Assembly: GCA_964367745.1 (NCBI GenBank)
Contig: CAYIYK010000003.1
Location: 10,248 to 74,247 of the forward strand
Reading direction: 5' to 3'
DNA from: an uncultured Candidatus Saccharibacteria bacterium
Lineage (GTDB): Bacteria > Patescibacteriota > Minisyncoccia > Phycocordibacterales > PALSA-1337
Length of the DNA: 64,000 bases
Part shown: in pieces, positions 1-64,000 of the stretch
How the letters are laid out: every line of letters starts with the position of its first letter
Numbering within the stretch: the stretch's first letter is position 1
Translations under genes and position numbers: made by a program
The notes under the pieces: generated by a model
What the model was told of the DNA's origin: nothing
Seen by the model: the letters and a program-made list of their open reading frames with translations, nothing else
Databases searched by the model: none

Positions 1-283
1 TTGCTAGATATAGATGGCATTCTGGAGACTTTAGATATGGATATATACCTAGAGCGATAGAACGATTCACGATAAGTTCAGCAGGATTAAAGAATGCCAT
101 TAGGAACTCTACTGCGTGTCTTTCATCATCAGTCATTTTCTTCCAATCATCTAGGTCCTCTTTTAGAGTGATTTCGTGAGGAAACCAAGTATTACGTACA
201 GCTTGATTGTACAAATCATATGCCCACTTATACTTGATTGGATGTAAACTTGTATCTTCAGGTGCGGCTTTTCCGATAAGCAT
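1..283 (-). CDS. nrdB: Ribonucleotide reductase class I beta (R2) subunit, N-terminal part; CDS continues beyond window start
   Basis: Reverse-strand translation from ATG at 283 gives MLIGKAAPEDTSLHPIKYKWAYDLYNQAVRNTWFPHEITLKEDLDDWKKMTDDERHAVEFLMAFFNPAE.... The IKY-W-YDLY-N-W-P-EI pattern is the conserved N-terminus of NrdB/R2. It lies directly downstream of nrdA on the same strand with a 24 bp gap. Confidence 0.8.
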   Translation of the reverse strand, partial: MLIGKAAPEDTSLHPIKYKWAYDLYNQAVRNTWFPHEITLKEDLDDWKKMTDDERHAVEFLMAFFNPAELIVNRSIALGIYPYLKSPECHLYLA

Positions 284-307
284 AATATTTTATTTATTAA
301 TTTATAA

Positions 308-3010
308 TTACTGACAACTATCACACTGTGCTCTTTCTGCTGGATCTATAGGGCAAACTTTTGGTTGAGACTTTACTTGGAAGTTTGGATTGTTACTTAA
401 CTTTGCCATAATCTCATCTCTGGATAAAGAACTATCTTTTTTAACTTCAGGAACTGGTGACACTAGGGGCATACTTGGTTGTATTGTCGAGGCTTCTCTT
501 ACTTCATCTCTCATCTCTTCTCTTTGATAAACAGGTGTAGCAACCTTTGCAACTTCTACTCTTTGTATAATAAGTGGACTCTCTATTGGTTGTTTCACTT
601 CTGACACTACATCTTCTTTTGTTGCTGAAGCTACCGCTGCGAATCCTCTCTTTCCAATCTTTTCAGCTTTATTAACTTTAGTTGTACTTTGTTCTGCTGT
701 GTGTCGAGGTTTCATATGTAGATAATATGTAGACTTCAAACCTTTTTTCCAAGCAGTTGTGTAAATATCCATAGTTTCATCTATATCTCTTGTCTCAAGA
801 TACATATTTCTTGAAAGTGCTTGATCTACCCATTTCTGTGCACGTGCAGCTACTTCTACATAAGCTAAAGGTGAAGTTGTGAATGATGTTTTATAAACAT
901 CTTTGATATGTTGTGGAATACCTGGAATGTTTGAGATGTCTCCTTGATTCTCAATGATAGCTTCTCGAACCTTTTCCCAAATTCCCATATTCTTAAGATC
1001 TTTAACTAGGTTATGGTTTATGTCCATATATTTTCCTGAAATCTTATTTCTAGAAAATACTTGAGCAAAACGCGCATCGATTCCTGGAGTTGTTCCTACC
1101 ACTAGACCGATATTTGCATTTGGAGCAACAGCCATCAAAGTAGCATTTCTAATTCCCTTTTTAACTTTCTCTCTTAGAATCTGCCAATTAAGTCCTCTGT
1201 GTTTACTCTGACTATCTACAGTTACTGCAATTCCTCTTGAATCACCAACTTTGTTTAAAGTATCTATTGGAACTTTTCCTTTTGACCATTCTGAACCAGT
1301 GAAGTGACTATATGATCCTCTTTCTTGAGCTAGATTTGCACTTTCATCTATAGCCATATAACTTACGAATTCAAATATTCTGTCAGCAAAATCCCAAGCA
1401 TGTTCACTATCATAAGACATACCAAGTTGTTCAATAGTATCTGCAAATCCCATCACTCCAAGACCGATAGCACGATTCTCTCTATCTGATTTTGCCGCTT
1501 CTGCAATCGGTAGAATATTTATATCTATTAGGTTATCCAATTGTCGAACTGCAAGCCGAACACTTTCTTCCAATCTTCCCCAGTGTACTTCTTTATTCTT
1601 TATATGAGCTGCAAGGTTCAAAGATGCGAGGTTACATACAGCTACATTGTCTTTGTCTTGAGGTAGACAAATCTCCGTACAAAGATTCGACATATGAATC
1701 GTCCCTGTATTGTTATTCAAAGCACGGTTGTTTATTGTATCTTTCCAAACGAGCCATGGATGTGAAGTAGATTGTAGAGAAGTAAGTATTTGTCTGTATT
1801 GTTCTTTTGCTGGAACTTTTTTAAACATTACCAATTCTCCTCTCTCTGCTTTTTCTATGTATTGAGCATATTTTATACTGAATTCTTTTCCATATAGTTC
1901 ATTTAGATCTCCTGTTTCTGCAGGGTCGAACATATACCAATCTTGATCCTTTTCTACTCTAGACATGAATTCATCTGAAAGAAATGCAGCGGTATTTGCT
2001 GTACGCATACGCATATAGTCATCACCTGCATTGTGTTTCCAATCTAGGAATTCTGGAAAATCGTAATGCCAGTTCTCCATATAGAAACATAGAGCTCCCT
2101 TTTTCTTTCCACCTCTCATAACAGCACGGATGGCTGTATCGATTATTTTTGCAAAAGGAGTAGGTCCACTAGAAACCCCACCGAAATTTGATTTCAAAGG
2201 AGAACCAGTTGCTCGTAGTTTTGTAATAGATGCACCGATTCCTCCTGAGCCTTTTGATAGAAGTAGAACATCTGATACAGACTTCGCAATATGTCCCATA
2301 TCATCGTGTATCTCCATTAGATAACAGTTTGAAAGTGCTGGGCGTGTAGTACCTGAACCGAGGTTTGTAGATCCACCAGCTATATACTGATGACGAGACA
2401 TTTTGTCATAGAACTTCTTTGCATATTCATTTGGATTTTTCTCATTGTAACAAAGCCCCATAGCAACTCTCATGAAGAAGTATTGTGGTGTTTCTAGAGG
2501 ATGTTGCTTATCGTCTTTTAAGAAATATCTATTTATAAGTCCATCTAGACCTGCATAGACGAAGAGTTCATCTCTATCTAAAGATATATAATCAGCCAAC
2601 TCTTCGAGATTGAACTTTGATCCCATATCCTTGTGAAGACGATTTTGTTCTATTCCAGATTTAATGTAGTGGATAAAAGCGTCTCTGTGCTTTTTCTGTA
2701 AATCAGCTGGATTCTCTTTATCATATTCACCAATAACTCTACGATAAACAGTCTTTAGAAGAAGTCTAGTTGCTACTCTATCGTATTGGATATCCTCTTT
2801 AATATTTTGAACTGCAGCATTTATAGTTGCATGATCTAGTTCGTCAGTAGTAATACCATTATAAAGAGTCAAATATGTCTCTGTAGCTATTTGAGTAACC
2901 ATAGCTATAGGATCAACAAGTCCAGCACAAGCTCTCTCGATAGAACGATTTACTCTATCTGCATTATGCAATTCACGTGTACCATCAGTCTTCGTTATGT
3001 ATATGCTCAT
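308..3010 (-). CDS. nrdA: Ribonucleoside-diphosphate reductase class I alpha subunit with N-terminal ATP-cone
   Basis: 900 aa ORF. The N-terminal ATP-cone reads ITKTDGTRELHNADRVNRSIERA. The catalytic motif NLCTEI (N-x-C-x-E) is present, and the C-terminus carries a cysteine pair (CDSCQ). It is followed by the nrdB start, which makes it class I rather than B12-dependent class II. Confidence 0.9.
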   Translation of the reverse strand: MSIYITKTDGTRELHNADRVNRSIERACAGLVDPIAMVTQIATETYLTLYNGITTDELDHATINAAVQNIKEDIQYDRVATRLLLKTVYRRVIGEYDKENPADLQKKHRDAFIHYIKSGIEQNRLHKDMGSKFNLEELADYISLDRDELFVYAGLDGLINRYFLKDDKQHPLETPQYFFMRVAMGLCYNEKNPNEYAKKFYDKMSRHQYIAGGSTNLGSGTTRPALSNCYLMEIHDDMGHIAKSVSDVLLLSKGSGGIGASITKLRATGSPLKSNFGGVSSGPTPFAKIIDTAIRAVMRGGKKKGALCFYMENWHYDFPEFLDWKHNAGDDYMRMRTANTAAFLSDEFMSRVEKDQDWYMFDPAETGDLNELYGKEFSIKYAQYIEKAERGELVMFKKVPAKEQYRQILTSLQSTSHPWLVWKDTINNRALNNNTGTIHMSNLCTEICLPQDKDNVAVCNLASLNLAAHIKNKEVHWGRLEESVRLAVRQLDNLIDINILPIAEAAKSDRENRAIGLGVMGFADTIEQLGMSYDSEHAWDFADRIFEFVSYMAIDESANLAQERGSYSHFTGSEWSKGKVPIDTLNKVGDSRGIAVTVDSQSKHRGLNWQILREKVKKGIRNATLMAVAPNANIGLVVGTTPGIDARFAQVFSRNKISGKYMDINHNLVKDLKNMGIWEKVREAIIENQGDISNIPGIPQHIKDVYKTSFTTSPLAYVEVAARAQKWVDQALSRNMYLETRDIDETMDIYTTAWKKGLKSTYYLHMKPRHTAEQSTTKVNKAEKIGKRGFAAVASATKEDVVSEVKQPIESPLIIQRVEVAKVATPVYQREEMRDEVREASTIQPSMPLVSPVPEVKKDSSLSRDEIMAKLSNNPNFQVKSQPKVCPIDPAERAQCDSCQ

Positions 3011-3124
3011 AAATTAATAATATTATTTCTACTAGTGGAGACATTTTACCTTTTTAGCAAGGTTAAAAAAAGGGGAAAATAACTTTTTTTATAGATAAGA
3101 GACAGAAATTTAAAAATGTAAATA

Positions 3125-3580
3125 CTACTCCTTCGTCAATTTTAAAATATTTCCCACCTCTATATTATTTTCATCAGAAAAACCAGCATTTGTCTCGATT
3201 ACGTATAGGCTTTTTTCTGGTGGGAAGAATTGTTCTGGATAACTATCTACTGATGCATTTTTCTCAATATCAACAACTTTTTTATTTTCATCTAGCCAAA
3301 TAATATCTATTGGGAATTTCATATCTTTCATCCAAAAACCATAAGTGTCAGGTTTATCAAAGACAAAAAGCATTGCGCTTCCCTTTACTAGAGTCGCTCT
3401 ACCACTTAGTCCAGCTATTCTCGACGCTTCTGTATCAGAAACAATGAGTGGAATATCCTTGTTATTTATATCGAGTTTATATTTAGAAATATTTTTAATA
3501 TTTGTATCTTTTGGTAAGACACAGAATATCCAAATAATAATAGCAACCAGTATTACGTAAAATGGTATTTTCTTTTTCAT
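3125..3580 (-). CDS. DUF192 (COG1430) family protein with N-terminal membrane anchor/signal
   Basis: 151 aa with an N-terminal hydrophobic segment. The block PIDIIWLDENKKVVDI and the GFWMKDMKF motif resemble DUF192. Confidence 0.55.
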   Translation of the reverse strand: MKKKIPFYVILVAIIIWIFCVLPKDTNIKNISKYKLDINNKDIPLIVSDTEASRIAGLSGRATLVKGSAMLFVFDKPDTYGFWMKDMKFPIDIIWLDENKKVVDIEKNASVDSYPEQFFPPEKSLYVIETNAGFSDENNIEVGNILKLTKE

Positions 3581-3649
3581 GTATATTATTATCCCCTTTT
3601 AATTATTTTTCATCAAGATGACTAAAATGAAAAAAGATATGTTAATATT

Positions 3650-4207
3650 ATGTATATGAAAATTTCTTTTGTAGGACCATTTGCAGTAGGAAAAGATGCT
3701 GTATCAAGCTATATAGAAAAAAAATACAATCTAACCCACATATCTAGTGGCAATATCATAAGAGACTATATAACAAAGAATAATCTAGGTGGTCTAGATA
3801 GAAAGAACCTACAAATAGTAGCAAATAAAATGAGGGTTGATGGTGGTGGTGATATTCTAGTCAAAATGGCTTTAGCTGAAGCAAAAGACAATGTAATTGT
3901 TAGTGGACTGCGCGCAATAGATGAAGTAGAGACCTTTAAGAAAATGGGTGGCAATATAATAGCAATCACCGCTCCGATCGAACAGAGGTATAAACTAGCA
4001 CAAATGAGAGGACGTGTAGATGATCATATTTCCTTCGAAGAATTTAAAAAAATTGAAGAGGAAGAAAATAGGAGTAAGGACCATAACGAACAAAATCTGT
4101 CCAAAGTCATAGCAATGGCAGATTTTGAAGTCATAAATGATGGAAGTCTTGAGGAGTTATTCGCGAAATGCGATAAGACTATTTCCCAGATTATGAATGG
4201 ATTCTAA
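3650..4207 (+). CDS. P-loop nucleoside/nucleotide kinase-like protein (adenylate/dephospho-CoA kinase superfamily)
   Basis: 185 aa. It has a Walker-A-like GPFAVGKD near the N-terminus, is the right size for small NMP kinases, and has an acidic C-terminal region. The exact substrate is unknown. Confidence 0.45.
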   Translation: MYMKISFVGPFAVGKDAVSSYIEKKYNLTHISSGNIIRDYITKNNLGGLDRKNLQIVANKMRVDGGGDILVKMALAEAKDNVIVSGLRAIDEVETFKKMGGNIIAITAPIEQRYKLAQMRGRVDDHISFEEFKKIEEEENRSKDHNEQNLSKVIAMADFEVINDGSLEELFAKCDKTISQIMNGF

Positions 4208-4209
4208 TA

Positions 4210-4713
4210 TTATCTTGAGAATATACTCATGATTGCATCCCATAGACTAGCAAGGTTTGCGCCGAAACTCTTTTCAACTGCAAAAGTCACATTGTCTACA
4301 CTTGATACACAACCACCTGTAAACTTTTCAGGGTTTCCACAACCAATTTCGATTTGTAGATTTTCACCTAGTTCATCTCTTTTTGGTGACCACTTGAAAC
4401 TTCCATCATTCTCAGTATTTGCAGCAATTTGCCTAACTAGTTCATAACTCACTGGTGAGTCTGAAACCTTTTTAATCAAGTTAATATTTATACTAGCTTC
4501 CGCTGGGAAATTCTCAGTAGTCCAAGTTATGCTTTGATTTGAACCTGTCTTTATTACAGATTTTGATACTGAAGATACAGAATTTACCTTTGCTTCATTT
4601 GAAGCATTGGCAATAGTAAAACCTGATGAAAATAATGCTAATGTGATTATTGAACTTGCTAATAGATAAGATGTTTTATTCATATTTTTTATTATTATTT
4701 TATAAGTATACAC
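4210..4713 (-). CDS. Hypothetical secreted protein (signal peptide, Ser-rich)
   Basis: The ORF has a hydrophobic signal-like N-terminus (SYLLASSIITLALFSSGFTIANA) and no recognisable domain. Confidence 0.4.
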   Translation of the reverse strand: MYTYKIIIKNMNKTSYLLASSIITLALFSSGFTIANASNEAKVNSVSSVSKSVIKTGSNQSITWTTENFPAEASININLIKKVSDSPVSYELVRQIAANTENDGSFKWSPKRDELGENLQIEIGCGNPEKFTGGCVSSVDNVTFAVEKSFGANLASLWDAIMSIFSR

Positions 4714-4752
4714 GAAATTCTCGAGTTGTCAAGGTCTATATAAAGTGGATAA

Positions 4753-5709
4753 CTACTTCATTTTTAACCTAGATCCTGCACCCAATAATAATAACACGAT
4801 AGCGATAGAAAAATGTGGTAAATGTCCCATAAGCTCCACAGGACCTAGCATAACTAATGTTGATAATAAGAATACAGCTAGGGTTATAGTTGTCGTTCGA
4901 GTAACAAGTCCGAGCATAAGGAACAATCCAAATAGCGCTTCTACAACGCCAGCTGAGAATGCAAACCAATAATCAGTAAACCAAGTAAAGCCGATATTAT
5001 GCATGAAATTCCAATGATACAGACTCAAGAAATTCTCAGTAAGTGAAGGAGACATTATCTTCTCAGAGAAGCCAAGAATAAAGAGATTTAGTCCTGTACC
5101 AATTCTTAGCAGTGGTAATCCATAAGAATGGATTTTATGTGTATATTCTTTGAATATTTCTGTATCAACTATTCTCCATTTTGGTCTTCCTACAATCATT
5201 GCAAATAAACTGAAACCAAGCATTTCGAATGTATCCATCATTTCCATAAAACCGTATTCTTTTATTCCAAGAATAAATAGAATCACGAGCAGAAAACCTC
5301 CGATTCTCTCATAATACCCTGCTAGTATCATTATTCCCGCTAGAGTTTGGGTAATGATAAGTAGTAAAGCTAGTGGACCGTTTGCAATTAGATTTGGAGC
5401 GAAGATAAAACCGTTATATGAAAATATAAGGAAAGACAATCCAAAACCAATACTTGAAATAGATATTACATAGGGTGCCCACTTCTCTTCTATACGACGA
5501 AACCATGCTGGAATCTTTAGCTTTTTTTCTAGGATATAACCAATGATGAGGATTACGATCACAGCTATAATAGCAATGATTACCGGAAGGTCTGTTAATT
5601 CATAAGGCCTTATTTCTTTTACTGGATGAGCAAACCATTTTACATGTGCTGAGACCAAAAAAGGAACTGAGAATAAAACTGAAACAATTGATAATATTTT
5701 TTTGTACAT
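4753..5709 (-). CDS. Hypothetical polytopic membrane protein (about 8 TM segments; possibly DoxX-like)
   Basis: 318 aa with multiple hydrophobic helices. No catalytic motif was recognised. Confidence 0.45.
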   Translation of the reverse strand: MYKKILSIVSVLFSVPFLVSAHVKWFAHPVKEIRPYELTDLPVIIAIIAVIVILIIGYILEKKLKIPAWFRRIEEKWAPYVISISSIGFGLSFLIFSYNGFIFAPNLIANGPLALLLIITQTLAGIMILAGYYERIGGFLLVILFILGIKEYGFMEMMDTFEMLGFSLFAMIVGRPKWRIVDTEIFKEYTHKIHSYGLPLLRIGTGLNLFILGFSEKIMSPSLTENFLSLYHWNFMHNIGFTWFTDYWFAFSAGVVEALFGLFLMLGLVTRTTTITLAVFLLSTLVMLGPVELMGHLPHFSIAIVLLLLGAGSRLKMK

Positions 5710-5770
5710 GTATCAATTATACATTACAGAAATCAGTCTTTTTTATAAATATGTGAAGAAATAGGATTGT

Positions 5771-5799
5771 TTGACAAATCACCTGTTTTGGTGTATTAT
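5771..5799 (+). promoter_or_regulatory. Sigma70-type promoter (TTGACA-17-TATTAT) upstream of the 5834 CDS
   Basis: TTGACA at 5771-5776, a 17 nt spacer, then TATTAT at 5794-5799, about 35 bp upstream of the ATG at 5834. Confidence 0.4.
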
Positions 5800-5833
5800 A
5801 TTAAAAGAATAGCTGCCGAACTATTTTGAATAT

Positions 5834-6628
5834 ATGAAGTATCTCCTAGCTCATGAGGCTAGTAGATGGACACAATCCCATTATTCTCAAAAGGCATTTA
5901 AAATGATTAATATCGAAAGCGCTCGCAGGTTACTCAACAAGGTTTCTCCCGAGATCGTAAAACATTGGGAGAAGGAAAAAGGGGTCGGTCTTGCTATGAC
6001 AATCGCTCAGATTGAACAGATCGAACAGAACAGGCAAAAACCTAGGACAAGGAATAGAAAGCTTGAATTGTTAGTTATTATGATAGTTATCACCGCATAC
6101 ATACTACTATTATCACTATTGAGAAATAGTGTAATAGCGATGATGATTCTGATGATCTTCATGGTTGCGTCAATTGGTTTTTATTACGGACGATTGAACC
6201 GAAAGGATCGTGAGTCTTTTCAAAAAGAATCCAATGAAGACGCGGAGCAAGCAAGGCTATCAGATTCAATCACCGCCTTCTGGGAAACCATTTTCAGTGT
6301 TTGTGAACACAACACACTTCCCCAAGACAACCTCGTAGATGCGGAATACCTGAAAGGTGTATTGCATACCACAATTAAGGACCTGCTTTTGAAACAAGCA
6401 GTACTCAGGATGAAAAACTCCAATCCAAGCTTTGATGTAGATAATGTCGCTGCAGCAGCGATTGAATACACAAGTGCAGATGTATACCTGGACAATCAAT
6501 GGGAAACCGTCAAGAATGAACTAGGTGTAGATATAAAAAGGAAAGAGATGTTCAAAAAAGCCGAAGATGAAATGCGAATTACCCATCCCGGCCTTAGTCA
6601 GTACTTCAAGACAACAGAGGGGCAATAA
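5834..6628 (+). CDS. Hypothetical membrane protein (two central TM helices)
   Basis: 264 aa ORF with its own promoter and terminator. The hydrophobic core is LELLVIMIVITAYILLLSLL...MILMIFMVASIGFYY. No known domain was recognised. Confidence 0.45.
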   Translation: MKYLLAHEASRWTQSHYSQKAFKMINIESARRLLNKVSPEIVKHWEKEKGVGLAMTIAQIEQIEQNRQKPRTRNRKLELLVIMIVITAYILLLSLLRNSVIAMMILMIFMVASIGFYYGRLNRKDRESFQKESNEDAEQARLSDSITAFWETIFSVCEHNTLPQDNLVDAEYLKGVLHTTIKDLLLKQAVLRMKNSNPSFDVDNVAAAAIEYTSADVYLDNQWETVKNELGVDIKRKEMFKKAEDEMRITHPGLSQYFKTTEGQ

Positions 6629-6643
6629 GCACAACCCTCTCAC

Positions 6644-6677
6644 AGCCACGATTTTGCAAAAGATCGTGGCTTTTTTA
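6644..6677 (+). terminator. Rho-independent terminator (9 bp stem agccacgat/atcgtggct followed by TTTTTTATT)
   Basis: A perfect inverted repeat at 6644-6652 and 6663-6671 is followed by a T-tract, immediately after the stop of the 5834..6628 CDS. Confidence 0.55.
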
Positions 6678-7547
6678 TTACCAAGATCCACTCGAACCTC
6701 CTCCACCAGAGCTTCCACCTCCAAATCCTCCGAAGCCACCAGATGATCCTCCCCTTCCTCCTCCGATAAATAATGGCCAAATACCTCCACCCTTACTTGG
6801 TGGATGTTTTGAAACAAAATAATCAAAAATAAGACCAGCAATAGTAAGAGCTATTGTTGTAATAATAATTTTAAATGTAAAACCAAAAGCTATACCGAGA
6901 GCGATACCAATAATAAAACCAATAACGCCACCGAGCCACCAAGACTTCGTTCTACCTAATATACTTGAAAAGAAGATGATTGCCGACCAGAATATAAAGA
7001 TAATAAATTCAATAGATTTCCCACCGACTTTTACACTATTAGATTCATTTTTTATAGAATAATCAACATCACTAGTCACCACAGAAACAATAGCATTCGT
7101 TCCATCAGTAATTCCTTTTGGTAAATTCCCTGCTTTGAATTCTGGTAGAACTATTTTTTGAATAATTCCATTTGATTGCAAATCGGTTAATACACCTTCC
7201 AAACCATAACCAACTTCTATTCTTACTTTTCTTTCGTTTGGTGCGATAAGGAACAATACTCCATTATCCTTAGCTGAATTACCTATACCCCATTCTTTAA
7301 AAAGTTTTACTGCGTAAGTTTCTATCGTTTCATTACCTAGAGAATTTATAGTCACTATTGCGACTTGTATTGTTGTTTTATTATTAAGATCATTTAATTT
7401 TGATTCTATTTGATCTTTATTTTCTTTAGATAAAATACTTGCATAGTCATTTACAAAGCCCTGTGGTTTTCCAGGGCTTGTAAAAGCATTAGCAATAGTG
7501 ATGCTAAGTGCAAATATTATTGTTGCAAATAAAGCAACTTTCTTCAT
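6678..7547 (-). CDS. TPM-domain (TLP18.3/Psb32/MOLO-1, COG1512) membrane protein with Gly/Ser-rich C-terminal tail
   Basis: It has a signal peptide, the TPM-like core FVNDYASILS...IQVAIVTINSL...KVRIEVGYGLEG, a C-terminal TM segment and a GGGRGGSSGGFGGFGGGSSGGGG tail. It pairs with LemA, as is common. Confidence 0.7.
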   Translation of the reverse strand: MKKVALFATIIFALSITIANAFTSPGKPQGFVNDYASILSKENKDQIESKLNDLNNKTTIQVAIVTINSLGNETIETYAVKLFKEWGIGNSAKDNGVLFLIAPNERKVRIEVGYGLEGVLTDLQSNGIIQKIVLPEFKAGNLPKGITDGTNAIVSVVTSDVDYSIKNESNSVKVGGKSIEFIIFIFWSAIIFFSSILGRTKSWWLGGVIGFIIGIALGIAFGFTFKIIITTIALTIAGLIFDYFVSKHPPSKGGGIWPLFIGGGRGGSSGGFGGFGGGSSGGGGSSGSW

Positions 7548-7549
7548 AT

Positions 7550-8107
7550 TTAGAATTTAACTTGTGGAGCTTGTTCAGCGCCTTTTACTGCTTCAAAATA
7601 TGATCTTTCCTTGAATCCAAATATTGATGCGATTATTGAACCTGGAACTTTCATTACTTTCAAATTGTATAGTTTTACAGAATCATTGAATCTCATTCTT
7701 TCTACATTGATACGATTCTCAGTGCCTTCTAGTTGTGACATCATTGATTGTACAGTCTCTGAAGATTTCAATGTCGGATAACTTTCAACTATTACCATAA
7801 GTCTACTTAGAGCACTTTCTACCTGTCCTGCAGCTATAGCTTTGTCATTTACATTTGAAGCTCCTGAATATCTTGTTCTTGCATCAGATATAGCAGTAAA
7901 GACTACTTGTTCTTGTTTCATTACACCCTTTGCTGATTCGATAAGGTTTGGAATAAGGTCAAAACGTCTTTGATAGTTTGTTTCTACTTGTTTCCATTGT
8001 GCATCTGCATCAACGTTTAAAGATACGAGACTATTGTAAGTCATGACTGTATATCCTCCCAAAATAACTAGTACTGCAACAATAACGATAATTATTTTTT
8101 TATTCAT
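7550..8107 (-). CDS. lemA: LemA family protein
   Basis: 185 aa with a single N-terminal TM segment and the conserved LemA core YNSLV...QVETNYQRRFDLIPNL. It sits in an operon with the TPM-domain gene. Confidence 0.75.
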   Translation of the reverse strand: MNKKIIIVIVAVLVILGGYTVMTYNSLVSLNVDADAQWKQVETNYQRRFDLIPNLIESAKGVMKQEQVVFTAISDARTRYSGASNVNDKAIAAGQVESALSRLMVIVESYPTLKSSETVQSMMSQLEGTENRINVERMRFNDSVKLYNLKVMKVPGSIIASIFGFKERSYFEAVKGAEQAPQVKF

Positions 8108-8132
8108 TTTTAATTTAATTAACTAGTAACTA

Positions 8133-8819
8133 CTATTTCTTTGGAGAAGCCTTTGTCTCGTCTGTTCCTGCTGGACCAGTTACGAATTTGAATGATTTAA
8201 CCATGTCCTTGAATTGTGTATCTGCTTCATCAACTAACTTTGTATTGTTTGTAGATGCTAGTTTTACATCATCACCCTTGAATCCTTTACTAGCTGGAGT
8301 TAGAACGATTGAAGAATATGTGAATAGGTAACAAATTGAATTGTTTTGTAGTGAATACATTCTGTTAAAATAATTTCTACCTTGAACTGTATTTGAGATA
8401 GAGATCATGTTTAGAGTTGAATCACCAACTGTTAGAGTAGATCTTTCTTTAACTGTTGTTACAAGTGGGAAAGCACACTTTCCAGATACGATATCAACCT
8501 TCACTTCCAATTTTCCTATAGAATTCTTGTCTTTTGTAACACTAACTGGAATAGCAAGAGTAAGGTTACTAGGAGCTTCTGACTTTTCCCATGCTGTTGG
8601 GTATTTTACAGAGAAACCAAGTTCATCATTCTTGTATTCAGAAAGTTTTGTAGATACTGGTACTGTCTGACTTGTCGGTACTGGAGGAGTTTTCTCAGTT
8701 GTATTTTCACCACCTGAAACTACAGGAGACGGTGTACTTGGTCCATTAAACTTCCAAATAACTGCACCTGCGATAATAATTACTATAACGAAAGCTAATA
8801 TTTTTTTCATATCGCACAT
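8133..8819 (-). CDS. Hypothetical secreted/membrane-anchored protein
   Basis: It has an N-terminal hydrophobic anchor and a Pro/Thr-rich linker, with no recognisable domain. The start is probably at the MKKIL at about 8810. Confidence 0.4.
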   Translation of the reverse strand: MCDMKKILAFVIVIIIAGAVIWKFNGPSTPSPVVSGGENTTEKTPPVPTSQTVPVSTKLSEYKNDELGFSVKYPTAWEKSEAPSNLTLAIPVSVTKDKNSIGKLEVKVDIVSGKCAFPLVTTVKERSTLTVGDSTLNMISISNTVQGRNYFNRMYSLQNNSICYLFTYSSIVLTPASKGFKGDDVKLASTNNTKLVDEADTQFKDMVKSFKFVTGPAGTDETKASPKK

Positions 8820-8830
8820 TATAACAGATA

Positions 8831-10471
<1,641 letters not shown>

Positions 10472-10804
10472 TTATTTGATTATTGCTAATAATTCGCTTT
10501 CTTTTACTATATAGTATTCTTCATCATTTATTTTTACTTTATCTCCCCATTGAAATAGAACTTCATCACCTACTGATACAGATACTGGTATAACCTTTCC
10601 ATCTTCTGTTCTACCTTGACCTATAGCTACAACCTCTCCTCTTTTACCTCCTTTGTCTTCATTCACTGTTACTGGAATAATAATTCCTGATGCTGTTTTA
10701 TTTTCTTTATGTTTTGAATCTTCTTTTATTAAAACTCTATCAAATAGAGGTATGATAATCGTCGAACTGTTATTTGTTTTCGTCTTTTTTGTATCTTTTA
10801 TCAT
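10472..10804 (-). CDS. groS: Co-chaperonin GroES (Cpn10)
   Basis: 110 aa immediately upstream of groEL. Motifs PLFDRVLIKE, IIIP and GEVVAIGQG are typical of Cpn10. The N-terminus is slightly extended. Confidence 0.9.
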   Translation of the reverse strand: MIKDTKKTKTNNSSTIIIPLFDRVLIKEDSKHKENKTASGIIIPVTVNEDKGGKRGEVVAIGQGRTEDGKVIPVSVSVGDEVLFQWGDKVKINDEEYYIVKESELLAIIK

Positions 10805-10883
10805 AATGGAATTAAATTTTATAGTAATGAATGATCATAAGCAATATTGCACGTTTAAACTGGCTATGCTATAGTGTTCCGTA

Positions 10884-11114
10884 ATGAAGACGATCGCCTC
10901 TATACTACCGTACATACAGATTGTACTTGCTGTAATACTTTTAACAGCAATACTTCTTCAAAGAACTGGAGCACAAATCGGTGGTGCTTTTGGTGGTAGT
11001 GACAATTTTAGTTCTGCATTCCACACAAGACGGGGCTTCGAAAAACAACTCTTCATTGTAACAATCATAGTTGCAATACTCTTTGCAATTTCAGCGCTTT
11101 TGAGTCTTATTTAA
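10884..11114 (+). CDS. secG: Preprotein translocase subunit SecG
   Basis: 76 aa with two TM helices and a Gly-rich loop (LLQRTGAQIGGAFGGSDNF), characteristic of SecG. Confidence 0.65.
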   Translation: MKTIASILPYIQIVLAVILLTAILLQRTGAQIGGAFGGSDNFSSAFHTRRGFEKQLFIVTIIVAILFAISALLSLI

Positions 11115-11138
11115 CATTGACTAAAATCTATACATTAT

Positions 11139-12881
11139 ATGAAAGAGTTTCGCTTTAAAGGAAGTGAGAAACTTCTAGCTACTATTCATGCTTTTTCGGC
11201 CACAGAAAAGGTAGTTTTCACTTTTTTAACTATTGTTGCTTTGATCAGTTCACTTTCACTAGCTTGGAAAGTTAATTCTCTATTCCTTATACCTGTACCA
11301 GCTCATGGCGGTTCATTCTCTGAAGGCATGGTTGGATTACCACGATCTATAAACCCTGTTTTGGCTTTTACAGAAACCGACAAGAATCTTTCAAACCTTA
11401 TATATTCTGGTCTAATGAAATTCAATGGAAATGAAATAGTAAAGGATATCGCTGAATCATGTACAGTATCTGAAGATGGTTTGGTCTATGATTTTAAAAT
11501 TGGAGATAATGTGCGATTCCACGATGGAACTCAACTAACAACTGACGATATAGAATTTACAATACAAAAAATACAAGACAATGAAATAAAGAGTCCAAAA
11601 TATGTTGATTGGGCGAGTGTAATAGTTAAAAAGATCAGTCCTACTGAAATACAATTTATACTAAGACAACCTTATGCACCTTTTCTTTCAAATACAACTA
11701 TAGGTATCATTCCAAAGAATATTTGGAAAAATCAAAGTTCAGAACAATTTATTTTTAATCAAAAAAACCTTGAACCTATAGGTTCTGGACCATATAAAGT
11801 GAATAATATTGTAAAGGATAAGGCTGGCACTCCTACTCAGTATTCCCTTTCTTCATTTAATAAATATCACAGTGGAGAAGCATATATTTCAAATATAAAT
11901 ATATTCTTCTATCAAAACGAGGATATGGCTATTGATGCATTCAAATCTGGAACAATACAAAACTTCGCAGGAGTCTCGCCTCAGAAGTCATATGAAATAT
12001 CTTCATCTACACAAAGTGTAAATATAATACACAATCCACTTCCTAGAATTTTTGGAGTATTTTTTAATCAAAATAATTCACCAGTATTGGCGAATAAAGA
12101 AGTGAGACAAGCTTTGAATATGGTAGTAGATAAAGATGCAATCATCGAAAAAGCACTTTATGGATATGCGGTAAATATCGATAGTCCAATACCACTAGAC
12201 GATGCAAGTAGTACAATCAAAAAAGAAAAACTAGATGTAGATAAAAATATTCAACTAGCAAAAGATCTATTATCAAAATCTGGTTGGGCAATAAATGAAA
12301 ATGGAATTCTTGAAAAAAAGACAAAAACAGTAAAACAAACTCTTGAACTATCTATATCAACCGCCGATTCTACAGATTTGAAACTGATTGCAGAAATGAT
12401 AAAGAAAAGTTGGGAAGAACTAGGAGCGAAGGTAACGGTCAAGGTTTATGAATTCGGAGATCTATCACAAAACATCATAAAAACTAGAAAATATGATGCA
12501 TTACTTTTTGGTGAAATAATAAATAAAGACCTAGATTTGTATGCATTCTGGCATTCATCACAAAGGAATTCTCCAGGATTGAATGTATCAATGTATGTAA
12601 ATAGTAAAGCAGACAAAATACTAGAGGATGCAAGGACATCATTTGATGACAAAGCGAGAGATACCCTTTATAAATCTTTCGAAGAAATAATAAAAGATGA
12701 TGTACCAGCAATATTCCTTTATTCCCCAGAATATCTATACATGATGTCAAAAGAGATAAATGGATACGACATGAAAACAATATCAAGCCCATCAGACAGA
12801 TTCTCAAATATAGACAAATGGTATATCAAGACAGACAAGGTATGGGAGATATTCGTCAAAAATACAAAAACAAATAAATAA
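11139..12881 (+). CDS. ABC transporter substrate-binding protein, family 5 (peptide/nickel, OppA/DppA-like)
   Basis: 580 aa with an N-terminal anchor. The SBP_bac_5-like layout reads NPVLAFTETDKNLSNLIYSGLMKF...VRFHDGTQLTTDDIEFT. No adjacent permease or ATPase genes are present. Confidence 0.65.
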   Translation: MKEFRFKGSEKLLATIHAFSATEKVVFTFLTIVALISSLSLAWKVNSLFLIPVPAHGGSFSEGMVGLPRSINPVLAFTETDKNLSNLIYSGLMKFNGNEIVKDIAESCTVSEDGLVYDFKIGDNVRFHDGTQLTTDDIEFTIQKIQDNEIKSPKYVDWASVIVKKISPTEIQFILRQPYAPFLSNTTIGIIPKNIWKNQSSEQFIFNQKNLEPIGSGPYKVNNIVKDKAGTPTQYSLSSFNKYHSGEAYISNINIFFYQNEDMAIDAFKSGTIQNFAGVSPQKSYEISSSTQSVNIIHNPLPRIFGVFFNQNNSPVLANKEVRQALNMVVDKDAIIEKALYGYAVNIDSPIPLDDASSTIKKEKLDVDKNIQLAKDLLSKSGWAINENGILEKKTKTVKQTLELSISTADSTDLKLIAEMIKKSWEELGAKVTVKVYEFGDLSQNIIKTRKYDALLFGEIINKDLDLYAFWHSSQRNSPGLNVSMYVNSKADKILEDARTSFDDKARDTLYKSFEEIIKDDVPAIFLYSPEYLYMMSKEINGYDMKTISSPSDRFSNIDKWYIKTDKVWEIFVKNTKTNK

Positions 12882-12884
12882 TTA

Positions 12885-12975
12885 ATAAAATGGAAAACAC
12901 AAAAACAAATACAAACACAACAGCAAATACGAATGCGAACACAAATACAACTGCAAGTACAAACACGCATGCAGG
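12885..12975. repeat. Low-complexity ACAAA(T/C)/ACGAAT-type simple-sequence tract
   Basis: The sequence acaaaaacaaatacaaacacaacagcaaatacgaatgcgaacacaaatacaactgcaagtacaaacacg translates as a TNTN(T/A)N repeat at the 5' end of the RNase J ORF. Confidence 0.5.
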
Positions 12976-14791
12976 AACTGGTCATGCCAGAGGTTCACAT
13001 TCAGGTCATAGTCCTAGACGACCCGTATCTAGATCACATGGAATGAGACCAGCTCGTCCACCTGATGCTACACAAATGCATAAAAAAGTTGAGGACACTG
13101 TCCCGGCTTTGGCTCCAAACTCTATCCGTATAATTCCGCTTGGAGGTGTGGAGGAAATTGGTAAGAACATGACTATGGTTGAATATGGAAACGATATAAT
13201 CATTATCGATATAGGTTTCCAATTCAAAGATGAGAATACTCCTGGAATCGATTATATTCTTCCGAACACAAAGTATCTTGAAGAAAGAAAGGATAAAATA
13301 AGAGCTGTGATAATAACTCACGGTCACCTAGACCACATAGGTGGTATTCCTTATGTAATGCCAAGAATTGGTAATCCACCACTATATACAAGAATGCTTA
13401 CTTCAGTAATGGTGAAAAAGCGTCAAGAAGAATTTACTCATGTTCCACCTCTAGATATAAAAATAGTGGAAAAAGACGAAACAATATCATTGGGTGCTTT
13501 GAAAGTGAAATTCTTCGCTGTAACTCACACTATTCCAGATGCTATGGGAGTTGTTATACAAACTCCATTTGGTTCAGTAGTACACACCGGTGACCTAAAA
13601 CTAGATCACGTAGAAGGAATACCAACTGAAGCAGAAGAAGCTGAATACGATAGGGTTTTCAAGAATGAAAAAGTATTACTTCTAATGGCTGATTCTACAA
13701 ACGTAGAAAATCCTGGTTTCTCAATGCCAGAAAAAACAGTTCATAAAAATATTGAAGAAATAATCAAGAATACAAAAGGTAGATTGATCATTGCAACATT
13801 CGCTTCCCTACTAGAAAGAATGCTAAAGATTATAGAATTCTCAGAAAAATATGGAAAGAAAGTGGTTGTGGAAGGACGAAGTATGAAAACAAATATCGAG
13901 ATTTGTATGAATCTTGGTCTTTTGAAACCTAAAAAAGATACTTTGATCACAGTTGAAGAAATAGATAACTTCCCTCCTGAGAGAATCGTAGTTCTAGCAA
14001 CTGGGGCTCAAGGCGATGAATTCGCAGCGATGATGAGAATGTCTAATAAGACTCACAAATATATTAAGATAAATAAAAGAGATACTATTCTTCTTTCTTC
14101 ATCTATCGTTCCAGGGAATGAAAGAGCAGTTCAAAAACTAAAAGACAATCTTTCAAGACAAGGAGCTAGTATTATTCACTACAGAATTGCTGATGTTCAC
14201 TCTTCAGGACATGCAAACCATGATGAAACAGCTTGGATACATAAGAAAATAAATGCCAAGTTCTTCATACCAGTTCACGGTTATCACTATATGTTGAGAG
14301 TGCACGGTGAAATAGCAAAAGAAACAAATGGACTAACTGAAGATCAAATAGTAATCCCTGACAATGGTTCTATCATCGAGATACAAGATGGTGGTGCAAA
14401 GATAGTTAAAATAAAAGAAAAGGCACCATCTGGTATCGTTATGGTTGATGGATTCTCAGTTGGAGATATACAGGATGTTGTTATACGTGATAGACAAATG
14501 CTTGCTCAAGACGGAATCTTCATTGTCTTTGCAATTATAAATTCTCAAACAGGTAAACTAAAGAAATCACCGGATATTATATCTAGAGGATTCGTTTATC
14601 TAAGAGAATCACAAGAACTTCTACATCACACAAGAATAATAATCAAAAATACAATTGATGAATCTACAAAAGGAATGAATCCTATAAACATAGACTTCGT
14701 CAAAACAAGTATTAGTGATAATGTAAGTAAATTCCTACTTCAAAAGACTGCTAAAAGACCTATAGTTATCCCAGTATTACTGACTATTTAA
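12890..14791 (+). CDS. rnj: Ribonuclease J (metallo-beta-lactamase/beta-CASP RNase) with possible N-terminal low-complexity extension
   Basis: Motifs IIPLGGVEEIGKNM and HGHLDHIGGIPY (the HxHxDH zinc motif), plus beta-CASP and RNase J C-terminal regions. The true start may be the internal Met at about 13076 (MHKKVEDT...). The first roughly 60 aa are a TN-repeat, Arg/Ser/Pro-rich tract. Confidence 0.85.
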   Translation: MENTKTNTNTTANTNANTNTTASTNTHAGTGHARGSHSGHSPRRPVSRSHGMRPARPPDATQMHKKVEDTVPALAPNSIRIIPLGGVEEIGKNMTMVEYGNDIIIIDIGFQFKDENTPGIDYILPNTKYLEERKDKIRAVIITHGHLDHIGGIPYVMPRIGNPPLYTRMLTSVMVKKRQEEFTHVPPLDIKIVEKDETISLGALKVKFFAVTHTIPDAMGVVIQTPFGSVVHTGDLKLDHVEGIPTEAEEAEYDRVFKNEKVLLLMADSTNVENPGFSMPEKTVHKNIEEIIKNTKGRLIIATFASLLERMLKIIEFSEKYGKKVVVEGRSMKTNIEICMNLGLLKPKKDTLITVEEIDNFPPERIVVLATGAQGDEFAAMMRMSNKTHKYIKINKRDTILLSSSIVPGNERAVQKLKDNLSRQGASIIHYRIADVHSSGHANHDETAWIHKKINAKFFIPVHGYHYMLRVHGEIAKETNGLTEDQIVIPDNGSIIEIQDGGAKIVKIKEKAPSGIVMVDGFSVGDIQDVVIRDRQMLAQDGIFIVFAIINSQTGKLKKSPDIISRGFVYLRESQELLHHTRIIIKNTIDESTKGMNPINIDFVKTSISDNVSKFLLQKTAKRPIVIPVLLTI

Positions 14792-14793
14792 AC

Positions 14794-14815
14794 TTGATGT
14801 TATAATTAACATCAA
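14794..14815 (+). promoter_or_regulatory. Perfect 9 bp hairpin (ttgatgtta-taat-taacatcaa) overlapping the start codon of the MFS gene
   Basis: The inverted repeat spans 14794-14802 and 14807-14815. The A of the ATG at 14815 is its last paired base. No T-tract follows. Confidence 0.3.
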
Positions 14816-15987
14816 TGAAGCATCATCACAGTATAAAAAAAGCGAGTGCACTTTATAGTATAAGTGTAATCGCTTTTTTCCTTGCACTACATACAAGTAT
14901 TCCAACTTACTTTAACTCTAGCTTTCTATCAGGAATAACTGATGCAAAAACAGTGAGTATTGTATATTTGATAATATCTCTAACTACGATTGTGGGATTA
15001 TTATCTATGGATAGTGTTTTACATAGATTTGGTAATCTAAATACATCTATCGCTTTTATACTAGTTCAGATTTTTGTGTTCTACGGTTTGATAACATCAA
15101 CTTCCCCAAACACTTTGCTTTTCTTATTTATCATCGGTTCCAGTATGATTAGTTTAATTGGTTTTACTATCGATATTTTCCTCCAAAAAGGCACCGATTT
15201 AGGTCATACCGGAGGTATACGAGGTATGGTTATGACTGCGACAAATAGCGCATGGATACTTGGACCACTTCTTGGAGGTATGTTGGTTATTGGAAATAAT
15301 TATAAAGGAATATACATTGCTGGATTCGCTCTACTTTTCCCGCTTATATACTTGGTACATAGAAACTTCAAAGATTTTAAAGATTCACACTATGTTCAGG
15401 TCTCAGCCAGACAAACATTCCTAAAGATCCTTAGAGACAAAGACATCAGTAAGATCTTTATAATCAACATTGTATTGCAGACTTTTTATGCGTGGATGAT
15501 AGTCTATACCCCGATGTACCTTCATGAATATATAAAGTTTGATTGGAGTGAAATAAGTGTGATCTTTACTATAATGCTAATACCATTCGTACTTGTTCAA
15601 CTTCCTCTTGGTAAACTTGCTGATAAAAAGTGGGGTGAAAAAGAGTTGTTGGCAATCGGTTTTACAATCATTGGTATGACAACTGCGTCTTTAGTATTTT
15701 TTGATACAAAAAGCATTATGATTTGGTCTATCGCTCTTTTCTTAACACGTATTGGTGCGGCAACTGCAGAGATTATGATTGAGACTTATTTTTTCAAGAA
15801 AACTGATAAAAGAGATCCTGAAGTCTTGAGTATGTTTAGAATAACAAGACCATTGTCATATTTTATTGCGCCAATCATTACAACAGTCGGTCTTTCATAT
15901 ACAACTCAACCTTATTTATTTGTTATTTTAGGAGTTATCTGTCTATTGACCCTTTATCCTATTCTAAATATTAGAGATACGAACTAA
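14815..15987 (+). CDS. MFS transporter
   Basis: 390 aa with about 12 predicted TM helices and a two-halves MFS topology. Confidence 0.65.
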   Translation: MKHHHSIKKASALYSISVIAFFLALHTSIPTYFNSSFLSGITDAKTVSIVYLIISLTTIVGLLSMDSVLHRFGNLNTSIAFILVQIFVFYGLITSTSPNTLLFLFIIGSSMISLIGFTIDIFLQKGTDLGHTGGIRGMVMTATNSAWILGPLLGGMLVIGNNYKGIYIAGFALLFPLIYLVHRNFKDFKDSHYVQVSARQTFLKILRDKDISKIFIINIVLQTFYAWMIVYTPMYLHEYIKFDWSEISVIFTIMLIPFVLVQLPLGKLADKKWGEKELLAIGFTIIGMTTASLVFFDTKSIMIWSIALFLTRIGAATAEIMIETYFFKKTDKRDPEVLSMFRITRPLSYFIAPIITTVGLSYTTQPYLFVILGVICLLTLYPILNIRDTN

Positions 15988-16056
15988 TTTTTTTATCCTA
16001 TTTATTTTTTGCTTTCCCACCCAAACTCATATATAATTTCGCTACAAAATTATTAA

Positions 16057-17364
<1,308 letters not shown>

Positions 17365-17391
17365 TTATTTAAGATAAACAAAATAAAAAAT

Positions 17392-17426
17392 AACCTCCAG
17401 ATCTAGAATTTGGAGGTTATTTTTAT
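17392..17426 (+). terminator. Rho-independent terminator downstream of eno
   Basis: Stem aacctcca (17392-17399) pairs with tggaggtt (17411-17418) across an 11 nt loop and is followed by ATTTTTA. Confidence 0.7.
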
Positions 17427-17841
17427 GATTTCGACACAAACATTACATTTGTGTTGGCGCTGCAGGTGCTGGTGCAGCTGGCTTTGGTGTCTTTGCCATA
17501 TTATTCAAGTCACAGGTTGATTAGCTCCTGTGTGTACAAATTATACCGTCGTTTCAAGTCACTTGACCTTTCCCTCATTTAGTTGACATTGAGTCAAAAC
17601 GTTGGGTAAAAAAGCTATATAAAATGGTACTTTTTAGGTGTGGTGTAATGATTGGTGATATTAGAACATTTAGATCAAGTTTTGGCTATATATATTAAAC
17701 TGGATATGCCATAATCTTCAAAAACTTGACAAGATTATCATGGTATGCTAAGCTGTTTGTTAGAAGATAGCTTTACACGTTGGGGGCTACTTTCGTCCAC
17801 AAGGACTATCCAACGGTGAGGAGTGAGAGAATCCAATAAAC

Positions 17842-17880
17842 AACCGGCGCTAATTTCTCTCTGGGCGCCGGTTTTTTCTT
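17842..17880. terminator. Strong GC-rich hairpin terminator (aaccggcgc...gcgccggtt + TTTTTTCTT), possibly bidirectional
   Basis: A 9 bp perfect stem with a 14 nt loop is followed by T6 on the plus strand. It sits 17 bp downstream of the gpmA stop on the minus strand and about 480 bp downstream of eno on the plus strand. Confidence 0.6.
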
Positions 17881-17896
17881 GCCTAAATCTTAAACA

Positions 17897-18610
17897 TTAT
17901 AACGCCTGCTCTACCCCACCCTCCATCAAATAATATCTCTTCAAAGGTTTTAGATTCTCATCTAGCTCATAGACTATCGGAACTGCATTCTTTATCTCAA
18001 TTCCAACTATCTCATCATCACTTACGTTATCTATATGCTTCACCATTGCTCTTATACTATTGTTACTTGCAGAAATTAGAACTCTTTTACCACTCTTTAT
18101 AGCTGGCACGATCTCTGATTCCCAATATGGCATTACTCTCTTGATAGTATCTTCTAGTGATTCACCTAGCGGCAATTCACTTTCTGACAGATCAGCATAC
18201 ATTGGATCATGTCCTGGATATCTAGGATCATCTTTTGTTAATTGAAGTGGCTTGTCACTAAAACTTCTTCTCCATTTGTGTACTTGTTCTGGTGAATACT
18301 TTGCACCAATATCAGCATGCTTTTGTCCCTGCAAAGCTCCATAATGTCTTTCATTTAATCTCCAAGAGTATTTTATTGGTAAATCATTTATACCAATTTC
18401 ATTTACTACAGTATTTAAAGTATCTTTTGCTCTTTTAAGAACTGAACAAAAGGCCAAATCAAAACCGAAACCTGCATTTTTTAGATTTTTACCTGCAACT
18501 TTGGCTTCCTCAACTCCCTTCTCTGTTAGATCAACGTCTGTCCAACCACAAAACATCTTTTCAATATTATAAACTGTCTGTCCGTGTCTTATTATTACTA
18601 ATTTATACAT
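17897..18610 (-). CDS. gpmA: 2,3-bisphosphoglycerate-dependent phosphoglycerate mutase
   Basis: 237 aa starting MYKLVIIRHGQTVYNIEKMFCGWTDVDLTEKG. It contains the RHG catalytic His motif of the dPGM family. Confidence 0.9.
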   Translation of the reverse strand: MYKLVIIRHGQTVYNIEKMFCGWTDVDLTEKGVEEAKVAGKNLKNAGFGFDLAFCSVLKRAKDTLNTVVNEIGINDLPIKYSWRLNERHYGALQGQKHADIGAKYSPEQVHKWRRSFSDKPLQLTKDDPRYPGHDPMYADLSESELPLGESLEDTIKRVMPYWESEIVPAIKSGKRVLISASNNSIRAMVKHIDNVSDDEIVGIEIKNAVPIVYELDENLKPLKRYYLMEGGVEQAL

Positions 18611-18641
18611 AGACCGATATTATACAGTAAACGATATTTTA

Positions 18642-19925
18642 TTAAAAGTTATTTTTATCTTCAGCTTTTTTAAACAAAGCTAGTACGATACTTACATATT
18701 TTACAAGGAGGATAATAGAGGTTACCCAGAATAAACCAAAACCTATACCCGCAAGGACGTCCGATAACCAATGCACGCCGAGATATACCCTACTGAATGC
18801 AGTAAGAATTATAGACAATACACACAGTACAACCAATATTTCTCTAACTATCATTGATTTTACTTTTACAATAAAGAAATATATAAGGAGGGTGAAGAAA
18901 ATCGTTGATGCAACAGCATGTCCACTTGGGAAGCTATATCCTTTTACTAGAATAAAAGCATTCTCAGGTCTAATCCTTGTAACTATGTTTTTTATTATAA
19001 AAGTGAATACATAACCACCACCTAGTGAGAATATTGATATTAAAGAATAATAATAATTCTTTTTATGAATCAAATAAGCAATCAATACCAAACTAATTCC
19101 AGTAATAAGTGTTGGACTAAATATATTCGTAAATATAAGCATAAAATCTCTCAACACTTCAGATGAATGGATAAAGAAGAAATTGTTTACAAAAACATCT
19201 AGTTCAAGCAGAAAAACTTTATCTGTAATTGCATCTTGTAGTGTTTTAAAGAATAAATAAAGTCCAAACAGATTGAAACCTAGAGTAATTAGTTCGTATT
19301 TTGCGAATATATGGAATTGTTTATTTATAAATCTATAACCCCACACTATCAATATACCAATCAAGACTGCTATGAAAATATACTTACCCAATACCTTTGA
19401 CATTATGTGATAGCTAGCACCAAAAACATAACCTAGTAGGACTGATGTAATTGACCAGATAAAAACACCAATAAAATCCCAAATCCAGAATATTTTTGTA
19501 TGTATTCCACTCGCGCCGAGCATAAATGGTGTAAGTGTTCTTGTAATAGGGTTATACTTTCCGAAAATTATTGCTTTTGCTTTATGTTCCTTTACAAGTT
19601 TTAAGATTTTATCTAGATATTCCTTCTTAACAAAAAAATATGGACCTAATTTCTCTAGAAGAGATATACCGTACTTTTTTCCCAAAATAAAACCAATAAT
19701 ATCTCCTAGTAAAGCCCCAATACTTACTACAGGTATGACCACAAACAAATTTAATATACCTAATTTTGATAAGAAACCTGAAATAATTACAATAGTGTGT
19801 CCTGGAACGAATTGTCCAATTATTGGTATACCTTCTACAATGGTTATTAAGAAAAGAAGTAGGTAACCACCGTTTTCAACTATAGTCTGTAAGTTACTAG
19901 ATACTGAGTGAAGAAAATTATACAT
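18642..19925 (-). CDS. Fusion membrane protein: DedA/SNARE-associated (VTT) domain + PAP2 (type 2 phosphatidic-acid/undecaprenyl-PP phosphatase) domain
   Basis: The N-terminal half is DedA-like (FLITIVEGIPIIGQFVPGHTIVIISG). The C-terminal half carries the PAP2 motifs KxxxxxxRP (KNIVTRIRPENAF), PSGH (SFPSGHAVAS) and SRxxxxxHxxxD (SRVYLGVHWLSDV). Confidence 0.7.
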   Translation of the reverse strand: MYNFLHSVSSNLQTIVENGGYLLLFLITIVEGIPIIGQFVPGHTIVIISGFLSKLGILNLFVVIPVVSIGALLGDIIGFILGKKYGISLLEKLGPYFFVKKEYLDKILKLVKEHKAKAIIFGKYNPITRTLTPFMLGASGIHTKIFWIWDFIGVFIWSITSVLLGYVFGASYHIMSKVLGKYIFIAVLIGILIVWGYRFINKQFHIFAKYELITLGFNLFGLYLFFKTLQDAITDKVFLLELDVFVNNFFFIHSSEVLRDFMLIFTNIFSPTLITGISLVLIAYLIHKKNYYYSLISIFSLGGGYVFTFIIKNIVTRIRPENAFILVKGYSFPSGHAVASTIFFTLLIYFFIVKVKSMIVREILVVLCVLSIILTAFSRVYLGVHWLSDVLAGIGFGLFWVTSIILLVKYVSIVLALFKKAEDKNNF

Positions 19926-20055
19926 AGATTAGGTATTTAATAATTATAACACAAACGAGATAAATTCCTGATAAAATTTTTATAATAGATTTCCACAAAT
20001 AAATTTGATTTAGAGCCATAATTATTCAATAATCAAATCATAAAAATACAATATT

Positions 20056-20724
20056 ATGAAAATCCTGATTATTGAAGACGATGTAGATATTTCCAGTTTC
20101 ATAAAGGACAATCTTACAGAGAGTACATATTCAGTTGAAGTCGCAAAGGATGGACCTGATGGATCATTTCTGGCCAGAACAAATTATCACGATGTTATCA
20201 TAATGGATTATTCACTTCCTTCAAAAGACGGAGTTTTGGTTTGTGAAGAGATAAGATCATCAGGTGTTGAAACACCCATAATATTCCTAACCGTACATAC
20301 AGACGTCAAAAAGAAGGTTAAAGCATTAGAAAAAGGTGCGGATGACTATATGACTAAACCTTTCTCTATCGAAGAGTTAAAAGCGAGGATACAAGCTCTA
20401 GTGCGTAGACCTAGGAAAATCGAAAGTCCTGTACTGATAGTTGGAGACCTAGTTTTGGATACACACAAAAGAACAGTTAGAAGAGGTGAAACACCTATTT
20501 ATCTAACTAGAAAGACTTATGATCTATTGGAATATCTTATGAGGAATAAAGGTATAGTGCTTTCAAGGGGATCTATAATGGAATATGTATGGAACTCAGA
20601 TAGTGATCCATTCTCAAATACCATAGAAGCACATATCCTAAACCTCAGAAAGAAAATCAATGTTAGAGGTAAAAAGGATATACTAAAGAATATTCCAGGT
20701 AGAGGTTATATTATGGGGTCCTAA
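20056..20724 (+). CDS. OmpR-family two-component response regulator (REC + winged-helix); no adjacent histidine kinase
   Basis: 222 aa. The N-terminal receiver MKILIIEDDVDI has the acceptor Asp in VIIMDYSLP. The C-terminal trans_reg_C-like wHTH ends ...GRGYIMGS. Confidence 0.85.
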   Translation: MKILIIEDDVDISSFIKDNLTESTYSVEVAKDGPDGSFLARTNYHDVIIMDYSLPSKDGVLVCEEIRSSGVETPIIFLTVHTDVKKKVKALEKGADDYMTKPFSIEELKARIQALVRRPRKIESPVLIVGDLVLDTHKRTVRRGETPIYLTRKTYDLLEYLMRNKGIVLSRGSIMEYVWNSDSDPFSNTIEAHILNLRKKINVRGKKDILKNIPGRGYIMGS

Positions 20725-22957
20725 ACTTACCTTCTTCTATTTGCTTTATAGCCTCATCTACTTGAGACTTTATAAGTGGGAATCTTTCTTTTGCTTTCTT
20801 TAGAAGTTCAATCGCTTGGTATTCTTGTTTACTCAATAGATAAACATAAGCTAGAGATGAATATACTTCTTGATTGTCTTGATCTTTAGCTAATATCTTC
20901 TTATATATTTCAATAGCTTTATCGTACTGTTTTGACAATACATAAGCATTTATAACTCTTGGATCGCTGAATACTTCGAAATCATCTCCAAATAGCTTCT
21001 TCGCTTTTACTTCTTCACCTGCCGTTATAAGAGCTGTAACGTAAGTAGTCTTGGCGATTGGATTGTCTGTTGCTGATTGATACGCTTTGTCTAATATCTC
21101 AACTGCTTCTTTATTTTTACCGATATTTAGATAGTTGACGGCTAGTTCAAATATTATACTTTGCTTGTTTGGAGAAAGTTCATTTGCTTTTTCAAGTAGT
21201 GGTGTAGCTGTATTAAAATCTCTTATAGTATCATAATAACTTCCACCAATAATATATATTCTTGCATCATTCGGAGTTTTCTTTATTTGATTTTCTATTT
21301 CTTTCTTTGCCAAATCGTAGAATGCAGCCTTTTTATCTTGTTGCATTTGTGGATTTTGTATTACATTTGCTGAACAATTTAATAGTTGCTCAACCGACTC
21401 TTGATTTGCAACTGTCTGTCTTAGTTTGAATATTTTTTCAAATGGTACTACTGATACTGTTTGAGGATTTGAACAAGCTATAAGTGCATTTATAAGTCCT
21501 GTATTCGCTTGTATAGCGCGCACATTCACAAAATACATTGAAGTAATGAATAAGATAACAACAACAGGTACATATACATAATCTCTTACTGTTTCAGCAT
21601 CTTCAGATATTGATTTGCTGTAATTTTTAAATATAAATAAATCTTTATTCTTTCTTAATGAATGAACAAAAGCGAGCAATGTAAAGAACATTACATAACT
21701 TGTTTGATTGTCGAATACGAATACATTGTGTATTGCATATCCTACCAATAGACCGATAAGTATAGATTTTTCACCAATAGTTTTTTCACTTTTAATGATA
21801 AAGATTAGAGAGATTAAATATAGAGCTAGATACGCAACTAATCCTAGTATTCCTCCGGCAACAAACCAATCTAGGAAAACACTGTGTGCTCGATCAAACC
21901 ATTGCTCATGTCTCCACATTTCAGGATTGTAATGTGAATTGAATATATAGTTAAAGTTCTCTTGCCCAACTCCGATAATTGCTGTCTTTGGGCTCTCTGT
22001 AATTCCCTTTATAGCCATAGGCCAAATAAATCTTCTTGCTTGAGTCTTTGTATCTGAAATAGATATAGAAGCCAATCTTCCCAATACTTCATTCTTTTGA
22101 ATCCAACTAGCATTTCTATTGAAATAAAATAGTGTACCGATAACAACTACTAGTAGAATAACTGAACCAGAAACTACTCTACTTATATTTGATTGACCAC
22201 TACTCTTTCTACCAAAAATTGTATAAATAGCACATGAAGCAATAATAGCAATCGTCCAACCTATGATAGTTCCTCGAGTTGCTGTTTGAAACATTATAAA
22301 AGAGAAAAATGCTGCGGCAATAGCATATGAATAGAACAAATGCTTCTTTGCAAAATAACTTATAGCCAAATATCCCGCAATAAATGCATTAAATAACATA
22401 TAAACCGCCATGTATGCAGAGTTACCTAGAGATGCATCGACTCTACTTCCTTGATGTGTTTCTGCCCAACCGAAAAACTGTGTTAGACCGTAAAGTGCAG
22501 TTATAAATCCAGAAACAATTACAACATTGAAAAACTTATGCCAACTCTCTTTTGTCTTAAGTACTGAAGATAGAACCATGAAATAACCCCAAAGGTGTAT
22601 TATCATCAACCAACCTTCCATTCTTTCGAAGTTTGACCAAATACTTCTAAGTGGATTTAGACCAGCTAAGTCAGCAATCAGAGCAATAAGAGTAAATATA
22701 CCTATAGAAATAGATATTGCATTGCATCGCGGAAGAACACTTCTATCTGTTCCGACAACACTAGTGCCTCTTTCTCTGAAAACAAGAATCAGCCATAGAG
22801 CAAAGACAATTTCAACAATTATTCTAAAAGCGAATCCTTTACCAGTGATGAATGGAAAGAATAAAGAATTAACGACGTAAGTTGGGATAAATGGGATTAC
22901 TGCTAAACCGATAATAATTGCGTATTTGATTAAAGTATTTATTGTTGCATTGTTCAT
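20711..22957 (-). CDS. O-antigen ligase-like (Wzy_C) polytopic membrane protein with C-terminal TPR repeats
   Basis: 748 aa. About 12 N-terminal TM helices include a large periplasmic loop typical of Wzy_C/O-antigen ligase/PglL-type proteins. The C-terminal roughly 250 aa are TPR-like (AYVYLLSKQEYQAIELLKKA...). Confidence 0.6.
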   Translation of the reverse strand: MNNATINTLIKYAIIIGLAVIPFIPTYVVNSLFFPFITGKGFAFRIIVEIVFALWLILVFRERGTSVVGTDRSVLPRCNAISISIGIFTLIALIADLAGLNPLRSIWSNFERMEGWLMIIHLWGYFMVLSSVLKTKESWHKFFNVVIVSGFITALYGLTQFFGWAETHQGSRVDASLGNSAYMAVYMLFNAFIAGYLAISYFAKKHLFYSYAIAAAFFSFIMFQTATRGTIIGWTIAIIASCAIYTIFGRKSSGQSNISRVVSGSVILLVVVIGTLFYFNRNASWIQKNEVLGRLASISISDTKTQARRFIWPMAIKGITESPKTAIIGVGQENFNYIFNSHYNPEMWRHEQWFDRAHSVFLDWFVAGGILGLVAYLALYLISLIFIIKSEKTIGEKSILIGLLVGYAIHNVFVFDNQTSYVMFFTLLAFVHSLRKNKDLFIFKNYSKSISEDAETVRDYVYVPVVVILFITSMYFVNVRAIQANTGLINALIACSNPQTVSVVPFEKIFKLRQTVANQESVEQLLNCSANVIQNPQMQQDKKAAFYDLAKKEIENQIKKTPNDARIYIIGGSYYDTIRDFNTATPLLEKANELSPNKQSIIFELAVNYLNIGKNKEAVEILDKAYQSATDNPIAKTTYVTALITAGEEVKAKKLFGDDFEVFSDPRVINAYVLSKQYDKAIEIYKKILAKDQDNQEVYSSLAYVYLLSKQEYQAIELLKKAKERFPLIKSQVDEAIKQIEEGKFRTP

Positions 22958-22992
22958 AATATGGAGATGATATCATATTATGAACATGTTAT

Positions 22993-23940
22993 CTATTGAA
23001 ATTTCTTTAATTTATTGGCTATAAATATATCAGTATCTCTTCTAGATTCATAAGTCATACCTCCTGTATGTGGAGCGATGATTACATTTGAATATTCTTT
23101 TGCAAACTTCACTAATGGATGATTCTTGCAACTATTTTTTGTAAATAGAATCTCACCATCTAGAACGTCAGCTGTATAACCGGCAATCTTTTTTTGCTTT
23201 ATCATAGTCATCAAATCACCTTCATGAACTATTTTGCCTCTTGAAGTATTTATAAGATACGCAGTTTTCTTCATAAGACTCATAGTCTTTTTATTGAAAA
23301 GGAATTCTGTTTCTGGATTCAAATGTACGTGTATAGAAATAAAATCACTTTGTTTTATAAGCTCTTCGAAACTAACTTTTTTCCAATTTAGATTTGATGA
23401 TTCAACTTTTGGATCAGTGAATAGAACTTTCATACCCAAAGCCTCTCCATATCTTGCCATCCATTTTCCAAGTCTACCAAGTCCAACAACTCCCAATGTC
23501 TGACCATTCAGTGAATGCCCTTTGAACTTTTCTCTATTCCATTCCCCCTTTAGAACTGATTGAGTTGAACTAGGAATATGTCTTGAAGAAGATATGAGTA
23601 ATCCCAAAGCTAGTTCAGCAGTGCCAGTAATAGTATTTAGGAAATCATCTTCACCCTTTAGACTTAGAACTTTTATACCCTTTTCCTCAGCGTATTTTAA
23701 ATCGATATGATCCAAACCAGTTGTTGCGGTAACAAGGAACTTTAGATTTTTAGCTTTTGATAGGACTTCACTATTAAAGTTCAATCCCAAACCACAAACT
23801 ACTACATCATATTTTTCTATCTTTTTTAATAGTTCTTGATTTGTAGGTATAACATAATCAACCTTACCTAGAATGTTTAGAATCTTTTTTGCTTCAGGGT
23901 CGAAATCTTTACCGATTGTATTTAGTATTTTGTAGGCCAT
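22993..23940 (-). CDS. D-isomer-specific 2-hydroxyacid dehydrogenase (NAD-binding; glycerate/phosphoglycerate dehydrogenase-like)
   Basis: 315 aa with the NAD-binding motif GVVGLGRLGKWMARYGEALGMKV and the catalytic R/E/H arrangement (HTGGMT). Confidence 0.8.
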   Translation of the reverse strand: MAYKILNTIGKDFDPEAKKILNILGKVDYVIPTNQELLKKIEKYDVVVCGLGLNFNSEVLSKAKNLKFLVTATTGLDHIDLKYAEEKGIKVLSLKGEDDFLNTITGTAELALGLLISSSRHIPSSTQSVLKGEWNREKFKGHSLNGQTLGVVGLGRLGKWMARYGEALGMKVLFTDPKVESSNLNWKKVSFEELIKQSDFISIHVHLNPETEFLFNKKTMSLMKKTAYLINTSRGKIVHEGDLMTMIKQKKIAGYTADVLDGEILFTKNSCKNHPLVKFAKEYSNVIIAPHTGGMTYESRRDTDIFIANKLKKFQ

Positions 23941-23978
23941 TAAGTAATTATCTATAAAATGAAGGAAAAAGCAAATGG

Positions 23979-24422
23979 TTAAACCTTCGGCACCTTTATT
24001 ATAACCAACCTAGCTTTCGTAGAAGTCTTATGTTGATGTGGCTCTCCAGCAGGAATCCATAACCAATCTCCAGGTTTCATCACAACTTCTGTTCCACCCT
24101 TTATTTCTTTTGCTTTCCATTCCCTATCATCTATACTCCCATCAGCATTCTTTTTTACCCAAGGGTCTACCATTTCTCCTCCATAGATAAAGATAACTTC
24201 TCCTTCAAGACAAAACCATAGATCAGCTTCATGCTTGTGTATCTCTGCTTCATTTGAAATATTTATATCCTCCAATATATTCATAGGAACTTTATTCAAA
24301 GCAGAAAAAGCTTTTAGAGGTTCCAAAAGTTTTTTTGTTGGCGTGTCGGCACTAGGACTTGATAGAGTACTATCGATTAAATCTTTACTGATAAAAGCAC
24401 AATTTGATTTATTATTTTCCAT
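23979..24422 (-). CDS. Cupin-domain protein
   Basis: 147 aa. The cupin motifs in EADLWFCLEGEVIFIYGG...PGDWLWIPAGEPHQHK include His/Glu metal ligands. Confidence 0.5.
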   Translation of the reverse strand: MENNKSNCAFISKDLIDSTLSSPSADTPTKKLLEPLKAFSALNKVPMNILEDINISNEAEIHKHEADLWFCLEGEVIFIYGGEMVDPWVKKNADGSIDDREWKAKEIKGGTEVVMKPGDWLWIPAGEPHQHKTSTKARLVIIKVPKV

Positions 24423-24431
24423 TTAATTTAA

Positions 24432-26312
24432 TTAAAATTTAAATCCTTTTTTCTTTAATTCTTTTAACATGTACTCTGTGATAATCCAATCAAGTGGATA
24501 GTCTATATCTATAGATCTCTCTTTTGGTACTATATACCCTGCAATCTTATCTCCATATAACCTCTCTTCTTTCATAATCAAATCTCTTCTCATACAATAT
24601 ATTGCTGCACTTCTCTTGTATGCTACAGGTAGATCTTGTCTTCTTGTACCTTCTACTTCAGGAACAGAATATGCACTGATGAAGTCACCTTCTAATTTTT
24701 TAATCTTAATTGGATTTACATTACTTGGTACTTCAACTATTGATACTGCACTATCTGCTTTTGTATCTATAAGTTTTTGAATTGTTCCATCGATATCGTC
24801 TATAGTTCTAAAAGGTGAAGTTGGCTGAAGAATAACTACATAGTCGATAGTGATATTATTTTTCTTTTCATAAAAATCTATTGCATGTTGCATTACAGGA
24901 AGATGTGGAGTTGAATCTAGAGCCAATTCTTTTGGTCTCATAAAAGGTACATCTGCACCATACTTCTTACACACATCGGCAATCTCTTTGTCATCTGTTG
25001 AAACGATAAGATGATTTATCAATTTACTTTTCTTTGCAGCATCGATTGTATATGCAATAAGAGGTTTATTGCCAAGTTTCTTTATATTCTTACCCGGAAT
25101 ACCTTTTGACCCTCCGCGAGCTGTAATAACGCCAAGGACGTTTGGAGTTCTGTATTCCCTATCTACATGTTCTTCTGTAAGCGGTTCAAATTTCTTTATA
25201 TCTTTTATTATTTTTTTATCCAAAATATCATGGAAAAGATTCGAGAAAATTCCATTTAGATGAAGTCTTGGTCTCATAGCGTAAACCATATCACTCGTGA
25301 TTATTGTTCCAGCTTTAATATCTCTTGAAGCAACGAGTGTTTTGTTGAAATAAGGTCTAAACTTATTTTGTGCACCTTCCAATTCTTTTTCCTTTTGACC
25401 GTAGAAAATATTTGTATCTATTTTCTTATATTCATTTTTCTTAATACCAGAGACCAATTGTTTCATTTCTTCTGGAGTTACTGAAGCTTTATGGTCTGAA
25501 CCCCAAAGGCCTCGGTCTAGAGAAAAGTGTTTCTCTATAACCTGCGCACCCATTTTTACTGCAGCTAAAGGAATAGTATTATCTCCAACTGAATGATCAG
25601 AAAAACCGATGATCGCTTGAGGGTATTTTTCTCTAAAATATTCTATAGTAGAAAGGTTAAAAGCTTCTGGAGGACATGGATATTCACTAACGCAATATAG
25701 AATAATAATTGGTGACCCACGCTTTGTTATATAGTCAACAACGTCATCCAACTCTTTGTGACTAACCATTCCTGTTGAAATGATTATTGGTTTTTGTGTC
25801 TTTGTAATAAAGTCCAAAAGAACATGATCCTGAACATCACCAGAACCTACTTTCCAGAAAGGTACATCTAGATTCTCAAGCTTAACCGCTGCCATTCTAG
25901 ACATCGGAGTTGAGAAGAATATAATTCCCTTTTTTTCTGAATATCTTTTTATCTCTTTGAAGAATTCTATAGGTGCTTCTTCAGTATTTCTTTTAACCCA
26001 AGAATATCTATCACTGCCTTTGAAGTGCGGAGAAACTACATTTATATTTGCTTGTTCATCTTCAACTTCATGAGTTTGAAATTTCACAGCATGTGCACCA
26101 GCTTTTACTGCTTCGTCGATAAGCTTTTTTGCATTTTTAATATAGACTTTTAGAGGTTGAGACTCTTGTGTTTGTATAAAATTCTTACCGATTTCAGCAA
26201 TAACAAAAACTTTATCTTTTGATATGATCTTAGAGATAGCGTGAGGTTTCACTATTTTTGAATTTTTGTTCTTACTGGCTTTAGAAGATTTAACAGACTT
26301 TTTTGTTTTCAT
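24432..26312 (-). CDS. neuBA: Bifunctional nonulosonic (sialic) acid synthase NeuB-like + SAF domain + CMP-nonulosonate cytidylyltransferase NeuA-like
   Basis: The N-terminal roughly 330 aa match NeuB/PseI/LegI: VIAEIGKNF, KFQTH, FFSTPMS, KVGSGD, IIGFSDH, EKHFS, and the SAF segment KTLVASRDIKAGTIITSDM. The C-terminal roughly 230 aa match CTP_transf_3/NeuA (LGVITARGGSKGIPGKNIKKLGNKPLIAYTIDAA). A Lys-rich N-terminal tail is present. Confidence 0.8.
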   Translation of the reverse strand: MKTKKSVKSSKASKNKNSKIVKPHAISKIISKDKVFVIAEIGKNFIQTQESQPLKVYIKNAKKLIDEAVKAGAHAVKFQTHEVEDEQANINVVSPHFKGSDRYSWVKRNTEEAPIEFFKEIKRYSEKKGIIFFSTPMSRMAAVKLENLDVPFWKVGSGDVQDHVLLDFITKTQKPIIISTGMVSHKELDDVVDYITKRGSPIIILYCVSEYPCPPEAFNLSTIEYFREKYPQAIIGFSDHSVGDNTIPLAAVKMGAQVIEKHFSLDRGLWGSDHKASVTPEEMKQLVSGIKKNEYKKIDTNIFYGQKEKELEGAQNKFRPYFNKTLVASRDIKAGTIITSDMVYAMRPRLHLNGIFSNLFHDILDKKIIKDIKKFEPLTEEHVDREYRTPNVLGVITARGGSKGIPGKNIKKLGNKPLIAYTIDAAKKSKLINHLIVSTDDKEIADVCKKYGADVPFMRPKELALDSTPHLPVMQHAIDFYEKKNNITIDYVVILQPTSPFRTIDDIDGTIQKLIDTKADSAVSIVEVPSNVNPIKIKKLEGDFISAYSVPEVEGTRRQDLPVAYKRSAAIYCMRRDLIMKEERLYGDKIAGYIVPKERSIDIDYPLDWIITEYMLKELKKKGFKF

Positions 26313-26348
26313 ATGTTATATCCTATGCTATTTAAAAATTTTTGCAAC

Positions 26349-26380
26349 AAAAAAAATCCACCCAGTAAAACCAGGTGGAA
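26349..26380 (-). terminator. Rho-independent terminator for the GC-rich methyltransferase gene (minus strand)
   Basis: On the minus strand the stem ttccacc...ggtggaa (26357-26380) is followed by T8 (26349-26356). It lies between the methyltransferase stop (26409) and the neuBA start (26312). Confidence 0.55.
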
Positions 26381-26408
26381 ATTGTGTTGAGTGTTCAGTA
26401 CTCGAAGA

Positions 26409-27347
26409 TCAAAGCCTGCGAGCGGTGACCACAACCGACGGGTGGTATGCGGTAAAGTTGAGGAGATTCTGGTCTGCCTCAAAAACGCTACGGATTCCAA
26501 TACCAACAATCTTGAGCTTGTCCTCAATCGGAAGCTTGTCGAGCGGTTCCCAACGGCACCAAGTGGCCCAGGCATTGCGAATGAAATCGACGATTCGACT
26601 CCCAACAACAGGAACGAGGGTTTCATTCACACGGAAGATCTCGAAACCATTTTGCTCGAGAGCAGACTTGAGATCAACAAGCGAGAATGCCTTTGCTTTG
26701 GGTGCCCAGAGATTTTCGCGAGTGAAATCAGGATACTTTGACCGAACATAATTGTAAGCTGCATCGTGCGCAATCCTATAAAGCGGATGCGAGAGTTCGG
26801 TTGTGATCTGATCCGGCCCCGGCTCAGACTTTGACCGGAAATCGTGCAAATTGCACTTCCAATCCGAATAATTGGACGGACCGAAGTCAAAACTGAGAGT
26901 TCCACGAACCTTGAGGCAAGAACTGATTGCTTTCAAGGAAGCATCGAGGGTATCCCGCAAAAGATGAAACATCTGACAACAGACAGCGGCGTCATGAAGA
27001 CCTACAACATGCCGATCCAGAAATTCCGCTTTCATTGTGTAAGCATTCACCCTCGGATTACCCATCAAATTGAGGAGAAGGAAATGCATCATGCTTTCAT
27101 TCGGCTCAACAGCCGAAACGAGCGCCTTCGTCCTCTTGAGAATAACTGCTGTACTGACACCAGTGCCGGCGCCAATCTCCAACACTGAATTGATTCCATT
27201 TTTGTTGGCTTGAATCGCCTCACTAACAACGAATTCAGCCATTTCAGTGTAGTATTTGTCACGACCATTGAAGGCCGAGTATGCTGCGCCGACATTCCCT
27301 TCGAAGAGTTTCGAACCGAGGATTGCACTAACATTACTTGTACTCAT
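26409..27347 (-). CDS. Class I SAM-dependent methyltransferase encoded by a GC-rich (~48% GC) island, probably horizontally acquired
   Basis: 312 aa containing motif I LEIGAGTGVSTAVIL. GC content is sharply elevated relative to flanks of about 30% GC. The high GC produces many spurious overlapping ORFs on both strands in the six-frame track. Confidence 0.7.
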   Translation of the reverse strand: MSTSNVSAILGSKLFEGNVGAAYSAFNGRDKYYTEMAEFVVSEAIQANKNGINSVLEIGAGTGVSTAVILKRTKALVSAVEPNESMMHFLLLNLMGNPRVNAYTMKAEFLDRHVVGLHDAAVCCQMFHLLRDTLDASLKAISSCLKVRGTLSFDFGPSNYSDWKCNLHDFRSKSEPGPDQITTELSHPLYRIAHDAAYNYVRSKYPDFTRENLWAPKAKAFSLVDLKSALEQNGFEIFRVNETLVPVVGSRIVDFIRNAWATWCRWEPLDKLPIEDKLKIVGIGIRSVFEADQNLLNFTAYHPSVVVTARRL

Positions 27348-27523
27348 TTTTTTAAGAACTGCATCATGACTTTATTATCATGATTTTCGTTTAATCTATA
27401 ACATATTATTGTAAATTTAGCAATAGTACGATATTTAAATATTAAACTATAGAAAATAATTGACGTAATACTTTTTTAATGATATTGTATATTAAATTTA
27501 AACAAACAGTTCATTAAAAAAAT

Positions 27524-28477
27524 ATGACAGCAAAAAATGTTGGAAATTGGCAAAAATGGGCCTTCTTGGAAGGAATAACAAGGACCTTATCAAGGACTCT
27601 ACAAAAAGTTGTTGGTTCCGTATCTAACAACTGGGAGAATACCCTACTAGCTGCCGGCATAATCGGTTTTGTTCAAGTTCTGTCAGCTGTAATCATTACA
27701 AGAAAGACGAAAGAAAAACTTCTGTGTGATCCAGCAGGAATCATCGGCTGTTTGATTTTTGGTCTTATAGCTCTAGTATGTACTGTATTAGGCTTCGCAA
27801 CTTTCCTTTATGGAGGAGATATTACTGTTAGTACTTTTATCATTGCCCTGTCCATCATTCCAAGTATGATAATCGACATCGTCTTCTTCAACTACAAATC
27901 TAGTCGTAGAGAATGGATTGGGATTTTTGTGGCGGTTATAGCTGGTTGGGCAGTTCTAGACTTCCCAAACTTAGCTAGCATGCTTAAGTTGCCTATGTGG
28001 GTAGGCCTTTCATTCATCACCATGATCCTTGTGGCAATAAATCAAGGAATCACACAATCAATCAAAGATATTTCCCCGATGTTCAAAAACTTCTGGGGTG
28101 GTATGGTGGCACTAATACTGTCACCAGTTATCATGATCGTGATTGGCAAAGGTGGATTCTTACTCAGTTTCCCAGATAATAAAGTACTATGGTTTACCTC
28201 AGCTATGATTGGGATCATAGTGATAGCCATATGGTCTTTCAACCTTCTGAGCTACAAGGACGGTGCGAGTATCGCATTAAAAAAACTTGTAGTAAGTAGT
28301 ATTTACTTTATCAGTACCACGTTTCTTGGAAGCATCGTATTTAACGAAGCAATGACTGCTGGGAAAATTATTGCAATCCCTCTTTTTATTATTTCATACT
28401 TCCTTATGAGTAAGGAAGCCTACAATTTCGTACTAGCGAAGCGGATACCGAAGTGGATAAAGTGGATATTGAAGTGA
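27524..28477 (+). CDS. Hypothetical polytopic membrane protein (about 9-10 TM; possibly DMT/EamA-like transporter)
   Basis: 317 aa and highly hydrophobic throughout. No catalytic motifs were recognised. Confidence 0.45.
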   Translation: MTAKNVGNWQKWAFLEGITRTLSRTLQKVVGSVSNNWENTLLAAGIIGFVQVLSAVIITRKTKEKLLCDPAGIIGCLIFGLIALVCTVLGFATFLYGGDITVSTFIIALSIIPSMIIDIVFFNYKSSRREWIGIFVAVIAGWAVLDFPNLASMLKLPMWVGLSFITMILVAINQGITQSIKDISPMFKNFWGGMVALILSPVIMIVIGKGGFLLSFPDNKVLWFTSAMIGIIVIAIWSFNLLSYKDGASIALKKLVVSSIYFISTTFLGSIVFNEAMTAGKIIAIPLFIISYFLMSKEAYNFVLAKRIPKWIKWILK

Positions 28478-28507
28478 TGTCTAAGTAAATACAGTAATCT
28501 CTCAAAG

Positions 28508-28540
28508 CCCTCACGTAAAAAGCGTGGGGGTCTTTTTATT
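28508..28540. terminator. Hairpin terminator (ccctcacg-taaaaag-cgtggggg + TCTTTTTATT) between convergent genes
   Basis: An 8 bp stem with one G-U pair is followed by a T-tract. It overlaps the stop of the minus-strand NeuC gene and lies 30 bp after the stop of the plus-strand membrane protein. Confidence 0.5.
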
Positions 28541-29693
28541 CAACAAAAGTCTTTTGAGTATAAAGAGGTACAGTAGCTATAACCTCTGCAATCTTTTTAC
28601 TTGTACCTTCTGCAAAATATAGACTTGATGATTCGTATCTGCCTTTTTTAACTTGTTTCTCTATTGCTTTCTTTATAGCTTTAATATCATGGTCTACAGT
28701 TACTACATTTTCTGCACTCAATCTTTTGAATTGTCTATTACCAATATTCACCACAGGCAAACCCATAAAAGAAGATTCCTTTATTCCAGCTGATGAATTC
28801 CCTATCAAACATAGACTGTTATTCAATAGCCAAATAAAATCCTTTGGACCCATATATCGCATGAAGCGTATTTTATGTCCTTTAACTTCATCTTTAAAAA
28901 TTCGAAGCTCATGTGATATATCTTCTGCACCGGCATCAGCATTTGGCCAAAACCAAAGTGTTGGAATCTTTAGACTATGTACAGCATCAAGGATTTTCTT
29001 TGTATTTTCATGTACATGCTTCACATCCATAATATCAGGATGATACATAACTATTAGATATCCTTTCTTTAGATCAAAAAGGGCCCCACTTCCTGTTTTC
29101 TTTATATCGAATTTATGTTTATTTTTTGCTAATTTTTGTACAACTTCTATTTCTGGACTACCAAAATTGAAAACGTGAGATTCTCTTTCTCCAAGTCTCA
29201 ATACTCTTTTTCTTGCTGGTTCATTTGTTGTAAAGTGAATATGAGAAAGTTTTGTGATAGCGTGTCTTACACTTTCATCTATTGATCCAGATACATCACC
29301 ACCTTCTATGTGTGCGATAGGTATAGATAAATATGCAGCTGCAATTGTAGCTGATAGAACTTCAAATCTATCACCTCTTACCACAACGACATCAGGTTTA
29401 ATCTGATTAAAAAGTGTAGTGAATTCTATTATTCCTAGTCCTGTTGTTTTTGCTTTTACGATTGTATCATTCCCTTCTAGATTGAAATGTAGTTCGTATA
29501 GCTTGTTATATCCGTCTTCCGTCAAAAGTTTTCTTATATCAGCAAGTTTTGAAGTATAACGAGACAATAAAGCTGTACCTCCAACTATTATATGTAGGTC
29601 AATATCCTTTCTTTTCTTTAGTTCTTCTAGAATAAGAAAGTTACGACTATAGTGTATGAAACTTGTAATAACAAAGCAGACTTTTCTCTTCAT
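28536..29693 (-). CDS. neuC: UDP-N-acetylglucosamine 2-epimerase (hydrolysing), NeuC-like
   Basis: 385 aa of the Epimerase_2 family. Motifs VVVRGDRFEVL and AHIEGGDVSGSIDESVRHAITKLSHIHF match. Confidence 0.8.
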   Translation of the reverse strand: MKRKVCFVITSFIHYSRNFLILEELKKRKDIDLHIIVGGTALLSRYTSKLADIRKLLTEDGYNKLYELHFNLEGNDTIVKAKTTGLGIIEFTTLFNQIKPDVVVVRGDRFEVLSATIAAAYLSIPIAHIEGGDVSGSIDESVRHAITKLSHIHFTTNEPARKRVLRLGERESHVFNFGSPEIEVVQKLAKNKHKFDIKKTGSGALFDLKKGYLIVMYHPDIMDVKHVHENTKKILDAVHSLKIPTLWFWPNADAGAEDISHELRIFKDEVKGHKIRFMRYMGPKDFIWLLNNSLCLIGNSSAGIKESSFMGLPVVNIGNRQFKRLSAENVVTVDHDIKAIKKAIEKQVKKGRYESSSLYFAEGTSKKIAEVIATVPLYTQKTFVE

Positions 29694-29696
29694 AGT

Positions 29697-30680
29697 CTAG
29701 CTAATATGCAGTATTTTTCGTAAAAATGCAAATCTATTTGAATACTTTATTATGTATATTATTTTAACCAAGATTGGTGATAGTGATACGCGCGCTTTAA
29801 GATAAATATTCTTCGGAATTTCTATATCTTTTGATAATGTATCCTTCCTTGCAACCAAACGTATATGGTGGGTATTCAATCCATCTTGTTTTTGCTTCTT
29901 TATTTGTTCTTGCTTTTTACCTTCATCAACATCCATATAGACGATTACGAAACCTGCTTTTTTACACATTAAAGAAAGTGTCTCTGGTGTAAACATATAG
30001 ACATGGTCAATCTGCACTCCAGACTGAAGCTTCCCCATTCTTCTAACTTGATGTCTCCAGTTTTTCACTGCAAGGAAAATATGACCACCTGGTTCCAGTG
30101 CTTCATGTGACCAATTTAGGAATTTCATTGGATCTAAAAGATGGTTCAAACTTTGAACACAAAGAATATTTTTTACTTTATTCTTAATATCCATATTCAC
30201 ATCTTCAAAAAGCCCGCGAATAGTCTTTACGCCTTTTGATTCTGCATAACCCGATTCTTCAAGCGAAGGTTCAATACCTAGCAGTTCTAGATTTTTCCTA
30301 GATTCCCTCATACCAAAAAGGATTCCACCAGTACTTGAACCAACGTCGATAGTAAGTCCGTCTTTTACATATTTACCCATATAACTGACTATAGCCTTAC
30401 CGAATCTTCTAGCATTCTCGAAGTTCTTCTCTAGATCAGAATTGTATTCACGATTCTTTATACTAGCTCTATCTTGTCTATAAAAAGACATATAGTATTC
30501 ATCATAATCTTTTGCAGTCATACGTGGGTTAATAAAGACTAGACTGCACTTCTTACACATTACTGTATTTGCTTTGAGATTGTTTACACTTCTTTTAACA
30601 ATTATTTTAAAATCATTTCCACCACAAAGATTACATGCGATGTATTCTAAATTCTTTTTATTATAATCAAATCCTTCCAT
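29697..30680 (-). CDS. SAM-dependent methyltransferase with N-terminal Cys4 zinc-ribbon (paralog 1 of 3)
   Basis: The Zn ribbon is C-NLC...CKKC, followed by SAM motif I IDVGSSTGG. The architecture resembles Methyltransf_13/14 sugar C/O-methyltransferases. Confidence 0.65.
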   Translation of the reverse strand: MEGFDYNKKNLEYIACNLCGGNDFKIIVKRSVNNLKANTVMCKKCSLVFINPRMTAKDYDEYYMSFYRQDRASIKNREYNSDLEKNFENARRFGKAIVSYMGKYVKDGLTIDVGSSTGGILFGMRESRKNLELLGIEPSLEESGYAESKGVKTIRGLFEDVNMDIKNKVKNILCVQSLNHLLDPMKFLNWSHEALEPGGHIFLAVKNWRHQVRRMGKLQSGVQIDHVYMFTPETLSLMCKKAGFVIVYMDVDEGKKQEQIKKQKQDGLNTHHIRLVARKDTLSKDIEIPKNIYLKARVSLSPILVKIIYIIKYSNRFAFLRKILHIS

Positions 30681-30681
30681 T

Positions 30682-32040
30682 TTATTTAATTAAATTAATT
30701 ATATAATCTGCAATTCTCTTTCCTGATAAACCGTCTGTATAACTTGTCTGTTCTTTTACCAAGATCTCTCTTTCTTTACTCTTTACTGATGGATCATCAA
30801 GATATTTATTTATTGAATCCAATAACTCTTGTTTGCTATTAACTAGATCGATAGCACCGGTCTTTAATGCATTCTTATAATGCCAAGTTCTATAGTATTG
30901 TACAGGAGATTTCAATAATTTTGGAATTATATTTATTTCAAAATTTATATTTATTACAGGTTTATTAAAAATACTTGCATCGATACTAATACTTGAAGCA
31001 TAGCAAACCAAAACAGACATATGATAAAGAGTATCCTGCAAATGTTCTAGATCTGCTTTATTCATATCCCAATCTACACCTCTTTTTGTACCAAAACGTA
31101 TACCAGGCTTATCATATTTTAGATCTGGTCTCTTTGATATTTCTTCTTCATCAACAAAGTCATTTGGTTGGAATCGGACCAATAATTCACATTCGTATTT
31201 CAATTCATTTGAGTGAATAGTTTTTTGCAAAAGGTCGATTATATCCCAATCTGCAGAACTGAACGCTCTCCCCATTGGAGCGTATACTATCAATTTCTTA
31301 TCACTTGATATTTTTATTTTATTAAAAAATTCTTCTCTTAAAATAGGTTTCCTTGTGTAGAAGAAATCGTATTGTGGCAGACCGCTGATAAAAATATCTT
31401 CCGATTTCATTTCATTCAAATCAATCATCTCCTTTTTTACGATATCGTTAAAAACTATAGCTTTATCAGGTAATAATCTTAAAATGCATCTTGATGTAAC
31501 TTTGTCCCAAGAGTTTATATAGCCTATCGTTTTTATTTTTCTTTTTTTTGCTTCTCTTAAAAGATTGATTTCTATTTCTTCAAATAGATGTGCGGTGAAA
31601 ACAAGATCTGGTGAATATTTATCAAAATATTCACTATATGTATTGTCTTTTATTAAAATAAAATCCAAATATCGTACGATTCTTCTTATCACAGGCCAAG
31701 CCAAAATATAGTTCGATACTTTACCAAAATAGTATCCGAAAAATCTTCCTTCATATTCACTTACCATTTTCCTTTTTAAATCTGTTGTTTCAGTTCTAAG
31801 TAAAGTGAATTTCATCTTTGAGAAAAACCCATCAAACATTGGTACAGATTTTTGCTCGACAAATTCAAATACTATTCTTGGATCATTGAATTCATTTTTA
31901 TAATAATCAACTTTTTGTTGTGATTTTGTAAATAGAACAATTTTAATATCTTTATTTAAAAGAAGATTTTCCAAAATCGGTGTTCGTAGAATATTTTTTA
32001 CTTCTACACCCTCAAAGATTGTTACAAATATTGTCTTCAT
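30682..32040 (-). CDS. Surface-carbohydrate biosynthesis transferase-like protein (paralog 1 of 3; TagB/TagF-like or capsule-synthesis-like GT-B fold, speculative)
   Basis: 452 aa. It shares conserved blocks with ORFs 32037..33365 and 36479..37873, including the N-terminal MKTIF, the GYINSWDKVTS(R/K)(C/G)I block and V/IYAPMGR (reminiscent of the YAPT(W/F)R block of CDP-glycerol glycerophosphotransferases). The function is not established. Confidence 0.45.
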   Translation of the reverse strand: MKTIFVTIFEGVEVKNILRTPILENLLLNKDIKIVLFTKSQQKVDYYKNEFNDPRIVFEFVEQKSVPMFDGFFSKMKFTLLRTETTDLKRKMVSEYEGRFFGYYFGKVSNYILAWPVIRRIVRYLDFILIKDNTYSEYFDKYSPDLVFTAHLFEEIEINLLREAKKRKIKTIGYINSWDKVTSRCILRLLPDKAIVFNDIVKKEMIDLNEMKSEDIFISGLPQYDFFYTRKPILREEFFNKIKISSDKKLIVYAPMGRAFSSADWDIIDLLQKTIHSNELKYECELLVRFQPNDFVDEEEISKRPDLKYDKPGIRFGTKRGVDWDMNKADLEHLQDTLYHMSVLVCYASSISIDASIFNKPVININFEINIIPKLLKSPVQYYRTWHYKNALKTGAIDLVNSKQELLDSINKYLDDPSVKSKEREILVKEQTSYTDGLSGKRIADYIINLIK

Positions 32041-33365
32041 TTATTTATTGATTCTAGTATTGCATTAAAAAGTCTTTCAGTATTTTTGCCATCCAAAAAT
32101 CCAGTTTCCATCTCTGCTAGTTTCTTTCTTTTATCTTTATCCAGACTAGGATTTTTAACGTATTCTTCTACATAGTCTTTAAATTGACGCATAGATTCAG
32201 CCAGCTTCACACCTCCACTCTCTATTACTGGAATAAAATTGTTATAATCATAATATCTTCTTATACTATCAAAATATTCCCTTTTTTCATGTCCGTCAAA
32301 ACCAAAAAGGATTATTGGTTTATCCATATATGCAGAATCCAAAACTAAAGTTGATGGTGAGCTGATAACCAATTCTGACCAGAACAATGTATGAGCAAGA
32401 TGTATATCATCATCTTTATCGATCTCTGTAATTTTTATATTATCAAATTTAGGTTTTGCTCTGTCATACATAACCTTAATATTTGGAAACTTCGGACTAT
32501 TCTCCAATTCTCTAACATAATCTCCAGGTGGAAGTCTGACTAGAAGTTGATAATCATTTGGTAAAGTCTTATCCAAAATATCTACAATATCTCTGTCTAC
32601 AGTATTTTTTCTCAAATATCGATCACCTAGAGGTATAAATAAAGCCAGCTTTTTATTCTGATCACCACCTATTTTTTCTATAAATTCTTTTCTATTTGTA
32701 AATACATTCTTTTTATAATCATCATAGTGTGGAATTCCGACAATAGATATTATTGATTCATTTATTCCTTGAAGATCTTTTGCTTCATCTTTAATGATAT
32801 TGTTCCAAACAAAAAGTCTATTCGGAATCGTTCGAATGATACCTTTTGAAGTAAGATTGTCCCAAGAACGAACCATACCGATAGTCTTTATACCTGAGGA
32901 ATTACCTTCATTTAAAATCGCTATATCGATTTCGCTTTGAATATCGGTAGCGAATACGCAATCAGGTTTATACTGCTCAAATAATTTATCAAATTTTTTA
33001 TTTTTATAACTTACTCTTTCCAAGAATCTTACGAATTTATGCCCGATTTTATTTGATAATAAATAAGTTAAATACATTCCACTCCCTTTCATCTCTGTCT
33101 TCCTTTTTATATAAAGAGTTTTTGTATTTAATGCTGTTAGCGAAAGATACTTTAATAAATTTTCTCTTTTAGCATTTTTAAATTCTATTCCTTCAACAAC
33201 TACCCCATCTCTTTCAAAACTTTCTTTAAAAAAACTCTCTTTATTTTTTGGAGCAATTATTACAACTTTTATTTCATTCTTAACAAAGAGATCCAAAATT
33301 CCAGATGAAAGAATATTTCTTGATATTAGAGGATGGCAACTAGTTATAAAAATTGTCTTTTTCAT
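32037..33365 (-). CDS. Surface-carbohydrate biosynthesis transferase-like protein (paralog 2 of 3)
   Basis: 442 aa and a paralog of 30682..32040. It has the same MKKTIFIT start and the same RSWDNLTSKGI block. The two genes are adjacent and overlap by 4 bp. Confidence 0.45.
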   Translation of the reverse strand: MKKTIFITSCHPLISRNILSSGILDLFVKNEIKVVIIAPKNKESFFKESFERDGVVVEGIEFKNAKRENLLKYLSLTALNTKTLYIKRKTEMKGSGMYLTYLLSNKIGHKFVRFLERVSYKNKKFDKLFEQYKPDCVFATDIQSEIDIAILNEGNSSGIKTIGMVRSWDNLTSKGIIRTIPNRLFVWNNIIKDEAKDLQGINESIISIVGIPHYDDYKKNVFTNRKEFIEKIGGDQNKKLALFIPLGDRYLRKNTVDRDIVDILDKTLPNDYQLLVRLPPGDYVRELENSPKFPNIKVMYDRAKPKFDNIKITEIDKDDDIHLAHTLFWSELVISSPSTLVLDSAYMDKPIILFGFDGHEKREYFDSIRRYYDYNNFIPVIESGGVKLAESMRQFKDYVEEYVKNPSLDKDKRKKLAEMETGFLDGKNTERLFNAILESINK

Positions 33366-34312
33366 TATCTTTTAAGGAATTGCTGTAGACGTACTGTAAG
33401 TAAATATCTTAAATAAATATAATATTTGTTTATTGATAATAAAGTAAAAATATAATTACCCTTACCTATTGTTAAATCCTTGAAGGGGGTTTTATTCAAT
33501 CTTTTAGCCACAATGCGAATATGTACTTTTGGAATTCCCTGCATGACCTTCTTTTTTGTATATTCATTAGCTTCAAAGAAAAGGATTTCGAATCCAGCTG
33601 ATACAATGAAATCTCTCAAAACCTCAGGTGTATACATATAGACATGGTCGATCTTTACACTATTTTCATACTTTCCTGCTTTTTGTAATTGCTGTCGAAA
33701 ATTCATAACTTCAACTACAAGAAGTCCATTATCAAAAAGAGACTCGTGAGCCCATTTGAAAAAATATCTAGGATCCAAATAGTGATTTAAAGCTTGAGTA
33801 CTGACTATAACTGCGAATTTTTCTTTTTTATTATGATCTTCGATTAGAGCATGATAAGTCTTTATTCCTTGAGAATTCGCATAATCTGATTCAATCTTTG
33901 ATGGCTCAAGACCAATTACTTCTCTATTCAAAAATCTTTTCATTCCTTCCAAAACTCCTCCGACACCAGAACCGACTTCCATTATTGAGCCTTTTACTTT
34001 TAGATATGGTGATATAAGCTCACCCAAGAATTTGCCGTGTCCGATGGTTGATTCGAACAATTTCTTACAATCAAAATCTGAACCTGCTTCGCCATTGTTT
34101 ATAGTTTTTTGTCTGTATTCTTCTTCATAATAGAATTTGTAACCAGACTTTGTCATTCTAGGATTTATATAAATAAGCCCGCATTTTTTACAAATAACAG
34201 AATTCAAAGCAAGACCATCAGTGCCTTTTTTTGACAGGATTTTATAATTGTTACTTAAACAGAAACTGCAAGCAATATTCTCCTTTTCAATTGTATTGTA
34301 TGGGAAAGACAT
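33365..34312 (-). CDS. Zn-ribbon SAM-dependent methyltransferase (paralog 2 of 3); ORF extends to 34432 but the homology-supported start is Met at 34312
   Basis: From MSFPYNTIEKENIACSFCLSNNYKIL...CKKCGLIYINPRMT it aligns colinearly with the N-terminus of paralog 1 (MEGFDYNKKNLEYIACNLCGGNDFKII...CKKCSLVFINPRMT). SAM motif I is MEVGSGVGG. Confidence 0.65.
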   Translation of the reverse strand: MSFPYNTIEKENIACSFCLSNNYKILSKKGTDGLALNSVICKKCGLIYINPRMTKSGYKFYYEEEYRQKTINNGEAGSDFDCKKLFESTIGHGKFLGELISPYLKVKGSIMEVGSGVGGVLEGMKRFLNREVIGLEPSKIESDYANSQGIKTYHALIEDHNKKEKFAVIVSTQALNHYLDPRYFFKWAHESLFDNGLLVVEVMNFRQQLQKAGKYENSVKIDHVYMYTPEVLRDFIVSAGFEILFFEANEYTKKKVMQGIPKVHIRIVAKRLNKTPFKDLTIGKGNYIFTLLSINKYYIYLRYLLTVRLQQFLKR

Positions 34313-34383
34313 TTTATGATAAACAAGTATATCACAACAAAATATTGCTTCAATTAAGATTAAATTCTGATATACTGTCTCAA

Positions 34384-35520
34384 ATGGAAATAAAAATCGA
34401 TAAGGTCGCAAATCTAAGTGGCTGGAAATCATATACAGTAGACAATACTAATGATTTTATAACTATAAATGATTGCTTGTGTTGCAAAGGAAAACTAAAA
34501 GTTACAATTCGAAATAAAAATCAAACAGACGATACAAAGATTGATATTGGAACTTGTGTAAATTGTGGTTTTACAACCTATATTAATAAACCAAGTCACA
34601 AATGGATTATCGATTTCTACAATTCAACTTGGAATAAAGAAGAGGGTGAAGAGAATAATTTTGTAAATAAAGATCTACAATCTAGCAAACTAACAATAGC
34701 CCTAGAAAAAATAAATTTCCCAAAGAATGGTTCAATATGTGAAATCGGCACAGGAAGAGGCGGTAACTTTGCTGCGCTTATAAATAATGGTTATAACAAT
34801 CTTATTGGTGTAGAGAATTCAATACACAGAGCTGATACAGTGAGTAAAGCTCTAAATGATGTTCCTATATACACAGGAGGTTTTGAAGAAGAAAAAGTAC
34901 AAAATGCTCTAGCGAAACATGGAAGTTTCGATTTGATATACACTGCTCATGTAATGGAACATATTTATAATCCTGAAGAGACTATTGAACTATGTTCAAA
35001 ACTTCAGAATGAAAATGGTCATTTGATAGTCGCTGTGCCGAACTTCGTAGGTGAACCTAGTATAGGTATTTCTTCTTTCCTTCCCCATTTACATTCTTTT
35101 ACAAAAGAATCGATGATAAGACTTTTGAATAATAAAGGGTATCAAGTTATAGATGATAGTTACACTACAGAGTTTGAATTGTTTCTTATTGCTCAAAAGA
35201 AAAGTAATATTAATAAAAAACTAGATAATAAGACTGATTATATAAAACCTGCTCAAGACAAATTTATTAAAGAATTAAAATTGAATGAAATTCCCCTAAA
35301 TCAGTCTGTATTCTATTTTTTCTCTAAGAAAAATTATTCAGTATCTGGATATAAAATACTAAATAAAATATCAATAATAAAAACAATTCAAGCTATGTTT
35401 TTCAAATTCATTCAAAGAAAAAAAGGTTATAGATCTTTCGTATTTACTTTGATGAATAAAGATAAAAATCAACCAATTGTATTGAATTGGAAGAAATCTA
35501 TTATTCTTTTCTATAAATAA
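34384..35520 (+). CDS. Zn-ribbon SAM-dependent methyltransferase (paralog 3 of 3, divergent orientation, longer C-terminus); six-frame ORF begins at 34231 but likely start is 34384
   Basis: The Cys4 ribbon is CLCC...CVNCGFTTYINKPS and SAM motif I is CEIGTGRGG. The 34231 start would overlap the neighbouring divergent methyltransferase by about 200 bp. Confidence 0.6.
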   Translation: MEIKIDKVANLSGWKSYTVDNTNDFITINDCLCCKGKLKVTIRNKNQTDDTKIDIGTCVNCGFTTYINKPSHKWIIDFYNSTWNKEEGEENNFVNKDLQSSKLTIALEKINFPKNGSICEIGTGRGGNFAALINNGYNNLIGVENSIHRADTVSKALNDVPIYTGGFEEEKVQNALAKHGSFDLIYTAHVMEHIYNPEETIELCSKLQNENGHLIVAVPNFVGEPSIGISSFLPHLHSFTKESMIRLLNNKGYQVIDDSYTTEFELFLIAQKKSNINKKLDNKTDYIKPAQDKFIKELKLNEIPLNQSVFYFFSKKNYSVSGYKILNKISIIKTIQAMFFKFIQRKKGYRSFVFTLMNKDKNQPIVLNWKKSIILFYK

Positions 35521-36471
35521 TTAGAAATTATAGAATTTCGGCTCCTTCTTTATCTTATTTGAAACTGCGATTTTAGCTTCATTAGATAGTCCATTTGTAT
35601 CTAGTGATTTCGGATATTTATATAGTATAGGCCAAACAGATGCTGGAGAAGTGTATACACTTGTATACATGAATCTATTACTTGTCTTTGCATGACCGCC
35701 TCTATGCAAACCGCTTGTATCGCAGAATATTATTGTTCCAGCTTTACCTGTACACACAATTTTGTCTTCATTAGGAATTAAGGAATCCTGGCTTGCACTA
35801 CCTCGTGGTGGCTGTTGTGGTGATATATGTCTCCATTTACCGAAGATATGAGACTTTTTAACATAAATAAAAGGGCCAGCATTGTCATCAACATCATTTA
35901 GATAAAGGAACACTTTTACAAGTTGTTGATCTTCAGGATCTCTGTGCCACTCTTGTGATGCGTAACTTCTCATTCCTTCAGGCATAGGTACGGTCACTTG
36001 GAATCTCCAATCAAAAAACTTCATATACATTTTCATATATGCATTCACTGTTCCGAGAATTTGATTACTCAGACTCATTTTGGTGAGAGGATGTTTTAGA
36101 TCCAATATTCTCTCTCCATTCCAAAGATCGATCAAAAAGAAATTCTTACTTTTCAACTTGTCACCATCCAATAGATTACCTCTAGAGTCGTATCTTTCTT
36201 TAACGTCTTTATCATTCCATCGATTCTGTGCAATCTTCTCCAATTCAGCATATACGTGCTTTGGAAAAAGTTTATCGATATGACTTATTGCAATACCGTC
36301 TCTATTTAGATCTTCGACGATTTTCTTCTGTTCATCTGACAATTTATTTTCACTCTTTTTATAAAGTCTAATACTTGAGATATTTAGTAGAGTCCAGACA
36401 AATCGACTTGCTCTGATGCGATGATAAAAACGTGCGATTATACCTATAACACTTTTTATTATTTTCTTCAT
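35521..36471 (-). CDS. Phytanoyl-CoA dioxygenase (PhyH)-family Fe(II)/2-oxoglutarate-dependent oxygenase
   Basis: 316 aa. The HxD...H facial triad context fits: WHRD and GLHRGGHA. The protein size matches PhyH-like hydroxylases. Confidence 0.6.
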   Translation of the reverse strand: MKKIIKSVIGIIARFYHRIRASRFVWTLLNISSIRLYKKSENKLSDEQKKIVEDLNRDGIAISHIDKLFPKHVYAELEKIAQNRWNDKDVKERYDSRGNLLDGDKLKSKNFFLIDLWNGERILDLKHPLTKMSLSNQILGTVNAYMKMYMKFFDWRFQVTVPMPEGMRSYASQEWHRDPEDQQLVKVFLYLNDVDDNAGPFIYVKKSHIFGKWRHISPQQPPRGSASQDSLIPNEDKIVCTGKAGTIIFCDTSGLHRGGHAKTSNRFMYTSVYTSPASVWPILYKYPKSLDTNGLSNEAKIAVSNKIKKEPKFYNF

Positions 36472-36478
36472 AAATAAA

Positions 36479-37828
36479 TTAAATAATTTTTCCTAAAAAA
36501 TCGACATTTCTCTTATAAGACAAACCGTCTCTAAAGAAAATAAAATCATTGAATACTTTCTCTTGTTGCTTCTTTTTTACATCGTGATTTTTCAAACAAA
36601 TATTAACATGTTCAACGATATTATCGAAACTCTTTGAGAGAAAAACTGCATCAGCATCTACTATAGGTTTATAGTGACGGAAATTGTATGCTCTATGATA
36701 CTTTTCTGGATAATCTATATTTACAACTGGTTTTCCGAAGATAAAAGATTCAAGGGTCATTGTTGAAACGTAGTTTATAACTACATCAGAATATTTTAGA
36801 GTTAATTTTAGATTCAAAATATCATCTTCATGTATTTCAATTCTTGTACCCATTTCTTGTGAAAGTAACTTGCCTGGATATTCAACATGGAGATTTGGAA
36901 TTTTACTATCAATATATACTTTGAACTTATCAAACTCTTCTTTTGGATGCATTCGCACTAGAATATTGGGTTTACCATCGAATTTGCCTTGATCACGAGC
37001 TTTCAATAGTTCACCAAGAAGAATATCTTCATCAGGGTAATTCCCCTTTGTAACTGTAGTTATAAGTATTGTTTTTTCTTTTGGATTCAATCCTTTACTC
37101 AAAAGGAACGCTTCTCTAGACTGTTCACTTGGATTGTTTACAGAATAAGAGTCGAAACGCATTGTACCTGAGACAAATACATTATCTTCTGAATATCCAT
37201 ATTCTTTAACTGCGGTATTTTTTATTATTTTATTCCAAACGATTAGATAATCTGGTCTTCTAAAATGCATTCCTCCATTGTGAAGATTGTCCCAACTGAA
37301 GTTTACTGCAGCAGTCTTTATACCAAACTTCTTAGCATATATTATTGCTTCAGCATCAGGATGACTGAAGCCAGGAGTTGCTGTTAGAAACATAACTGGG
37401 TTGTATTCTTTAATCTTTTCTTCAAGAGCCTTTGATCTTGGTATAAAAATTTTCTCAAGTTTAGTAAATAAATCATTTGTCCAAAAAGATGCAGGGGCAA
37501 TGTAAGAAAAATACTTCAAAAATCTTCTTCTCCAATCCTTCATCCCCTTTTCTTTATTTCTTACAACCACTGGTTCAAAATCGTATTTACGGATTATTGA
37601 ATATCTAAAATATTTACCAAATAGATTCCAAAATCCTGGATTTTGTAATTTCCAAGGAACATAAGTCACATTTTCTGATTTAAAATATGGTTTATTATCT
37701 TCACAAAAAGCTTGTGGGGACATAAATACGACTACTTTGTATTTTGTTGATAAATACTTTATATAATCTGTACGCAAAAAATCTGATGAGTAAACAAAGT
37801 TCGAAATAAAAAGAAATATTGTTTTCAT
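36479..37828 (-). CDS. Surface-carbohydrate biosynthesis transferase-like protein (paralog 3 of 3); ORF extends to 37873, paralog-supported start MKTIF at 37828
   Basis: It shares the MKTIFLFIS start, the NFSWDNLHNGG block and the (I/V)W/FN motif with the other two paralogs. Confidence 0.45.
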   Translation of the reverse strand: MKTIFLFISNFVYSSDFLRTDYIKYLSTKYKVVVFMSPQAFCEDNKPYFKSENVTYVPWKLQNPGFWNLFGKYFRYSIIRKYDFEPVVVRNKEKGMKDWRRRFLKYFSYIAPASFWTNDLFTKLEKIFIPRSKALEEKIKEYNPVMFLTATPGFSHPDAEAIIYAKKFGIKTAAVNFSWDNLHNGGMHFRRPDYLIVWNKIIKNTAVKEYGYSEDNVFVSGTMRFDSYSVNNPSEQSREAFLLSKGLNPKEKTILITTVTKGNYPDEDILLGELLKARDQGKFDGKPNILVRMHPKEEFDKFKVYIDSKIPNLHVEYPGKLLSQEMGTRIEIHEDDILNLKLTLKYSDVVINYVSTMTLESFIFGKPVVNIDYPEKYHRAYNFRHYKPIVDADAVFLSKSFDNIVEHVNICLKNHDVKKKQQEKVFNDFIFFRDGLSYKRNVDFLGKII

Positions 37829-37873
37829 AGAAAGGTATTGTAGCATATATGTTATAATCCTTATTATTACCAC

Positions 37874-38992
37874 ATGAAAAAGCCTATTCTGCTACTCTGG
37901 ATAATTTCATCATGGATTCTCTATCCTTTTTTTAGTCTATCTTCAAAAATTAAGAGTAAGAAACTAGGTAAAAAGAAAAGGATACTTGTATTACCTCAGC
38001 TTTCTAGAATTGGGGACATCGTCTGTTCTACAGGCGTATTTTATAACATAAAAAAATCATATCCTGATAGTTATGTATCTGTACTAGTATCAAAGAGAGC
38101 ATTTGGAATTATAAAAAACAATAAAAGAATCGATAATTTTATTATTTATGAAGACTATTCTTTTTTTGGTTTAATAAATAAAATTAAATCAGAGAATTTT
38201 AACTATTCAATAAACCTCACAGCAACATCAATAAATACATGTTTAACACTTTGGAGTTGTATAGATCACAGAATAAAGACTGTGGTAGAAAATCCCCCGA
38301 TTACTGAGAGACTAACTGATTGTATGTCTAATCATCGATTGTTATACAAGAATCATACGTATTTACCGCTTCATCATATAAAGTTGTTGAATTTTATTGG
38401 AATAAATAATCCTGAAGATAAAAAAGAAATCTGGCTAAGTGATACAGCAGAAATAAAAGCGAATGATTTTGTTAAAAATCTTGGAGAAAATAAGAAAATA
38501 ATTGGAATAAGTATAACCGCAGGAAATAAAATAAAAGAACTCGGTGATGAGAGATTTGAAAAATTAATAAATAAACTATTAGAAAATAAAGAAAATATTG
38601 TTTGTTGTATAGGATCAAAAAACGATTCAGAAAGAATAGATAAAATAATATCAAGCGTAAATAATCCTCGTTTCATTAAAGCAACAGATTTTAACTTGGA
38701 AGAGTTACCATCTCTTATGAAAAGATTCTCACTTTATATAGCAGTTGATACAGGCCCTATTTATATCGCACATGCTCTGGGAGTACCTCTAATAGACATA
38801 ATAGGTCCAGTAGATCCGGATGAACAACCACCAAAAGACAGTAAGAGTATACGAATTCTTCCTAGAGGAGATATTAAGCCTAGTTCATTTGTATTTAAGA
38901 GACGTGGAACTCAAGATGAAATCATCTCAGCAATACAAAATACTGATATAAACGATATCTATAAAGCAGCAAGTATACTATTGAGTAAGTAG
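37874..38992 (+). CDS. Glycosyltransferase family 9 (heptosyltransferase-like)
   Basis: 372 aa. The N-terminal ILVLPQLSRIGDIVCSTGVFYNIKKSYPDSYVSVL and the C-terminal VDTGPIYIAHALGVPLIDIIGP match GT9 signature regions. Confidence 0.6.
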   Translation: MKKPILLLWIISSWILYPFFSLSSKIKSKKLGKKKRILVLPQLSRIGDIVCSTGVFYNIKKSYPDSYVSVLVSKRAFGIIKNNKRIDNFIIYEDYSFFGLINKIKSENFNYSINLTATSINTCLTLWSCIDHRIKTVVENPPITERLTDCMSNHRLLYKNHTYLPLHHIKLLNFIGINNPEDKKEIWLSDTAEIKANDFVKNLGENKKIIGISITAGNKIKELGDERFEKLINKLLENKENIVCCIGSKNDSERIDKIISSVNNPRFIKATDFNLEELPSLMKRFSLYIAVDTGPIYIAHALGVPLIDIIGPVDPDEQPPKDSKSIRILPRGDIKPSSFVFKRRGTQDEIISAIQNTDINDIYKAASILLSK

Positions 38993-40366
38993 ACCGTATC
39001 TAACAAACCATCCTCGAACTATTGATATTCCCTTTCGAAGGATTATTTTATCTTCTTCTTTGAAACCAAAGATAATTTTAAAATCAAAATGGAATCCTTT
39101 ATCCTGATTTTTTGTGTATATATAGTTTGCAATAACCATAATTAAAGGTACGAGTACAAATTCAAGAGACAATCCCCAAAGACCGATAATTGGTAGGGTA
39201 GAAACGATGAGACCAAGAGTCAAACTATTTCTTAATAGATGTAGAAAGAAAAGGTATTTTTGTTTTCGTAGTGCTATGAGATAGTTGCCGATTATGATTC
39301 CACTTGCAAATATTGGTAAATTCAAGAGCATAAAGTAGAACAATGGTATTGATTGTGCGTATTTTGAGAAGAAAGTATAGACGACTGGTGGCACGACAAC
39401 AATCGCTGATATAACCACCAATATACTTCCAAGTACAAAATATTTTATTCCATAAGAAAACATTTTTACCGATAGATGTTTGTCTTTTATCCAAAGTGGT
39501 ACGAGAGATTGCATTGTATTACTTGGAATTAGATCTTGAATAGTTGTAACAATAGTCTCTGCGATAGAATATATAGCCACTGCTTCTGTGCCAATGAAAA
39601 GTTTAACCAGCCAAGGTTTAACCCTGAAAGTTATTTTATTTATAAATTGTCGAAGCACATCCCAAGTACCATAGGTGGTGAAAATATTCCACAACAATAC
39701 ATTTGGAGTAGCTACAATATGACTCCATTTGAAATATACCTTGAAGAATTGATATGAAACTGCCAAAACACTGAGTGATGAAGCGATGATTATAGATAGT
39801 ATCAATTGTTTCAAACCAAGATTGCCTTGCAGGAAATAATAAATAAGTACAATAGATTGAATAGCTTTATTTATAGTATATCTCTGAGCAACTACTGAGA
39901 ACTTCAATCTGACTAGACATAGTAATCGTATAAGAACGAACAATCCTTCACTCAAAATCACAAAAGAAATCATTCTCATATCTTTTACGAAATCGATATC
40001 GTAAGATTTAAAGAAGTAAACTGAACCGAAGAATATTATTGCCCAAGCAATGAAAGTTATAACTATTCTAACCAAAGAATATTCTAAGAAAATTCTCTTT
40101 GCATCACTAAGTCTATTGTCAGCAATTGCTCGAGACATTTCATTTGAGATAATAGCTGAACCAAGATTCAAAACATCAGACGGTACACCTGAAAAAGAAA
40201 GTAGGAGTTGGAATACACCGTACTGATACAGGGTAAGAGATGTAATGGTTAAGAATGTATTCAATAGACCTATTGCCTTTGTCACAAGATTCCAAAAGGT
40301 TGAAATAGCTTCCCCTTTTAAGAAAATAGCCATAAATGACGGCTTTTTTTGAGTATTTGTATCCAT
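38978..40366 (-). CDS. Polysaccharide biosynthesis protein / Wzx-like flippase (MOP superfamily)
   Basis: 462 aa with about 12-14 TM helices. The size and topology are typical of Wzx/RfbX-type oligosaccharide flippases. Confidence 0.6.
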   Translation of the reverse strand: MDTNTQKKPSFMAIFLKGEAISTFWNLVTKAIGLLNTFLTITSLTLYQYGVFQLLLSFSGVPSDVLNLGSAIISNEMSRAIADNRLSDAKRIFLEYSLVRIVITFIAWAIIFFGSVYFFKSYDIDFVKDMRMISFVILSEGLFVLIRLLCLVRLKFSVVAQRYTINKAIQSIVLIYYFLQGNLGLKQLILSIIIASSLSVLAVSYQFFKVYFKWSHIVATPNVLLWNIFTTYGTWDVLRQFINKITFRVKPWLVKLFIGTEAVAIYSIAETIVTTIQDLIPSNTMQSLVPLWIKDKHLSVKMFSYGIKYFVLGSILVVISAIVVVPPVVYTFFSKYAQSIPLFYFMLLNLPIFASGIIIGNYLIALRKQKYLFFLHLLRNSLTLGLIVSTLPIIGLWGLSLEFVLVPLIMVIANYIYTKNQDKGFHFDFKIIFGFKEEDKIILRKGISIVRGWFVRYGLLTQ

Positions 40367-40389
40367 AACTCAATATACTATCATAAATT

Positions 40390-41814
40390 GTGATAACCAT
40401 ATATAATCTTAAAAAATACAATTTTATGAAAAATATATCCAAAAAGGCTTTCATTATCATATTTTTAATAATCGTATCCGTAAATTTCCTTTATGCTATA
40501 TCATATAAAATAAAACCAGCTGTAGATGCTGAAGCATATGATGAAATAGCGACAAATATCGTTGAACACGAACAGTACAGATCGAGCTTTAACGTTCCTC
40601 TAGAACTTGATGGTTCAATATCAAGAATCGGTCCTGGATATGAATTGTTCTTAGCTACAAATTATCTATTCTTTGGAAAACATTTTTGGATTATTTGGTT
40701 ATTCCAAGCAATACTTTATGCTTTGACTATTGTAATGCTTGGCTTGATGAGTCTAAAGTTATTCCCTGTTTTAAATCAAAACACAAAAATCCTTTATGGT
40801 TCGATGATTGTCTTTGGTCTACTTATCGATATTATTCAGTTGAATGCAATGATAATGACCGAATCCCTTTTCCTATTTCTTCTAACTCTTTCTTTCTTTA
40901 TTTGGTCACAAATTTACAATCATGATCCAAAGATAAAATATGGACTGTGGATTATCCTTGGTTTCGTCTTGGGATTGTTAACCCTTACAAGACCAACAGG
41001 TCTTCTAGTTTTTGTTTTATTAAGTGGAGCAACTATATATAGGAAAAAACTTGGTTCAATACTTGCAATATGCCTTATTGCTATTCCTTTTATCTTAATC
41101 CAAGTTCCTTGGTTTGTAAGAAATTATCATGTATATAATCAATTCATTTTTCACTCTAGTGCTGATGGTCTGAATTTCTTAAGTGGCAACTATCCCGGTA
41201 ATCATGGAGAATTTACTTCTGATTTCCCTTTTTATAAAGAATTAAAAGAGAAATACCCATCCCCAGTAGAATTAAATAGTGAAGCAAAGAAGTGGTATAA
41301 AGATTTTGTATTACATCACCCTATTCAAGCTACAAAAATACTAATTGAAAAAGCTTTAATATTCTTTTCACTTACCAAAACTTCTGGCTTTTGGTTCCAT
41401 TATTTTGGAAAGACTGATCAGATACTTACGATCCTCATATCAATATTTCAAAACTTTATAATACTTGGAAGTATTATATTGTATGGAACGATGGTTGTTA
41501 AAAGATGGATAAATAAACAATTCCTTCTACCAGACATATTCCTTGCTTCAACTTTTGTAGTATTAACAGTAACTCCAATAATTTCAGTTATAGCAAATAG
41601 ACATAGACTTCCACTAGTTATAATGTCTCTGCCTTTATTCGTCTATGTTGCATATATAATAAAAAATAACTTTAGAAAAATGAAATGGGAAATCGCTATT
41701 ACGATTCTTATCCTTATCGCAAGTACAGGTTTTGATCTATTCTTACAATTCGATAAATTCAAATCAAAGATACATTCAGTGAATAAAAATCCAGCAGAAA
41801 CAGTAACTAAATAA
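40390..41814 (+). CDS. GT-C fold membrane glycosyltransferase (ArnT/PMT/GT39/83-like)
   Basis: 474 aa, polytopic. The Asp-containing first periplasmic loop (PAVDAEAYDEIATNIVEHEQY) resembles GT-C DE/DD motif regions. Confidence 0.5.
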   Translation: MITIYNLKKYNFMKNISKKAFIIIFLIIVSVNFLYAISYKIKPAVDAEAYDEIATNIVEHEQYRSSFNVPLELDGSISRIGPGYELFLATNYLFFGKHFWIIWLFQAILYALTIVMLGLMSLKLFPVLNQNTKILYGSMIVFGLLIDIIQLNAMIMTESLFLFLLTLSFFIWSQIYNHDPKIKYGLWIILGFVLGLLTLTRPTGLLVFVLLSGATIYRKKLGSILAICLIAIPFILIQVPWFVRNYHVYNQFIFHSSADGLNFLSGNYPGNHGEFTSDFPFYKELKEKYPSPVELNSEAKKWYKDFVLHHPIQATKILIEKALIFFSLTKTSGFWFHYFGKTDQILTILISIFQNFIILGSIILYGTMVVKRWINKQFLLPDIFLASTFVVLTVTPIISVIANRHRLPLVIMSLPLFVYVAYIIKNNFRKMKWEIAITILILIASTGFDLFLQFDKFKSKIHSVNKNPAETVTK

Positions 41815-41817
41815 TTT

Positions 41818-43476
41818 ATGATTAAGAAAATTATAAAACACCCATTAAGTTATATATTACTTTTTGCTTTTTTAATTCGTATAGTAATGATCAAATACGG
41901 TTTGCCATTCTGGCTATACAATGACGAACCACCTTTTGTACTTACAACACTGAAGATGTTCCAACTAAAAACACTGTTACCAGTGTTACATGAAGCTGAT
42001 TTCAAGCCTTTCATGTATTACCCTCCTTATATTAGTTATCTATATATTCCCTTCTTTTTATTTTCTATAGCACTATCATGGATTGGTTTTGATGGAAACC
42101 TTAGTGAGTTACAGAATGTCTTGGCTAGTGATCCTTCTATATTTTTCATAACAGCGAGAGTAATAATGATTTTTATTAGTATATTAACAATTTATTTAAT
42201 ATATAAAATAACTCAATCATTAACTCAAAGTAAGACAGCATCACTTTATTCTGCAATCCTTTCTTCAACAAGTTTAATGTTTATAAGTCTTTCAATCACA
42301 GGCAAACACTGGGTACCAATACTTTTCTTTTATACACTTTGTCTTTTTATACTTACACGTCCGAATTGGTCTATTAAAAAGAGATATATATTGTCAGCAG
42401 TTACTATTGGTATCGGAACTGGTGTAGGTACTGTGGTGATTCTTTTTTCAGTTGTTATTTTCCTTTGGTATATAACGTACGATAAAGTAAGTATGAAAGA
42501 AAGTTTGACTAGCTTACTTATGTACAAACTAGGTTTTATCGTAGTTATTTTATCTTTTATTCCAGTTCTTCTTTATCCTGCAAGTCTTGGTTTCGTACCA
42601 GACACAACATTACATGGAGGTAAAACTCTTTTAGGATTCATAACTAGTCCTTTTGTCTTTCCATTCCCTTTTATCGCCACGGAACCAGTTTTGGTATTAC
42701 TTAGTCTTATTGGTTTATATCTCGGTTTTAAAAAATACAAACCATTCTATATAACATCTATCATTTTTACAGTGTTTTACAGTATGATATTCTATGTATT
42801 TTTCAGATTCGAATACCGTTTCCTTTTACCTCTTGTATTGTTCTTAATAGTTGGATCAGCAATAGGAATAAATGAGATTAGGAATAAATACCCAAACAAA
42901 TATTCTAAAGCATTTATTTATCTAATTCTTCTAATCCCAATATTATTCTCTTTGAGACTTAGTTATCTTGGTTATGTAAATGATTCAAGAATAAAAGCAA
43001 AAGAATGGTTGAATGCCAATACCGAAGCTGATGACAAAGTTATCGTCTATGCAAACCTTATGAGAATAGCGAATAATAAAAATGGAATATTGGAACAAGA
43101 ATTCATCGATTCTAGATCATTGAGGACAAATGATAAAAACATGTTGAATATTCGAGACGGTTTGATAAAAGAGAAGACATTCCACGCTTTAAATCTATAT
43201 ACAGTTGAGAACGACAATTTCTACAAAATGATTGATGTTTATGCAAAAAAGAATGGCTATAAATATCTAATATTTAGTAAAAAAGATTTCTTAGATAAAT
43301 CTGAACAGTTTGAGTATGTTAAAAATCTTACAAAAGATGCTAAACTTATGGCAAGCTATGGTAATAATGAGAGTAACTATTCCCTATCAAAAACAGACAT
43401 TGGACCTAATTTATTACCTTTCTTTAGAATAAATGAATTCGGACCAGAGATAGAGATATATAAATTGAATAACTAA
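41818..43476 (+). CDS. GT-C fold membrane glycosyltransferase (ArnT/PMT-like), second copy with soluble C-terminal domain
   Basis: 552 aa with about 11 N-terminal TM helices and a first loop reading LYNDEPPF. The roughly 170 aa C-terminal domain is hydrophilic. Confidence 0.5.
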   Translation: MIKKIIKHPLSYILLFAFLIRIVMIKYGLPFWLYNDEPPFVLTTLKMFQLKTLLPVLHEADFKPFMYYPPYISYLYIPFFLFSIALSWIGFDGNLSELQNVLASDPSIFFITARVIMIFISILTIYLIYKITQSLTQSKTASLYSAILSSTSLMFISLSITGKHWVPILFFYTLCLFILTRPNWSIKKRYILSAVTIGIGTGVGTVVILFSVVIFLWYITYDKVSMKESLTSLLMYKLGFIVVILSFIPVLLYPASLGFVPDTTLHGGKTLLGFITSPFVFPFPFIATEPVLVLLSLIGLYLGFKKYKPFYITSIIFTVFYSMIFYVFFRFEYRFLLPLVLFLIVGSAIGINEIRNKYPNKYSKAFIYLILLIPILFSLRLSYLGYVNDSRIKAKEWLNANTEADDKVIVYANLMRIANNKNGILEQEFIDSRSLRTNDKNMLNIRDGLIKEKTFHALNLYTVENDNFYKMIDVYAKKNGYKYLIFSKKDFLDKSEQFEYVKNLTKDAKLMASYGNNESNYSLSKTDIGPNLLPFFRINEFGPEIEIYKLNN

Positions 43477-44240
43477 TGAAAATCACGATAATAATACCAA
43501 CATACAATGAGGGTGAAGCAATCGGTAATCTTCTCGATGCGGTTATTGCTGAGACAAAGGAAATAAAGAATCATATATTTTCTATTCTTATCGTTGACGG
43601 GAATTCAAAAGACAATACTCAAGAGAATGTTAGAAACAAATCAAATAAATACAACAATATAAAACTAATTGTTGAAAAAAGTAAATGCGGTCTTGGGAAT
43701 GCGTATCTAGAAGGAATGAATTATGCAATAAACAATCTTGGTGCGGATGCCTTCATGGAATTTGATGGTGATTTCCAGCACAATCCAAAAGATATAAAGA
43801 AGTTGGTAGAAAAACTAGATCAAGGATACGAATATATAATCGGATCAAGATATATAAAAGGAGGAACGATTCCAAAAGAATGGCCTTGGTACAGGAAAGC
43901 TATTAGTTCATTCGGAAATATCGTTATAAGTATAGGATTAAGACTTGGTATAAATGATGCAACTTCAGGATTCAAACTATCAAGAGTTGGTAAATTCAAA
44001 GACTCGATGCCATTAAAACAAGGACAATTGATCTCTCTTCGACATGCATATAAGATCCATTTTCTTTATAATATAGTAAAAGCTGGAGCAAAAACAGTAG
44101 AAGTTCCCATAGAATTCTTGAATCGAAATAAAGGAATATCAAAGAGTACTTTCGAAGATATTATAGAATCATTAAGAGTTGTCTTTGTTTTGATTATCAA
44201 AGGTAGAAACAACAGCATTGTTTTTAAAAATAAATCTTGA
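43476..44240 (+). CDS. GT2 polyprenyl-phosphate glycosyltransferase (DPM1/GtrB/ArnC-like)
   Basis: 254 aa starting MKITIIIPTYNEGEAIGNLL. It has the VDGNSKDNT and DGDFQHNP (DxD region) motifs typical of dolichyl/undecaprenyl-phosphate sugar synthases. Confidence 0.75.
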   Translation: MKITIIIPTYNEGEAIGNLLDAVIAETKEIKNHIFSILIVDGNSKDNTQENVRNKSNKYNNIKLIVEKSKCGLGNAYLEGMNYAINNLGADAFMEFDGDFQHNPKDIKKLVEKLDQGYEYIIGSRYIKGGTIPKEWPWYRKAISSFGNIVISIGLRLGINDATSGFKLSRVGKFKDSMPLKQGQLISLRHAYKIHFLYNIVKAGAKTVEVPIEFLNRNKGISKSTFEDIIESLRVVFVLIIKGRNNSIVFKNKS

Positions 44241-44603
44241 ATAGATAAAGTAACTACTGATAGCAAGTAAACCTGAAGCTAGTATTTGACTTAGGAAATA
44301 GTGAATATGGAAGTGATCTACAAATAAATACATTAAAAGTGTATTCACACCAAGATTTACGCTTGAGACAATAAAATAAATAGTTGTTTGTTTGTGAACA
44401 TCTTCGATACTTTTATCCTGAAATGTCCAGAACTTTTGCAATATAAAACTAACAGAGAATGCTATTAGGAAAGCAAGAATTGCTGAAATCAAATAATTTA
44501 TCTTAAAAATATCAACAAAAATAGCTAGGAAGGCCAAGTTAACAACCGCTGCAGTTCCACCAGATATTATATATTTTATTGTCTTAATTATTTTGGTTCT
44601 CAT
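44172..44603 (-). CDS. GtrA-family small membrane protein (polyprenyl-P-sugar flippase-like)
   Basis: 143 aa with 4 TM helices. The N-terminal motif IKYIISGGTAAVVNLAFLAIFV is typical of GtrA. Confidence 0.7.
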   Translation of the reverse strand: MRTKIIKTIKYIISGGTAAVVNLAFLAIFVDIFKINYLISAILAFLIAFSVSFILQKFWTFQDKSIEDVHKQTTIYFIVSSVNLGVNTLLMYLFVDHFHIHYFLSQILASGLLAISSYFIYSRFIFKNNAVVSTFDNQNKDNS

Positions 44604-45289
44604 TGCTTAACAATCACGCACTGACCAACTGTAGTAACTATTGGAATTTCCTTTTTATCAATCAAGAATTCATCTAAAGCTTTTTTAACTCCTGGAGTAT
44701 TCTTGCCCATATAGTCATCGAAAAATATGAATCCCCCTTTTAACATCTTTGGATAGAAGAAGTTCAACGAATCAAGAGTTGATTGATAAATATCAACATC
44801 AATATAGACAAAAGAGAAATTCTCACTTTGTGCTGGAGCACTTGTATCTGGGAAAAATCCTGGGCAAAAAACTATGTCCTTTGCATCTTTAAAAATCTCT
44901 TTTACACCTTCTAAAGAAGTATTTATAAAATCACCTTCTTTATGTAAATCTATCTCTTCATTTACCTTTGGCATTCCTTTGAAAGTATCGAAAAGATAAA
45001 ACTTCTTACCATTTCCTTCTTTTGCATGAGCTATTAGTCTCGCAGACCCACCACGAAATACTCCTACTTGCGCCATCGCTCCAGGGAAGCGTTTTGCTTG
45101 TCTTGCAAACTGCCAAAGCATAAACAATCTATCTCTTTCAAGCATTGTATATGGACTTACTTTTTTGTAAGCATTCTCAAAATCATTATCCTTTGCCCAA
45201 GAGATAAAATCCATTCTTACATCTGTACGAGTAATGGTATAGCCTGTTTTATCAATTATTTTTTTAATTAAATCTTTTATTTTTTTCAT
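44600..45289 (-). CDS. TylF/MycF (macrocin-O-methyltransferase) family sugar O-methyltransferase
   Basis: 229 aa containing the TylF-like blocks MAQVGVFRGGSARLIA and FYLFDTFKGMP. Confidence 0.7.
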   Translation of the reverse strand: MKKIKDLIKKIIDKTGYTITRTDVRMDFISWAKDNDFENAYKKVSPYTMLERDRLFMLWQFARQAKRFPGAMAQVGVFRGGSARLIAHAKEGNGKKFYLFDTFKGMPKVNEEIDLHKEGDFINTSLEGVKEIFKDAKDIVFCPGFFPDTSAPAQSENFSFVYIDVDIYQSTLDSLNFFYPKMLKGGFIFFDDYMGKNTPGVKKALDEFLIDKKEIPIVTTVGQCVIVKQ

Positions 45290-45879
45290 TTTGTTGCGTA
45301 TAAATAATAACCGTAAGTTGTTGTCTTTTTTGCAGTACCAAAAATCTTATCCAAAATAGTTGATAATGGATGCAAAATAAATTTCAATTTATGTTGCATT
45401 GGAAAGAAGAAAGATAAGGTCTTAAAGTATCCTCCAGCTTTTATAAGTTCAACCTTAGAAAAGCCTTCGAACATAAATAATAACGAATCATCGAAGAATC
45501 TCCAATAGTCAGGATATGAGCCTTTTCTTGCATGGTATGGATATATAGAAGGAACATAAACAAATATCTTACCTCCCTTTTTCAATACCCTTTTTAGCTC
45601 CAAAACTGCTCTTATAGGGTCTTTTACATGCTCTAGCACCGAACTACATATAACAGCGTCTACACTTTCATCCTTTAATGGTATAGCGTGTATATCACCG
45701 ATAACATCTGCACCCGTATGTGCATCATAATCCATTGTCTTGTAATCACAGTTCTTAAATAGATCCTTATAAGGTTCTAGCCATTTCTGGAATCGATCGC
45801 CTCCACCAATATCTAATACGATCTTTTCTTTACTTATCAAAACCATCTTTTCATCTACAAATTTTTGATAGTGTGTCAT
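45286..45879 (-). CDS. Class I SAM-dependent methyltransferase (Methyltransf_11-like)
   Basis: 197 aa. Motif I is LDIGGGD and the post-II region is VDAVICSSVLEHVKDP. Confidence 0.7.
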   Translation of the reverse strand: MTHYQKFVDEKMVLISKEKIVLDIGGGDRFQKWLEPYKDLFKNCDYKTMDYDAHTGADVIGDIHAIPLKDESVDAVICSSVLEHVKDPIRAVLELKRVLKKGGKIFVYVPSIYPYHARKGSYPDYWRFFDDSLLFMFEGFSKVELIKAGGYFKTLSFFFPMQHKLKFILHPLSTILDKIFGTAKKTTTYGYYLYATK

Positions 45880-45883
45880 ATAT

Positions 45884-46573
45884 TTATTTTGTAAATCTTG
45901 TTCTTATAATAGTACCGAGAATCATAAATCCGTGCTTCCAATTTATTTTCTTACCTTCTGAATAACTTCGTGGGTTGTAATGTATTGGTACATCTACAGT
46001 CTTATATCCCATTTTCAAAGCCTTACAAACCAATTCATTCTCATAATCAAAACTATTTGCTTTAACATCGATTTTTCTTGCTAATTCTTTTGTTATGGCT
46101 TTATAACATCCTTCATATTCACCTGCATGATTTAAGTATAAAATATTTGTAAGCCAAGTTATAGTGAAGTTCCCTATTGTACCAAGGAAATAAAGTACTT
46201 TTCTCCCCGTATGTCTATCTTCTATTCTAACCCCTAGAGTCACTTCAGTTTTACTATCAAGTATAGGTTGAATAACCGCTTTAAAATCATTTGGATCATA
46301 TTCTAGATCTGCATCTTGTATTATAAAAATATCTCCTGTTGCTTCTTTGAAGCCTTTTTTAACAGCTGCACCTTTTCCAGGAATAGTTTCTTTAAAAACC
46401 CTAACTCCTTGTATTGAACTAGCGATGTTGTAAGTATTATCTTTTGAATTGTTATCGACAACAATAATCTCTTTTTCGATATTCCCAATATCCGCCTTTT
46501 TTACCAATTCTACTATCTTTTGAATTGTCTTTTCTTCATTGTATGCAGGAATAACGATGGAAAGTTTTTTCAT
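45884..46573 (-). CDS. Glycosyltransferase family 2
   Basis: 229 aa. Motifs LSIVIPAYNEEKTI, VDNNSKDNT and QDADLEY form the DxD region. Confidence 0.7.
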   Translation of the reverse strand: MKKLSIVIPAYNEEKTIQKIVELVKKADIGNIEKEIIVVDNNSKDNTYNIASSIQGVRVFKETIPGKGAAVKKGFKEATGDIFIIQDADLEYDPNDFKAVIQPILDSKTEVTLGVRIEDRHTGRKVLYFLGTIGNFTITWLTNILYLNHAGEYEGCYKAITKELARKIDVKANSFDYENELVCKALKMGYKTVDVPIHYNPRSYSEGKKINWKHGFMILGTIIRTRFTK

Positions 46574-47709
46574 AATTTTTTAACTATTATAACATCTTTA
46601 ACTATAGATATATGGGTATCAGTAACTACATCCCATGATTGATTTAATGGCAATGAATTGACGATTTCTATCATGTTTGGATAGAGTTTTTTATCAAACA
46701 TATTTAATATTTTATTCTCCAATTCCTTTTTATCAAATGGATCAAATAAGAACTCTTCTGGCAAGACAACAGATAGACCGTTTCCTTTTGTAAGTAGTAC
46801 CGGTTTGCCCAAAGAAAGAGATTCGAGTATAAAGTTTGGATTGAATTCTGAAAGAGCTGGTCCAATACATACAGTTGAATTTCTAATATAATCAAATAAT
46901 TCATTTTGAGGAACTGAATTCTTAAAGATTACAATTTCTTTCATTGATAATTTATCTACCAAATCAACTAATTTATTTTTATCTGGACCACTACCAACCA
47001 AGATAAACTTTCCCTTACCGATCTTTTTTACTACATTATTAAAAACTTTGATCACTAATTCTAGATTTTTATAACTAACGAATCTTCCAGCAAAAAGTAG
47101 TGTTGGTATATCCTGTATTTGAGAATTAGACTTTTCTTTTCTTACTACAGGATTCTTAACTATTACAATTTTATCTTGATTTGCATCGTAATAATTTATA
47201 TAAAAATCTTTAAAAAATTGACCGTAAACTATTATTTTATCTGCTTTTTTTATAATAAATCTTATTAGTTTATAAAGTATTGGTTTATCAATTCTATATA
47301 ATCCTTGTTTATAGTAATCATCAATAGTTATAAACCTCTTCCCCATTTCTACTGTCCTTTCCCAAATAGGATCACCCCCAATTCTTATAATAAATGGCTT
47401 TCTAAAGATAATAGATGCCAAGCAAGCAGGTAAGCCGGCAGCAGTTGGATCAAAAGCATAAATTGCTTTACTACCAATACCCTTACACATAACAATAAAA
47501 TAGTATGTTAACCATTGCAAAACCTTAGGCAAACGTCTCGATACTCGAATAACTTTGAATGGAAATTTCTTATTTGTCTTATCATCTCCATAAGCAAGTA
47601 CAGTTACATCGAAACCATTAGCCTGTAAAGCCTCAGCAATTTTCTGTACATGTATAGCGGGACCTCCAACATCAGGATAAAAAATTCCAGCTGCAAATAA
47701 GATTTTCAT
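46570..47709 (-). CDS. Glycosyltransferase family 4 (GT-B)
   Basis: 379 aa. The N-terminus MKILFAAGIFYPDVGGPAIHVQKIAEAL matches Glyco_trans_4, and the C-terminal region matches Glycos_transf_1. Confidence 0.7.
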   Translation of the reverse strand: MKILFAAGIFYPDVGGPAIHVQKIAEALQANGFDVTVLAYGDDKTNKKFPFKVIRVSRRLPKVLQWLTYYFIVMCKGIGSKAIYAFDPTAAGLPACLASIIFRKPFIIRIGGDPIWERTVEMGKRFITIDDYYKQGLYRIDKPILYKLIRFIIKKADKIIVYGQFFKDFYINYYDANQDKIVIVKNPVVRKEKSNSQIQDIPTLLFAGRFVSYKNLELVIKVFNNVVKKIGKGKFILVGSGPDKNKLVDLVDKLSMKEIVIFKNSVPQNELFDYIRNSTVCIGPALSEFNPNFILESLSLGKPVLLTKGNGLSVVLPEEFLFDPFDKKELENKILNMFDKKLYPNMIEIVNSLPLNQSWDVVTDTHISIVKDVIIVKKL

Positions 47710-47754
47710 ATTTTAATATTGTCACCTTAATAATATTGCTATACTATATCAAAC

Positions 47755-48663
47755 ATGGATAAAAAACTAAATGTCGCAATAATCGGTATAGGTAAATGGG
47801 GTAAGAACCTAACTGAAGCTTTTTTGAGACAAGGTGCAAATATTAAATACTGTTTTAATAAAGGTTCAATAGAAAATGTAAAATGGTTAAAAGAAAAGCA
47901 TCCTGATATTGAACTAGCTTCAAGCTATGAAGATATTCTTTCAGACAAAACAATTGATTCAATAATAGTTGCTACTCCTATAAAGACTCACTTTGAAATT
48001 ACAAAAAAGGCTTTGCTAGCAAAAAAAAATGTTTTTCTTGAAAAACCTGGAACTGAGACTGTGGAAGAATTGGAAGAACTCAAAAAACTTCATGTAGATA
48101 ACGATCTAATACTTACTGTTGGTTATATTTTTGTACACCATCCAGTCTGCACATATATTAAAAAACTACTAAATAACGAGAAAATAATTAGTATACATTT
48201 CGAATGGAATAAATGGGGATCATTCGGAGAGGATATAATACTTAATCTTTTTTCACATGAGATTTCATTATTAAAAACTTTTGGTATAGATATTGAAGAA
48301 AAGACGATAAGTTTCGAAACCCATTCTCATATTTCTGAAAAAGATATTGTTGTATTTAATGCAGAGGGTAAAAATGGAGAAAAAATAACAATAAATATAA
48401 ATAGAGTGAGTTTGGATAAGAAAAAAACAGTCACTATTAAAACTAATAAGAACTCATACATTTGGCTAAATAATGAATTAAAAATTATTAATATGGATCA
48501 GATTAATACAAACATTGAAGTATCAAATGTGCCAGCATTAGATATTGAAGTTGCAAATTTTATATCTAATATACAAAACAAAAATAAGCCTTTAGTTGAT
48601 CTGGATTTTTCAATAGATGTACTTAAAACTACTTCTTTTTTATTAGATTCAAAACATCCTTAG
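47755..48663 (+). CDS. Gfo/Idh/MocA-family NAD(P)-dependent oxidoreductase
   Basis: 302 aa. The N-terminal Rossmann segment NVAIIGIGKWGKN and the EKP motif (VFLEKPGTE) are present. Confidence 0.6.
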   Translation: MDKKLNVAIIGIGKWGKNLTEAFLRQGANIKYCFNKGSIENVKWLKEKHPDIELASSYEDILSDKTIDSIIVATPIKTHFEITKKALLAKKNVFLEKPGTETVEELEELKKLHVDNDLILTVGYIFVHHPVCTYIKKLLNNEKIISIHFEWNKWGSFGEDIILNLFSHEISLLKTFGIDIEEKTISFETHSHISEKDIVVFNAEGKNGEKITININRVSLDKKKTVTIKTNKNSYIWLNNELKIINMDQINTNIEVSNVPALDIEVANFISNIQNKNKPLVDLDFSIDVLKTTSFLLDSKHP

Positions 48664-49675
48664 CTGCTTGAACACAGTTCCCTATTTTCCCAGAAAAAAC
48701 TTGTATTAGACGCTTATTTAACTTACTTACAATAGTTGGCCTTTCATCTGTCTTATCTTTATTTGGTAGTACCGTTCTTATTGTATACATTGAACCTATA
48801 TGTTCTGCTTTTGCCATATCGGGAATTATTTCTGAAGCAGATTTAAGAAATTTTTTGATATTTGTAATAGAAGGATCCTTAATTATCCCTTTATTTAAAA
48901 ATGGAACAATTTTTTTTGGAATCTTTGGAAAGGATCCGTTGTTTGTAGAATGTATAGCATGAACGACATTACCCATCACATGCATATCAGTCCTACCGTA
49001 AGGATCGATACAGAAAAATGGCCCATCTAAAATAACTATACTTTTTTTATTATATTCTTTAGGTAGTTTTATTAAGGGTTTTTCACAAACTTCAAATTGA
49101 TACTCATTGTGATTATCTTTGTTTTCTATAACAGAATTTAGATTGGCATAAGTACAATTTATAATATAATCATAATCATTTGAATTATTTGAAAAGCTTG
49201 TATTTAAAAATTGTTTTACTTTATTTTTATAAAGACGATTACTAACTATTTCTTTAAGTTTAGCGTGATCTATAATCGATTCTTTAACCCTAACGGATAG
49301 TTCGATCTTGTCTTTCTTTGCATGAGGCAAATCAACTATTTCAAAATCTAAATCACATCTTTTACAAAAATCCATGAATTGTTTAGCGGAAACCTTACTT
49401 CCTTGTGATGCTATACAATAATAATGCTCATTATCATTCACTACAGAATCTTTATACTCTTTTCTAAAAGAATTCTCTGAGTCACGAGAAGAAATAGCGG
49501 TCTCATCACTTCTTGGATAATGATAACCAACATGCAACCTAAACTGATTTGCACCAGATGCACCCATCAATATATCTGATTCTCTCTCAAAAATTTCAAC
49601 CTTAAAACCTTTTTCAGCAAGCTTGATAGCTACAGTAGTTCCAAATATTCCAGCTCCGACAACTGCGATTTTCAT
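48629..49675 (-). CDS. FAD-dependent oxidoreductase (DAO-like)
   Basis: 348 aa. The N-terminal FAD dinucleotide-binding motif is MKIAVVGAGIFGTTVAIKLAEKGFKVEIFE. Confidence 0.65.
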   Translation of the reverse strand: MKIAVVGAGIFGTTVAIKLAEKGFKVEIFERESDILMGASGANQFRLHVGYHYPRSDETAISSRDSENSFRKEYKDSVVNDNEHYYCIASQGSKVSAKQFMDFCKRCDLDFEIVDLPHAKKDKIELSVRVKESIIDHAKLKEIVSNRLYKNKVKQFLNTSFSNNSNDYDYIINCTYANLNSVIENKDNHNEYQFEVCEKPLIKLPKEYNKKSIVILDGPFFCIDPYGRTDMHVMGNVVHAIHSTNNGSFPKIPKKIVPFLNKGIIKDPSITNIKKFLKSASEIIPDMAKAEHIGSMYTIRTVLPNKDKTDERPTIVSKLNKRLIQVFSGKIGNCVQAAKDVLNLIKKK

Positions 49676-49676
49676 T

Positions 49677-50687
49677 CTATTTTATTATCTTAAAAAGCTT
49701 GTCTGACAAAATAGACAATGAATGCTTGTTTGAAAAATCACTTAGTCTAGACAAAATATCCAATCGCTCTTTTTCAGAATAATTCATAACTCTCTCAATT
49801 TTATTTTTTAATTCATCTGTATCCCCTTGTTTAAAAATCAAATCATCACTTATTTCTCCTCTCAAATTATCATTTGAAGCAATAACAATACAACCACAAG
49901 CCATAGCCTCAAATATTGTCTTATCATACATTCCACTTGAAGATAGATTTATAAAAATTTCGTATTTAGAATATAGATCTATAGTTTCAATATTTGGAAC
50001 TCCTTTATGAAATTCTATTAATCCAGAAGATTTATTTTTTAATTCTTCATAATAAATTTTATCTTTTTCGATTGGATCACCGTAGACTGCAACTTTGATA
50101 CTTGGATCATTTATTTTATTTATTACATCTACTAAAACATGAATATTTTTTGAAGGTGATATTCTACCTATAGACAATATAGATTTTCCTAATCTAGTTA
50201 TATTTTTATTCGGTTTAAAGTTTTCTAAATCTACACCTACTGGCATTATTTCAGTCTTTCTGTATTTTGCTGTATATGAAAACTTAGATGTGCAAAACAC
50301 CTTTTTACAGAACATTGAAGCTATATCAGTAAGCATTGAACCTGAATGATGATTCCTCCACATGTATATATTCTTATTCATGATCTTCCACATAACTCCA
50401 GCGAGTAAGATATACTCTTGGTTCATATGAACAAAAACACTGTTGTATTCATTTCTCAATCGCCAAATATATTTATAAAAATTTAAAATATATTTTATCT
50501 TTGATTCCCCTTTTTCTTTACCCAAAGAAAATACTCTAACATTTTTAGGTAAATCGTATTCGCCTTTATAAAGACATATTACATTTACACTTTCATAGTT
50601 TTCTGAGAAAACTCTTACCCAATTATGAAAAAAGCCTAGTACAGGATCATTTTTATCAATCTTTTGAGTTATGATTAATAATTTCAT
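49677..50687 (-). CDS. Glycosyltransferase (GT4-like, GT-B)
   Basis: 336 aa. The C-terminal half matches Glycos_transf_1 (EAMACGCIVIAS). Confidence 0.6.
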   Translation of the reverse strand: MKLLIITQKIDKNDPVLGFFHNWVRVFSENYESVNVICLYKGEYDLPKNVRVFSLGKEKGESKIKYILNFYKYIWRLRNEYNSVFVHMNQEYILLAGVMWKIMNKNIYMWRNHHSGSMLTDIASMFCKKVFCTSKFSYTAKYRKTEIMPVGVDLENFKPNKNITRLGKSILSIGRISPSKNIHVLVDVINKINDPSIKVAVYGDPIEKDKIYYEELKNKSSGLIEFHKGVPNIETIDLYSKYEIFINLSSSGMYDKTIFEAMACGCIVIASNDNLRGEISDDLIFKQGDTDELKNKIERVMNYSEKERLDILSRLSDFSNKHSLSILSDKLFKIIK

Positions 50688-51775
50688 TTAATTTTATCTA
50701 TAATCTTTGAAGCTATATCTTCGCTTGTCCAATCGACAATACTTGCTCCTACATCCTTTGCGATACCTACGTCAGTTGAGATTATTTTGCAATTATTCGC
50801 TTCAGCTTCTTTGAATGTAAGACCGTAACCTTCATACCATGAACAAACTAGAAATACATCGCAACCTTTATAGTATGAGGTGAGATCAGTCTGCCACCCT
50901 TCAAATACAATATTTGATGAAATCTTCAGAATTTCAGATTTTCTTTTAAGATAATCCTGCATTGTTCCAGAACCGACAATCACGAGTCCTGTATCTGGTT
51001 TTTTAGCCAGAACAATCTTCATCGCATCTATAGCCATTGAGAAATTCTTTTCAGCTTCTATTCTTGAAACCATAAGAATGATATTTTTAAATTGAGGGAA
51101 TTTTTCTTTTAAAATAAAAGATGTTTTATCATTCTTTATATAATCAATATTTATATCTATAGGTTTTACTATTATATCTTCTGGATTAAATCCCCTTTTA
51201 GCTAGTGAATCTGCAATTTTATTTGATACTACTCTTATGATATTTGCATGATTTAAAGTAAAACGAGATATAAAAAGTCTTATTCTATTTAAAATAGAAT
51301 TCAAAATACCGATTCTTGCATCGACGAAATACGGACTATGCAGATCGGTATGTATTTGTATCAACAATTCAGAATTCTTTCTTTTACTATTTAGACATTT
51401 CCCCACCAAAGCGGTTTCAAAAGGATCTTGGCAAGTTATAAGTATTGGTATTTCTGAGTTTATTTCATTAATAATTTTTACACCGATCTTTCTCGCATCG
51501 CTTACATAGTTCCATCTTACAAATGATTTCGTAGAATAGATTTTGCAGTTTTTTGCTATTTCTTCATCATTAACTTTTGAATCTGAAAAGACAATAATAT
51601 GTAATTCTTTATATTGCTTTGAATATTCAAGCATTCTTCTTCTAACAGCACTTTTCTCTACAAGTATTTGTCTATCAGTTGAAATCATTATCACAGAATG
51701 ATTGGAATAATCTTTATATGTTGTTTTATAAACATTATTTGATTCTTTCATAAATCGAAATGATTTCATTCCCAA
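50684..51775 (-). CDS. Glycosyltransferase family 4
   Basis: 363 aa containing the EGYGLTFKEAEANNCKIISTDVG motif (the E-x7-E region). Confidence 0.65.
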   Translation of the reverse strand: MGMKSFRFMKESNNVYKTTYKDYSNHSVIMISTDRQILVEKSAVRRRMLEYSKQYKELHIIVFSDSKVNDEEIAKNCKIYSTKSFVRWNYVSDARKIGVKIINEINSEIPILITCQDPFETALVGKCLNSKRKNSELLIQIHTDLHSPYFVDARIGILNSILNRIRLFISRFTLNHANIIRVVSNKIADSLAKRGFNPEDIIVKPIDINIDYIKNDKTSFILKEKFPQFKNIILMVSRIEAEKNFSMAIDAMKIVLAKKPDTGLVIVGSGTMQDYLKRKSEILKISSNIVFEGWQTDLTSYYKGCDVFLVCSWYEGYGLTFKEAEANNCKIISTDVGIAKDVGASIVDWTSEDIASKIIDKIK

Positions 51776-52757
51776 TATTCTCCCAACTATGAACCCAATT
51801 AAACTTCTTTACCTTATCTGCTTGTATTTTTCTATTCTTAGGGTCAGATATCCAGACAATCTTTTCGACTATATCATTTTTATTCATTGGATCTATAAAA
51901 ATCGCGCAATCTTTTACTCTATCTGATATACCATTCTCTTTTGTAAGAATAAAAGGAGTACCAACTCTTATGGCGTCAAAAATCATATTTGGACTTATAT
52001 CGCCAATCGAATTTAAAATCACCGCATAAGATCGTCTCATTCTCTCTTGGAAATTATCATAGACTGCTTTTGTAGTATCGAATTCTATATCTTCAAAACC
52101 TTTTTCTTTGACTTTATCCTGAGCAATTTTAAATGAACTCTTTAACAATTCTAGATTCTTCCACTTCAATTCTCTTGTACCAGCAACAAAAACTCTATTC
52201 TCTGGCTCTATTTGTTCATCTCTTTCTCCACAGAAATTCTCAACGATCATATTCTTTTCTGAATCAAGTTTATATACTTTTTCAAAAATATCTCTTTGCC
52301 ATTTTGTACTAAATATTATTGCTGAAGCATTCCTCATAGAATCACCTCCAACTTTAAATATTACTTTTTCTTTTTTAGATAGCTTATTAAGTGATGTATT
52401 ATAGAAATTTTTAAATAAAACCAAGTCTCCTGTTCTTTCAACATAATTTTCCCATAAGAAATCTCCTCCAGTTCTTATGATGTATTTTTTCCTCATAAGC
52501 TTGCAGGCATACATAGTAGGTACTGCTGCACTCCATGTATCAAGTACGAGTATCAAATCCGCATTCCATCCTTTTCTAAAAATCTTTAGAAAAAATAAAA
52601 AGTGTCTGAGGAATTTTGGGAATGCTCTCTCCCAACGATATGCAGCAACTTTTACATCATGACCCTGCTTTTTCCAGGTTTCATAAAGATTTCTAGCATA
52701 TTGAGCTGGACCACCAATATCTGGTGGATATATTCCTGATGAGATTAGAATTTTCAT
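51735..52757 (-). CDS. Glycosyltransferase family 4
   Basis: 340 aa. The N-terminus MKILISSGIYPPDIGGPAQYARNL matches Glyco_trans_4. Confidence 0.65.
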   Translation of the reverse strand: MKILISSGIYPPDIGGPAQYARNLYETWKKQGHDVKVAAYRWERAFPKFLRHFLFFLKIFRKGWNADLILVLDTWSAAVPTMYACKLMRKKYIIRTGGDFLWENYVERTGDLVLFKNFYNTSLNKLSKKEKVIFKVGGDSMRNASAIIFSTKWQRDIFEKVYKLDSEKNMIVENFCGERDEQIEPENRVFVAGTRELKWKNLELLKSSFKIAQDKVKEKGFEDIEFDTTKAVYDNFQERMRRSYAVILNSIGDISPNMIFDAIRVGTPFILTKENGISDRVKDCAIFIDPMNKNDIVEKIVWISDPKNRKIQADKVKKFNWVHSWENIGNEIISIYERIK

Positions 52758-53944
52758 ATTACCTTTAAGAATACCTTATTCTTCATATCACTTGCAATGA
52801 GGTTCCATTGATACTTTCTTTCTACCATATCCAAAGCATTTTTGACTATTTTCTCTTTTAAACTCTTATCATTTAAAAGCATTTCAACTTTCCAAGCTAT
52901 GCTCTTTGGATTTTTTACTTCACACAAAAGGCCTGTTTCTCCATCTTTAAGAAAATCTACTATTCCTCCAACCGGTGTTGCTATAACAGGAATTCCAGCA
53001 GCCATCGCTTCTATATATGAATTACCAAAACCTTCAGACAAAGATGGTCTTATGAAAATATCTGATACATGGAGATATTTTGGCATATCTACATGTTTAA
53101 CAAAACCTAAGAAGATCACTCTGTTATCGAGATTTAATCTCTTAGTTCTTTGCTTTAGCATTTCTTCTTCATGACCTGTACCCAAGACAAGGAATTTAAC
53201 ATTTTCTGGTAGATATGTTAGAGAATCAATGATATCTATAGTTGCATTTTTCTCAACCAATCTACTTGTAGTTACAATAAAAATATCTTTATCTTTTTTA
53301 TTCAGACTCTTTTTTAAATCATTAAATTCATTTTCATTTTTTCTATTTGAAAATAGAGAAAAATTCACGCCATTTGGTACAACAACAATCGGTGAACTTG
53401 CTCCCATATTTTTTGACCAGGTTGATAGGAAATTTGATATTACTTGAACAATATCCGCCTTTCTAAAAATCCTCATGAAAGATGATTTGAATATTCCTTG
53501 GCGAATCTTGAAGTTATCACCTTCTTGTATTGAAAGTACAAATGGAATATTTGGATTGAATATTTTAAATAAATAACCAGCAAAACCAGCATAACTTGCC
53601 ATCATTGACCATACTAAATCGTATTTATTTTTTCTATTTAGTTGTAGTGCCTTTATAAAAGCAAAAACTGGAAAAGTTAGTTTTGATAATGGGAATATCT
53701 TTGAACTTTTTGTATTACTACCAAACCAAGGCATACCAGCTCTATATACATTTATATTCCCTATTCTTTCAAATTTAGGAGCCTGTTTTCTTAAGGTTAT
53801 CATATCGAATTCCATATCAGACGGAAGGATACGATCAGTAATTTCTTTAATCGCTATTTCTGCCCCACCTATGAATCTTGGATAGTAAACTAGCGAAAAA
53901 ATGAGTATTTTCTTACTTTTTTGTTCATTTTTTACTTGTTCCAT
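52754..53944 (-). CDS. Glycosyltransferase family 4
   Basis: 396 aa containing the GT4 signature EGFGNSYIEAMAAGIPVIATPVGG. Confidence 0.7.
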   Translation of the reverse strand: MEQVKNEQKSKKILIFSLVYYPRFIGGAEIAIKEITDRILPSDMEFDMITLRKQAPKFERIGNINVYRAGMPWFGSNTKSSKIFPLSKLTFPVFAFIKALQLNRKNKYDLVWSMMASYAGFAGYLFKIFNPNIPFVLSIQEGDNFKIRQGIFKSSFMRIFRKADIVQVISNFLSTWSKNMGASSPIVVVPNGVNFSLFSNRKNENEFNDLKKSLNKKDKDIFIVTTSRLVEKNATIDIIDSLTYLPENVKFLVLGTGHEEEMLKQRTKRLNLDNRVIFLGFVKHVDMPKYLHVSDIFIRPSLSEGFGNSYIEAMAAGIPVIATPVGGIVDFLKDGETGLLCEVKNPKSIAWKVEMLLNDKSLKEKIVKNALDMVERKYQWNLIASDMKNKVFLKVI

Positions 53945-53948
53945 TTTA

Positions 53949-55823
53949 TTACTTTACCTTAAGTACATCACGAAGTACATCTTCAGGAACCTCTCTTTTT
54001 GTGTCACTTTTTTCGTGATGATTAGCATGACTTTTATGTATTTCATTTGGTTTATGGTCACTTGAAGTATTTTGATGATTCGAATGATTTGAACCATCTG
54101 AATCTTTTTTTACATGCTCGTCCTTATGTGCCAAAACTGATGCCAAAGCACTCTTTAATTCATTTATTCTTTGTGGATGTGCATCTTTATGATGATTATG
54201 AGCCTTAGGTGTATTTGTTAGAGAATTCAGAGATACAGACTTTAACTTAGGAAGATTTGGTTGGGGTTTTGGATAATTTGATTGTTGCACATGATTTTGG
54301 ACACTTGGCTGTACAGGTGCTTGGACTGATTGTTGAGGTGGTTGCTGAATAGGCTGTTCTGCGACAATTGGCTTTGGTGGAGGTGGAGGTATATGTGCAG
54401 GTGCAGGTGTGGGTGCAACTGTAGCTACTGGTTTGGGCGGTTGTGTATTTGTTGCAGGAGTACTAGAACCATTCTGAGTAGAATTCGAAGCGGTAGATGC
54501 ACCGGGCGTAGGATTCTTTGGAGTTACAACAGGCTTTATTGGTGCAAGCCATTCTTCGATTTTCTTTTCTACTTCTGGTCTCTTACTAGCAAACTGTCTT
54601 CTTGATTCTTCAATCACAGCAAGAGCATTGGACTTCTCTGGTAAAGGAATGGGTGGCAATGTTGTAGCAGAAAATGGTGATGAACTTATACCATCAATCA
54701 TCAGTTTCAAATATATTTGAAATATTCCGAGATTAACAATATCTTCAGCGGTGAACTGTGGTGCGAATTCTTTTTCCAAAACTTCTGCATCATAAGCGCC
54801 AACACGGAACACGATCATTGTTCCAACGTTTCCAAAAACCGCAGCTCTAACCTCTTCTTCCATTTGCTCTATATACTGGTGAGCCATAGTAAGATTCAGT
54901 TTATATTTTCGAGCTTCAGAGAGAATATCTGCAAAAGATTCATTTGCAAATGATTGGAATTCGTCTACGAATAGATAGAAGTTTGGAAGTTTTTTTATAA
55001 CATTATCTGACACATCAGCACGAGAAAGTGCAGCGAGATATATCTTGGTTATTATCATTCCACCCAAAAGATTTGCATTCGATTCTCCGATTCTTCCTTT
55101 TGATAAGTTAACTATAAATATCTTACTCTTATCCATCATTTCACGGAGATTGAAAGATGATTTTGGTTGACCGATCATATTTCGTATCAGAGCATTCGCA
55201 GTGAACTGACCGATTTTATTTTGTATTGCAGGAACAGCTTCGGCAGCCATTCTTTCTGTATAGTTTGCAAATTCTTGTACCCAGAATGATTTTACTGATG
55301 GATCAGTAACACAGGCCACTACTTGCTTCCTGAATTCTTTATCAGAAAGCATTCTATTTACCCCAAGCAGGGTTGCGTCAGGATATTCAAGTAAAGCCAA
55401 AAGAGTATTTGTAAGAATATACTCCATTCTCGCTGACCAAGCATCTTGCCAGATCTTTTTGAATGTACTCATAAGACCAGATACAACTAGATGTCTTTTG
55501 TCATGATCAACGTTTTCAAGTACGTTGAATGATATAGGATAGTCCATATCAAAAGGTGCAAAATACACAACGTCTTGTCTTCTATTCTCAGGAATATATT
55601 CTAGTAGCAATTCCGCTGTCTTACCGTGAGGGTCGAGGAAGGCCATACCTTCCCCATTTTTTATATCTTGCACAGCCATGTTTTCAAGTAGAGTAGATTT
55701 ACCCATACCTGTCTTACCGATCACATAAACGTGCTTTGTTCTATCTTTGGCTTTAATACCAAAACTTACCTTTTTATTTCTGGCATCAGTTTGACCAAAA
55801 TATGTAATCTTTTCTTCATTCAT
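53949..55823 (-). CDS. Soluble VirD4/TraD/TraG-like (type IV coupling-protein-like) P-loop ATPase with Pro/Gln/His-rich low-complexity C-terminal tail
   Basis: 624 aa. Walker A is HVYVIGKTGMGKSTLLENM, followed by the FLDPHGK block. Walker B is FYLFVDEFQSF. The ARKYKLNLTMAHQYIEQM block resembles the T4CP/TrwB region. No N-terminal TM segment is present. The last roughly 200 aa are low complexity. Confidence 0.55.
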   Translation of the reverse strand: MNEEKITYFGQTDARNKKVSFGIKAKDRTKHVYVIGKTGMGKSTLLENMAVQDIKNGEGMAFLDPHGKTAELLLEYIPENRRQDVVYFAPFDMDYPISFNVLENVDHDKRHLVVSGLMSTFKKIWQDAWSARMEYILTNTLLALLEYPDATLLGVNRMLSDKEFRKQVVACVTDPSVKSFWVQEFANYTERMAAEAVPAIQNKIGQFTANALIRNMIGQPKSSFNLREMMDKSKIFIVNLSKGRIGESNANLLGGMIITKIYLAALSRADVSDNVIKKLPNFYLFVDEFQSFANESFADILSEARKYKLNLTMAHQYIEQMEEEVRAAVFGNVGTMIVFRVGAYDAEVLEKEFAPQFTAEDIVNLGIFQIYLKLMIDGISSSPFSATTLPPIPLPEKSNALAVIEESRRQFASKRPEVEKKIEEWLAPIKPVVTPKNPTPGASTASNSTQNGSSTPATNTQPPKPVATVAPTPAPAHIPPPPPKPIVAEQPIQQPPQQSVQAPVQPSVQNHVQQSNYPKPQPNLPKLKSVSLNSLTNTPKAHNHHKDAHPQRINELKSALASVLAHKDEHVKKDSDGSNHSNHQNTSSDHKPNEIHKSHANHHEKSDTKREVPEDVLRDVLKVK

Positions 55824-55875
55824 ATGGAGTTCTATATGTTTAATATTTTACCATGGTTTTTTATATTAAGTATAG

Positions 55876-57444
55876 TTAATTATGACTGTATATTGTATAT
55901 AAATTATCACTATATACCCTCTTCAAATTTGAGTATTTTAATAAATCATTTCTATTATCCTGTATTACATATTGAATATCGTATTTTTCTAGATTTTTTA
56001 ATATCCTTTCTTGTGTGTTTGAACTCATAACATCATGAATTCTCTCTGGCTTTGATATCCACTGCCCCGCATATAATGTCCAAAAAACATAATTTCTTGA
56101 ATAAAGCGGTATATATTGTGAAAGAGATTCCGGTGCCATAAATATTGAATCTTTAGAATTCGACTTTATCCAATTAAGTATGGGGACATATCTTTGAACA
56201 TAAATAGTATAATCTAAAGAGTTTTTATATGAATTAATTTGAATCAAAATAGAATTAAAAATACAAAGAATAGACAGCAGGTATATTATTGCAATACAAA
56301 TTTTTGATTTTATATTGTCAGACAGAAATTCCTTTATAAAATAGACTATTGAGATAACCAAGACTGGACTGAATACATACATTTCGAAATGACCATATTG
56401 CATTATAAGTCCAGTTATAACATGTTCATTTCTAGTTAGAAAACAAGCAGATATTAGGCCTGAAATAAATATAAATTCATCATTAATAATTTTATTCTTC
56501 TTATAAACCAAAAAGAGCAGCGTAGAACAGACTATAAAAATTGATATTCCAAACAAACTAACATCAGGAATATGACTCATTCTTAAATATTCATGTGGGA
56601 TGGTTAAATAGTACTCATGAGACATTAGATTCACAATCTGATAAAAGACTGGAATAGCCAATATTATACCTACTGATAAACTGACAACAAGACCCTTAAG
56701 TCTGTCAAATTCTTTTCTAAAAAAATAAATCCCAATAAAAACTAGATTTAACACAGTTAAATATGCATATGTAAAGAAATAAACATAGAATGACAAACCA
56801 AAGAAAATACCGAGGATGATATACCACAGTCTAGTATTCTTTTTAATTGCTAAATACAAAATATTTAAATATAAGAAAAAATACAAAGAACTGAATTGAG
56901 GATTAACAGGTCTAGAGAATATAAGGAATTGATCCTCATCAGTTACAAACCTAAACAGATTCAATAAATCATGAATATTTAACAGATCAACGAAATTCAA
57001 GAGATTATACCCAAGCACAATAAACAGTGACCCGAGTATAGATATGTGAATATTCCTAGTAATTCTATCGAGCAGCAAAAAAGACAGAAGGAAGATAATG
57101 ATCGGCAACACAAGTTCGTACAAAATCTTTAAATCCAGCGTATCTATACTTAATATGATACCTGGCAGTGCCAATATCATAGACGAAATAGATGAATCAA
57201 AGTGTGGGAAATTATAGCCATACTCTTTTATAAAAGGATTACAATTAAACGTACAACCCATGTATGCTCCTTGAATTTTATTCAGATATAGTGACTCTGC
57301 ATCGGTATTCATTATTGGTATACCACTAAAGTTAGTACTGTGAATAAATAAAATATTTGGCAATACATAAATAACACCGCAAACTAGAGAGATGATAAGG
57401 ATCGATAGAAATTTCTTAGAAAACATAAATAAATTATACATCAA
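55876..57444 (-). CDS. Hypothetical large polytopic membrane protein (about 12-14 TM) in the pilus operon
   Basis: 522 aa and very hydrophobic, with a hydrophilic roughly 120 aa C-terminal domain. No recognisable motif was found. It lies immediately downstream of the pilin gene on the same strand. Confidence 0.4.
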   Translation of the reverse strand: MMYNLFMFSKKFLSILIISLVCGVIYVLPNILFIHSTNFSGIPIMNTDAESLYLNKIQGAYMGCTFNCNPFIKEYGYNFPHFDSSISSMILALPGIILSIDTLDLKILYELVLPIIIFLLSFLLLDRITRNIHISILGSLFIVLGYNLLNFVDLLNIHDLLNLFRFVTDEDQFLIFSRPVNPQFSSLYFFLYLNILYLAIKKNTRLWYIILGIFFGLSFYVYFFTYAYLTVLNLVFIGIYFFRKEFDRLKGLVVSLSVGIILAIPVFYQIVNLMSHEYYLTIPHEYLRMSHIPDVSLFGISIFIVCSTLLFLVYKKNKIINDEFIFISGLISACFLTRNEHVITGLIMQYGHFEMYVFSPVLVISIVYFIKEFLSDNIKSKICIAIIYLLSILCIFNSILIQINSYKNSLDYTIYVQRYVPILNWIKSNSKDSIFMAPESLSQYIPLYSRNYVFWTLYAGQWISKPERIHDVMSSNTQERILKNLEKYDIQYVIQDNRNDLLKYSNLKRVYSDNLYTIYSHN

Positions 57445-57495
57445 AAAACACCCTATGGGTGTTTTTTGATGTAACCGTATTGTTACCAGATTGTA

Positions 57496-57975
57496 TTAAG
57501 ACGCAGGGCAAGCTGTAGCATTTATTGCAAGAACAGTTGTAACTTGTCTTGAAGCGCCTGTATTATCTACACACCATCCAACTGGTGTACCACTCACTGA
57601 AGCCTTCAGCGGAGCCCAGATAACCCATGTTGCTGATGCATCGTGACATTGTGCAGTGTTCCAAGTTGAAGCAGTTCCATCAGCAAATACCGCAGCTGTT
57701 CCTCCGAAAGCGGCTTGAGCAGCCATTACACTGTCTCCAATAACATTAGCACCTGTTAACGCACATACGGCATCATAAACATTAGTTCCATTATCATAGA
57801 ACAATTCTGCCTCAGCTCTAGCACCTGCTAGGTTTGACTTTATAGCTGTATCAGCTCCCTTTGAACGTGCTGTGTTTAGTGAAGCCAAAACAACTGATGA
57901 CAATATACCGATAATAGCGATAACTACAAGCAACTCAATCAATGTAAAACCTTTTTGCAAATATGATTTCTTCAT
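57496..57975 (-). CDS. pilA: Type IV pilin (prepilin with class III signal peptide)
   Basis: The N-terminus MKKSYLQKGFTLIELLVVIAIIGILSSVVLA has the canonical G/FTLIE cleavage and N-methylation motif with Glu+5. The hydrophobic alpha1 helix is followed by four Cys residues in the C-terminal domain. Confidence 0.85.
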   Translation of the reverse strand: MKKSYLQKGFTLIELLVVIAIIGILSSVVLASLNTARSKGADTAIKSNLAGARAEAELFYDNGTNVYDAVCALTGANVIGDSVMAAQAAFGGTAAVFADGTASTWNTAQCHDASATWVIWAPLKASVSGTPVGWCVDNTGASRQVTTVLAINATACPAS

Positions 57976-58085
57976 AACGAAATAATTAACTTAATAAATA
58001 AAACTAATAATTCAACTTATACACGTAAGTATATCAAACCTCAAAAAAATAGCGCAATATCGTATGGGGATAAGTAGTTGATAAC

Positions 58086-59294
58086 TTATTGAGCACTTGC
58101 AACGTTGTATATAGGTATAAGAACTGAAGCAAGCAGTGTAGCAACACCAAGTCCCAAAAGGACGATCATAGCGGGTTCAATAAGATCGACTAGTGCATCT
58201 ACAGCAGTTACTACTTCTCTAGAGTAAAATCTCGACAAAGTCTTCAATATTGCACCGAGTTCTCCTGATTCTTCTCCCACTCTCATCATTTGAATCATAA
58301 TTCCGGGGATTTCACCGTTACCTGAAAGTGCTTCTGATACCGTCTTTCCTGCTTTTACTGAATCTACAGCATCAGAAAGTATTTTTTTATAAATACTATT
58401 GTTTATAACAGATGAAGTTAGTTCTAGTGAACGAATCATTGGAATTCCTGACATAAGCATAGTATTCATATTGTCAGAAAGTCTTGCCCAATATAGTTTC
58501 CTAAAAAGATTACTCATATAAGGGATACTAAGTTTGAATTGATCAAAAACGATTGTGCCACTTGGAGTTCTTATATATCTAATTAAAATAAATCCAAGCA
58601 CCACAACGATCGCAACAACAATAAAGCCTTTTTCTACCAAGAAATTACTTATACCCAGAACAACTTTTGTATATATTGGAATATCTTGTCCAGACTCAGT
58701 CAAAATTGTACTGATCTTTGGAATAACCATAGTGAACATAAGTATCATCACGGTTATAAATGTCATCATAACGAAAGCTGGATATATAAGAGCACTCTTG
58801 GCTTTTGAAACAAGTTCATATGTTCTATCTAGATAGTCAGCAAGGTAAGCAAAAGTCTCATTTAGTTTACCTGACTCTTCTCCTGCTTTTACCATACTTA
58901 CATAAAATTCTGAGAATACCTTTGGATGTTTCTCTAGAGCGCTTGATATCTGACTTCCCGCTTGTAGATCATCGGCGATCTGGATTAGCTTTGTACCCAA
59001 AACTTTATTATCACATTCAGCGCCTAAGAGTCTAAAGATTCTCAGAGCCGAAACCTGTGCTTCAAAAAGTGTTGCTAGTTGTCTTGAAAGTATAACTATC
59101 TCTTTATTTGACACTCTATCAAGAAAAGATAGGTTCATTGAAAGAAGTCCTCCCTTTTTATCTGCTTCATTTATAGAAGTAATAACCAGGCCTCTTCTTT
59201 GCAAAGAAGCAATAGCAATATCGACATTCGCAGCATCTATAGAGCCTTTTTGTTGTGTTCCCGCTTGATCTACTGATTGATAATTAAATAACAT
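58086..59294 (-). CDS. pilC: Type IV pilus assembly platform protein PilC (GspF family)
   Basis: 402 aa with two T2SSF repeats and 3 TM segments. The layout is typical of PilC. Confidence 0.85.
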   Translation of the reverse strand: MLFNYQSVDQAGTQQKGSIDAANVDIAIASLQRRGLVITSINEADKKGGLLSMNLSFLDRVSNKEIVILSRQLATLFEAQVSALRIFRLLGAECDNKVLGTKLIQIADDLQAGSQISSALEKHPKVFSEFYVSMVKAGEESGKLNETFAYLADYLDRTYELVSKAKSALIYPAFVMMTFITVMILMFTMVIPKISTILTESGQDIPIYTKVVLGISNFLVEKGFIVVAIVVVLGFILIRYIRTPSGTIVFDQFKLSIPYMSNLFRKLYWARLSDNMNTMLMSGIPMIRSLELTSSVINNSIYKKILSDAVDSVKAGKTVSEALSGNGEIPGIMIQMMRVGEESGELGAILKTLSRFYSREVVTAVDALVDLIEPAMIVLLGLGVATLLASVLIPIYNVASAQ

Positions 59295-59302
59295 ATAAAA
59301 TA

Positions 59303-60361
59303 TTATATCATTCTCTCAAGATTTTTTGGATTCGCAGAATTTATATAAGCATTTTCAGGACTAATCTCACCTCTTCTTACAAGTTCTGCCAAAGAACGAT
59401 TCATATCGATCATACCTTCTGCAGAACTAGTCTCTATAACAGTATTTATTTCATGTATTCTTTTTTCTCGGATTAGGTTTGCAACCGCAGAATTGTTTAT
59501 CAGAAGTTCATATGCTGGTATAAGTCCTCCTGAAATTCTAGGAATCAATCTTTGAGAGAAAATACCTGTCATACTTCCTGCAAGTTGAACTCTAATTTGA
59601 TCTTGTTGAGAGGCTGGAAAAGAGTCGATGATACGGTTTATAGTCTGAGAAGCAGTATTTGTGTGTAGTGTTGAGAATACCAAGTGACCTGTTTCAGCAG
59701 CAGTAACCGCTGTAGATATAGTCTCTGGATCTCGCATCTCGCCCACCAAAGCAACGTCTATATCTTCTCGAAACATTGCGATCAAAGCATTCTTAAAGTC
59801 TGGAGTATCTATTCTGACCTCTCTTTGATCTATAATAGATTTCTTTGATTCATAAATATATTCAATAGGATCCTCTATCGTCATAATGTGCTCATTTCTA
59901 GTTTGATTTATTATTTCAATTAAAGAAGCCAAGGTTGTACTTTTTCCTTGTCCGATCGGTCCTACGCAAAGGAAGAATCCTTGTTGTTTTCTAGTAAAAG
60001 ATTCAAGAATTGGTGGAAGATTCAACTCTGTAAGAGTCTTTATTTGTTTTGGAATAAGTCTAAGGGCAATAGAGATGAGGCTTTGTCTATAATACGCATT
60101 TCCTCGGAATCTTGCATTGGTCAAACTATAAGAAAAGTCTACGTCTTTGTCTTTATCAAAAAGTTCTTTATTTTCATCAGAAAGAAAAGTATTTATATAA
60201 CCTTTCATATCTGCAGCGGTGATTATAGGTTTTTTTGCAAGAGGTATAAGGCTTCCAGATACTCGAATAAGTGGGTGTCTACCTTCAGAAAGATGAAGGT
60301 CTGATGCACCCTCGTTTATCACGGTTGTAACAAGTTCTTCTATATCCCTTTTATAATCCAT
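59303..60361 (-). CDS. pilT: Type IV pilus retraction ATPase PilT
   Basis: 352 aa that aligns colinearly with PilT. Matching blocks are GASDLHL, Walker A GPIGQGKSTTLAS, IMTIEDPIEY, ALVGEMRD, AAETGHLVFSTLHT and the C-terminal AIRNLIRE-like block AVANLIREKR. Confidence 0.85.
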   Translation of the reverse strand: MDYKRDIEELVTTVINEGASDLHLSEGRHPLIRVSGSLIPLAKKPIITAADMKGYINTFLSDENKELFDKDKDVDFSYSLTNARFRGNAYYRQSLISIALRLIPKQIKTLTELNLPPILESFTRKQQGFFLCVGPIGQGKSTTLASLIEIINQTRNEHIMTIEDPIEYIYESKKSIIDQREVRIDTPDFKNALIAMFREDIDVALVGEMRDPETISTAVTAAETGHLVFSTLHTNTASQTINRIIDSFPASQQDQIRVQLAGSMTGIFSQRLIPRISGGLIPAYELLINNSAVANLIREKRIHEINTVIETSSAEGMIDMNRSLAELVRRGEISPENAYINSANPKNLERMI

Positions 60362-60381
60362 ATAATTTAATTATGAAAAAA

Positions 60382-60768
60382 CTATTTTTTAATATTTGAA
60401 CAAATCTTCTCAACTTCAGACATAACTTCAGAAGGAATTGTGGTTGCTTTTATTATATAACCATCAACATTCAAAGCTTTTGCTCTAGCAATATCATCAG
60501 GAAGACCTTGATTTGTTAGCATGATTATAACTGATTTCTTTACCAAACCTTCTTTTCTTAGATTTGAAAGTAATTCGATACCATCCATTCCTGGCATAAC
60601 AATATCTAAAAGTAGAATATCAGGTTCCAATCCATCTCTTATTAACTTCAACGCTTCTTCTGTATCTGCTGATGTGTGGACGATAAAATCATTCTTTGAA
60701 AACTTCAGAGAATACATATCGAGTAGAAACTTGTCATCATCTACAAAAAGTATTGAGCGTTGTTTCAT
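60382..60768 (-). CDS. Standalone response-regulator receiver (CheY-like, PilH/PilG-like)
   Basis: 128 aa. The REC fold shows ILFVDDD, the acceptor Asp in ILLLDIVMPGMDG, and a conserved Lys (IIKAT). There is no output domain. Confidence 0.8.
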   Translation of the reverse strand: MKQRSILFVDDDKFLLDMYSLKFSKNDFIVHTSADTEEALKLIRDGLEPDILLLDIVMPGMDGIELLSNLRKEGLVKKSVIIMLTNQGLPDDIARAKALNVDGYIIKATTIPSEVMSEVEKICSNIKK

Positions 60769-60791
60769 AGATATATTATATCATAGTTAAA

Positions 60792-62507
60792 TTAAAGCTT
60801 ATTCACTTCTTCAAACGGTATTTTCTTTTCAAATGCTTTTAGCATTGCATCTTCTTTCATCGTAATCATCCCCTTTTGTCTCAACAATCTACTTATCTCC
60901 AATTCAGTCGGGCTTTTCAAAATAACATTTTCTATCTCTTTATCCATTTTAAATATTTCAAATATTGCCATACGTCCTCTAGTACCCTTTGGACAATCTG
61001 GAGTCGGCTCTATTCCATAAACTGTATCTGAAAAAGGTATTTCTTTTTTATATTGTTCTGGAAGATCTGAGAATTGCTTATCGATCATCATTTTTATACT
61101 TCCTTCAACCGGTATTGGTTTACCAGCACCTGGAGGGAAAGTTGAAACAAGTCTTTGGGCAATAGCTAGGATAAGAGTCGGAGCAATAAGGTATGGATCT
61201 ACTCCCATGTCTATCAGACGAGGAATAACACCAGCAGAGTTGTTAGTGTGTAGTGTTGAGAATACCAAGTGACCAGTAAGCGCTGCTTGCACAGCAAGCT
61301 GCGCAGTCTCTTTGTCTCGGATCTCTCCCACCATGATTATATCCGGGTCTTGTCTAAGAGTTGTTCTAAGTCCTGATGCAAAAGTATAACCAATTTCAGG
61401 GTGTACTTGTGATTGACTCACGCCGTCCATATTGTATTCAATAGGATCTTCGAGAGAAAGAACGTTCATACTCTCTCTATCAACTTCGTTTAGCATAGAA
61501 TAAAGTGTTGTAGATTTTCCTGAACCTGTCGGACCTGTGATTAGAATAAGTCCATAAGGTCTTGTAATTGCATCTTTTATATAAGCGAGGTTTTTCGGGG
61601 TTAGACTCATATCGTCTATCTTTTTTACTCCCTTTTCCTGATCGAGGATACGCATCACAACCTTCTCACCATAATATGCCGGGAAAGTTGAAACTCGGAA
61701 GTCGATTTTTCTTCCATCAATACGCGCAGAGAATCTACCGTCTTGAGGTTTTCTCTTTTCATCAAGCTTCATATTACATAAAACTTTAATACGAGCCACA
61801 ACAGCATTGTGCACTTGTGGAGGCAGAACTAGACTGGTATTTAGAGTACCGTCCACACGGAATCGGACACGAACCTTATCTCTCATATGTTCGATATGAA
61901 CGTCGGAAGCATTACCTTCTGTAGCGTATCGAACTATAGTAGCTACGATCTTTATAACTGGAGCATCTTCTATAATAACTGCATCACTTTTCTTTTCAGA
62001 CTTATTTTGTGCCAAATCTAGAGTTGCAGCTTTGTCTACAGATAGTACAGATTCAAGTTCAGTAAGAGCCTTTGATACTTCTCCACCAATTCCTTTGTAT
62101 GATTCAATTACTTTTTGGAAATCATCTATAGTGATAAGAAAAACTTTGTATGGAATATTTTTCTTTGAGGCAATGAAGTTTAGAGCATCTCTAGCTTCGA
62201 TATTGTCTGGGTCTACAATTCCAACCTCGAGTGTACTGTCATGAATTCCAACTGGTACGAATTTATAATGTTTCGCTGATTCTTCTGGAATATAATCCAA
62301 TGCTTCAAAAGGAACCATAGTATCCCCTAGGGCTTTTACAGGAATATTCAGGAACTCTCCTCTTGCAGTGAGAATATCTTCAGGTCTTATACCCTTTTCA
62401 ATTAAAATTTGATCCAAAGCCTCACCCTTTGCAGCGAGTTTTTTTATTTCTGCAACATCATCTTTGGTTATAAGATTTTTATTTAATAAAATATCAACAA
62501 TACTCAT
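60792..62507 (-). CDS. pilB: Type IV pilus assembly (extension) ATPase PilB / GspE family
   Basis: 571 aa. An N-terminal T2SSE_N domain is followed by Walker A ITGPTGSGKSTTLYS, LEDPIEY, the Asp box MVGEIRD, the His box LTGHLVFSTLHTN and a C-terminal Cys/His cluster (CPKGTRGRM). Confidence 0.9.
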   Translation of the reverse strand: MSIVDILLNKNLITKDDVAEIKKLAAKGEALDQILIEKGIRPEDILTARGEFLNIPVKALGDTMVPFEALDYIPEESAKHYKFVPVGIHDSTLEVGIVDPDNIEARDALNFIASKKNIPYKVFLITIDDFQKVIESYKGIGGEVSKALTELESVLSVDKAATLDLAQNKSEKKSDAVIIEDAPVIKIVATIVRYATEGNASDVHIEHMRDKVRVRFRVDGTLNTSLVLPPQVHNAVVARIKVLCNMKLDEKRKPQDGRFSARIDGRKIDFRVSTFPAYYGEKVVMRILDQEKGVKKIDDMSLTPKNLAYIKDAITRPYGLILITGPTGSGKSTTLYSMLNEVDRESMNVLSLEDPIEYNMDGVSQSQVHPEIGYTFASGLRTTLRQDPDIIMVGEIRDKETAQLAVQAALTGHLVFSTLHTNNSAGVIPRLIDMGVDPYLIAPTLILAIAQRLVSTFPPGAGKPIPVEGSIKMMIDKQFSDLPEQYKKEIPFSDTVYGIEPTPDCPKGTRGRMAIFEIFKMDKEIENVILKSPTELEISRLLRQKGMITMKEDAMLKAFEKKIPFEEVNKL

Positions 62508-62512
62508 AAAAT

Positions 62513-62878
62513 TTAATTTGAACCTTTAGGAAGCTTAACTGGATTAACCGCAGGAACTGCAGAACCACCGATTGGAGCAAAAGGGTTTGGTCGTCCAACA
62601 TTCTGTTCTGGAATAGTTATTGTATAGTCGACAAGAGAATTATACACCGGAGACTTAAATATTTCTCCATCAATTTTAAGTGAATTTATTGTATTCAAAA
62701 GCATCAATACTCTTGTAGCTGCGGCTTGTGCACCAACTGAAGCTACAGTACTTGAGGTCGTCAATGAAGAACCTGTATCAGTAGGTGTTCCTTTATAATA
62801 AAAATAAATTCCAAGTGATACTAATACTATTAGTATCAAAGCTATGAATGTTCCTTTTGATGGTGATTGTTGTTGCAT
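62513..62878 (-). CDS. Hypothetical single-pass membrane protein in pilus operon (possible PilP-like/minor component)
   Basis: 121 aa with an N-terminal TM anchor, then a Ser/Thr-rich region. No motif was recognised. Confidence 0.35.
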   Translation of the reverse strand: MQQQSPSKGTFIALILIVLVSLGIYFYYKGTPTDTGSSLTTSSTVASVGAQAAATRVLMLLNTINSLKIDGEIFKSPVYNSLVDYTITIPEQNVGRPNPFAPIGGSAVPAVNPVKLPKGSN

Positions 62879-62882
62879 AATA

Positions 62883-63458
62883 TTATTGTTTTAACCAAAA
62901 TGTTTTAACTTCAACACTGTAATCATACACCCCAGTTTCATTTGATTTAATTGTAATTTTTGAAATCTCAATAATTCTTAGACTTGCTTCGATATCTTTT
63001 AGAAAATTTAAGAAATTCTGATAGTTACTAGAAACATCGAAGTTCAAAGTAACAGTACTGTAACTACCTTGTTTTGGTGCTGAAACCCCCATACCTTGCC
63101 CCATAGCTGTATCAACTACTGGTTCAGAAGCGTCTTTTGGTGTGGTGGTCTTCACATTCTTCATTACAATACCGTGCCTTGCAGCGACACCACTTACATC
63201 AATTATAAGTCTTACATTGTCTACATTGTCTGGCAAAATCTTCTCCAGTCTTTCTTGATCATCCTGACTTATCTTATTGTAATTATCCCTAACAGTGTCT
63301 CTTACCTTTACCAGTTTCTCTGAATTCTTAAGAGCTTGTTCATATTGTGCATTTACCTGTCTAATAGCCTGCAATTCATCGATTTTTGCACGAGTAAAAG
63401 TAAAATAAATTCCGACTGACAAAACTATGAGGATGAGAGGTGTGAGGTTTTTGTTCAT
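62883..63458 (-). CDS. pilO: PilO-like type IV pilus assembly protein
   Basis: 191 aa with an N-terminal TM helix, then a coiled-coil segment (IDELQAIRQVNAQYEQALKNSEKL) and a C-terminal alpha/beta domain. The topology and operon position match PilO. Confidence 0.5.
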   Translation of the reverse strand: MNKNLTPLILIVLSVGIYFTFTRAKIDELQAIRQVNAQYEQALKNSEKLVKVRDTVRDNYNKISQDDQERLEKILPDNVDNVRLIIDVSGVAARHGIVMKNVKTTTPKDASEPVVDTAMGQGMGVSAPKQGSYSTVTLNFDVSSNYQNFLNFLKDIEASLRIIEISKITIKSNETGVYDYSVEVKTFWLKQ

Positions 63459-63459
63459 A

Positions 63460-63996
63460 TTATTGTGTAGGATTATTTGGTGTCACACCTCCAGTTAACA
63501 CTTTTTCATAATAAATATCATTTGGATCAAAACTTGCAGTCATAGTAAAACCAACATTCCCTTTTTCATCAAGTATTAAATCTCCCAAGACTGGATTTTT
63601 AACTATTTTGTTTTTCCCGTATTTTATAGATTGACCCAAAACGTCAGACTGCCAAGCAATTGAACTGAAACTATTTCCAACCCCTCTCACTGTTATACGA
63701 GCTGAATCACCTGTAGCAACTGGTGAAGTGAATTCAAAATTATCAAAACGGATACCTTCGGTAGTAAGACTATTAACAATATCAAAAACTTCAGAAACCG
63801 CGACATGCTTCTTTAATAATTGGTTTGCAAGATCAATCTTCGTATTTGCTTTCTTTAGCTTTTCAATCAAACCAATATCAAATCTTTTTTCTGCTTTTTC
63901 TAATTCAACTTGGTATGAAGCCTGTTGCTTCGTCAAAACATCTTTCCAAAAAAAAGTAAAACCTGCACCTGCAAGAGATAGTATAAAAATGATCAC
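63460..63996 (-). CDS. pilN: PilN-like type IV pilus assembly protein
   Basis: 178 aa with an N-terminal TM helix followed by a coiled-coil (QQASYQVELEKAEKRFDIGLIEKLKKANTKIDLANQLL). Its position is upstream of pilO. pilM is presumably beyond the window end. Confidence 0.5.
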   Translation of the reverse strand: MIIFILSLAGAGFTFFWKDVLTKQQASYQVELEKAEKRFDIGLIEKLKKANTKIDLANQLLKKHVAVSEVFDIVNSLTTEGIRFDNFEFTSPVATGDSARITVRGVGNSFSSIAWQSDVLGQSIKYGKNKIVKNPVLGDLILDEKGNVGFTMTASFDPNDIYYEKVLTGGVTPNNPTQ

Positions 63997-64000
63997 AGAT

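Follow-up and report, generated by a model that had tools for sequence, protein, structure and literature searches.

TagF, TarL and TagB (PF04464; PDB 3l7i, 8va1) are GT-B-fold transferases with CMP as leaving group, and their genes can adjoin those that make the cytidine-activated donor; in the true tarL locus, the CDP-ribitol genes lie directly upstream of tarL. TagB-domain proteins also occur in nonulosonic acid (NulO, sialic-acid-like) loci. In Tannerella forsythia, deletion of the TagB-domain proteins BFO_1060, Tanf_01245 and TFUB4_00887 removed the terminal Pse/Leg derivative from the O-glycan (PMC5420450). In Bacillus subtilis, the TagB-domain protein SpsB (TagB/SpsB family, COG1887) is encoded beside the CMP-legionaminic acid pathway, and spsB deletion left legionaminic acid on the spores (PMC7439481). 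The nucleotide-sugar C-3'-methyltransferase TcaB9 (PDB 3ndi) joins an N-terminal Cys4 zinc domain to a Rossmann domain.

The DNA analyzed here (the window, 64,000 nucleotides) originated from a metagenome-assembled genome of the Patescibacteria (CPR). The odds lean slightly toward the region being the glycan-decorating core of a NulO surface-glycan locus, operating through the pathway proposed below as a whole. Three transferase-like proteins (TF1 to TF3) and three Zn-ribbon methyltransferases (MT1 to MT3) most likely attach and methylate sialic-acid-type sugars on a strain-variable surface glycan; the TF set widens a poorly characterized enzyme class within a system that is itself of a known kind. 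These six genes and a PhyH gene, which a sequence-only reading of the same DNA had listed, were all found at the expected positions, and MT2, TF2, TF1, MT1 and neuC formed, in that order, a packed run on one strand with neuC as the last gene.

TF1 (30682..32040, minus strand, 452 aa), TF2 (32037..33365, minus strand, 442 aa), whose genes overlapped by 4 nt, and TF3 (36479..37828, minus strand, 449 aa) were full-length paralogues, as had been proposed. In blastp with composition-based statistics, TF1 and TF2 were 30% identical over 456 aa (E 2e-61), TF1 and TF3 25% over 470 aa (E 6e-29), and TF2 and TF3 26% over 324 aa (E 2e-20). No further TF paralogue was found in the window. The M-K-T-I-F N-terminus, S-W-D and V-(F/W)-N-x-I-(V/I)-K showed little or no variation when the three TFs were aligned; the shared blocks of the sequence-only reading were thus real, although its patterns were approximate (TF1 ends the S-W-D block in TSRC rather than in G, and F precedes SWD in TF3). 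That reading had also begun TF3 at GTG 37873, which is the limit of the maximal ORF only; the gene most likely starts at ATG 37828, because homologues begin there with MKT(V/I)F. The R-x-H-P motif was kept in TF3, and the histidine of VRxHP was present in all 27 TF3-clade members examined. It was retained in that clade only, being replaced by Gln in TF1, by Pro in TF2 and by one or the other throughout their clades, whereas TarL has H433 at this position.

The TFs had a GT-B fold, and the weak resemblance to TagB/TagF that the sequence-only reading had seen in the YAPMGR block was borne out. TF1 and TF2 matched PF04464 above its gathering score of 22.1 (TF2, E 1.7e-8, 34.2 bits), while TF3 fell below it (E 0.0016). 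TF2 matched the TarL profile at E 5e-5, and a profile built from the three TF clades matched TarL at E 4.5e-5. In hhalign, TF and TarL aligned with 97-98% probability over the C-terminal, nucleotide-binding half, in which YAPMGR, VRFQP, YASSxxxD and DGxSxxR of the TFs were paired with FAPTFRG, FKMHP, DYSSxxxE and DGRSSER of TarL, giving common motifs of the form (Y/F)AP..R, xxxxP, (Y)SS...(D/E) and DG.S..R. By these alignments, the C-terminal Rossmann domain of the TFs and the CDP-alditol-binding domain of TarL/TagF are homologues. The N-terminal (acceptor) domain, however, gave no confident hhalign alignment to TarL, and neither a W-H catalytic motif nor any invariant histidine was seen in its alignments. 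Among the classical bacterial GT-B sialyltransferases and Kdo transferases, GT38 SiaD, GT52, GT80, WaaA and KpsC/KpsS gave no family match to the TFs at E 0.1 or better, and their structural scores were lower than those of TarL and TagF.

All three TFs also matched NF046086, the BFO_1060 family, at E values from 1e-12 (TF2) to 3e-23 (TF3); the scores of 48-83 bits, over about half of the model, were far below the curated cut-off of 200. TF3 further matched TIGR04396 at E 1e-11, far below the curated cut-off. Like the T. forsythia Pse/Leg transferases, whose NulO-adding role is genetically supported, the TFs are TagB-domain GT-B proteins within a NulO locus, and TF3 shares the HP motif. The T. 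forsythia proteins, however, belong to another phylum, and the TFs are known from sequence, as three paralogues per locus of which two have lost the HP histidine.

The genes that would supply a NulO donor were next to the TFs. A NeuC/NnaA-type hydrolyzing UDP-GlcNAc 2-epimerase was encoded at 28536..29693 (minus strand; TIGR03568 E 2e-102, 342.7 bits against a cut-off of 235.9; Epimerase_2 domain), and a fusion of NulO synthase and CMP-NulO synthetase, NeuB-NeuA, at 24432..26312 (minus strand; NeuB E 4e-66, CTP_transf_3 E 1e-27). The nearest profiles to the fusion were NeuB_NnaB, PseI and PseF, none of which it matched above the equivalog cut-off. These adjacent genes, the main functional clue to the region, were absent from the sequence-only reading. 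In the proposed pathway, NeuC and NeuB-NeuA would make a CMP-activated nine-carbon sugar.

Pfam scans of the window found no cytidylyltransferase domain other than NeuA. Because a TF1-derived pattern was used to collect the related loci, TF1 is ubiquitous among them by ascertainment. Of the 44 loci that were 20 kb or longer, 37 had NeuB/NeuA-like genes no more than 10 kb from the TF1 orthologue, as did 56 of 80 related loci overall. TF3-clade genes were directly upstream of NeuA in three loci (L055, L065, L068), and on a single metagenomic contig a TF3-like domain was fused to CTP_transf_3 (NeuA) in one protein (P0231). From this proximity, the fusion and the sole cytidylyltransferase, we infer that the TFs are most likely CMP-NulO transferases, distantly related to the T. 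forsythia Pse/Leg transferases. TF1, TF2 and TF3 would bind the cytidine nucleotide of CMP-NulO, transfer the NulO and release CMP, probably with D179, which lies in the invariant S-W-D motif, acting as the catalytic base; they may serve three different acceptors or positions on a membrane-bound glycan, possibly including NulO-to-NulO linkages. The dispensability of SpsB for legionaminic acid at the spore surface counts against this assignment; the JGI name of TF1 homologues, 'TagB/SpsB family', likens them to that protein.

It is improbable, though worth weighing, that the TFs are instead genuine TagB/TagF-type phosphotransferases, which would take an alditol-phosphate (that of glycerol, ribitol or another alditol) from a CDP donor and add it to a wall glycopolymer or polymerize it there, with the NulO genes serving another step of that polymer. 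The PF04464 matches of TF1 and TF2 and the TarL alignment speak for this, as does the label 'CDP-glycerol glycerophosphotransferase family protein' that source databases give to homologues. The CPR envelope is also generally regarded as Gram-positive-type, where teichoic-acid-like polymers are plausible. However, real tarL is preceded by its own CDP-ribitol genes, whereas the donor gene beside the TFs is NeuA, not TagD or TarI. A TagD query, run over the window and the related loci, found no glycerol-3-phosphate or ribitol-5-phosphate cytidylyltransferase in the window and matched in only 1 of 88 loci, although the genome may encode CDP-alditol synthesis outside the window. The tight synteny with NeuA/NeuB, the NeuA fusion, the loss of the HP histidine in the TF1 and TF2 clades and the lack of a W-H motif and of any invariant histidine in the N-terminal domain likewise argue against alditol-phosphate transfer.

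Similarly doubtful is a role of the TFs as glycosyltransferases that use UDP-, GDP- or dTDP-linked donors on NulO-containing acceptors, so that the NulO linkage would reflect the acceptor. In its favor, the window holds three TFs to a single NulO pathway, and in some relatives a GDP-mannose-dehydratase-like gene lies between TF1 and MT1. Against it, the only half that aligned confidently was the nucleotide-binding domain of the TarL family, which uses cytidine nucleotides; the TFs match the BFO_1060 family and a fusion to a CMP-NulO synthetase exists; and ordinary sugars are already provided for by the GT2, GT4 and GT9 enzymes of the locus (Pfam scans). Very unlikely, finally, is a non-transferase role, in which the TFs would help to make NulO precursors as epimerases or hydrolases of nucleotide sugars, with a GT-B fold like that of NeuC. 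One homologue (P0157) had a sub-threshold Epimerase_2 match and TF1 a weak NeuC_NnaA match (E 0.016), but sequence profiles favored Glyphos_transf by many orders of magnitude, the TFs were 17% identical to TarL and TagF and 12-14% to epimerases, and a bona fide NeuC is encoded next door.

Besides the CMP-NulO transferases so proposed, the locus encodes MT1 (29697..30680, minus strand, 327 aa), MT2 (33365..34312, minus strand, 315 aa; Methyltransf_23 E 1.7e-14) and MT3 (34384..35520, plus strand, 378 aa; Methyltransf_23 E 3.5e-14), all class I SAM methyltransferases with a Zn ribbon. MT2 was also called as 315 aa in relatives, and its stop overlapped the TF2 start by 1 nt. The claim of three paralogous methyltransferases held in full for MT1 and MT2, which were 40% identical across 313 aa (E 4e-70); MT3 was a distant third member only, matching the other two at 19-23% identity (E 8e-6 and 1e-7) along 233-254 aa that took in the ribbon. 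The window's other three methyltransferases gave only short matches to MT1-3 (at most 70 aa, best E 0.003). The ribbon cysteines (C16, C19, C42 and C45 in MT1) were invariant across 36 homologues and, as modeled by AF2, fold into a zinc ribbon of three strands.

TcaB9 was the best structural match of the MTs across ribbon and Rossmann domain, and it is possible, if less probable than not, that MT1-3 act before transfer on soluble nucleotide-linked sugars and not on membrane-bound glycan, C- or O-methylating CMP-NulO or one of its precursors in the manner of TcaB9. The MTs were, however, only 17% identical to TcaB9, did not match PF08421 or PF08484 in the Pfam scan, and lacked its C-terminal nucleotide-sugar-binding domain (327 aa against 405 aa). 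In its place MT1 and MT2 carry basic amphipathic C-terminal helices, which in the models suggest membrane association. MT1 and MT2, whose genes directly adjoin those of TF1 and TF2, would most likely methylate the residues that those TFs handle.

The sequence-only reading had explained the gene set by a unit of methyltransferase plus transferase that was duplicated locally and whose copies then diverged. The two paralogous families stood; the local duplication was not supported in that form. The one-strand run MT2-TF2-TF1-MT1 does not repeat such a unit, either in tandem or inverted. MT1 and MT2 were on the minus strand as described, but MT3 was on the plus strand, tail to tail with PhyH and head to head with MT2, and it travels with PhyH rather than with a transferase. 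In 45 of 80 related loci, TF genes occurred without any Zn-ribbon methyltransferase. Each protein formed its own clade spread over many Patescibacteria lineages (orthologues in 76 loci for TF1, 39 for TF2, 26 for TF3, 22 for MT1, 14 for MT2 and 12 for MT3), indicating that the duplications are ancient and did not arise in this genome. TF1 followed by MT1, and TF2 beside MT2, recurred in close and distant loci, which fits functional pairing and is compatible with an ancient unit duplication.

PhyH, a Fe(II)/2-oxoglutarate dioxygenase family member (35521..36471, minus strand, 316 aa; PF05721, 23.2 bits against a cut-off of 22), forms a two-gene cassette with MT3, which neighbors PhyH in relatives too. 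The cassette was missing from the three distinct, more than 90% identical relative contigs that span the junction (L002, L003, L005), was present in L001 and L015, and lay upstream of TF3 in L011 and L012. Relatives carried other inserted genes at the locus. This variation supports the earlier idea of a diversifying surface-glycan toolkit; PhyH and MT3 would be an optional hydroxylase-plus-methyltransferase cassette for further strain-specific decoration. The divergent MT2 and MT3 starts are separated by 71 bp (34313..34383), of which the MT2-proximal part was kept in cassette-less relatives (alignment with L003). A promoter-like site there, 34353 to 34326 on the minus strand (TTGAAG-16-TATACT with TG), is a weak indication only, because such sites were not enriched over shuffles in the region (43 observed, 60.6 in shuffles).

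Divergent from TF3 lay a GT9 (heptosyltransferase-family) glycosyltransferase gene (37874..38992, plus strand; PF01075 E 1e-17), which adjoined TF genes in near and distant related loci. It was followed by a gene for a Wzx-like flippase (Polysacc_synt; 38978..40366, minus strand; PF01943 E 2.5e-7) whose position was kept in relatives and whose product would flip the finished glycan. A Wzy_C membrane protein of the O-antigen ligase/O-oligosaccharyltransferase family with C-terminal TPR repeats (20711..22957, minus strand; Wzy_C E 1.5e-16) probably acts last on the glycan, as its ligase or polymerase, and would attach the product; its gene was syntenic with NulO genes in many loci.

The seven open reading frames that a sequence-only reading had described in this region were all found where it placed them. 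The three proteins of about 450 aa, encoded on the minus strand at 30682-32040 (TF1), 32037-33365 (TF2) and 36479-37828 (TF3), were full-length paralogues in pairwise blastp comparison, as that reading had held: TF1 and TF2 shared 30% identity over 456 aa (E 2e-61), TF1 and TF3 25% over 470 aa (E 6e-29), and TF2 and TF3 26% over 324 aa (E 2e-20). MKTIF, S-W-D and V-(F/W)-N-x-I-(V/I)-K were invariant or nearly so across the three-protein alignment; the shared blocks first noticed by eye are real, although the motif expressions written for them were approximate. Because homologues begin with MKT(V/I)F, the start of TF3 is most likely the ATG at 37828. No further TF paralogue was found within the window. 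The nearest relatives of TF1 were 92% identical and came from metagenomic contigs and MAG GCA_964629235.1, and an exact look-up found no identical protein on record. Among the Zn-ribbon methyltransferases, MT1 (29697-30680, minus strand) and MT2 (33365-34312, minus strand) shared 40% identity (E 4e-70). MT3 (34384-35520) aligned with both of these, ribbon included, over 233-254 aa at 19-23% identity (E 8e-6 and 1e-7), and the other three methyltransferases of the window gave only short matches to MT1-3 of at most 70 aa (best E 0.003). By these comparisons, MT3 is a distant member, clearly nearer to MT1 and MT2 than the other three are. MT3 had been read as a minus-strand gene; it is on the plus strand, convergent with PhyH (35521-36471, minus strand) and divergent from MT2.

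Related loci were taken at species level from a genome collection (n = 80), every one from MAGs. About 70 were labeled as Patescibacteria (CPR) lineages (Parcubacteria, Paceibacterota, Sungbacteria, Giovannonibacteria and others) or with the blanket name 'Saccharibacteria', and about 10 as 'bacterium' only. These relatives place the window in a CPR bacterium. In neighbour-joining trees TF1, TF2 and TF3 formed three separate clades drawn from 76, 39 and 26 loci, and MT1, MT2 and MT3 formed clades drawn from 22, 14 and 12. The TF and MT duplications are thus older than much of the Parcubacteria-type radiation, or have spread through it. A recent in-situ duplication was ruled out, since each paralogue falls in its own old clade. 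The local modular duplication proposed from the sequence was unsupported on the same ground and also on gene order, as the run MT2-TF2-TF1-MT1, all on one strand, does not repeat a unit. MT3 was likewise rejected as a same-strand partner of TF3, being on the plus strand and traveling with PhyH. The number of TF copies per locus ranged from 1 to 4, and TFs were present with the Zn-ribbon methyltransferase absent in 45 of the 80 loci. MT1 followed TF1 in near and distant loci, with one or two extra genes intervening in some relatives, and MT2 adjoined TF2 on either side. This recurrent TF1-MT1 and TF2-MT2 neighbourhood would fit functional pairs as well as an ancient duplication of the pair.

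TF1 (41.9 bits) and TF2 (34.2 bits) exceeded the gathering score of 22.1 bits for PF04464 (CDP-glycerol glycerophosphotransferase), whereas TF3 (17.9 bits) fell just under it. All three matched NF046086 (BFO_1060 family glycosyltransferase; E 1e-12 to 3e-23); their scores of 52.7, 47.8 and 82.5 bits were far under the curated 200-bit cut-off, and the best stretch spanned only about model positions 30-192 of 365. Judged by these profiles, the TFs are relatives of the BFO_1060 family, not members. TIGR04396 ('surface carbohydrate biosynthesis protein') was matched by TF3 at 44.5 bits against a curated cut-off of 125 and had no match in TF1 or TF2. A profile built from all three TF clades matched TarL among PDB sequences (E 4.5e-5) and aligned with it in hhalign at 97-98% probability; the TF1-clade or TF3-clade profile alone recovered neither TagF nor TarL from the PDB sequences, and only the mixed profile did. 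The confident hhalign block joined TF1 205-447 to TarL 343-559, pairing GLPQYD with GVPRTD, VYAPMGR with LFAPTFRG, LLVRFQP with VLFKMHP, YASSISID with DYSSLIYE and YTDGLSGKR with YQDGRSSER. With PF04464, the TarL match and hhalign in agreement, the faint TagB/TagF resemblance noted in the sequence-only reading proved correct for the nucleotide-binding half of the TFs. The AF2 model of TF1 (pLDDT 92) had a GT-B fold, and the polysialyltransferase SiaD and the Kdo transferase WaaA scored about 17 against it. Membership of a KpsC/KpsS-like or classical sialyltransferase family was rejected, as no profile matched. Epimerase-like activity of these GT-B proteins is highly improbable.

The HP-motif histidine of TagB, TagF and TarL was kept only by TF3. 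In the confident hhalign block, TF1 Q291 aligned with TarL H433, the HP-motif His, which we take to correspond to TagF H584. At this position the TF1 clade had Gln or Pro (55 and 14 of 79 members), the TF2 clade had Pro (44 of 49), and all 27 members of the TF3 clade had His. For mapping of the catalytic His, the sequence of a plasmid tarL was used, and the catalytic W299-H300 of TarL was located from the 8va1 alignment (an H300N structure, with H300 after an N-domain strand). The TF N-domain aligned to that of TarL with near-zero confidence in both global and local hhalign modes, so no confident counterpart of W299-H300 was obtained. No His was invariant in the N-domain of the TF family, and its sole invariant polar residue was D179 of S-W-D; R289, D436 and R442 were conserved in addition to S-W-D. 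We infer that D179 may stand in place of the TarL catalytic His, the W-H of TarL perhaps having become W-D in the TFs.

Gene content and homology indicate that the TF donor is probably a CMP-nonulosonic acid (CMP-NulO, a sialic-acid-like donor). TagF-type genes normally adjoin the gene for the enzyme that makes their cytidine-activated donor, and in the plasmid tarL locus the genes for ribitol-5-P cytidylyltransferase and a dehydrogenase directly precede tarL. NeuA was the only cytidylyltransferase domain that Pfam scans found in the window. No domain for CDP-glycerol or CDP-ribitol supply (TagD, TarI/TarJ) appeared in those scans, and tblastn with a TagD query sequence returned nothing in the window and a match in 1 of 88 loci. 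Unlike TagB, TagF and TarL, the TFs therefore have no locally encoded CDP-alditol supply in the window, with such genes possible elsewhere in the genome. That the TFs are true alditol-phosphate transferases, as the PF04464 scores of TF1 and TF2 might suggest, is unlikely. The CMP-NulO donor is favoured by synteny: NeuB/NeuA-like genes lay within 10 kb of the TF1 orthologue in 56 of the 80 loci and in 37 of the 44 loci of at least 20 kb, all loci having been retrieved with TF1-derived patterns, an ascertainment bias for TF1. Such synteny would also suit glycosyltransferases that use other donors and act on NulO acceptors, a role we think improbable for the TFs. A gene fusion also points to CMP-NulO: in the protein P0231 (3478-5556 of contig L087), a TF3-like domain (about residues 1-445) is fused to a CTP_transf_3/NeuA-like cytidylyltransferase (452-637). 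This fusion was seen on one 7.7-kb metagenomic contig only, where its neighbours were a methyltransferase, a TF1-like gene, NeuC, a 2-hydroxyacid dehydrogenase and EamA. TF3-clade genes also stood directly upstream of NeuA in three related loci (L055, L065 and L068). In T. forsythia, deletion of the TagB-domain gene Tanf_01245 or TFUB4_00887 (BFO_1060 family) removes the terminal Pse/Leg derivative of the O-glycan (PMC5420450). By contrast, B. subtilis does not need SpsB, a TagB-domain protein from a Leg locus, to have Leg on its spores (PMC7439481). NeuA/NeuB synteny, the NeuA fusion and a nucleotide domain homologous to a cytidine-nucleotide-binding family together give indirect support to CMP-NulO-dependent transfer. 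Because both reactions expel CMP, re-use of the TagF nucleotide domain would be plausible.

A NeuC/NnaA-type hydrolysing 2-epimerase (28536-29693, minus strand) lies directly downstream of MT1 and, at 342.7 bits, exceeded the TIGR03568 cut-off of 235.9. A fusion protein of 626 aa (24432-26312, minus strand) joins NeuB to NeuA, and both halves missed every NCBIfam equivalog cut-off (NeuB 252 of 400, PseI 214 of 340 and PseF 172 of 206 bits). The equivalogs gave no assignment of these domains to Neu5Ac, Pse or Leg. Pfam scans of the window showed neither a DegT-type aminotransferase nor a Pse/Leg-pathway 4,6-dehydratase. A D-2-hydroxyacid (phosphoglycerate-type) dehydrogenase and a small cupin are encoded at 22993-24422; the dehydrogenase was syntenic with NeuA in 35 of 80 related loci, and the cupin weakly resembles the N-acetylneuraminate anomerase NanQ/YhcH. 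A GT9 glycosyltransferase and a Wzx-like flippase are located near the TFs, and GT2 and GT4 enzymes around the TF/MT cluster. The 748-aa protein at 20711-22957 combines Wzy_C (O-antigen ligase/O-oligosaccharyltransferase family) with C-terminal TPR, is conserved beside the NulO genes in many loci, and might act either in protein O-glycosylation or as a ligase of wall polymers.

MT1-3 are class I methyltransferases (Methyltransf_23) with an N-terminal CxxC...CxxC, the four Cys of which were invariant in 36 homologues. In the AF2 model of MT1 (pLDDT 92.9), a three-stranded zinc ribbon was followed by a Rossmann domain and three C-terminal helices. Like TcaB9-type sugar C-methyltransferases, MT1-3 have a Cys4 zinc domain at the N-terminus and a class I domain after it. 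However, the C-terminal nucleotide-sugar domain of TcaB9 is missing from the MTs, which are about 80 residues shorter and end in helices, and no Methyltransf_13 (PF08421) or Methyltransf_14 (PF08484) match was obtained for MT1-3 in Pfam at E <=0.1. The shared domain order would suit action on soluble nucleotide sugars, which we consider possible for the MTs but, with that domain missing, doubtful. The C-terminal helices are basic and hydrophobic, and may mediate membrane association. PhyH matched PF05721 marginally, at 23.2 bits against a gathering score of 22, and no PDB relative was found for it by sequence search.

Closely related loci differed in small cassettes. L001 had the same seven genes as the window, whereas exactly PhyH and MT3 were missing from L002, L003/L007 and L005 (all >90% identical), in which MT2 began about 60 bp after the TF3 stop. 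Junction alignment placed the cassette at about 34352-36475 in the window; a search for flanking repeats around it gave nothing convincing. PhyH and MT3 were found upstream of TF3 in L011 and L012 and in a window-like placement in L015. Between TF1 and MT1, a gene for a 265-aa formyltransferase-like protein and one for a 382-aa protein were present in L008 (11367-13296), L009, L040, L013 and L036, and a GDP-mannose-4,6-dehydratase-like SDR was present in L016 (4424-5440) and L018; this junction is a hot spot of gene insertion. The NeuC to NeuB-NeuA stretch also varied among the closest relatives. In the window it contains a GC-rich island (26266-27400; 0.40 versus 0.30-0.34 in the flanks) with a 312-aa class I methyltransferase (26409-27347, minus strand) and several spurious overlapping ORFs. 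That methyltransferase was missing from the >90%-identical L001-L007, had a 56%-identical copy in L008, and appears to have been acquired recently within the NulO locus. Compared with the closest relatives (L001 and L003), TF2 (89% identity) and TF1 (92%) were the most diverged of the cluster, with TF3, MT1, MT2, NeuBA, Wzx, GT9 and NeuC at 93-98%. The TF1 and TF2 differences from L001 and L003 were spread along the proteins and not confined to a single domain. With cassette presence and inserted genes differing among relatives, the idea of a diversifying toolkit, put forward in the sequence-only reading, gained support. A promoter/terminator scan gave fewer promoter-like sites than in shuffles.

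In the model that we propose, NeuC, NeuB and NeuA would convert UDP-GlcNAc to CMP-NulO, as their annotation predicts. The GT2, GT4 and GT9 enzymes would assemble a lipid-linked glycan, and TF1-3 would attach NulO to it at different positions or on different acceptors. From their adjacency, MT1 and MT2 may methylate those residues on which TF1 and TF2 act, and from their pairing and enzyme classes PhyH and MT3 might perform an optional hydroxylation followed by methylation. The product would be flipped by Wzx and ligated or polymerised by the Wzy_C/TPR protein. A bolder version, to which we give only a slim chance, holds that TF1-3 form a new CPR-wide family evolved from TagF-like phosphotransferases. 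The Asp of S-W-D would serve as catalytic base, the HP His would have been lost in two lineages, and serial action with CMP-NulO donors would yield an oligo- or poly-NulO, teichulosonic-acid-like wall polymer, modified by partner methyltransferases, with decoration switched by small cassettes such as PhyH and MT3.

Bacterial nonulosonic acid transferases are poorly known. TagB-domain candidates for this role have been described already, on the evidence of knock-outs in one species (PMC5420450). CPR sialic acid genes are mentioned only in passing (PMC4736985), and a full-text literature search found no paper with both 'Patescibacteria' and 'nonulosonic acid'. New here is a CPR-wide subfamily that stays under the curated thresholds of the named families, occurs as two or three ancient paralogues per locus, of which two lack the HP His, and is systematically coupled with Zn-ribbon methyltransferases and with small cassettes for modification. 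The present locus and its 80 relatives show a consistent link between a TagF-like subfamily and NeuABC across Parcubacteria-type CPR. The subfamily often occurs there as two or three anciently diverged copies, accompanied by partner methyltransferases and swappable cassettes. If the donor is right, methylated sialic-acid-like sugars would coat many uncultured ultra-small bacteria, and near-identical strains would differ in their surface, which would be relevant to host and phage recognition in episymbionts. The family would then also be a tractable set, with HP present or lost, for studying conversion of a phosphotransferase scaffold to a CMP-sugar glycosyltransferase.

Further genes of the window may bear on glycosylation. 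The stretch 40390-44240 encodes a 474-aa membrane protein without a family, a 552-aa PMT_2-like protein and a GT2 that resembles polyprenyl-phosphate sugar synthases (PpgS, E 3e-20), which suggests an extra extracytoplasmic glycosylation step with a lipid-phosphate sugar donor. Downstream of the glycan locus, a TraG/VirD4-like coupling ATPase is encoded at 53949-55823, and the region 53949-64000 holds a type IV pilus set with a pilin bearing the N-methylation motif, PilC/T2SSF, two T2SSE ATPases and PilO. The pilins would be candidate targets of glycosylation.

Follow-up and report, generated by a model that had tools for sequence, protein, structure and literature searches.

Organization of the locus

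The window analysed, a stretch of 64,000 nucleotides from an uncultured Candidatus Saccharibacteria bacterium, carries at positions 40390-44603 four genes that an earlier note had proposed from the sequence, and an open reading frame check recovered all of them where they had been placed. The first two, on the plus strand, encode large membrane proteins of the GT-C type, referred to here as A and B. The ORF of A spans 40390..41814 (474 aa from a GTG at 40390); since homologues comprise 462 aa and the alignment begins at Met13, translation probably begins with the ATG at 40426 (40426..41814, 462 aa). The genes for B (41818..43476; 552 aa) and for a GT2 glycosyltransferase, GT2a (43476..44240; 254 aa; PF00535, 1e-24; DGD at 97-99), follow on the same strand in tight coupling, with a 3-nt gap between A and B and a TAATG overlap between B and GT2a. 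The fourth gene, encoding a small membrane protein of the GtrA family (44172..44603; 143 aa; PF04138, 3.8e-25), lies on the minus strand, a location not given in the earlier note. It converges with GT2a, and both coding regions overlap at their 3' ends by 69 bp (44172..44240), with no terminator-like site seen between the genes at this junction.

GtrA is the final gene of a minus-strand operon with the order GT4>GT2b>MT>MT>GtrA. The first gene, for a GT4 glycosyltransferase (46570..47709; PF00534, 8.6e-21), is joined by an ATGA overlap to that of a second GT2 enzyme, GT2b (45884..46573; 229 aa; PF00535, 9e-30; DAD at 87-89). Genes for a Methyltransf_11 methyltransferase (45286-45879; PF08241, 3.6e-15) and a TylF-type O-methyltransferase (44600-45289; PF05711, 7.7e-26) come next, with ATGA overlaps at the methyltransferase junctions; sugar methylation is the probable role of this pair, co-transcribed between GT2b and GtrA. 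On its other side, A is adjoined in divergent orientation by a minus-strand gene for a Wzx-like multi-pass membrane protein (38978..40366; Polysacc_synt, PF01943, 2.5e-7, 30.9 bits, above the cutoff), a putative flippase whose substrate could be a lipid-linked glycan or the lipid-P-sugar donor.

The module is embedded in an island of ~30 kb with genes for TagF-like enzymes (glycerophosphotransferases), Wzx, Wzy_C, NeuB/NeuA and many GT4s, and a type IV pilus cluster is located 10 kb away. No initiating phosphoglycosyltransferase was found within the window, and the pathway for the presumed acceptor polymer is thus incomplete here. The host had previously been described as cell-wall-reduced; however, it belongs to Candidatus Saccharibacteria, as does the nearest genome (97 %), and this group is known for a Gram-positive-type peptidoglycan wall.

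Conservation in related loci

Close relatives keep the gene arrangement including the 3' overlap, which between GT2a and GtrA measured 69 bp in L005-L008, 81 bp in L010 and 75 bp in L011; in L009, GtrA meets GT2b instead, with an overlap of 2 bp (stop-to-stop frames) or 8 bp (called ORFs). Given this retention, and given that the A-B linkage persists down to 32-48 % identity, the arrangement is not due to chance.

Comparative synteny defined A, B and GT2b as the conserved set. GT2b is the GT2 most consistently tied to A and B across lineages: its gene lies directly upstream of the A-type gene in nine loci (L003, L004, L010, L011, L015, L016, L023, L024 and L025), and every locus with B also has GT2b. 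This gene sits outside 40390-44603, and many related loci lack GT2a and GtrA, so that the four genes do not form the complete module that had been claimed, and it may be that neither GT2a nor GtrA is dedicated to A or B. With regard to the neighbours, the Wzx-like gene adjoins A in all Saccharibacteria loci and lies 0.4 kb downstream of B in L001 and L013, and both methyltransferase genes recur in related loci.

Two soluble GT2 enzymes and a GtrA-family protein

Both GT2a and GT2b possess a GT2 catalytic domain of the GT-A type, bear a DxD motif in it and align across this domain to a solved polyprenyl-P sugar synthase, the DPM synthase of Pyrococcus furiosus (5mlz), which was the best PDB match of GT2a (1e-26, residues 1-240; ArnC next) and of GT2b (8e-17, residues 3-211); the DGD of GT2a aligns to the DAD of 5mlz. 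Furthermore, GT2a belongs to a large family in Patescibacteria whose members bear the name 'polyprenol monophosphomannose synthase' or 'dolichol-phosphate mannosyltransferase'. Neither a QxxRW motif nor a hydrophobic/TM segment was present in GT2a or GT2b. Since GT2a is a soluble protein of 254 aa that has no QxxRW and no TM channel, it is not a processive synthase, in line with the DPM1-like type first assigned to it, and a processive polysaccharide synthase was likewise rejected for the 229-aa GT2b on the grounds of length, motif and missing membrane channel.

Among the NCBIfam equivalogs (PpgS, PgfS, AglJ, ArnC and Dol-P-hexose transferase), no cutoff was reached by either enzyme. GT2a scored best with PpgS (72.6 bits versus a cutoff of 370), followed by PgfS (69 versus 500 bits), and GT2b with AglJ (TIGR04182; 1.8e-34, 119.5 bits versus an equivalog cutoff of 325); it is therefore the nearest relatives that suggest the use of a lipid-phosphate acceptor. 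GT2a is a candidate soluble polyprenyl-phosphate sugar synthase of the DPM1/Ppm1 type, and GT2b, as judged from its closest matches, is a second soluble, DPMS/AglJ-like GT2. The membrane attachments that occur in cis in related enzymes, i.e., the C-terminal TM helices of GtrB and ArnC or the GtrA-like domain of type-III DPMS, are absent from both, which in this respect resemble type-I DPM1 and mycobacterial Ppm1-D2, both partner-dependent.

The GtrA protein matched PF04138 over the full length of the model (1-117/117; 88.8 bits versus a cutoff of 26.1); with 143 aa and hydrophobic stretches at residues 11-61 and 77-95, it has the make-up of this family of small proteins with 3-4 TM helices. 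It may serve the GT2 enzymes as a membrane partner or flippase, a role made likely by the lack of a membrane segment in GT2a and GT2b. In related genomes, GtrA-type domains are fused to the C-terminus of GT2a-type enzymes (L001, P0183 and P0212) and to a GT4 (L024), and these fusions would be no less compatible with an anchor or partner role than with translocation. The GT4-GtrA fusion is at odds with a simple donor-flippase role. GtrA proteins have been proposed to translocate lipid-P-sugar, a role that is disputed for some of them (PMC12992685).

A and B as predicted GT-C enzymes

In accordance with the GT-C nature that had been attributed to them, A and B are GT-C by predicted fold, and their membrane domains superpose on solved GT-C enzymes. 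The HMM search suggested earlier gave a mixed outcome: A itself had no Pfam match and B remained below the cutoff for PMT_2 (PF13231; 23.2 versus 26.1 bits), but most relatives matched this family, namely 17/29 full-length members of family A (best 2.6e-16) and 30/33 of family B (best 4e-11), and on this basis membership of A and B in PMT_2, or CAZy GT39-GT83-like, would hold by transitivity. A represents a PMT_2-type branch without a C-terminal soluble domain; in B, a PMT_2-type membrane domain is followed at the C-terminus by a conserved alpha/beta domain (about 388-552), presumably extracytoplasmic.

The acidic motif sought in the first extracytoplasmic loop was located in both proteins, directly after TM1. 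In A it is D34 (VD34AEAY38DEIA), invariant in 29 family A sequences and placed where the first outer-loop helix begins; in B it is D36-E37 (NDEPPF), invariant in 33 family B sequences. These loops would lie outside the membrane, since the N-termini are Lys-rich and, in A, loop 1 is acidic. The sequence profiles of A and B reached none of the solved GT-C enzymes and gave no residue-level match to the ArnT/PMT catalytic Asp; the putative equivalence of D34 and D36-E37 to this residue therefore rests on position, invariance and fold.

ArnT was the best fold match for A and the second best for B, at a sequence identity of 9-13 %, ArnT and ALG12 scored at least as high as the PMTs, and GPI-mannosyltransferase and PimE were also among the matches; these scores have no power to tell acceptor classes apart. 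Neither A nor B contains a WWD, as in the oligosaccharyltransferase motif WWDxG, and no STT3 match was obtained with either or with their family members, which led us to reject an STT3/AglB/PglB-type identity. A YfhO-type GT-C (PgfM, PgtC2, YfhO) was discarded as well, given that the same proteins had no YfhO match. No MIR domain was detected in this set.

The two proteins, earlier viewed as duplicated copies, share no pairwise similarity (BLASTP E 0.5) and are kin at the profile level only (hhalign, 96.7 %, E 3e-10), which we read as ancient paralogues maintained as a pair. Both would use a polyprenyl-phosphate-linked sugar donor, because their genes are linked to DPMS-like GT2 genes.

Proposed mechanism and alternatives

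Most likely, the products of this gene set charge a membrane lipid with sugars and then attach these to molecules outside the cell; fold, first-loop motif and DPMS-like GT2 agree in making the originally proposed polyprenyl-phosphate-sugar donor with extracytoplasmic GT-C transfer the best reading. The more specific scheme, in which two GT2s charge polyprenyl-P and A and B decorate a surface glycopolymer, builds on the observed gene content, predicted folds, conserved motifs and conserved linkage, and we consider its chances about even. On the cytoplasmic face, GT2a and GT2b would each move a sugar from a nucleotide sugar to polyprenyl monophosphate, with GT2b as the conserved partner, possibly serving A, and GT2a as an accessory enzyme, possibly serving B. 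GtrA would probably act as the membrane partner of the GT2s and/or translocator of the lipid-P-sugar, and the Wzx-like neighbour could be the flippase instead. At the outer face, A (D34) and B (D36-E37) would pass the sugar via the invariant first-loop Asp to acceptors, the likeliest being a glycopolymer made by the surrounding island, to which they may add two decorations that are distinct in site, linkage or sugar.

Alternatively, A and/or B could act, PMT or PgfM/PgtC-like, in protein O-glycosylation and transfer hexose from polyprenyl-P-sugar to Ser/Thr residues of proteins that are secreted or located at the surface, for example type IV pilins or adhesins, as the earlier note had envisaged for surface proteins or pili. 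The nearby pilus cluster makes this conceivable; the TagF-like/Wzx/Wzy_C/NeuB/NeuA/GT4 context, however, favours a glycopolymer at least as strongly. We regard it as rather unlikely, given that ArnT and ALG12, with their lipid or glycan acceptors, score no lower than the PMTs, that MIR and YfhO matches are missing, that the window encodes no Ser/Thr-rich protein, that the module sits among and is co-inherited with GT4s, Wzx and TagF-like genes in all lineages examined, and that gene calls in the ~8-kb flanks of these related loci included none for pili or adhesins.

An AglJ-type pathway for a lipid-monophosphate-linked oligosaccharide would have GT2b prime polyprenyl-P with a first hexose, the co-transcribed GT4 and further GT4s extend the chain, Wzx flip it and one GT-C or the Wzy_C protein transfer it en bloc, with the other GT-C adding a final sugar from a GT2a/GtrA-made donor, comparable to AglD/AglR/AglS in Haloferax. 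This we hold to be improbable: the AglJ score of GT2b is far under the equivalog cutoff, the WWDxG motif is absent, by sequence A and B belong to the PMT_2 type, whose characterised members take monosaccharide-P-lipids as donors, and the initiating enzyme may simply be encoded beyond the window.

Little weight is likewise given to a bolder version, in which A and B would form an obligate heteromeric GT-C pair like Pmt1-Pmt2 or EmbA-EmbB and, with GT2b, a Patescibacteria-wide surface-glycosylation machine without a dedicated flippase. The detached GtrA domain would then be a general membrane dock for cytoplasmic GT2s or GT4s rather than a flippase, and the targets could be pilins or adhesins on which the epibiotic lifestyle depends.

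Improbable, finally, is decoration by A and/or B of a membrane glycolipid or lipoteichoic-acid-like anchor (cf. ArnT/lipid A, PimE/PIMs and GtlB/YfhO/LTA), with which the ArnT, GPI-mannosyltransferase and PimE fold matches, the TagF-like genes and a soil Saccharibacterium reported with three DPM-synthase-like genes in addition to genes of the PIM type (PMC6031116) would agree, but for which fold scores do not discriminate between acceptors and no lipid-anchor synthesis genes were identified beside the module. Its mechanism class is that of the glycopolymer scheme, the acceptor alone differing.

Relation to known systems

Gram-positive multi-component transmembrane glycosylation systems include GacI/GacJ/GacK/GacL of S. 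pyogenes, CsbB/GtcA/YfhO in B. subtilis, S. aureus and Listeria, and CsdAB/CD/EF plus CflA in L. lactis (reviewed in PMC8035078). The glycopolymer scheme shares with them the synthesis of C55-P-sugar by a GT-A, the involvement of a small TM partner, GtrA-type or other, and/or of a Wzx-type flippase, and the decoration of a wall polymer by a GT-C outside the membrane. A soluble GT-A, a small membrane protein encoded apart from it and a flippase of the Wzx type together recall the GacI/GacJ variant, and two GT2s and two GT-Cs with one GtrA recall L. lactis, where several GT-A/GT-C pairs share one GtrA-type protein. In contrast, the GT-Cs here are PMT_2-type instead of YfhO/GtlB/GacL-type and form a fixed adjacent pair of distinct proteins in a Patescibacterium, with a convergent, 3'-overlapping GtrA.

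The GtrA-family, GT2 synthase and GT-C classes are also those of the gtrA-gtrB-gtrC(type) cassettes for O-antigen glucosylation of Shigella/Salmonella phages (PMC11127046). However, those cassettes comprise three co-directional genes with one GT-C, are usually prophage-borne and include a GtrB with C-terminal TM helices, which both GT2s lack; here, there are two convergent operons with an additional GT-C and GT2 and no phage genes near the module. Because GtrA lies on the other strand in a separate operon, the locus does not have the layout of a gtrABC cassette.

The type-III DPMS of P. furiosus, the best solved relative of both GT2s including the DxD, carries a GtrA-like TM domain, and the polar-pocket residues of PfDPMS are reported to be missing from GtrA-family proteins generally (PMC12992685). 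GtrA-domain fusions of GT2a homologues likewise occur in Patescibacteria, whereas at this locus the catalytic part and the GtrA-type part are encoded by two genes, one on each strand. The S. mutans Pgf operon (PgfS, PgfE, PgfM1, PgfM2) also combines a GT-A lipid-P-sugar synthase and two different GT-Cs in one locus (PMC12041528), but PgfM1 and PgfM2 are YfhO-type, GT2a is far from the PgfS cutoff, and the Pgf locus encodes its own adhesin substrates. The ArnC/ArnT (+ArnE/F) lipid A aminoarabinose pathway differs in the low ArnT identity and in its ArnA/B/D-type sugar-modifying enzymes, none of which was found in the module; nor is lipid A expected in the monoderm Saccharibacteria lineage. In archaeal N-glycosylation in Haloferax (AglJ/AglD/AglR/AglS), hexose is loaded onto polyprenyl monophosphate by small GT2s, a Wzx-like flippase is involved, and the final sugar is passed on from lipid-P-sugar by a GT-C. 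AglJ is the best curated match of GT2b, but its cutoff was not reached, the host here is bacterial and no AglB/STT3-type motif is present.

Significance

Other bacteria are well known to have systems of this type, and the mechanism class is textbook; the findings are of use mainly for annotation and as a basis on which experiments can be designed. A recent paper on the pili of Saccharibacteria and other CPR bacteria explicitly describes glycosylation in these organisms as lacking experimental study (PMC11623550), and surface structures, including extracellular polysaccharide genes, matter for epibiotic growth (PMC10633639). The GtrA-domain fusions to GT2 and GT4 add evidence to the question of flippase versus membrane partner. 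The triad of GT2b, A and B recurs in large glycan clusters across Patescibacteria and gives defined genetic targets (D34; D36-E37; GT2a, GT2b and GtrA) in naturally competent cultivated strains.

Gene organization of the glycosyltransferase module

All four open reading frames described in the earlier note were present, namely those of the two large membrane proteins A (40390..41814, plus strand) and B (41818..43476, plus strand), of the DPM1/Ppm1-like glycosyltransferase GT2a (43476..44240, plus strand) and of a GtrA-like protein (44172..44603), the last being encoded on the minus strand, a point which that note had missed. The true start of A is probably located at 40426, since its homologues, of 462 aa, align from Met13 onwards and a TATAAT-like box is found downstream of the GTG and ahead of the ATG codon. 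Inspection of the junction sequences revealed that the genes form two convergent operons with tight packing. In the plus-strand operon, the TAA of A is separated by 3 nt from the ATG of B, and B and GT2a overlap at a TAATG. The minus-strand operon comprises, in this order, a GT4 gene, a second small GT2 gene (GT2b, 45884-46573), a Methyltransf_11 gene, a TylF-type methyltransferase gene and GtrA, mostly with ATGA overlaps.

The GT2a and GtrA coding regions converge, and their 3' ends overlap by 69 bp (44172..44240). Convergent GT2/GtrA overlaps of 69–81 bp were also found in several Saccharibacteria, including the related loci L010 (13752..13832) and L011 (8190..8264). A terminator scan of the module detected no terminator-like site between both genes, while a promoter scan yielded fewer promoter-like sites than in shuffled sequences, and searches of the window for Rfam families and tRNAs gave no matches. 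A coupling by antisense transcription or transcriptional interference through this overlap is possible.

A and B are distantly related GT-C proteins

On the basis of a fold search, we rejected the possibility that A and B were transporters or other non-glycosyltransferase proteins, and their proposed GT-C identity was borne out both by the fold and by acidic first-loop motifs. An invariant acidic residue directly follows the first transmembrane segment in each family, i.e., D34 in A (VDAEAYDEIA) and D36-E37 in B (NDEPPF); the motif in A presumably resembles the 'DETRYAEI' of ArnT, which we take as a lead only. Because the N-termini of both proteins are Lys-rich and the first loop of A is net-acidic (9 D/E vs. 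4 K/R), these residues are predicted to sit on the outer face of the membrane. In B, a C-terminal alpha/beta domain (approximately residues 388-552) is conserved as well. Neither single sequences, nor the family profiles, nor a profile of the most PMT-like members provided a sequence bridge to solved GT-C structures, so the equivalence of the acidic residues to the catalytic residues of known GT-Cs is one that we infer and not one that was aligned. Oligosaccharyltransferases were also rejected as an assignment for A and B, as the WWD motif and any match to STT3 were absent.

Rather than being new, family A branches within a very large superfamily: its profile matched 76,770 cluster representatives at E<=1e-3, with 8,626 remaining at E<=1e-30. 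In that search of a representative library, we also found several proteins of 600–890 aa with one or two A-like domains, and a giant multidomain protein of 3051 aa (P0335) with a family A GT-C domain embedded at residues 2087-2532. With regard to the 'duplicated' GT-C copies of the earlier note, A and B showed no pairwise similarity (BLASTP E 0.5), and a recent tandem duplication was rejected. Only a comparison of profiles detected a relation, which covers the membrane core (hhalign 96.7 %, E 3e-10); A and B are thus ancient paralogues that have been maintained as a pair.

Two GT2 enzymes resemble dolichyl-phosphate mannose synthases

GT2a matched PF00535 (1e-24), and its best solved relative was the dolichyl-phosphate mannose synthase (DPMS) of Pyrococcus furiosus (5mlz; 1e-26, residues 1-240), to whose DAD motif the DGD of GT2a was aligned; ArnC was the next solved relative. 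The possibility that GT2a were a processive polysaccharide synthase was rejected, given that both the QxxRW motif and a hydrophobic segment were absent. Its family is large in Patescibacteria (702 matches at E<=1e-10), with 118 of the best 120 matches being stand-alone proteins of 236–267 aa, and relatives carry source names such as 'polyprenol monophosphomannose synthase' or 'dolichol-phosphate mannosyltransferase'. Since GT2a scored below every curated equivalog cutoff, its sugar is not assignable from these models.

GT2b is likewise DPMS-like (5mlz, 8e-17) and is a soluble protein with a single DAD motif. Its best curated match was AglJ (1.8e-34); a haloarchaeal dolichyl-phosphate hexose transferase was matched as well, and neither score reached its cutoff.

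GT2b, A and B form the conserved core

In order to compare the module with 25 related loci, open reading frames were profiled with HMMs of A and B, phmmer was used for the other components, and gene tables were read. The nearest genome, in which A is 97 % identical, is a metagenome-assembled genome of an uncultured Candidatus Saccharibacteria, and the other relatives belong to Saccharibacteria, Paceibacterota, Liptonbacteria and Uhrbacteria. The wall of Saccharibacteria is of the Gram-positive type, so the description of a 'cell-wall-reduced organism' is not apt.

In close relatives the layout was unchanged, down to the 69-bp overlap. All loci with B among the 25 also carried a family A GT-C and a GT2b homologue, at identities from 97 % down to 32 %. 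In nine loci, GT2b was located directly upstream of a gene of the A type (L003, L004, L010, L011, L015, L016, L023, L024 and L025), and some of these loci lacked any B, GT2a or GtrA. A strict pairing of GT2a and GtrA with B was weakened by the B-carrying loci L009, L012, L014 and L022-L024, in which GT2a was not found within the fetched locus (8–10 kb flanks); in the first three of them, GtrA is convergent with GT2b in place of GT2a. GtrA was not found in the fetched flanks of most of the distant loci. Therefore, the conserved core consists of GT2b, A and B. Of the 'complete' relay formed by one GT2, GtrA and two GT-Cs that had been proposed, the conserved GT-C pair stands, but the core GT2 is GT2b, and GT2a and GtrA are accessory in this version.

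In these Patescibacteria clusters, two to four PMT_2-type GT-Cs per locus, in tandem or clustered, are a recurrent feature. The second GT-C of L003 and L004 was considered as a truncated B and rejected, as the similarity was remote and confined to the PMT_2 core. An asparagine-synthase-like gene (GATase_7 + Asn_synthase, 575–622 aa), whose product may be a sugar amidotransferase, is found beside the GT-C and GT2 genes in each of the four distant loci with family B (L022-L025). Moreover, family A GT-Cs of 31–33 % identity, often beside a second A-like GT-C, were present in three MAG contigs labelled 'uncultured Gammaproteobacteria' (L017, L019 and L020), L017 including an open frame of 1172 residues with an A-like domain inside; mis-binning, horizontal transfer or a distribution that is really wider could account for these occurrences.

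GtrA occurs in split and fused forms

The 143-aa protein is a full-length member of the GtrA/DPMS-TM family (88.8 bits). In three cases, a GtrA domain was fused C-terminally to a GT2a-type enzyme, namely in L001 (32 %/2e-23 to GT2a and 29 %/9e-12 to GtrA of the window) and in two proteins 59 % identical to GT2a. In the latter two, the transmembrane domain begins right after the ESLRVVF motif, and GT2a of the window stops 17 residues beyond this motif. These fusions share the architecture of type-III DPMS, whose GtrA-like transmembrane domain may flip the product itself (PMC12992685). A further, unusual architecture was encoded in L024 (15720..17159, minus strand), where a protein of approximately 473 aa combines an N-terminal GtrA/DPMS-TM domain (4e-31 to GtrA of the window) with a GT4 (Glycos_transf_1), which suggests that GtrA-type domains can be membrane anchors for GT-B enzymes. 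Taken with the lack of a membrane segment in both GT2s of the window, the fused forms argue that GtrA would, at the least, partner cytoplasmic glycosyltransferases at the membrane. It may or may not act as a flippase as well, a role that has been challenged for the mycobacterial GtrA-family protein Rv3789 (PMC12992685).

The module lies in a glycan island

The module is located inside a roughly 30-kb glycan island with a GC content of 30.5 % (28536..53944) vs. 34.3 % and 35.0 % in its flanks, a low value typical of variable or exchanged surface-polysaccharide loci. Its left edge is formed by a gene (20711..22957, minus strand) for a 748-aa Wzy_C protein (O-antigen ligase/polymerase/PglL-like) with C-terminal TPR repeats, which could be a polymerase, a ligase or an O-oligosaccharyltransferase. 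About 0.8 kb to the left of it, a gene (18642..19925, minus strand) encodes a 427-aa fusion of DedA/VTT (40-166) and PAP2 phosphatase (295-410) domains. The DedA proteins comprise candidate flippases for undecaprenyl-phosphate recycling, and Und-PP phosphatases are among the PAP2 enzymes; this fusion could be a one-protein module for lipid-carrier recycling.

Within the island, a single 626-aa protein (24432..26312, minus strand) combines NeuB (nonulosonic acid synthase), SAF and CMP-transferase (CTP_transf_3/NeuA) domains, and together with the nearby UDP-GlcNAc 2-epimerase gene (28536-29693) suggests a sialic-acid-like sugar in the surface glycan of this Saccharibacterium. Two of three TagF-like (Glyphos_transf) genes are interspersed between three of the many methyltransferase genes (29697..35520), whose products, of 327–429 aa, carry long N-terminal extensions ahead of a Methyltransf_23 domain; a PhyH-like dioxygenase gene (35521-36471) follows directly. 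A GT9, a Wzx-like protein encoded divergently from A, two oxidoreductases and four full-length GT4s are also encoded in the island, with a fifth GT4-like gene matching the GT4 N-terminal domain only. Despite the Wzx-like and Wzy_C genes, no initiating phosphoglycosyltransferase of the WecA/MraY (PF00953) or WbaP (PF02397) type was found within the window.

Proposed mechanism and alternatives

At the inner face of the membrane, GT2b, and in this lineage also GT2a, would charge polyprenyl phosphate with a sugar, with GtrA serving as a dock. The lipid-linked sugar would reach the outer face via GtrA, via the Wzx-like protein or unaided, and A and B would then transfer it onto acceptors through their first-loop carboxylates. 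The most probable acceptor would be the glycopolymer that the island specifies, to which A and B would each attach a different decoration. While we consider the mechanism class quite probable, the entire scheme, including donor charging, translocation and transfer to the island glycopolymer, is given an even chance. It matches the multi-component transmembrane glycosylation systems of Gram-positive bacteria, among them the GacI/J/K/L variant, where the GT-A is soluble and is accompanied by a separate small transmembrane protein, a Wzx-type flippase and a GT-C, and Csd/CflA of L. lactis, where one GtrA-type protein is common to several GT-A/GT-C pairs (PMC8035078). The Pgf operon of S. mutans is a known case of one GT-A with two GT-Cs (PMC12041528), and elsewhere, too, multi-GT-C loci have been noted (PMC11127046).

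An O-glycosylation of pilin or adhesin proteins would be compatible with the PMT fold matches and with the genes to the right of the island, a minus-strand region (53949..63996) in which a type IV pilus cluster lies beyond the gene for a VirD4/TraG-like coupling ATPase (53949-55823). The cluster includes genes for a pilin carrying an N_methyl motif (57496-57975), PilC (58086-59294), a PilT-like ATPase (59303-60361), a response regulator (60382-60768), PilB with an MshEN domain (60792-62507) and PilO (62883-63458). However, the window encodes no Ser/Thr-rich candidate acceptor, and in all related loci examined, polysaccharide genes surround the module and the fetched flanks contain no pilus genes; we regard this alternative as unlikely. 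An AglJ-like pathway, in which GT2b would prime a lipid-monophosphate-linked oligosaccharide to be extended by the GT4s and transferred en bloc by a GT-C or the Wzy_C protein, is favoured by the GT4-GT2b coupling and by the missing initiating enzyme, but it is improbable in view of the assignment of A and B to PMT_2 and of their lack of a WWDxG motif. The least probable option is that the sugars are transferred onto a lipid acceptor.

Glycosylation in the Patescibacteria phylum is experimentally unexplored (PMC11623550), and DPM-synthase-like genes were noted in passing in some earlier genome papers (PMC6031116). The parts and logic of the preferred scheme, i.e., decoration of the island glycopolymer, belong to a well-known class, here found in such an unexplored phylum. 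The added value is modest and resides in the conserved GT2b-A-B triad across Patescibacteria, in the occurrence of GtrA in both split and fused forms, of relevance to the flippase-versus-anchor debate, and in concrete residues and genes as targets for experiments.

Follow-up and report, generated by a model that had tools for sequence, protein, structure and literature searches.

A solitary coupling-protein-like ATPase of Patescibacteria beside type IV pilus genes: family, neighbourhoods and candidate partner

What an ATPase related to the coupling proteins (T4CPs) of type IV secretion systems (T4SS) does beside a set of type IV pilus genes, and without a membrane anchor of its own, is the question raised by one ORF in the 64-kb stretch of Patescibacteria DNA analysed here (the window). 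We address it through the family and predicted fold of the protein, its genomic neighbourhoods in the window and in relatives, and the partner and tail sequences that accompany it across Patescibacteria.

A T4CP-related ATPase that begins at its catalytic domain

The ORF lies at 53949..55823 on the minus strand, as do all features given below, and by the ORF list and translation encodes 624 aa between an ATG start and a stop codon at 53949-53951; in-frame stops immediately precede the ATG and preclude an upstream extension. Residues 1-425 (54549..55823) make up the ATPase module, a nucleotide-binding core of RecA type into which a helical domain is inserted. All four motifs quoted in a sequence-only reading of this DNA are present in the translation, GKTGMGKST at residue 36, VYFAPFD at 86, FVDEF at 285 and ARKYKLNLTMAHQ at 304. 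The first is the Walker A motif (residues 36-44; 55692..55718) and the third the Walker B motif (residues 285-289; 54957..54971). In an alignment of 28 diverse relatives at 44-74% identity (alignment A2), G36, G39, G41 and K42 of the former and D287 and E288 of the latter are invariant, as are further Arg/Gln positions, and the catalytic core is intact.

Four Pfam families of T4CP or HerA type, named in that reading as a check, were matched above their gathering cut-offs: TrwB_AAD_bind (PF10412; 36 bits against 20.5), T4SS-DNA_transf (PF02534; 35.8 against 20.1), TraG-D_C (PF12696; 26 against 22) and, marginally, the HerA-type DUF87 (27.7 against 23.2). Together with the 22,358 cluster representatives that match the ATPase at E<=1e-3, these scores set the match far above chance. 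Homologues number more than 8000, and the best 120 are all Patescibacteria or metagenome records. A PDB profile search gave T4CPs as its best matches, among them TrwB (2.6e-8) and DotL (1.1e-5), and, with the Pfam profiles, identifies the nucleotide-binding domain as one of T4CP type. The best NCBIfam matches are TraD and the VirD4-like CD1115, at scores below the curated cut-offs (SXT_TraD 49 against 366 bits, TOL_TraD 43 against 648, CD1115 VirD4-like 41 against 250). The FtsK_SpoIIIE motor-domain profile scored 12.8 bits, below its cut-off of 24, and gives no support to the FtsK fragment that had been allowed for as a reassignment.

An AlphaFold model built on the diverse 28-sequence alignment reached a pLDDT of 92 and supersedes an earlier full-length run on 49 close homologues (67-94% identity; pLDDT 50); a profile search of a large protein collection with the same diverse alignment returned near-consensus sequences only and added no diversity. 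Fold searches matched the model to TrwB, Cag-beta, DotL, the VirB4 C-terminal domain and DptH, and Foldseek gave full-length matches to T4CP structures (TM 0.58-0.65), with 12-15% sequence identity to the solved structures. The secondary structure of this confident model shows an all-helical insertion at residues ~107-231 (55131..55505), between the Walker A and Walker B strands, with helices at 107-124, 131-145, 154-160, 162-170, 175-187, 190-208, 211-217 and 226-231. The TrwB_AAD_bind match is continuous across it (residues 24-342), and ~430 columns were aligned by Foldseek to TrwB-deltaN70, all-alpha domain included (TM 0.61-0.65); in the model its position appears to be that of the T4CP all-alpha domain. 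The initial description of a soluble VirD4/TraD-like coupling-protein-type ATPase is thus borne out by Pfam, by the PDB profile search and by the fold searches, the structure prediction that it called for having given a T4CP-like fold, and the identity of the ORF as a real, highly conserved T4CP-related P-loop ATPase is confirmed.

With the T4CPs (TrwB of R388, VirD4, F TraD, Cag-beta and DotL/IcmO) the window ATPase has in common the P-loop core and a helical insertion apparently in the same place. It differs from them in lacking their N-terminal transmembrane (TM) domain and, nearby, their T4SS/relaxase context, and in being chromosomal, seemingly vertically inherited and very strongly conserved. 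Despite the fold match to VirB4, sequence profiles favour the T4CPs (VirB4_CagE 23 bits, cut-off 643), and the N-terminal domain of VirB4 is absent. FtsK/SpoIIIE and HerA belong to the same superfamily; FtsK, in which a long Pro/Gln-rich linker connects a membrane anchor with the motor, may embody a similar logic in another domain order, but its gamma domain is absent here, as is the N-terminal barrel of HerA.

The highest-scoring single profile is that of MADS mad8 (PADLOC PDLC04140; 55 bits, E 1.9e-15, residues 8-365), also a soluble ATPase of the same branch, with PADLOC HerA models matching more weakly. These scores could be taken to indicate a defence or mobile-element ATPase, whether a relative of mad8, DptH or HerA or the remnant of an integrative conjugative element. 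We regard such an origin as very improbable. The Pfam survey of the window around the ATPase found pilus and glycan genes only, with no relaxase, integrase, other MADS, Dnd, Sir2 or nuclease partner nearby; the other seven mad genes are absent, and despite the fold match to the DptH/DndH C-domain there are no dnd or dpt genes alongside, either by PADLOC on the upstream neighbour or by Pfam on the window. The gene does not lie in a defence island, and it has the distribution of a core gene, conserved like PilB and PilT and in stable housekeeping synteny, the opposite of patchy defence islands. Identities to the window in loci L003, L005 and L016 are 98.6%, 90% and 91% for the ATPase domain, 98%, 88% and 90% for PilB, and 99%, 87% and 90% for PilT, the domain being conserved to the same degree as the two pilus ATPases.

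The absence of an N-terminal TM anchor, also part of the initial description, agrees with the fixed 5' end of the ORF and with a Kyte-Doolittle scan that found no TM-like segment in it (maximal 19-residue mean 1.34, none >=1.6). Species-level relatives likewise begin at the ATPase domain (80/80), with a tail of variable length. A promoter scan at the locus gave a result no better than shuffled sequence, and an Rfam scan of the whole window returned no matches; TGGTAAAAT, noticed by eye ~20-30 nt 5' of the ATG, was given no weight.

Neighbourhoods in the window and in relatives

Pfam places PilB, PilT, PilC, PilO and pilin genes upstream of the ATPase, which has the same orientation as this cluster and is separated from the pilin gene by 1.7 kb, as it is in close relatives. 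Co-orientation with pilA, pilC, pilT and pilB, as first described, therefore stands; the accompanying claim that the gene is contiguous with them, inside one operon, does not, since a membrane-protein ORF and a terminator-like hairpin intervene. The hairpin (57437..57473), 22 nt past the pilin stop codon, resembles an intrinsic terminator, with a 17-bp perfect stem, a 3-nt loop and a U-rich tail; its dG is -24 kcal/mol (z -5.45), none of 200 shuffled sequences folded as stably, and it is likely the end of the pilus transcription unit. The ORF (55876..57444) encodes a 522-aa multi-TM protein with ~12 hydrophobic segments, matches no Pfam, NCBIfam or PADLOC family, and is otherwise present only in L003 and L004, as two separate ORFs, and in L016, on the opposite strand. 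As a substitute anchor for the ATPase it was rejected because it is confined to one lineage, and within it is split in L003 and inverted in L016; the small ORFs at -1 in the window clade were also rejected as anchors, being neither conserved nor consistently hydrophobic.

The function first proposed was that of a motor working with PilB, PilT and PilC, either to take up DNA (competence) or to deliver substrates to a host cell. Its attraction lies in the co-orientation and proximity just described, in the ancestry of the ATPase family in DNA translocation, and in the use of type IV pili for natural competence in Patescibacteria (PMC10633639, PMC12857230). The co-occurrence survey with pilA/pilB that had been suggested as its test found PilB/PilT/PilC homologues within 10 kb of the ATPase in 2 of 80 species-representative loci, L016 (91% identity) and L067 (opposite strand), and pilus adjacency otherwise only in near-identical metagenome relatives. 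Lack of synteny with the pilus genes in relatives had been named beforehand as grounds for refutation, and such a lack is what these loci show. Elsewhere the upstream neighbours are others, namely Mur ligase, RsmI and DUF4015 genes in relatives at 44-87% identity, and SecD, SecF, sigma4/HARE-HTH and DUF8128 genes in relatives at 56-64%. Conserved synteny or co-transcription with the pilus genes is further contradicted by the strong terminator after the pilin gene, by the variable intervening ORF and, in L005, by an opposite-strand PAP2 gene between the pilins and the ATPase. Nor does the ATPase match any family of pilus components (PilB/PilT T2SSE, PilC, PilM/N/O or pilins), PF00437 among them. 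Since the adjacency is confined to the narrow lineage of the window, a pilus-linked role is not supported, and we consider it improbable. Across many Parcubacteria lineages the ATPase has a stable housekeeping synteny, and its neighbourhoods are housekeeping and cell-envelope regions, not T4SS, relaxase or pilus loci.

The same surveys bear on whether the protein might be a genuine coupling protein for a Patescibacteria T4SS (VirB4, VirB6, TrsD and others) encoded elsewhere in the genome. Its closest characterised relatives by sequence are T4CPs, the T4CP genes of conjugative systems sometimes lie far from virB4, and T4SSs are widespread in Patescibacteria (PMC12102498). The same 2025 survey records, however, that among 5,713 VirD4-type T4CP homologues in 2,918 Patescibacteria genomes 148 are near virB4, and that in S. 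epibionticum the T4CP copy is dispensable and the T4SS essential (PMC12102498); the T4SS cluster of that organism has been described as having no coupling or relaxase protein that can be recognised (PMC10633639). The window ORFs that were scanned include no member of the VirB4, VirB6 or ComEC families, in accord with the earlier remark that no VirB4/VirB6 genes were visible. T4SS families are likewise absent from the Pfam-annotated loci of relatives, and neither set shows genetic association with a T4SS or relaxase. With NCBIfam scores far below the TraD/VirD4 thresholds, and a conserved partner, DUF8128, that is no T4SS component, we hold a T4SS coupling function to be unlikely.

On the other side of the ATPase, 4 bp downstream, lies a GT4 glycosyltransferase gene (52754..53944; Pfam Glycos_transf_1 and Glyco_transf_4), the first of four glycosyltransferase genes that are tightly packed or overlapping (intergenic gaps from the ATPase onward of 4, -4, -41, -4 and 1 bp), and likely a co-transcribed neighbour. 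Work with this operon, for example in energising the export or assembly of surface glycans or glycoproteins, would suit so close a spacing, the ~33-kb glycan cluster in the window, and the persistence of the ATPase-GT4 pair while its upstream side changes from pilus genes (window) to S1 and ABC genes (L090) or DUF4015 (L001). An orthologous GT4 occupies +1 in L001, L003-L006, L009, L014, L019, L021, L022, L027, L030, L037, L039 and L090; of the 40 species-level loci of the window clade, about 10 have it there. The linkage is, however, limited to one sub-clade, outside which the +1 gene encodes a lamin-tail-domain surface protein, pgk, an exonuclease or others; glycan clusters are common and variable neighbours in these genomes, and members of this ATPase branch are not known to act on glycans. 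A role in glycan export or assembly is accordingly judged quite unlikely.

DUF8128 and the C-terminal tail

In 35 of 40 more distant relatives (56-64% identity) the gene at -1, on the same strand, encodes a 2-TM protein of DUF8128 (PF26449, a label taken from precomputed annotations), and in other relatives, the long forms, DUF8128 is fused with its 2 TM helices to the N-terminus of the ATPase. Over its full length the separate protein can be aligned to the N-terminal part of the fused form (E 1e-50), and the same sigma4/HARE-HTH gene is found upstream of both the split and the fused versions. Where canonical T4CPs have a short 2-TM stub, relatives of the window ATPase have as their anchor a DUF8128 module of ~350-450 aa. 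The anchor missing from the ATPase is likelier explained by this protein, fused or directly upstream in relatives, and such arrangements point to DUF8128 as the best-supported partner of the family. By its ATPase-domain match the window ORF is a member of this Patescibacteria DUF8128-linked, T4CP-like family: it is 56-91% identical to the 80 species-level loci, and its residues 1-430 are 44-76% identical to cluster representatives, fused forms included.

In the window, and around the ATPase throughout the window clade (L001-L046), DUF8128 itself is neither fused nor immediately upstream; the clade includes L034, from the Kaiserbacteria chromosome OY969413.1, whereas L058, from the Nealsonbacteria genome CP179887.1, has the split form; searches by tblastn and with an HMM of DUF8128 proteins found none in the 64-kb window and none within 10 kb of the ATPase in that clade. 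Separation of the two genes is common from the other side as well, 56 of 72 DUF8128 loci having no ATPase in up to 6 kb of downstream sequence, and the metagenome loci with solitary DUF8128 showed no housekeeping genes shared with the window. Profile searches with DUF8128 against PDB sequences, Pfam and NCBIfam yielded nothing useful, and a full-text literature search for 'DUF8128' returned no paper.

Beyond the ATPase module, residues ~426-610 (53994..54548) form a Pro/Gln/His-rich linker that is predicted to be disordered from its composition and from a pLDDT below 50 in the full-length model. Over residues 425-624 Pro accounts for 15.5% (3.8% in the core), Gln for 7.5% (3.5%) and His for 7.5% (1.2%), and in the complete ORFs of relatives the tail measures 56-367 aa. 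A Pro/Gln/His-rich tail of ~200 aa had been described correctly, but it is not purely low-complexity, as two conserved peptides are embedded in it. One, predicted to be helix-forming, spans about residues 532-565 (54129-54230) within the linker, with L532, L535, L556, A559 and L560 conserved in 49 relatives and a helix at 551-565 in the full-length model (overall pLDDT 50). The other, KREVPEDVLRDVLKVK, forms the C-terminus (residues 611-624; 53952..53993), and its motif, [KE]E[IV]PE[DE]VL[RK]x[IV]LKV, recurs at or near the C-terminus in most window-clade loci (L001-L046) and in the 44%-identical P0262. In all 11 of 11 DUF8128-adjacent metagenome ATPases its place is taken by ILKPG[DE]xIxF. The window clade thus appears to have lost the adjacency of DUF8128 and to have a C-terminal peptide of its own, and because that peptide differs from those of DUF8128-adjacent forms, the partner could be a different one altogether. 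C-terminal extensions serve as partner-recruiting sites in TraD, which binds TraM, and in DotL, which binds its adaptors; the extension of the window ATPase, also ending in a conserved peptide, could by analogy recruit partners.

A proposed membrane-proximal motor

The reading that we favour, at a probability of roughly 0.55 for the account as a whole, is that of a solitary, soluble ATPase of Patescibacteria, related to T4CPs and acting as a membrane-proximal motor, whose adjacency to the pilus genes is incidental. The family would have been inherited vertically across Patescibacteria from the VirD4/VirB4 branch of the FtsK-HerA superfamily, with the window ORF as a solitary, soluble form of it, and its position beside the pilus genes would be a recent, local rearrangement. 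By analogy with other members of the branch, the protein may assemble into a ring and, driven by NTP, act as a motor on the cytoplasmic side of the membrane, most likely a translocation motor independent of T4SSs. In the lineage of the window it would reach the membrane, or its client, not by an anchor of its own but by docking through the disordered Pro-rich linker and the C-terminal peptide. The leading candidate for the dock is a DUF8128 protein whose gene would lie at some other place in the genome; DUF8128 genes often have no ATPase beside them. From the ancestry of the family, and from the conserved DNA-binding gene of sigma70-region-4/HARE-HTH type beside DUF8128, DNA is the most likely guess for the substrate. 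In the window clade the ATPase appears to head the glycosyltransferase operon; its 4-bp coupling to that operon is a feature for which the favoured reading does not account.

The window ORF fits the homologues surveyed by Quinonero-Coronel et al. in 2025 (PMC12102498), being VirD4-type, from Patescibacteria and away from virB4. The authors keep exaptation of such homologues as a possibility, and text searches of the paper found no description of the fusion or splitting of DUF8128, a soluble solitary form, clade-specific C-terminal peptides or the sigma4/HARE-HTH neighbour (PMC12102498). The role of thousands of orphan coupling-protein homologues, left open in the survey, now becomes testable, through the incidental nature of the pilus adjacency, a DUF8128 partner that is fused, adjacent or unlinked, and docking-like tail peptides that are clade-specific; these three results supply concrete interaction partners and constructs, and they guard against the annotation of such ATPase genes as components of conjugation or of the pilus. 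Although their genomes are very small, Patescibacteria, which account for a large part of bacterial diversity, have kept this ATPase as conserved as their pilus motors.

More tentatively, we suggest as a possible extension that the ATPase belongs to an undescribed membrane machine found throughout Patescibacteria and separate from both T4SS and pilus, in which a ring motor derived from T4CPs would act together with a 2-TM anchor, DUF8128, and the DNA-binding protein of sigma70-region-4/HARE-HTH type, for example in DNA translocation, segregation or uptake. Its genes would have become dispersed in the window clade, where the motor might find its partner by the newly evolved C-terminal peptide EVPEDVLRxILKV.

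Family, fold and tail of the ATPase

The ATPase ORF (53949-55823, minus strand) translates to 624 aa and contains every motif listed in the sequence-only reading: GKTGMGKST at residue 36, VYFAPFD at 86, FVDEF at 285 and ARKYKLNLTMAHQ at 304. Its assignment there as VirD4/TraD-like was right, as the protein exceeds the Pfam gathering cut-offs of TrwB_AAD_bind, T4SS-DNA_transf, TraG-D_C and DUF87; FtsK_SpoIIIE scores far under its own. In NCBIfam it comes closest to TraD subfamilies and a VirD4-like family, with scores far under the curated thresholds in every case. Searched against solved structures, a profile of 28 diverse relatives places TrwB (2.6e-8) and DotL (1e-5) at the top and HerA next, and in PADLOC the ATPase matches mad8 of the MADS system at 55 bits. 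A usable structure prediction, built for residues 1-430 on the alignment of these 28 relatives, is confident (pLDDT 91.9, pTM 0.90) and T4CP-like, matching in Foldseek TrwB (TM 0.61-0.65 over ~430 columns), Cag-beta (0.63) and DotL (0.58), with HerA scoring lower. Together these matches place the ATPase in the VirD4/VirB4/DptH branch of the FtsK-HerA superfamily; sequence profiles and predicted fold coverage over the full length, including the helical insertion (residues 107-231), point to coupling proteins as its nearest kin. None of the 28 diverse sequences departs from the others at the Walker A/B residues or at further Arg/Gln positions; the catalytic site is intact in a T4CP-like modelled fold, and an active NTPase is expected.

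No 19-residue window shows TM-like hydropathy and in-frame stops lie immediately 5' of the ATG; the missing N-terminal anchor is therefore real rather than a start-codon artefact. The tail (residues 425-624) is enriched in Pro, Gln and His, as had been described, but is not featureless low complexity, since in an alignment of 49 homologues a helix-forming stretch (~532-565) is conserved, as is the C-terminal peptide KEVPEDVLRxVLKVE.

Pilus and glycan neighbourhoods

On the minus strand, PilM/N/O-like genes, PilB, a receiver-only response regulator, PilT, PilC and pilin are followed by a 522-aa multi-TM ORF, the ATPase and then glycosyltransferases. The ATPase does share a strand with the pilus genes, but its supposed contiguity with them fails, as pilin and ATPase are separated by the 522-aa ORF and by a hairpin (57437-57473, minus strand; perfect 17-bp stem, 3-nt loop, U-rich tail; dG -24 kcal/mol, z -5.45) 22 nt past the pilin stop codon. 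Gaps of 52 bp and 4 bp separate the ATPase from the upstream ORF and the downstream glycosyltransferase (GT4) gene, respectively. In close relatives (75-87% full-length identity) the pilus cluster stays nearby, but the gene in between differs, and one of them has an opposite-strand PAP2 gene there. PilB/PilT/PilC homologues occur within 10 kb of the ATPase in only 2 of 80 species-level loci (L016, at 91% identity, and L067, where they lie on the opposite strand). Upstream of the ATPase in relatives of 63-87% identity, and in one that is 44% identical, are Mur ligase, RsmI and DUF4015 genes. The earlier observation was largely right, but the pilus-linked motor function that it proposed is not supported, given this synteny, the varying intervening gene and the hairpin; the sequence-only reading had itself named missing synteny with pilus genes in relatives as a refutation.

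Neither Pfam nor NCBIfam nor PADLOC assigns a family to the 522-aa ORF (55876-57444, minus strand; ~12 TM segments). Its annotated TTG start (57444) falls within the hairpin stem, so that translation probably begins at a later ATG. In L003 the counterpart (8382-9948) falls into two ORFs of 128 and ~395 aa, and in L016 it is inverted; the protein may be a GT-C-like glycosyltransferase on the border of the glycan cluster. The receiver-only regulator (60382-60768, minus strand; 128 aa) is kept between PilB and PilT in L003, L005 and L016 (77-98% identity), a placement suggesting that the pilus motors are controlled through phosphorylation.

The GT4 gene opens a run of overlapping glycosyltransferase genes. 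Its 4-bp coupling to the ATPase, and persistence of the pair as the upstream side changes, would suit an ATPase working with this operon; the linkage, however, is limited to one sub-clade, and we consider such a role decidedly improbable. The surface-glycan region (~20700-53950, ~33 kb) includes a Wzy_C-TPR fusion (20711-22957), a NeuB-cytidylyltransferase fusion (24432-26312), UDP-GlcNAc 2-epimerase, two TagF-like glycerophosphotransferases, several methyltransferases, GT9, a Wzx-like flippase, GtrA, GT2, multiple GT4 genes and three large ORFs that match no family (36479-37873, 40390-41814, 41818-43476). GC rises to 0.40 at 26001-28000 (0.30-0.36 in neighbouring 2-kb windows), where Rfam finds no RNA family; several ORFs overlap on both strands around 26266-27347. 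In eight relatives (L010, L013, L018, L023, L028, L043, L045, L049) the gene following the ATPase encodes a ~510-570-aa protein that may be a surface protein in place of the GT4 operon; the three read combine an N-terminal lamin-tail-like domain (by eye) with a region rich in Ser, Thr and Ala and a TM helix at the C-terminus.

Distribution among Patescibacteria

Of more than 8000 homologues scored, the top 120 have 64-93% identity, carry the NCBI label 'type IV secretion system DNA-binding domain-containing protein' and, where a source is named, all belong to Patescibacteria or an unnamed bacterium. When the 50%-identity cluster representatives were searched exhaustively, 22,358 matches reached E<=1e-3 and 6,054 reached E<=1e-30. 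The gene is present in 80 species-representative genomes (56-91% identity), including Yonath-, Nomura-, Taylor-, Adler-, Kaiser-, Lloyd-, Niyogi-, Harrison-, Nealson-, Yanofsky-, Uhr-, Buchanan- and Magasanikbacteria. In all 80 loci the ORF begins at the ATPase domain and has a variable tail (56-367 aa in complete ORFs). The domain is under strong purifying selection, is as conserved as PilB and PilT between the window and close relatives, and has synteny of the core-gene type. A defence or mobile origin, which likeness to mad8 and DptH might recall, is contradicted by this core-gene distribution and seems very remote.

A published survey counted 5,713 VirD4-type homologues in 2,918 Patescibacteria genomes, only 148 of them near virB4 (PMC12102498), and in S. 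epibionticum such a homologue is dispensable while the T4SS is essential (PMC12102498; PMC10633639). The literature thus agrees with our view of these homologues as orphans (PMC12102498; PMC10633639). That the ATPase serves a T4SS in trans as its coupling protein is unlikely. It is an ordinary member of a large, known but uncharacterised Patescibacteria family. Three cluster representatives of ~1200 aa (P0229, P0244, P0256) hold two tandem ATPase-domain copies, which are 33-38% identical to the window protein; P0229, the one read, is Ala/Arg/Gly-rich, unlike Patescibacteria members, and the family thus appears to extend past this phylum in duplicated form.

A probable DUF8128 partner

In many cluster representatives the ATPase domain lies at residues ~300-460 of longer proteins, preceded by two TM helices and a ~350-aa domain annotated in precomputed tables as PF26449/DUF8128. 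De novo neighbour clustering detected a separate ~400-530-aa protein directly upstream, on the same strand, in 34 loci (35 by profile search), all 34 from the 56-64% identity group; it carries PF26449 and aligns over its whole length with the N-terminal part of a fused form (E 1e-50). Membrane protein and ATPase, fused in some genomes and adjacent in others, thus have a Rosetta-stone linkage. Both versions share an upstream sigma70-region-4/HARE-HTH neighbour of ~340-360 aa (L047-L086, L087, L088) and are therefore orthologous arrangements.

Profile searches found no DUF8128 within 10 kb of the ATPase in the window clade (L001-L046), nor anywhere in the 64-kb window. Among metagenome DUF8128 loci with enough downstream sequence (up to 6 kb each), 56 of 72 have no ATPase downstream, so unlinked genes are common and an unlinked DUF8128 elsewhere in the window's genome is plausible. 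The C-terminal peptide tracks gene arrangement: ILKPG[DE]xIxF ends all 11 metagenome ATPases adjoining DUF8128, many from GTDB loci and some fused forms, and window-clade proteins end in EVPEDVLRxILKV. On these comparisons, DUF8128 is better supported as a partner than the pilus.

We propose that the ATPase would act as a ring motor on the inner side of the membrane, recruited in the window clade through its disordered linker and terminal peptide rather than a covalent anchor. Its substrate would be macromolecular, with DNA the best guess from family ancestry and the HARE-HTH/sigma4 neighbour. A full-text search found no paper on DUF8128; what is new here is the family anatomy: the fused, split and unlinked states of DUF8128, C-terminal peptides that are specific to clades, and the neighbouring sigma4/HARE-HTH gene. 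In 68 of 80 metagenome loci (L091-L170) the latter gene directly precedes DUF8128, and the arrangement looks like a conserved pair or triad of Patescibacteria genes that is so far undescribed. At ATPase-free loci the gene after DUF8128 comes in 47 cases from a single conserved family of ~332 aa, YceG/MltG-like by eye, and the gene two positions upstream is usually from a ~800-aa family that by eye resembles leucyl-tRNA synthetase.
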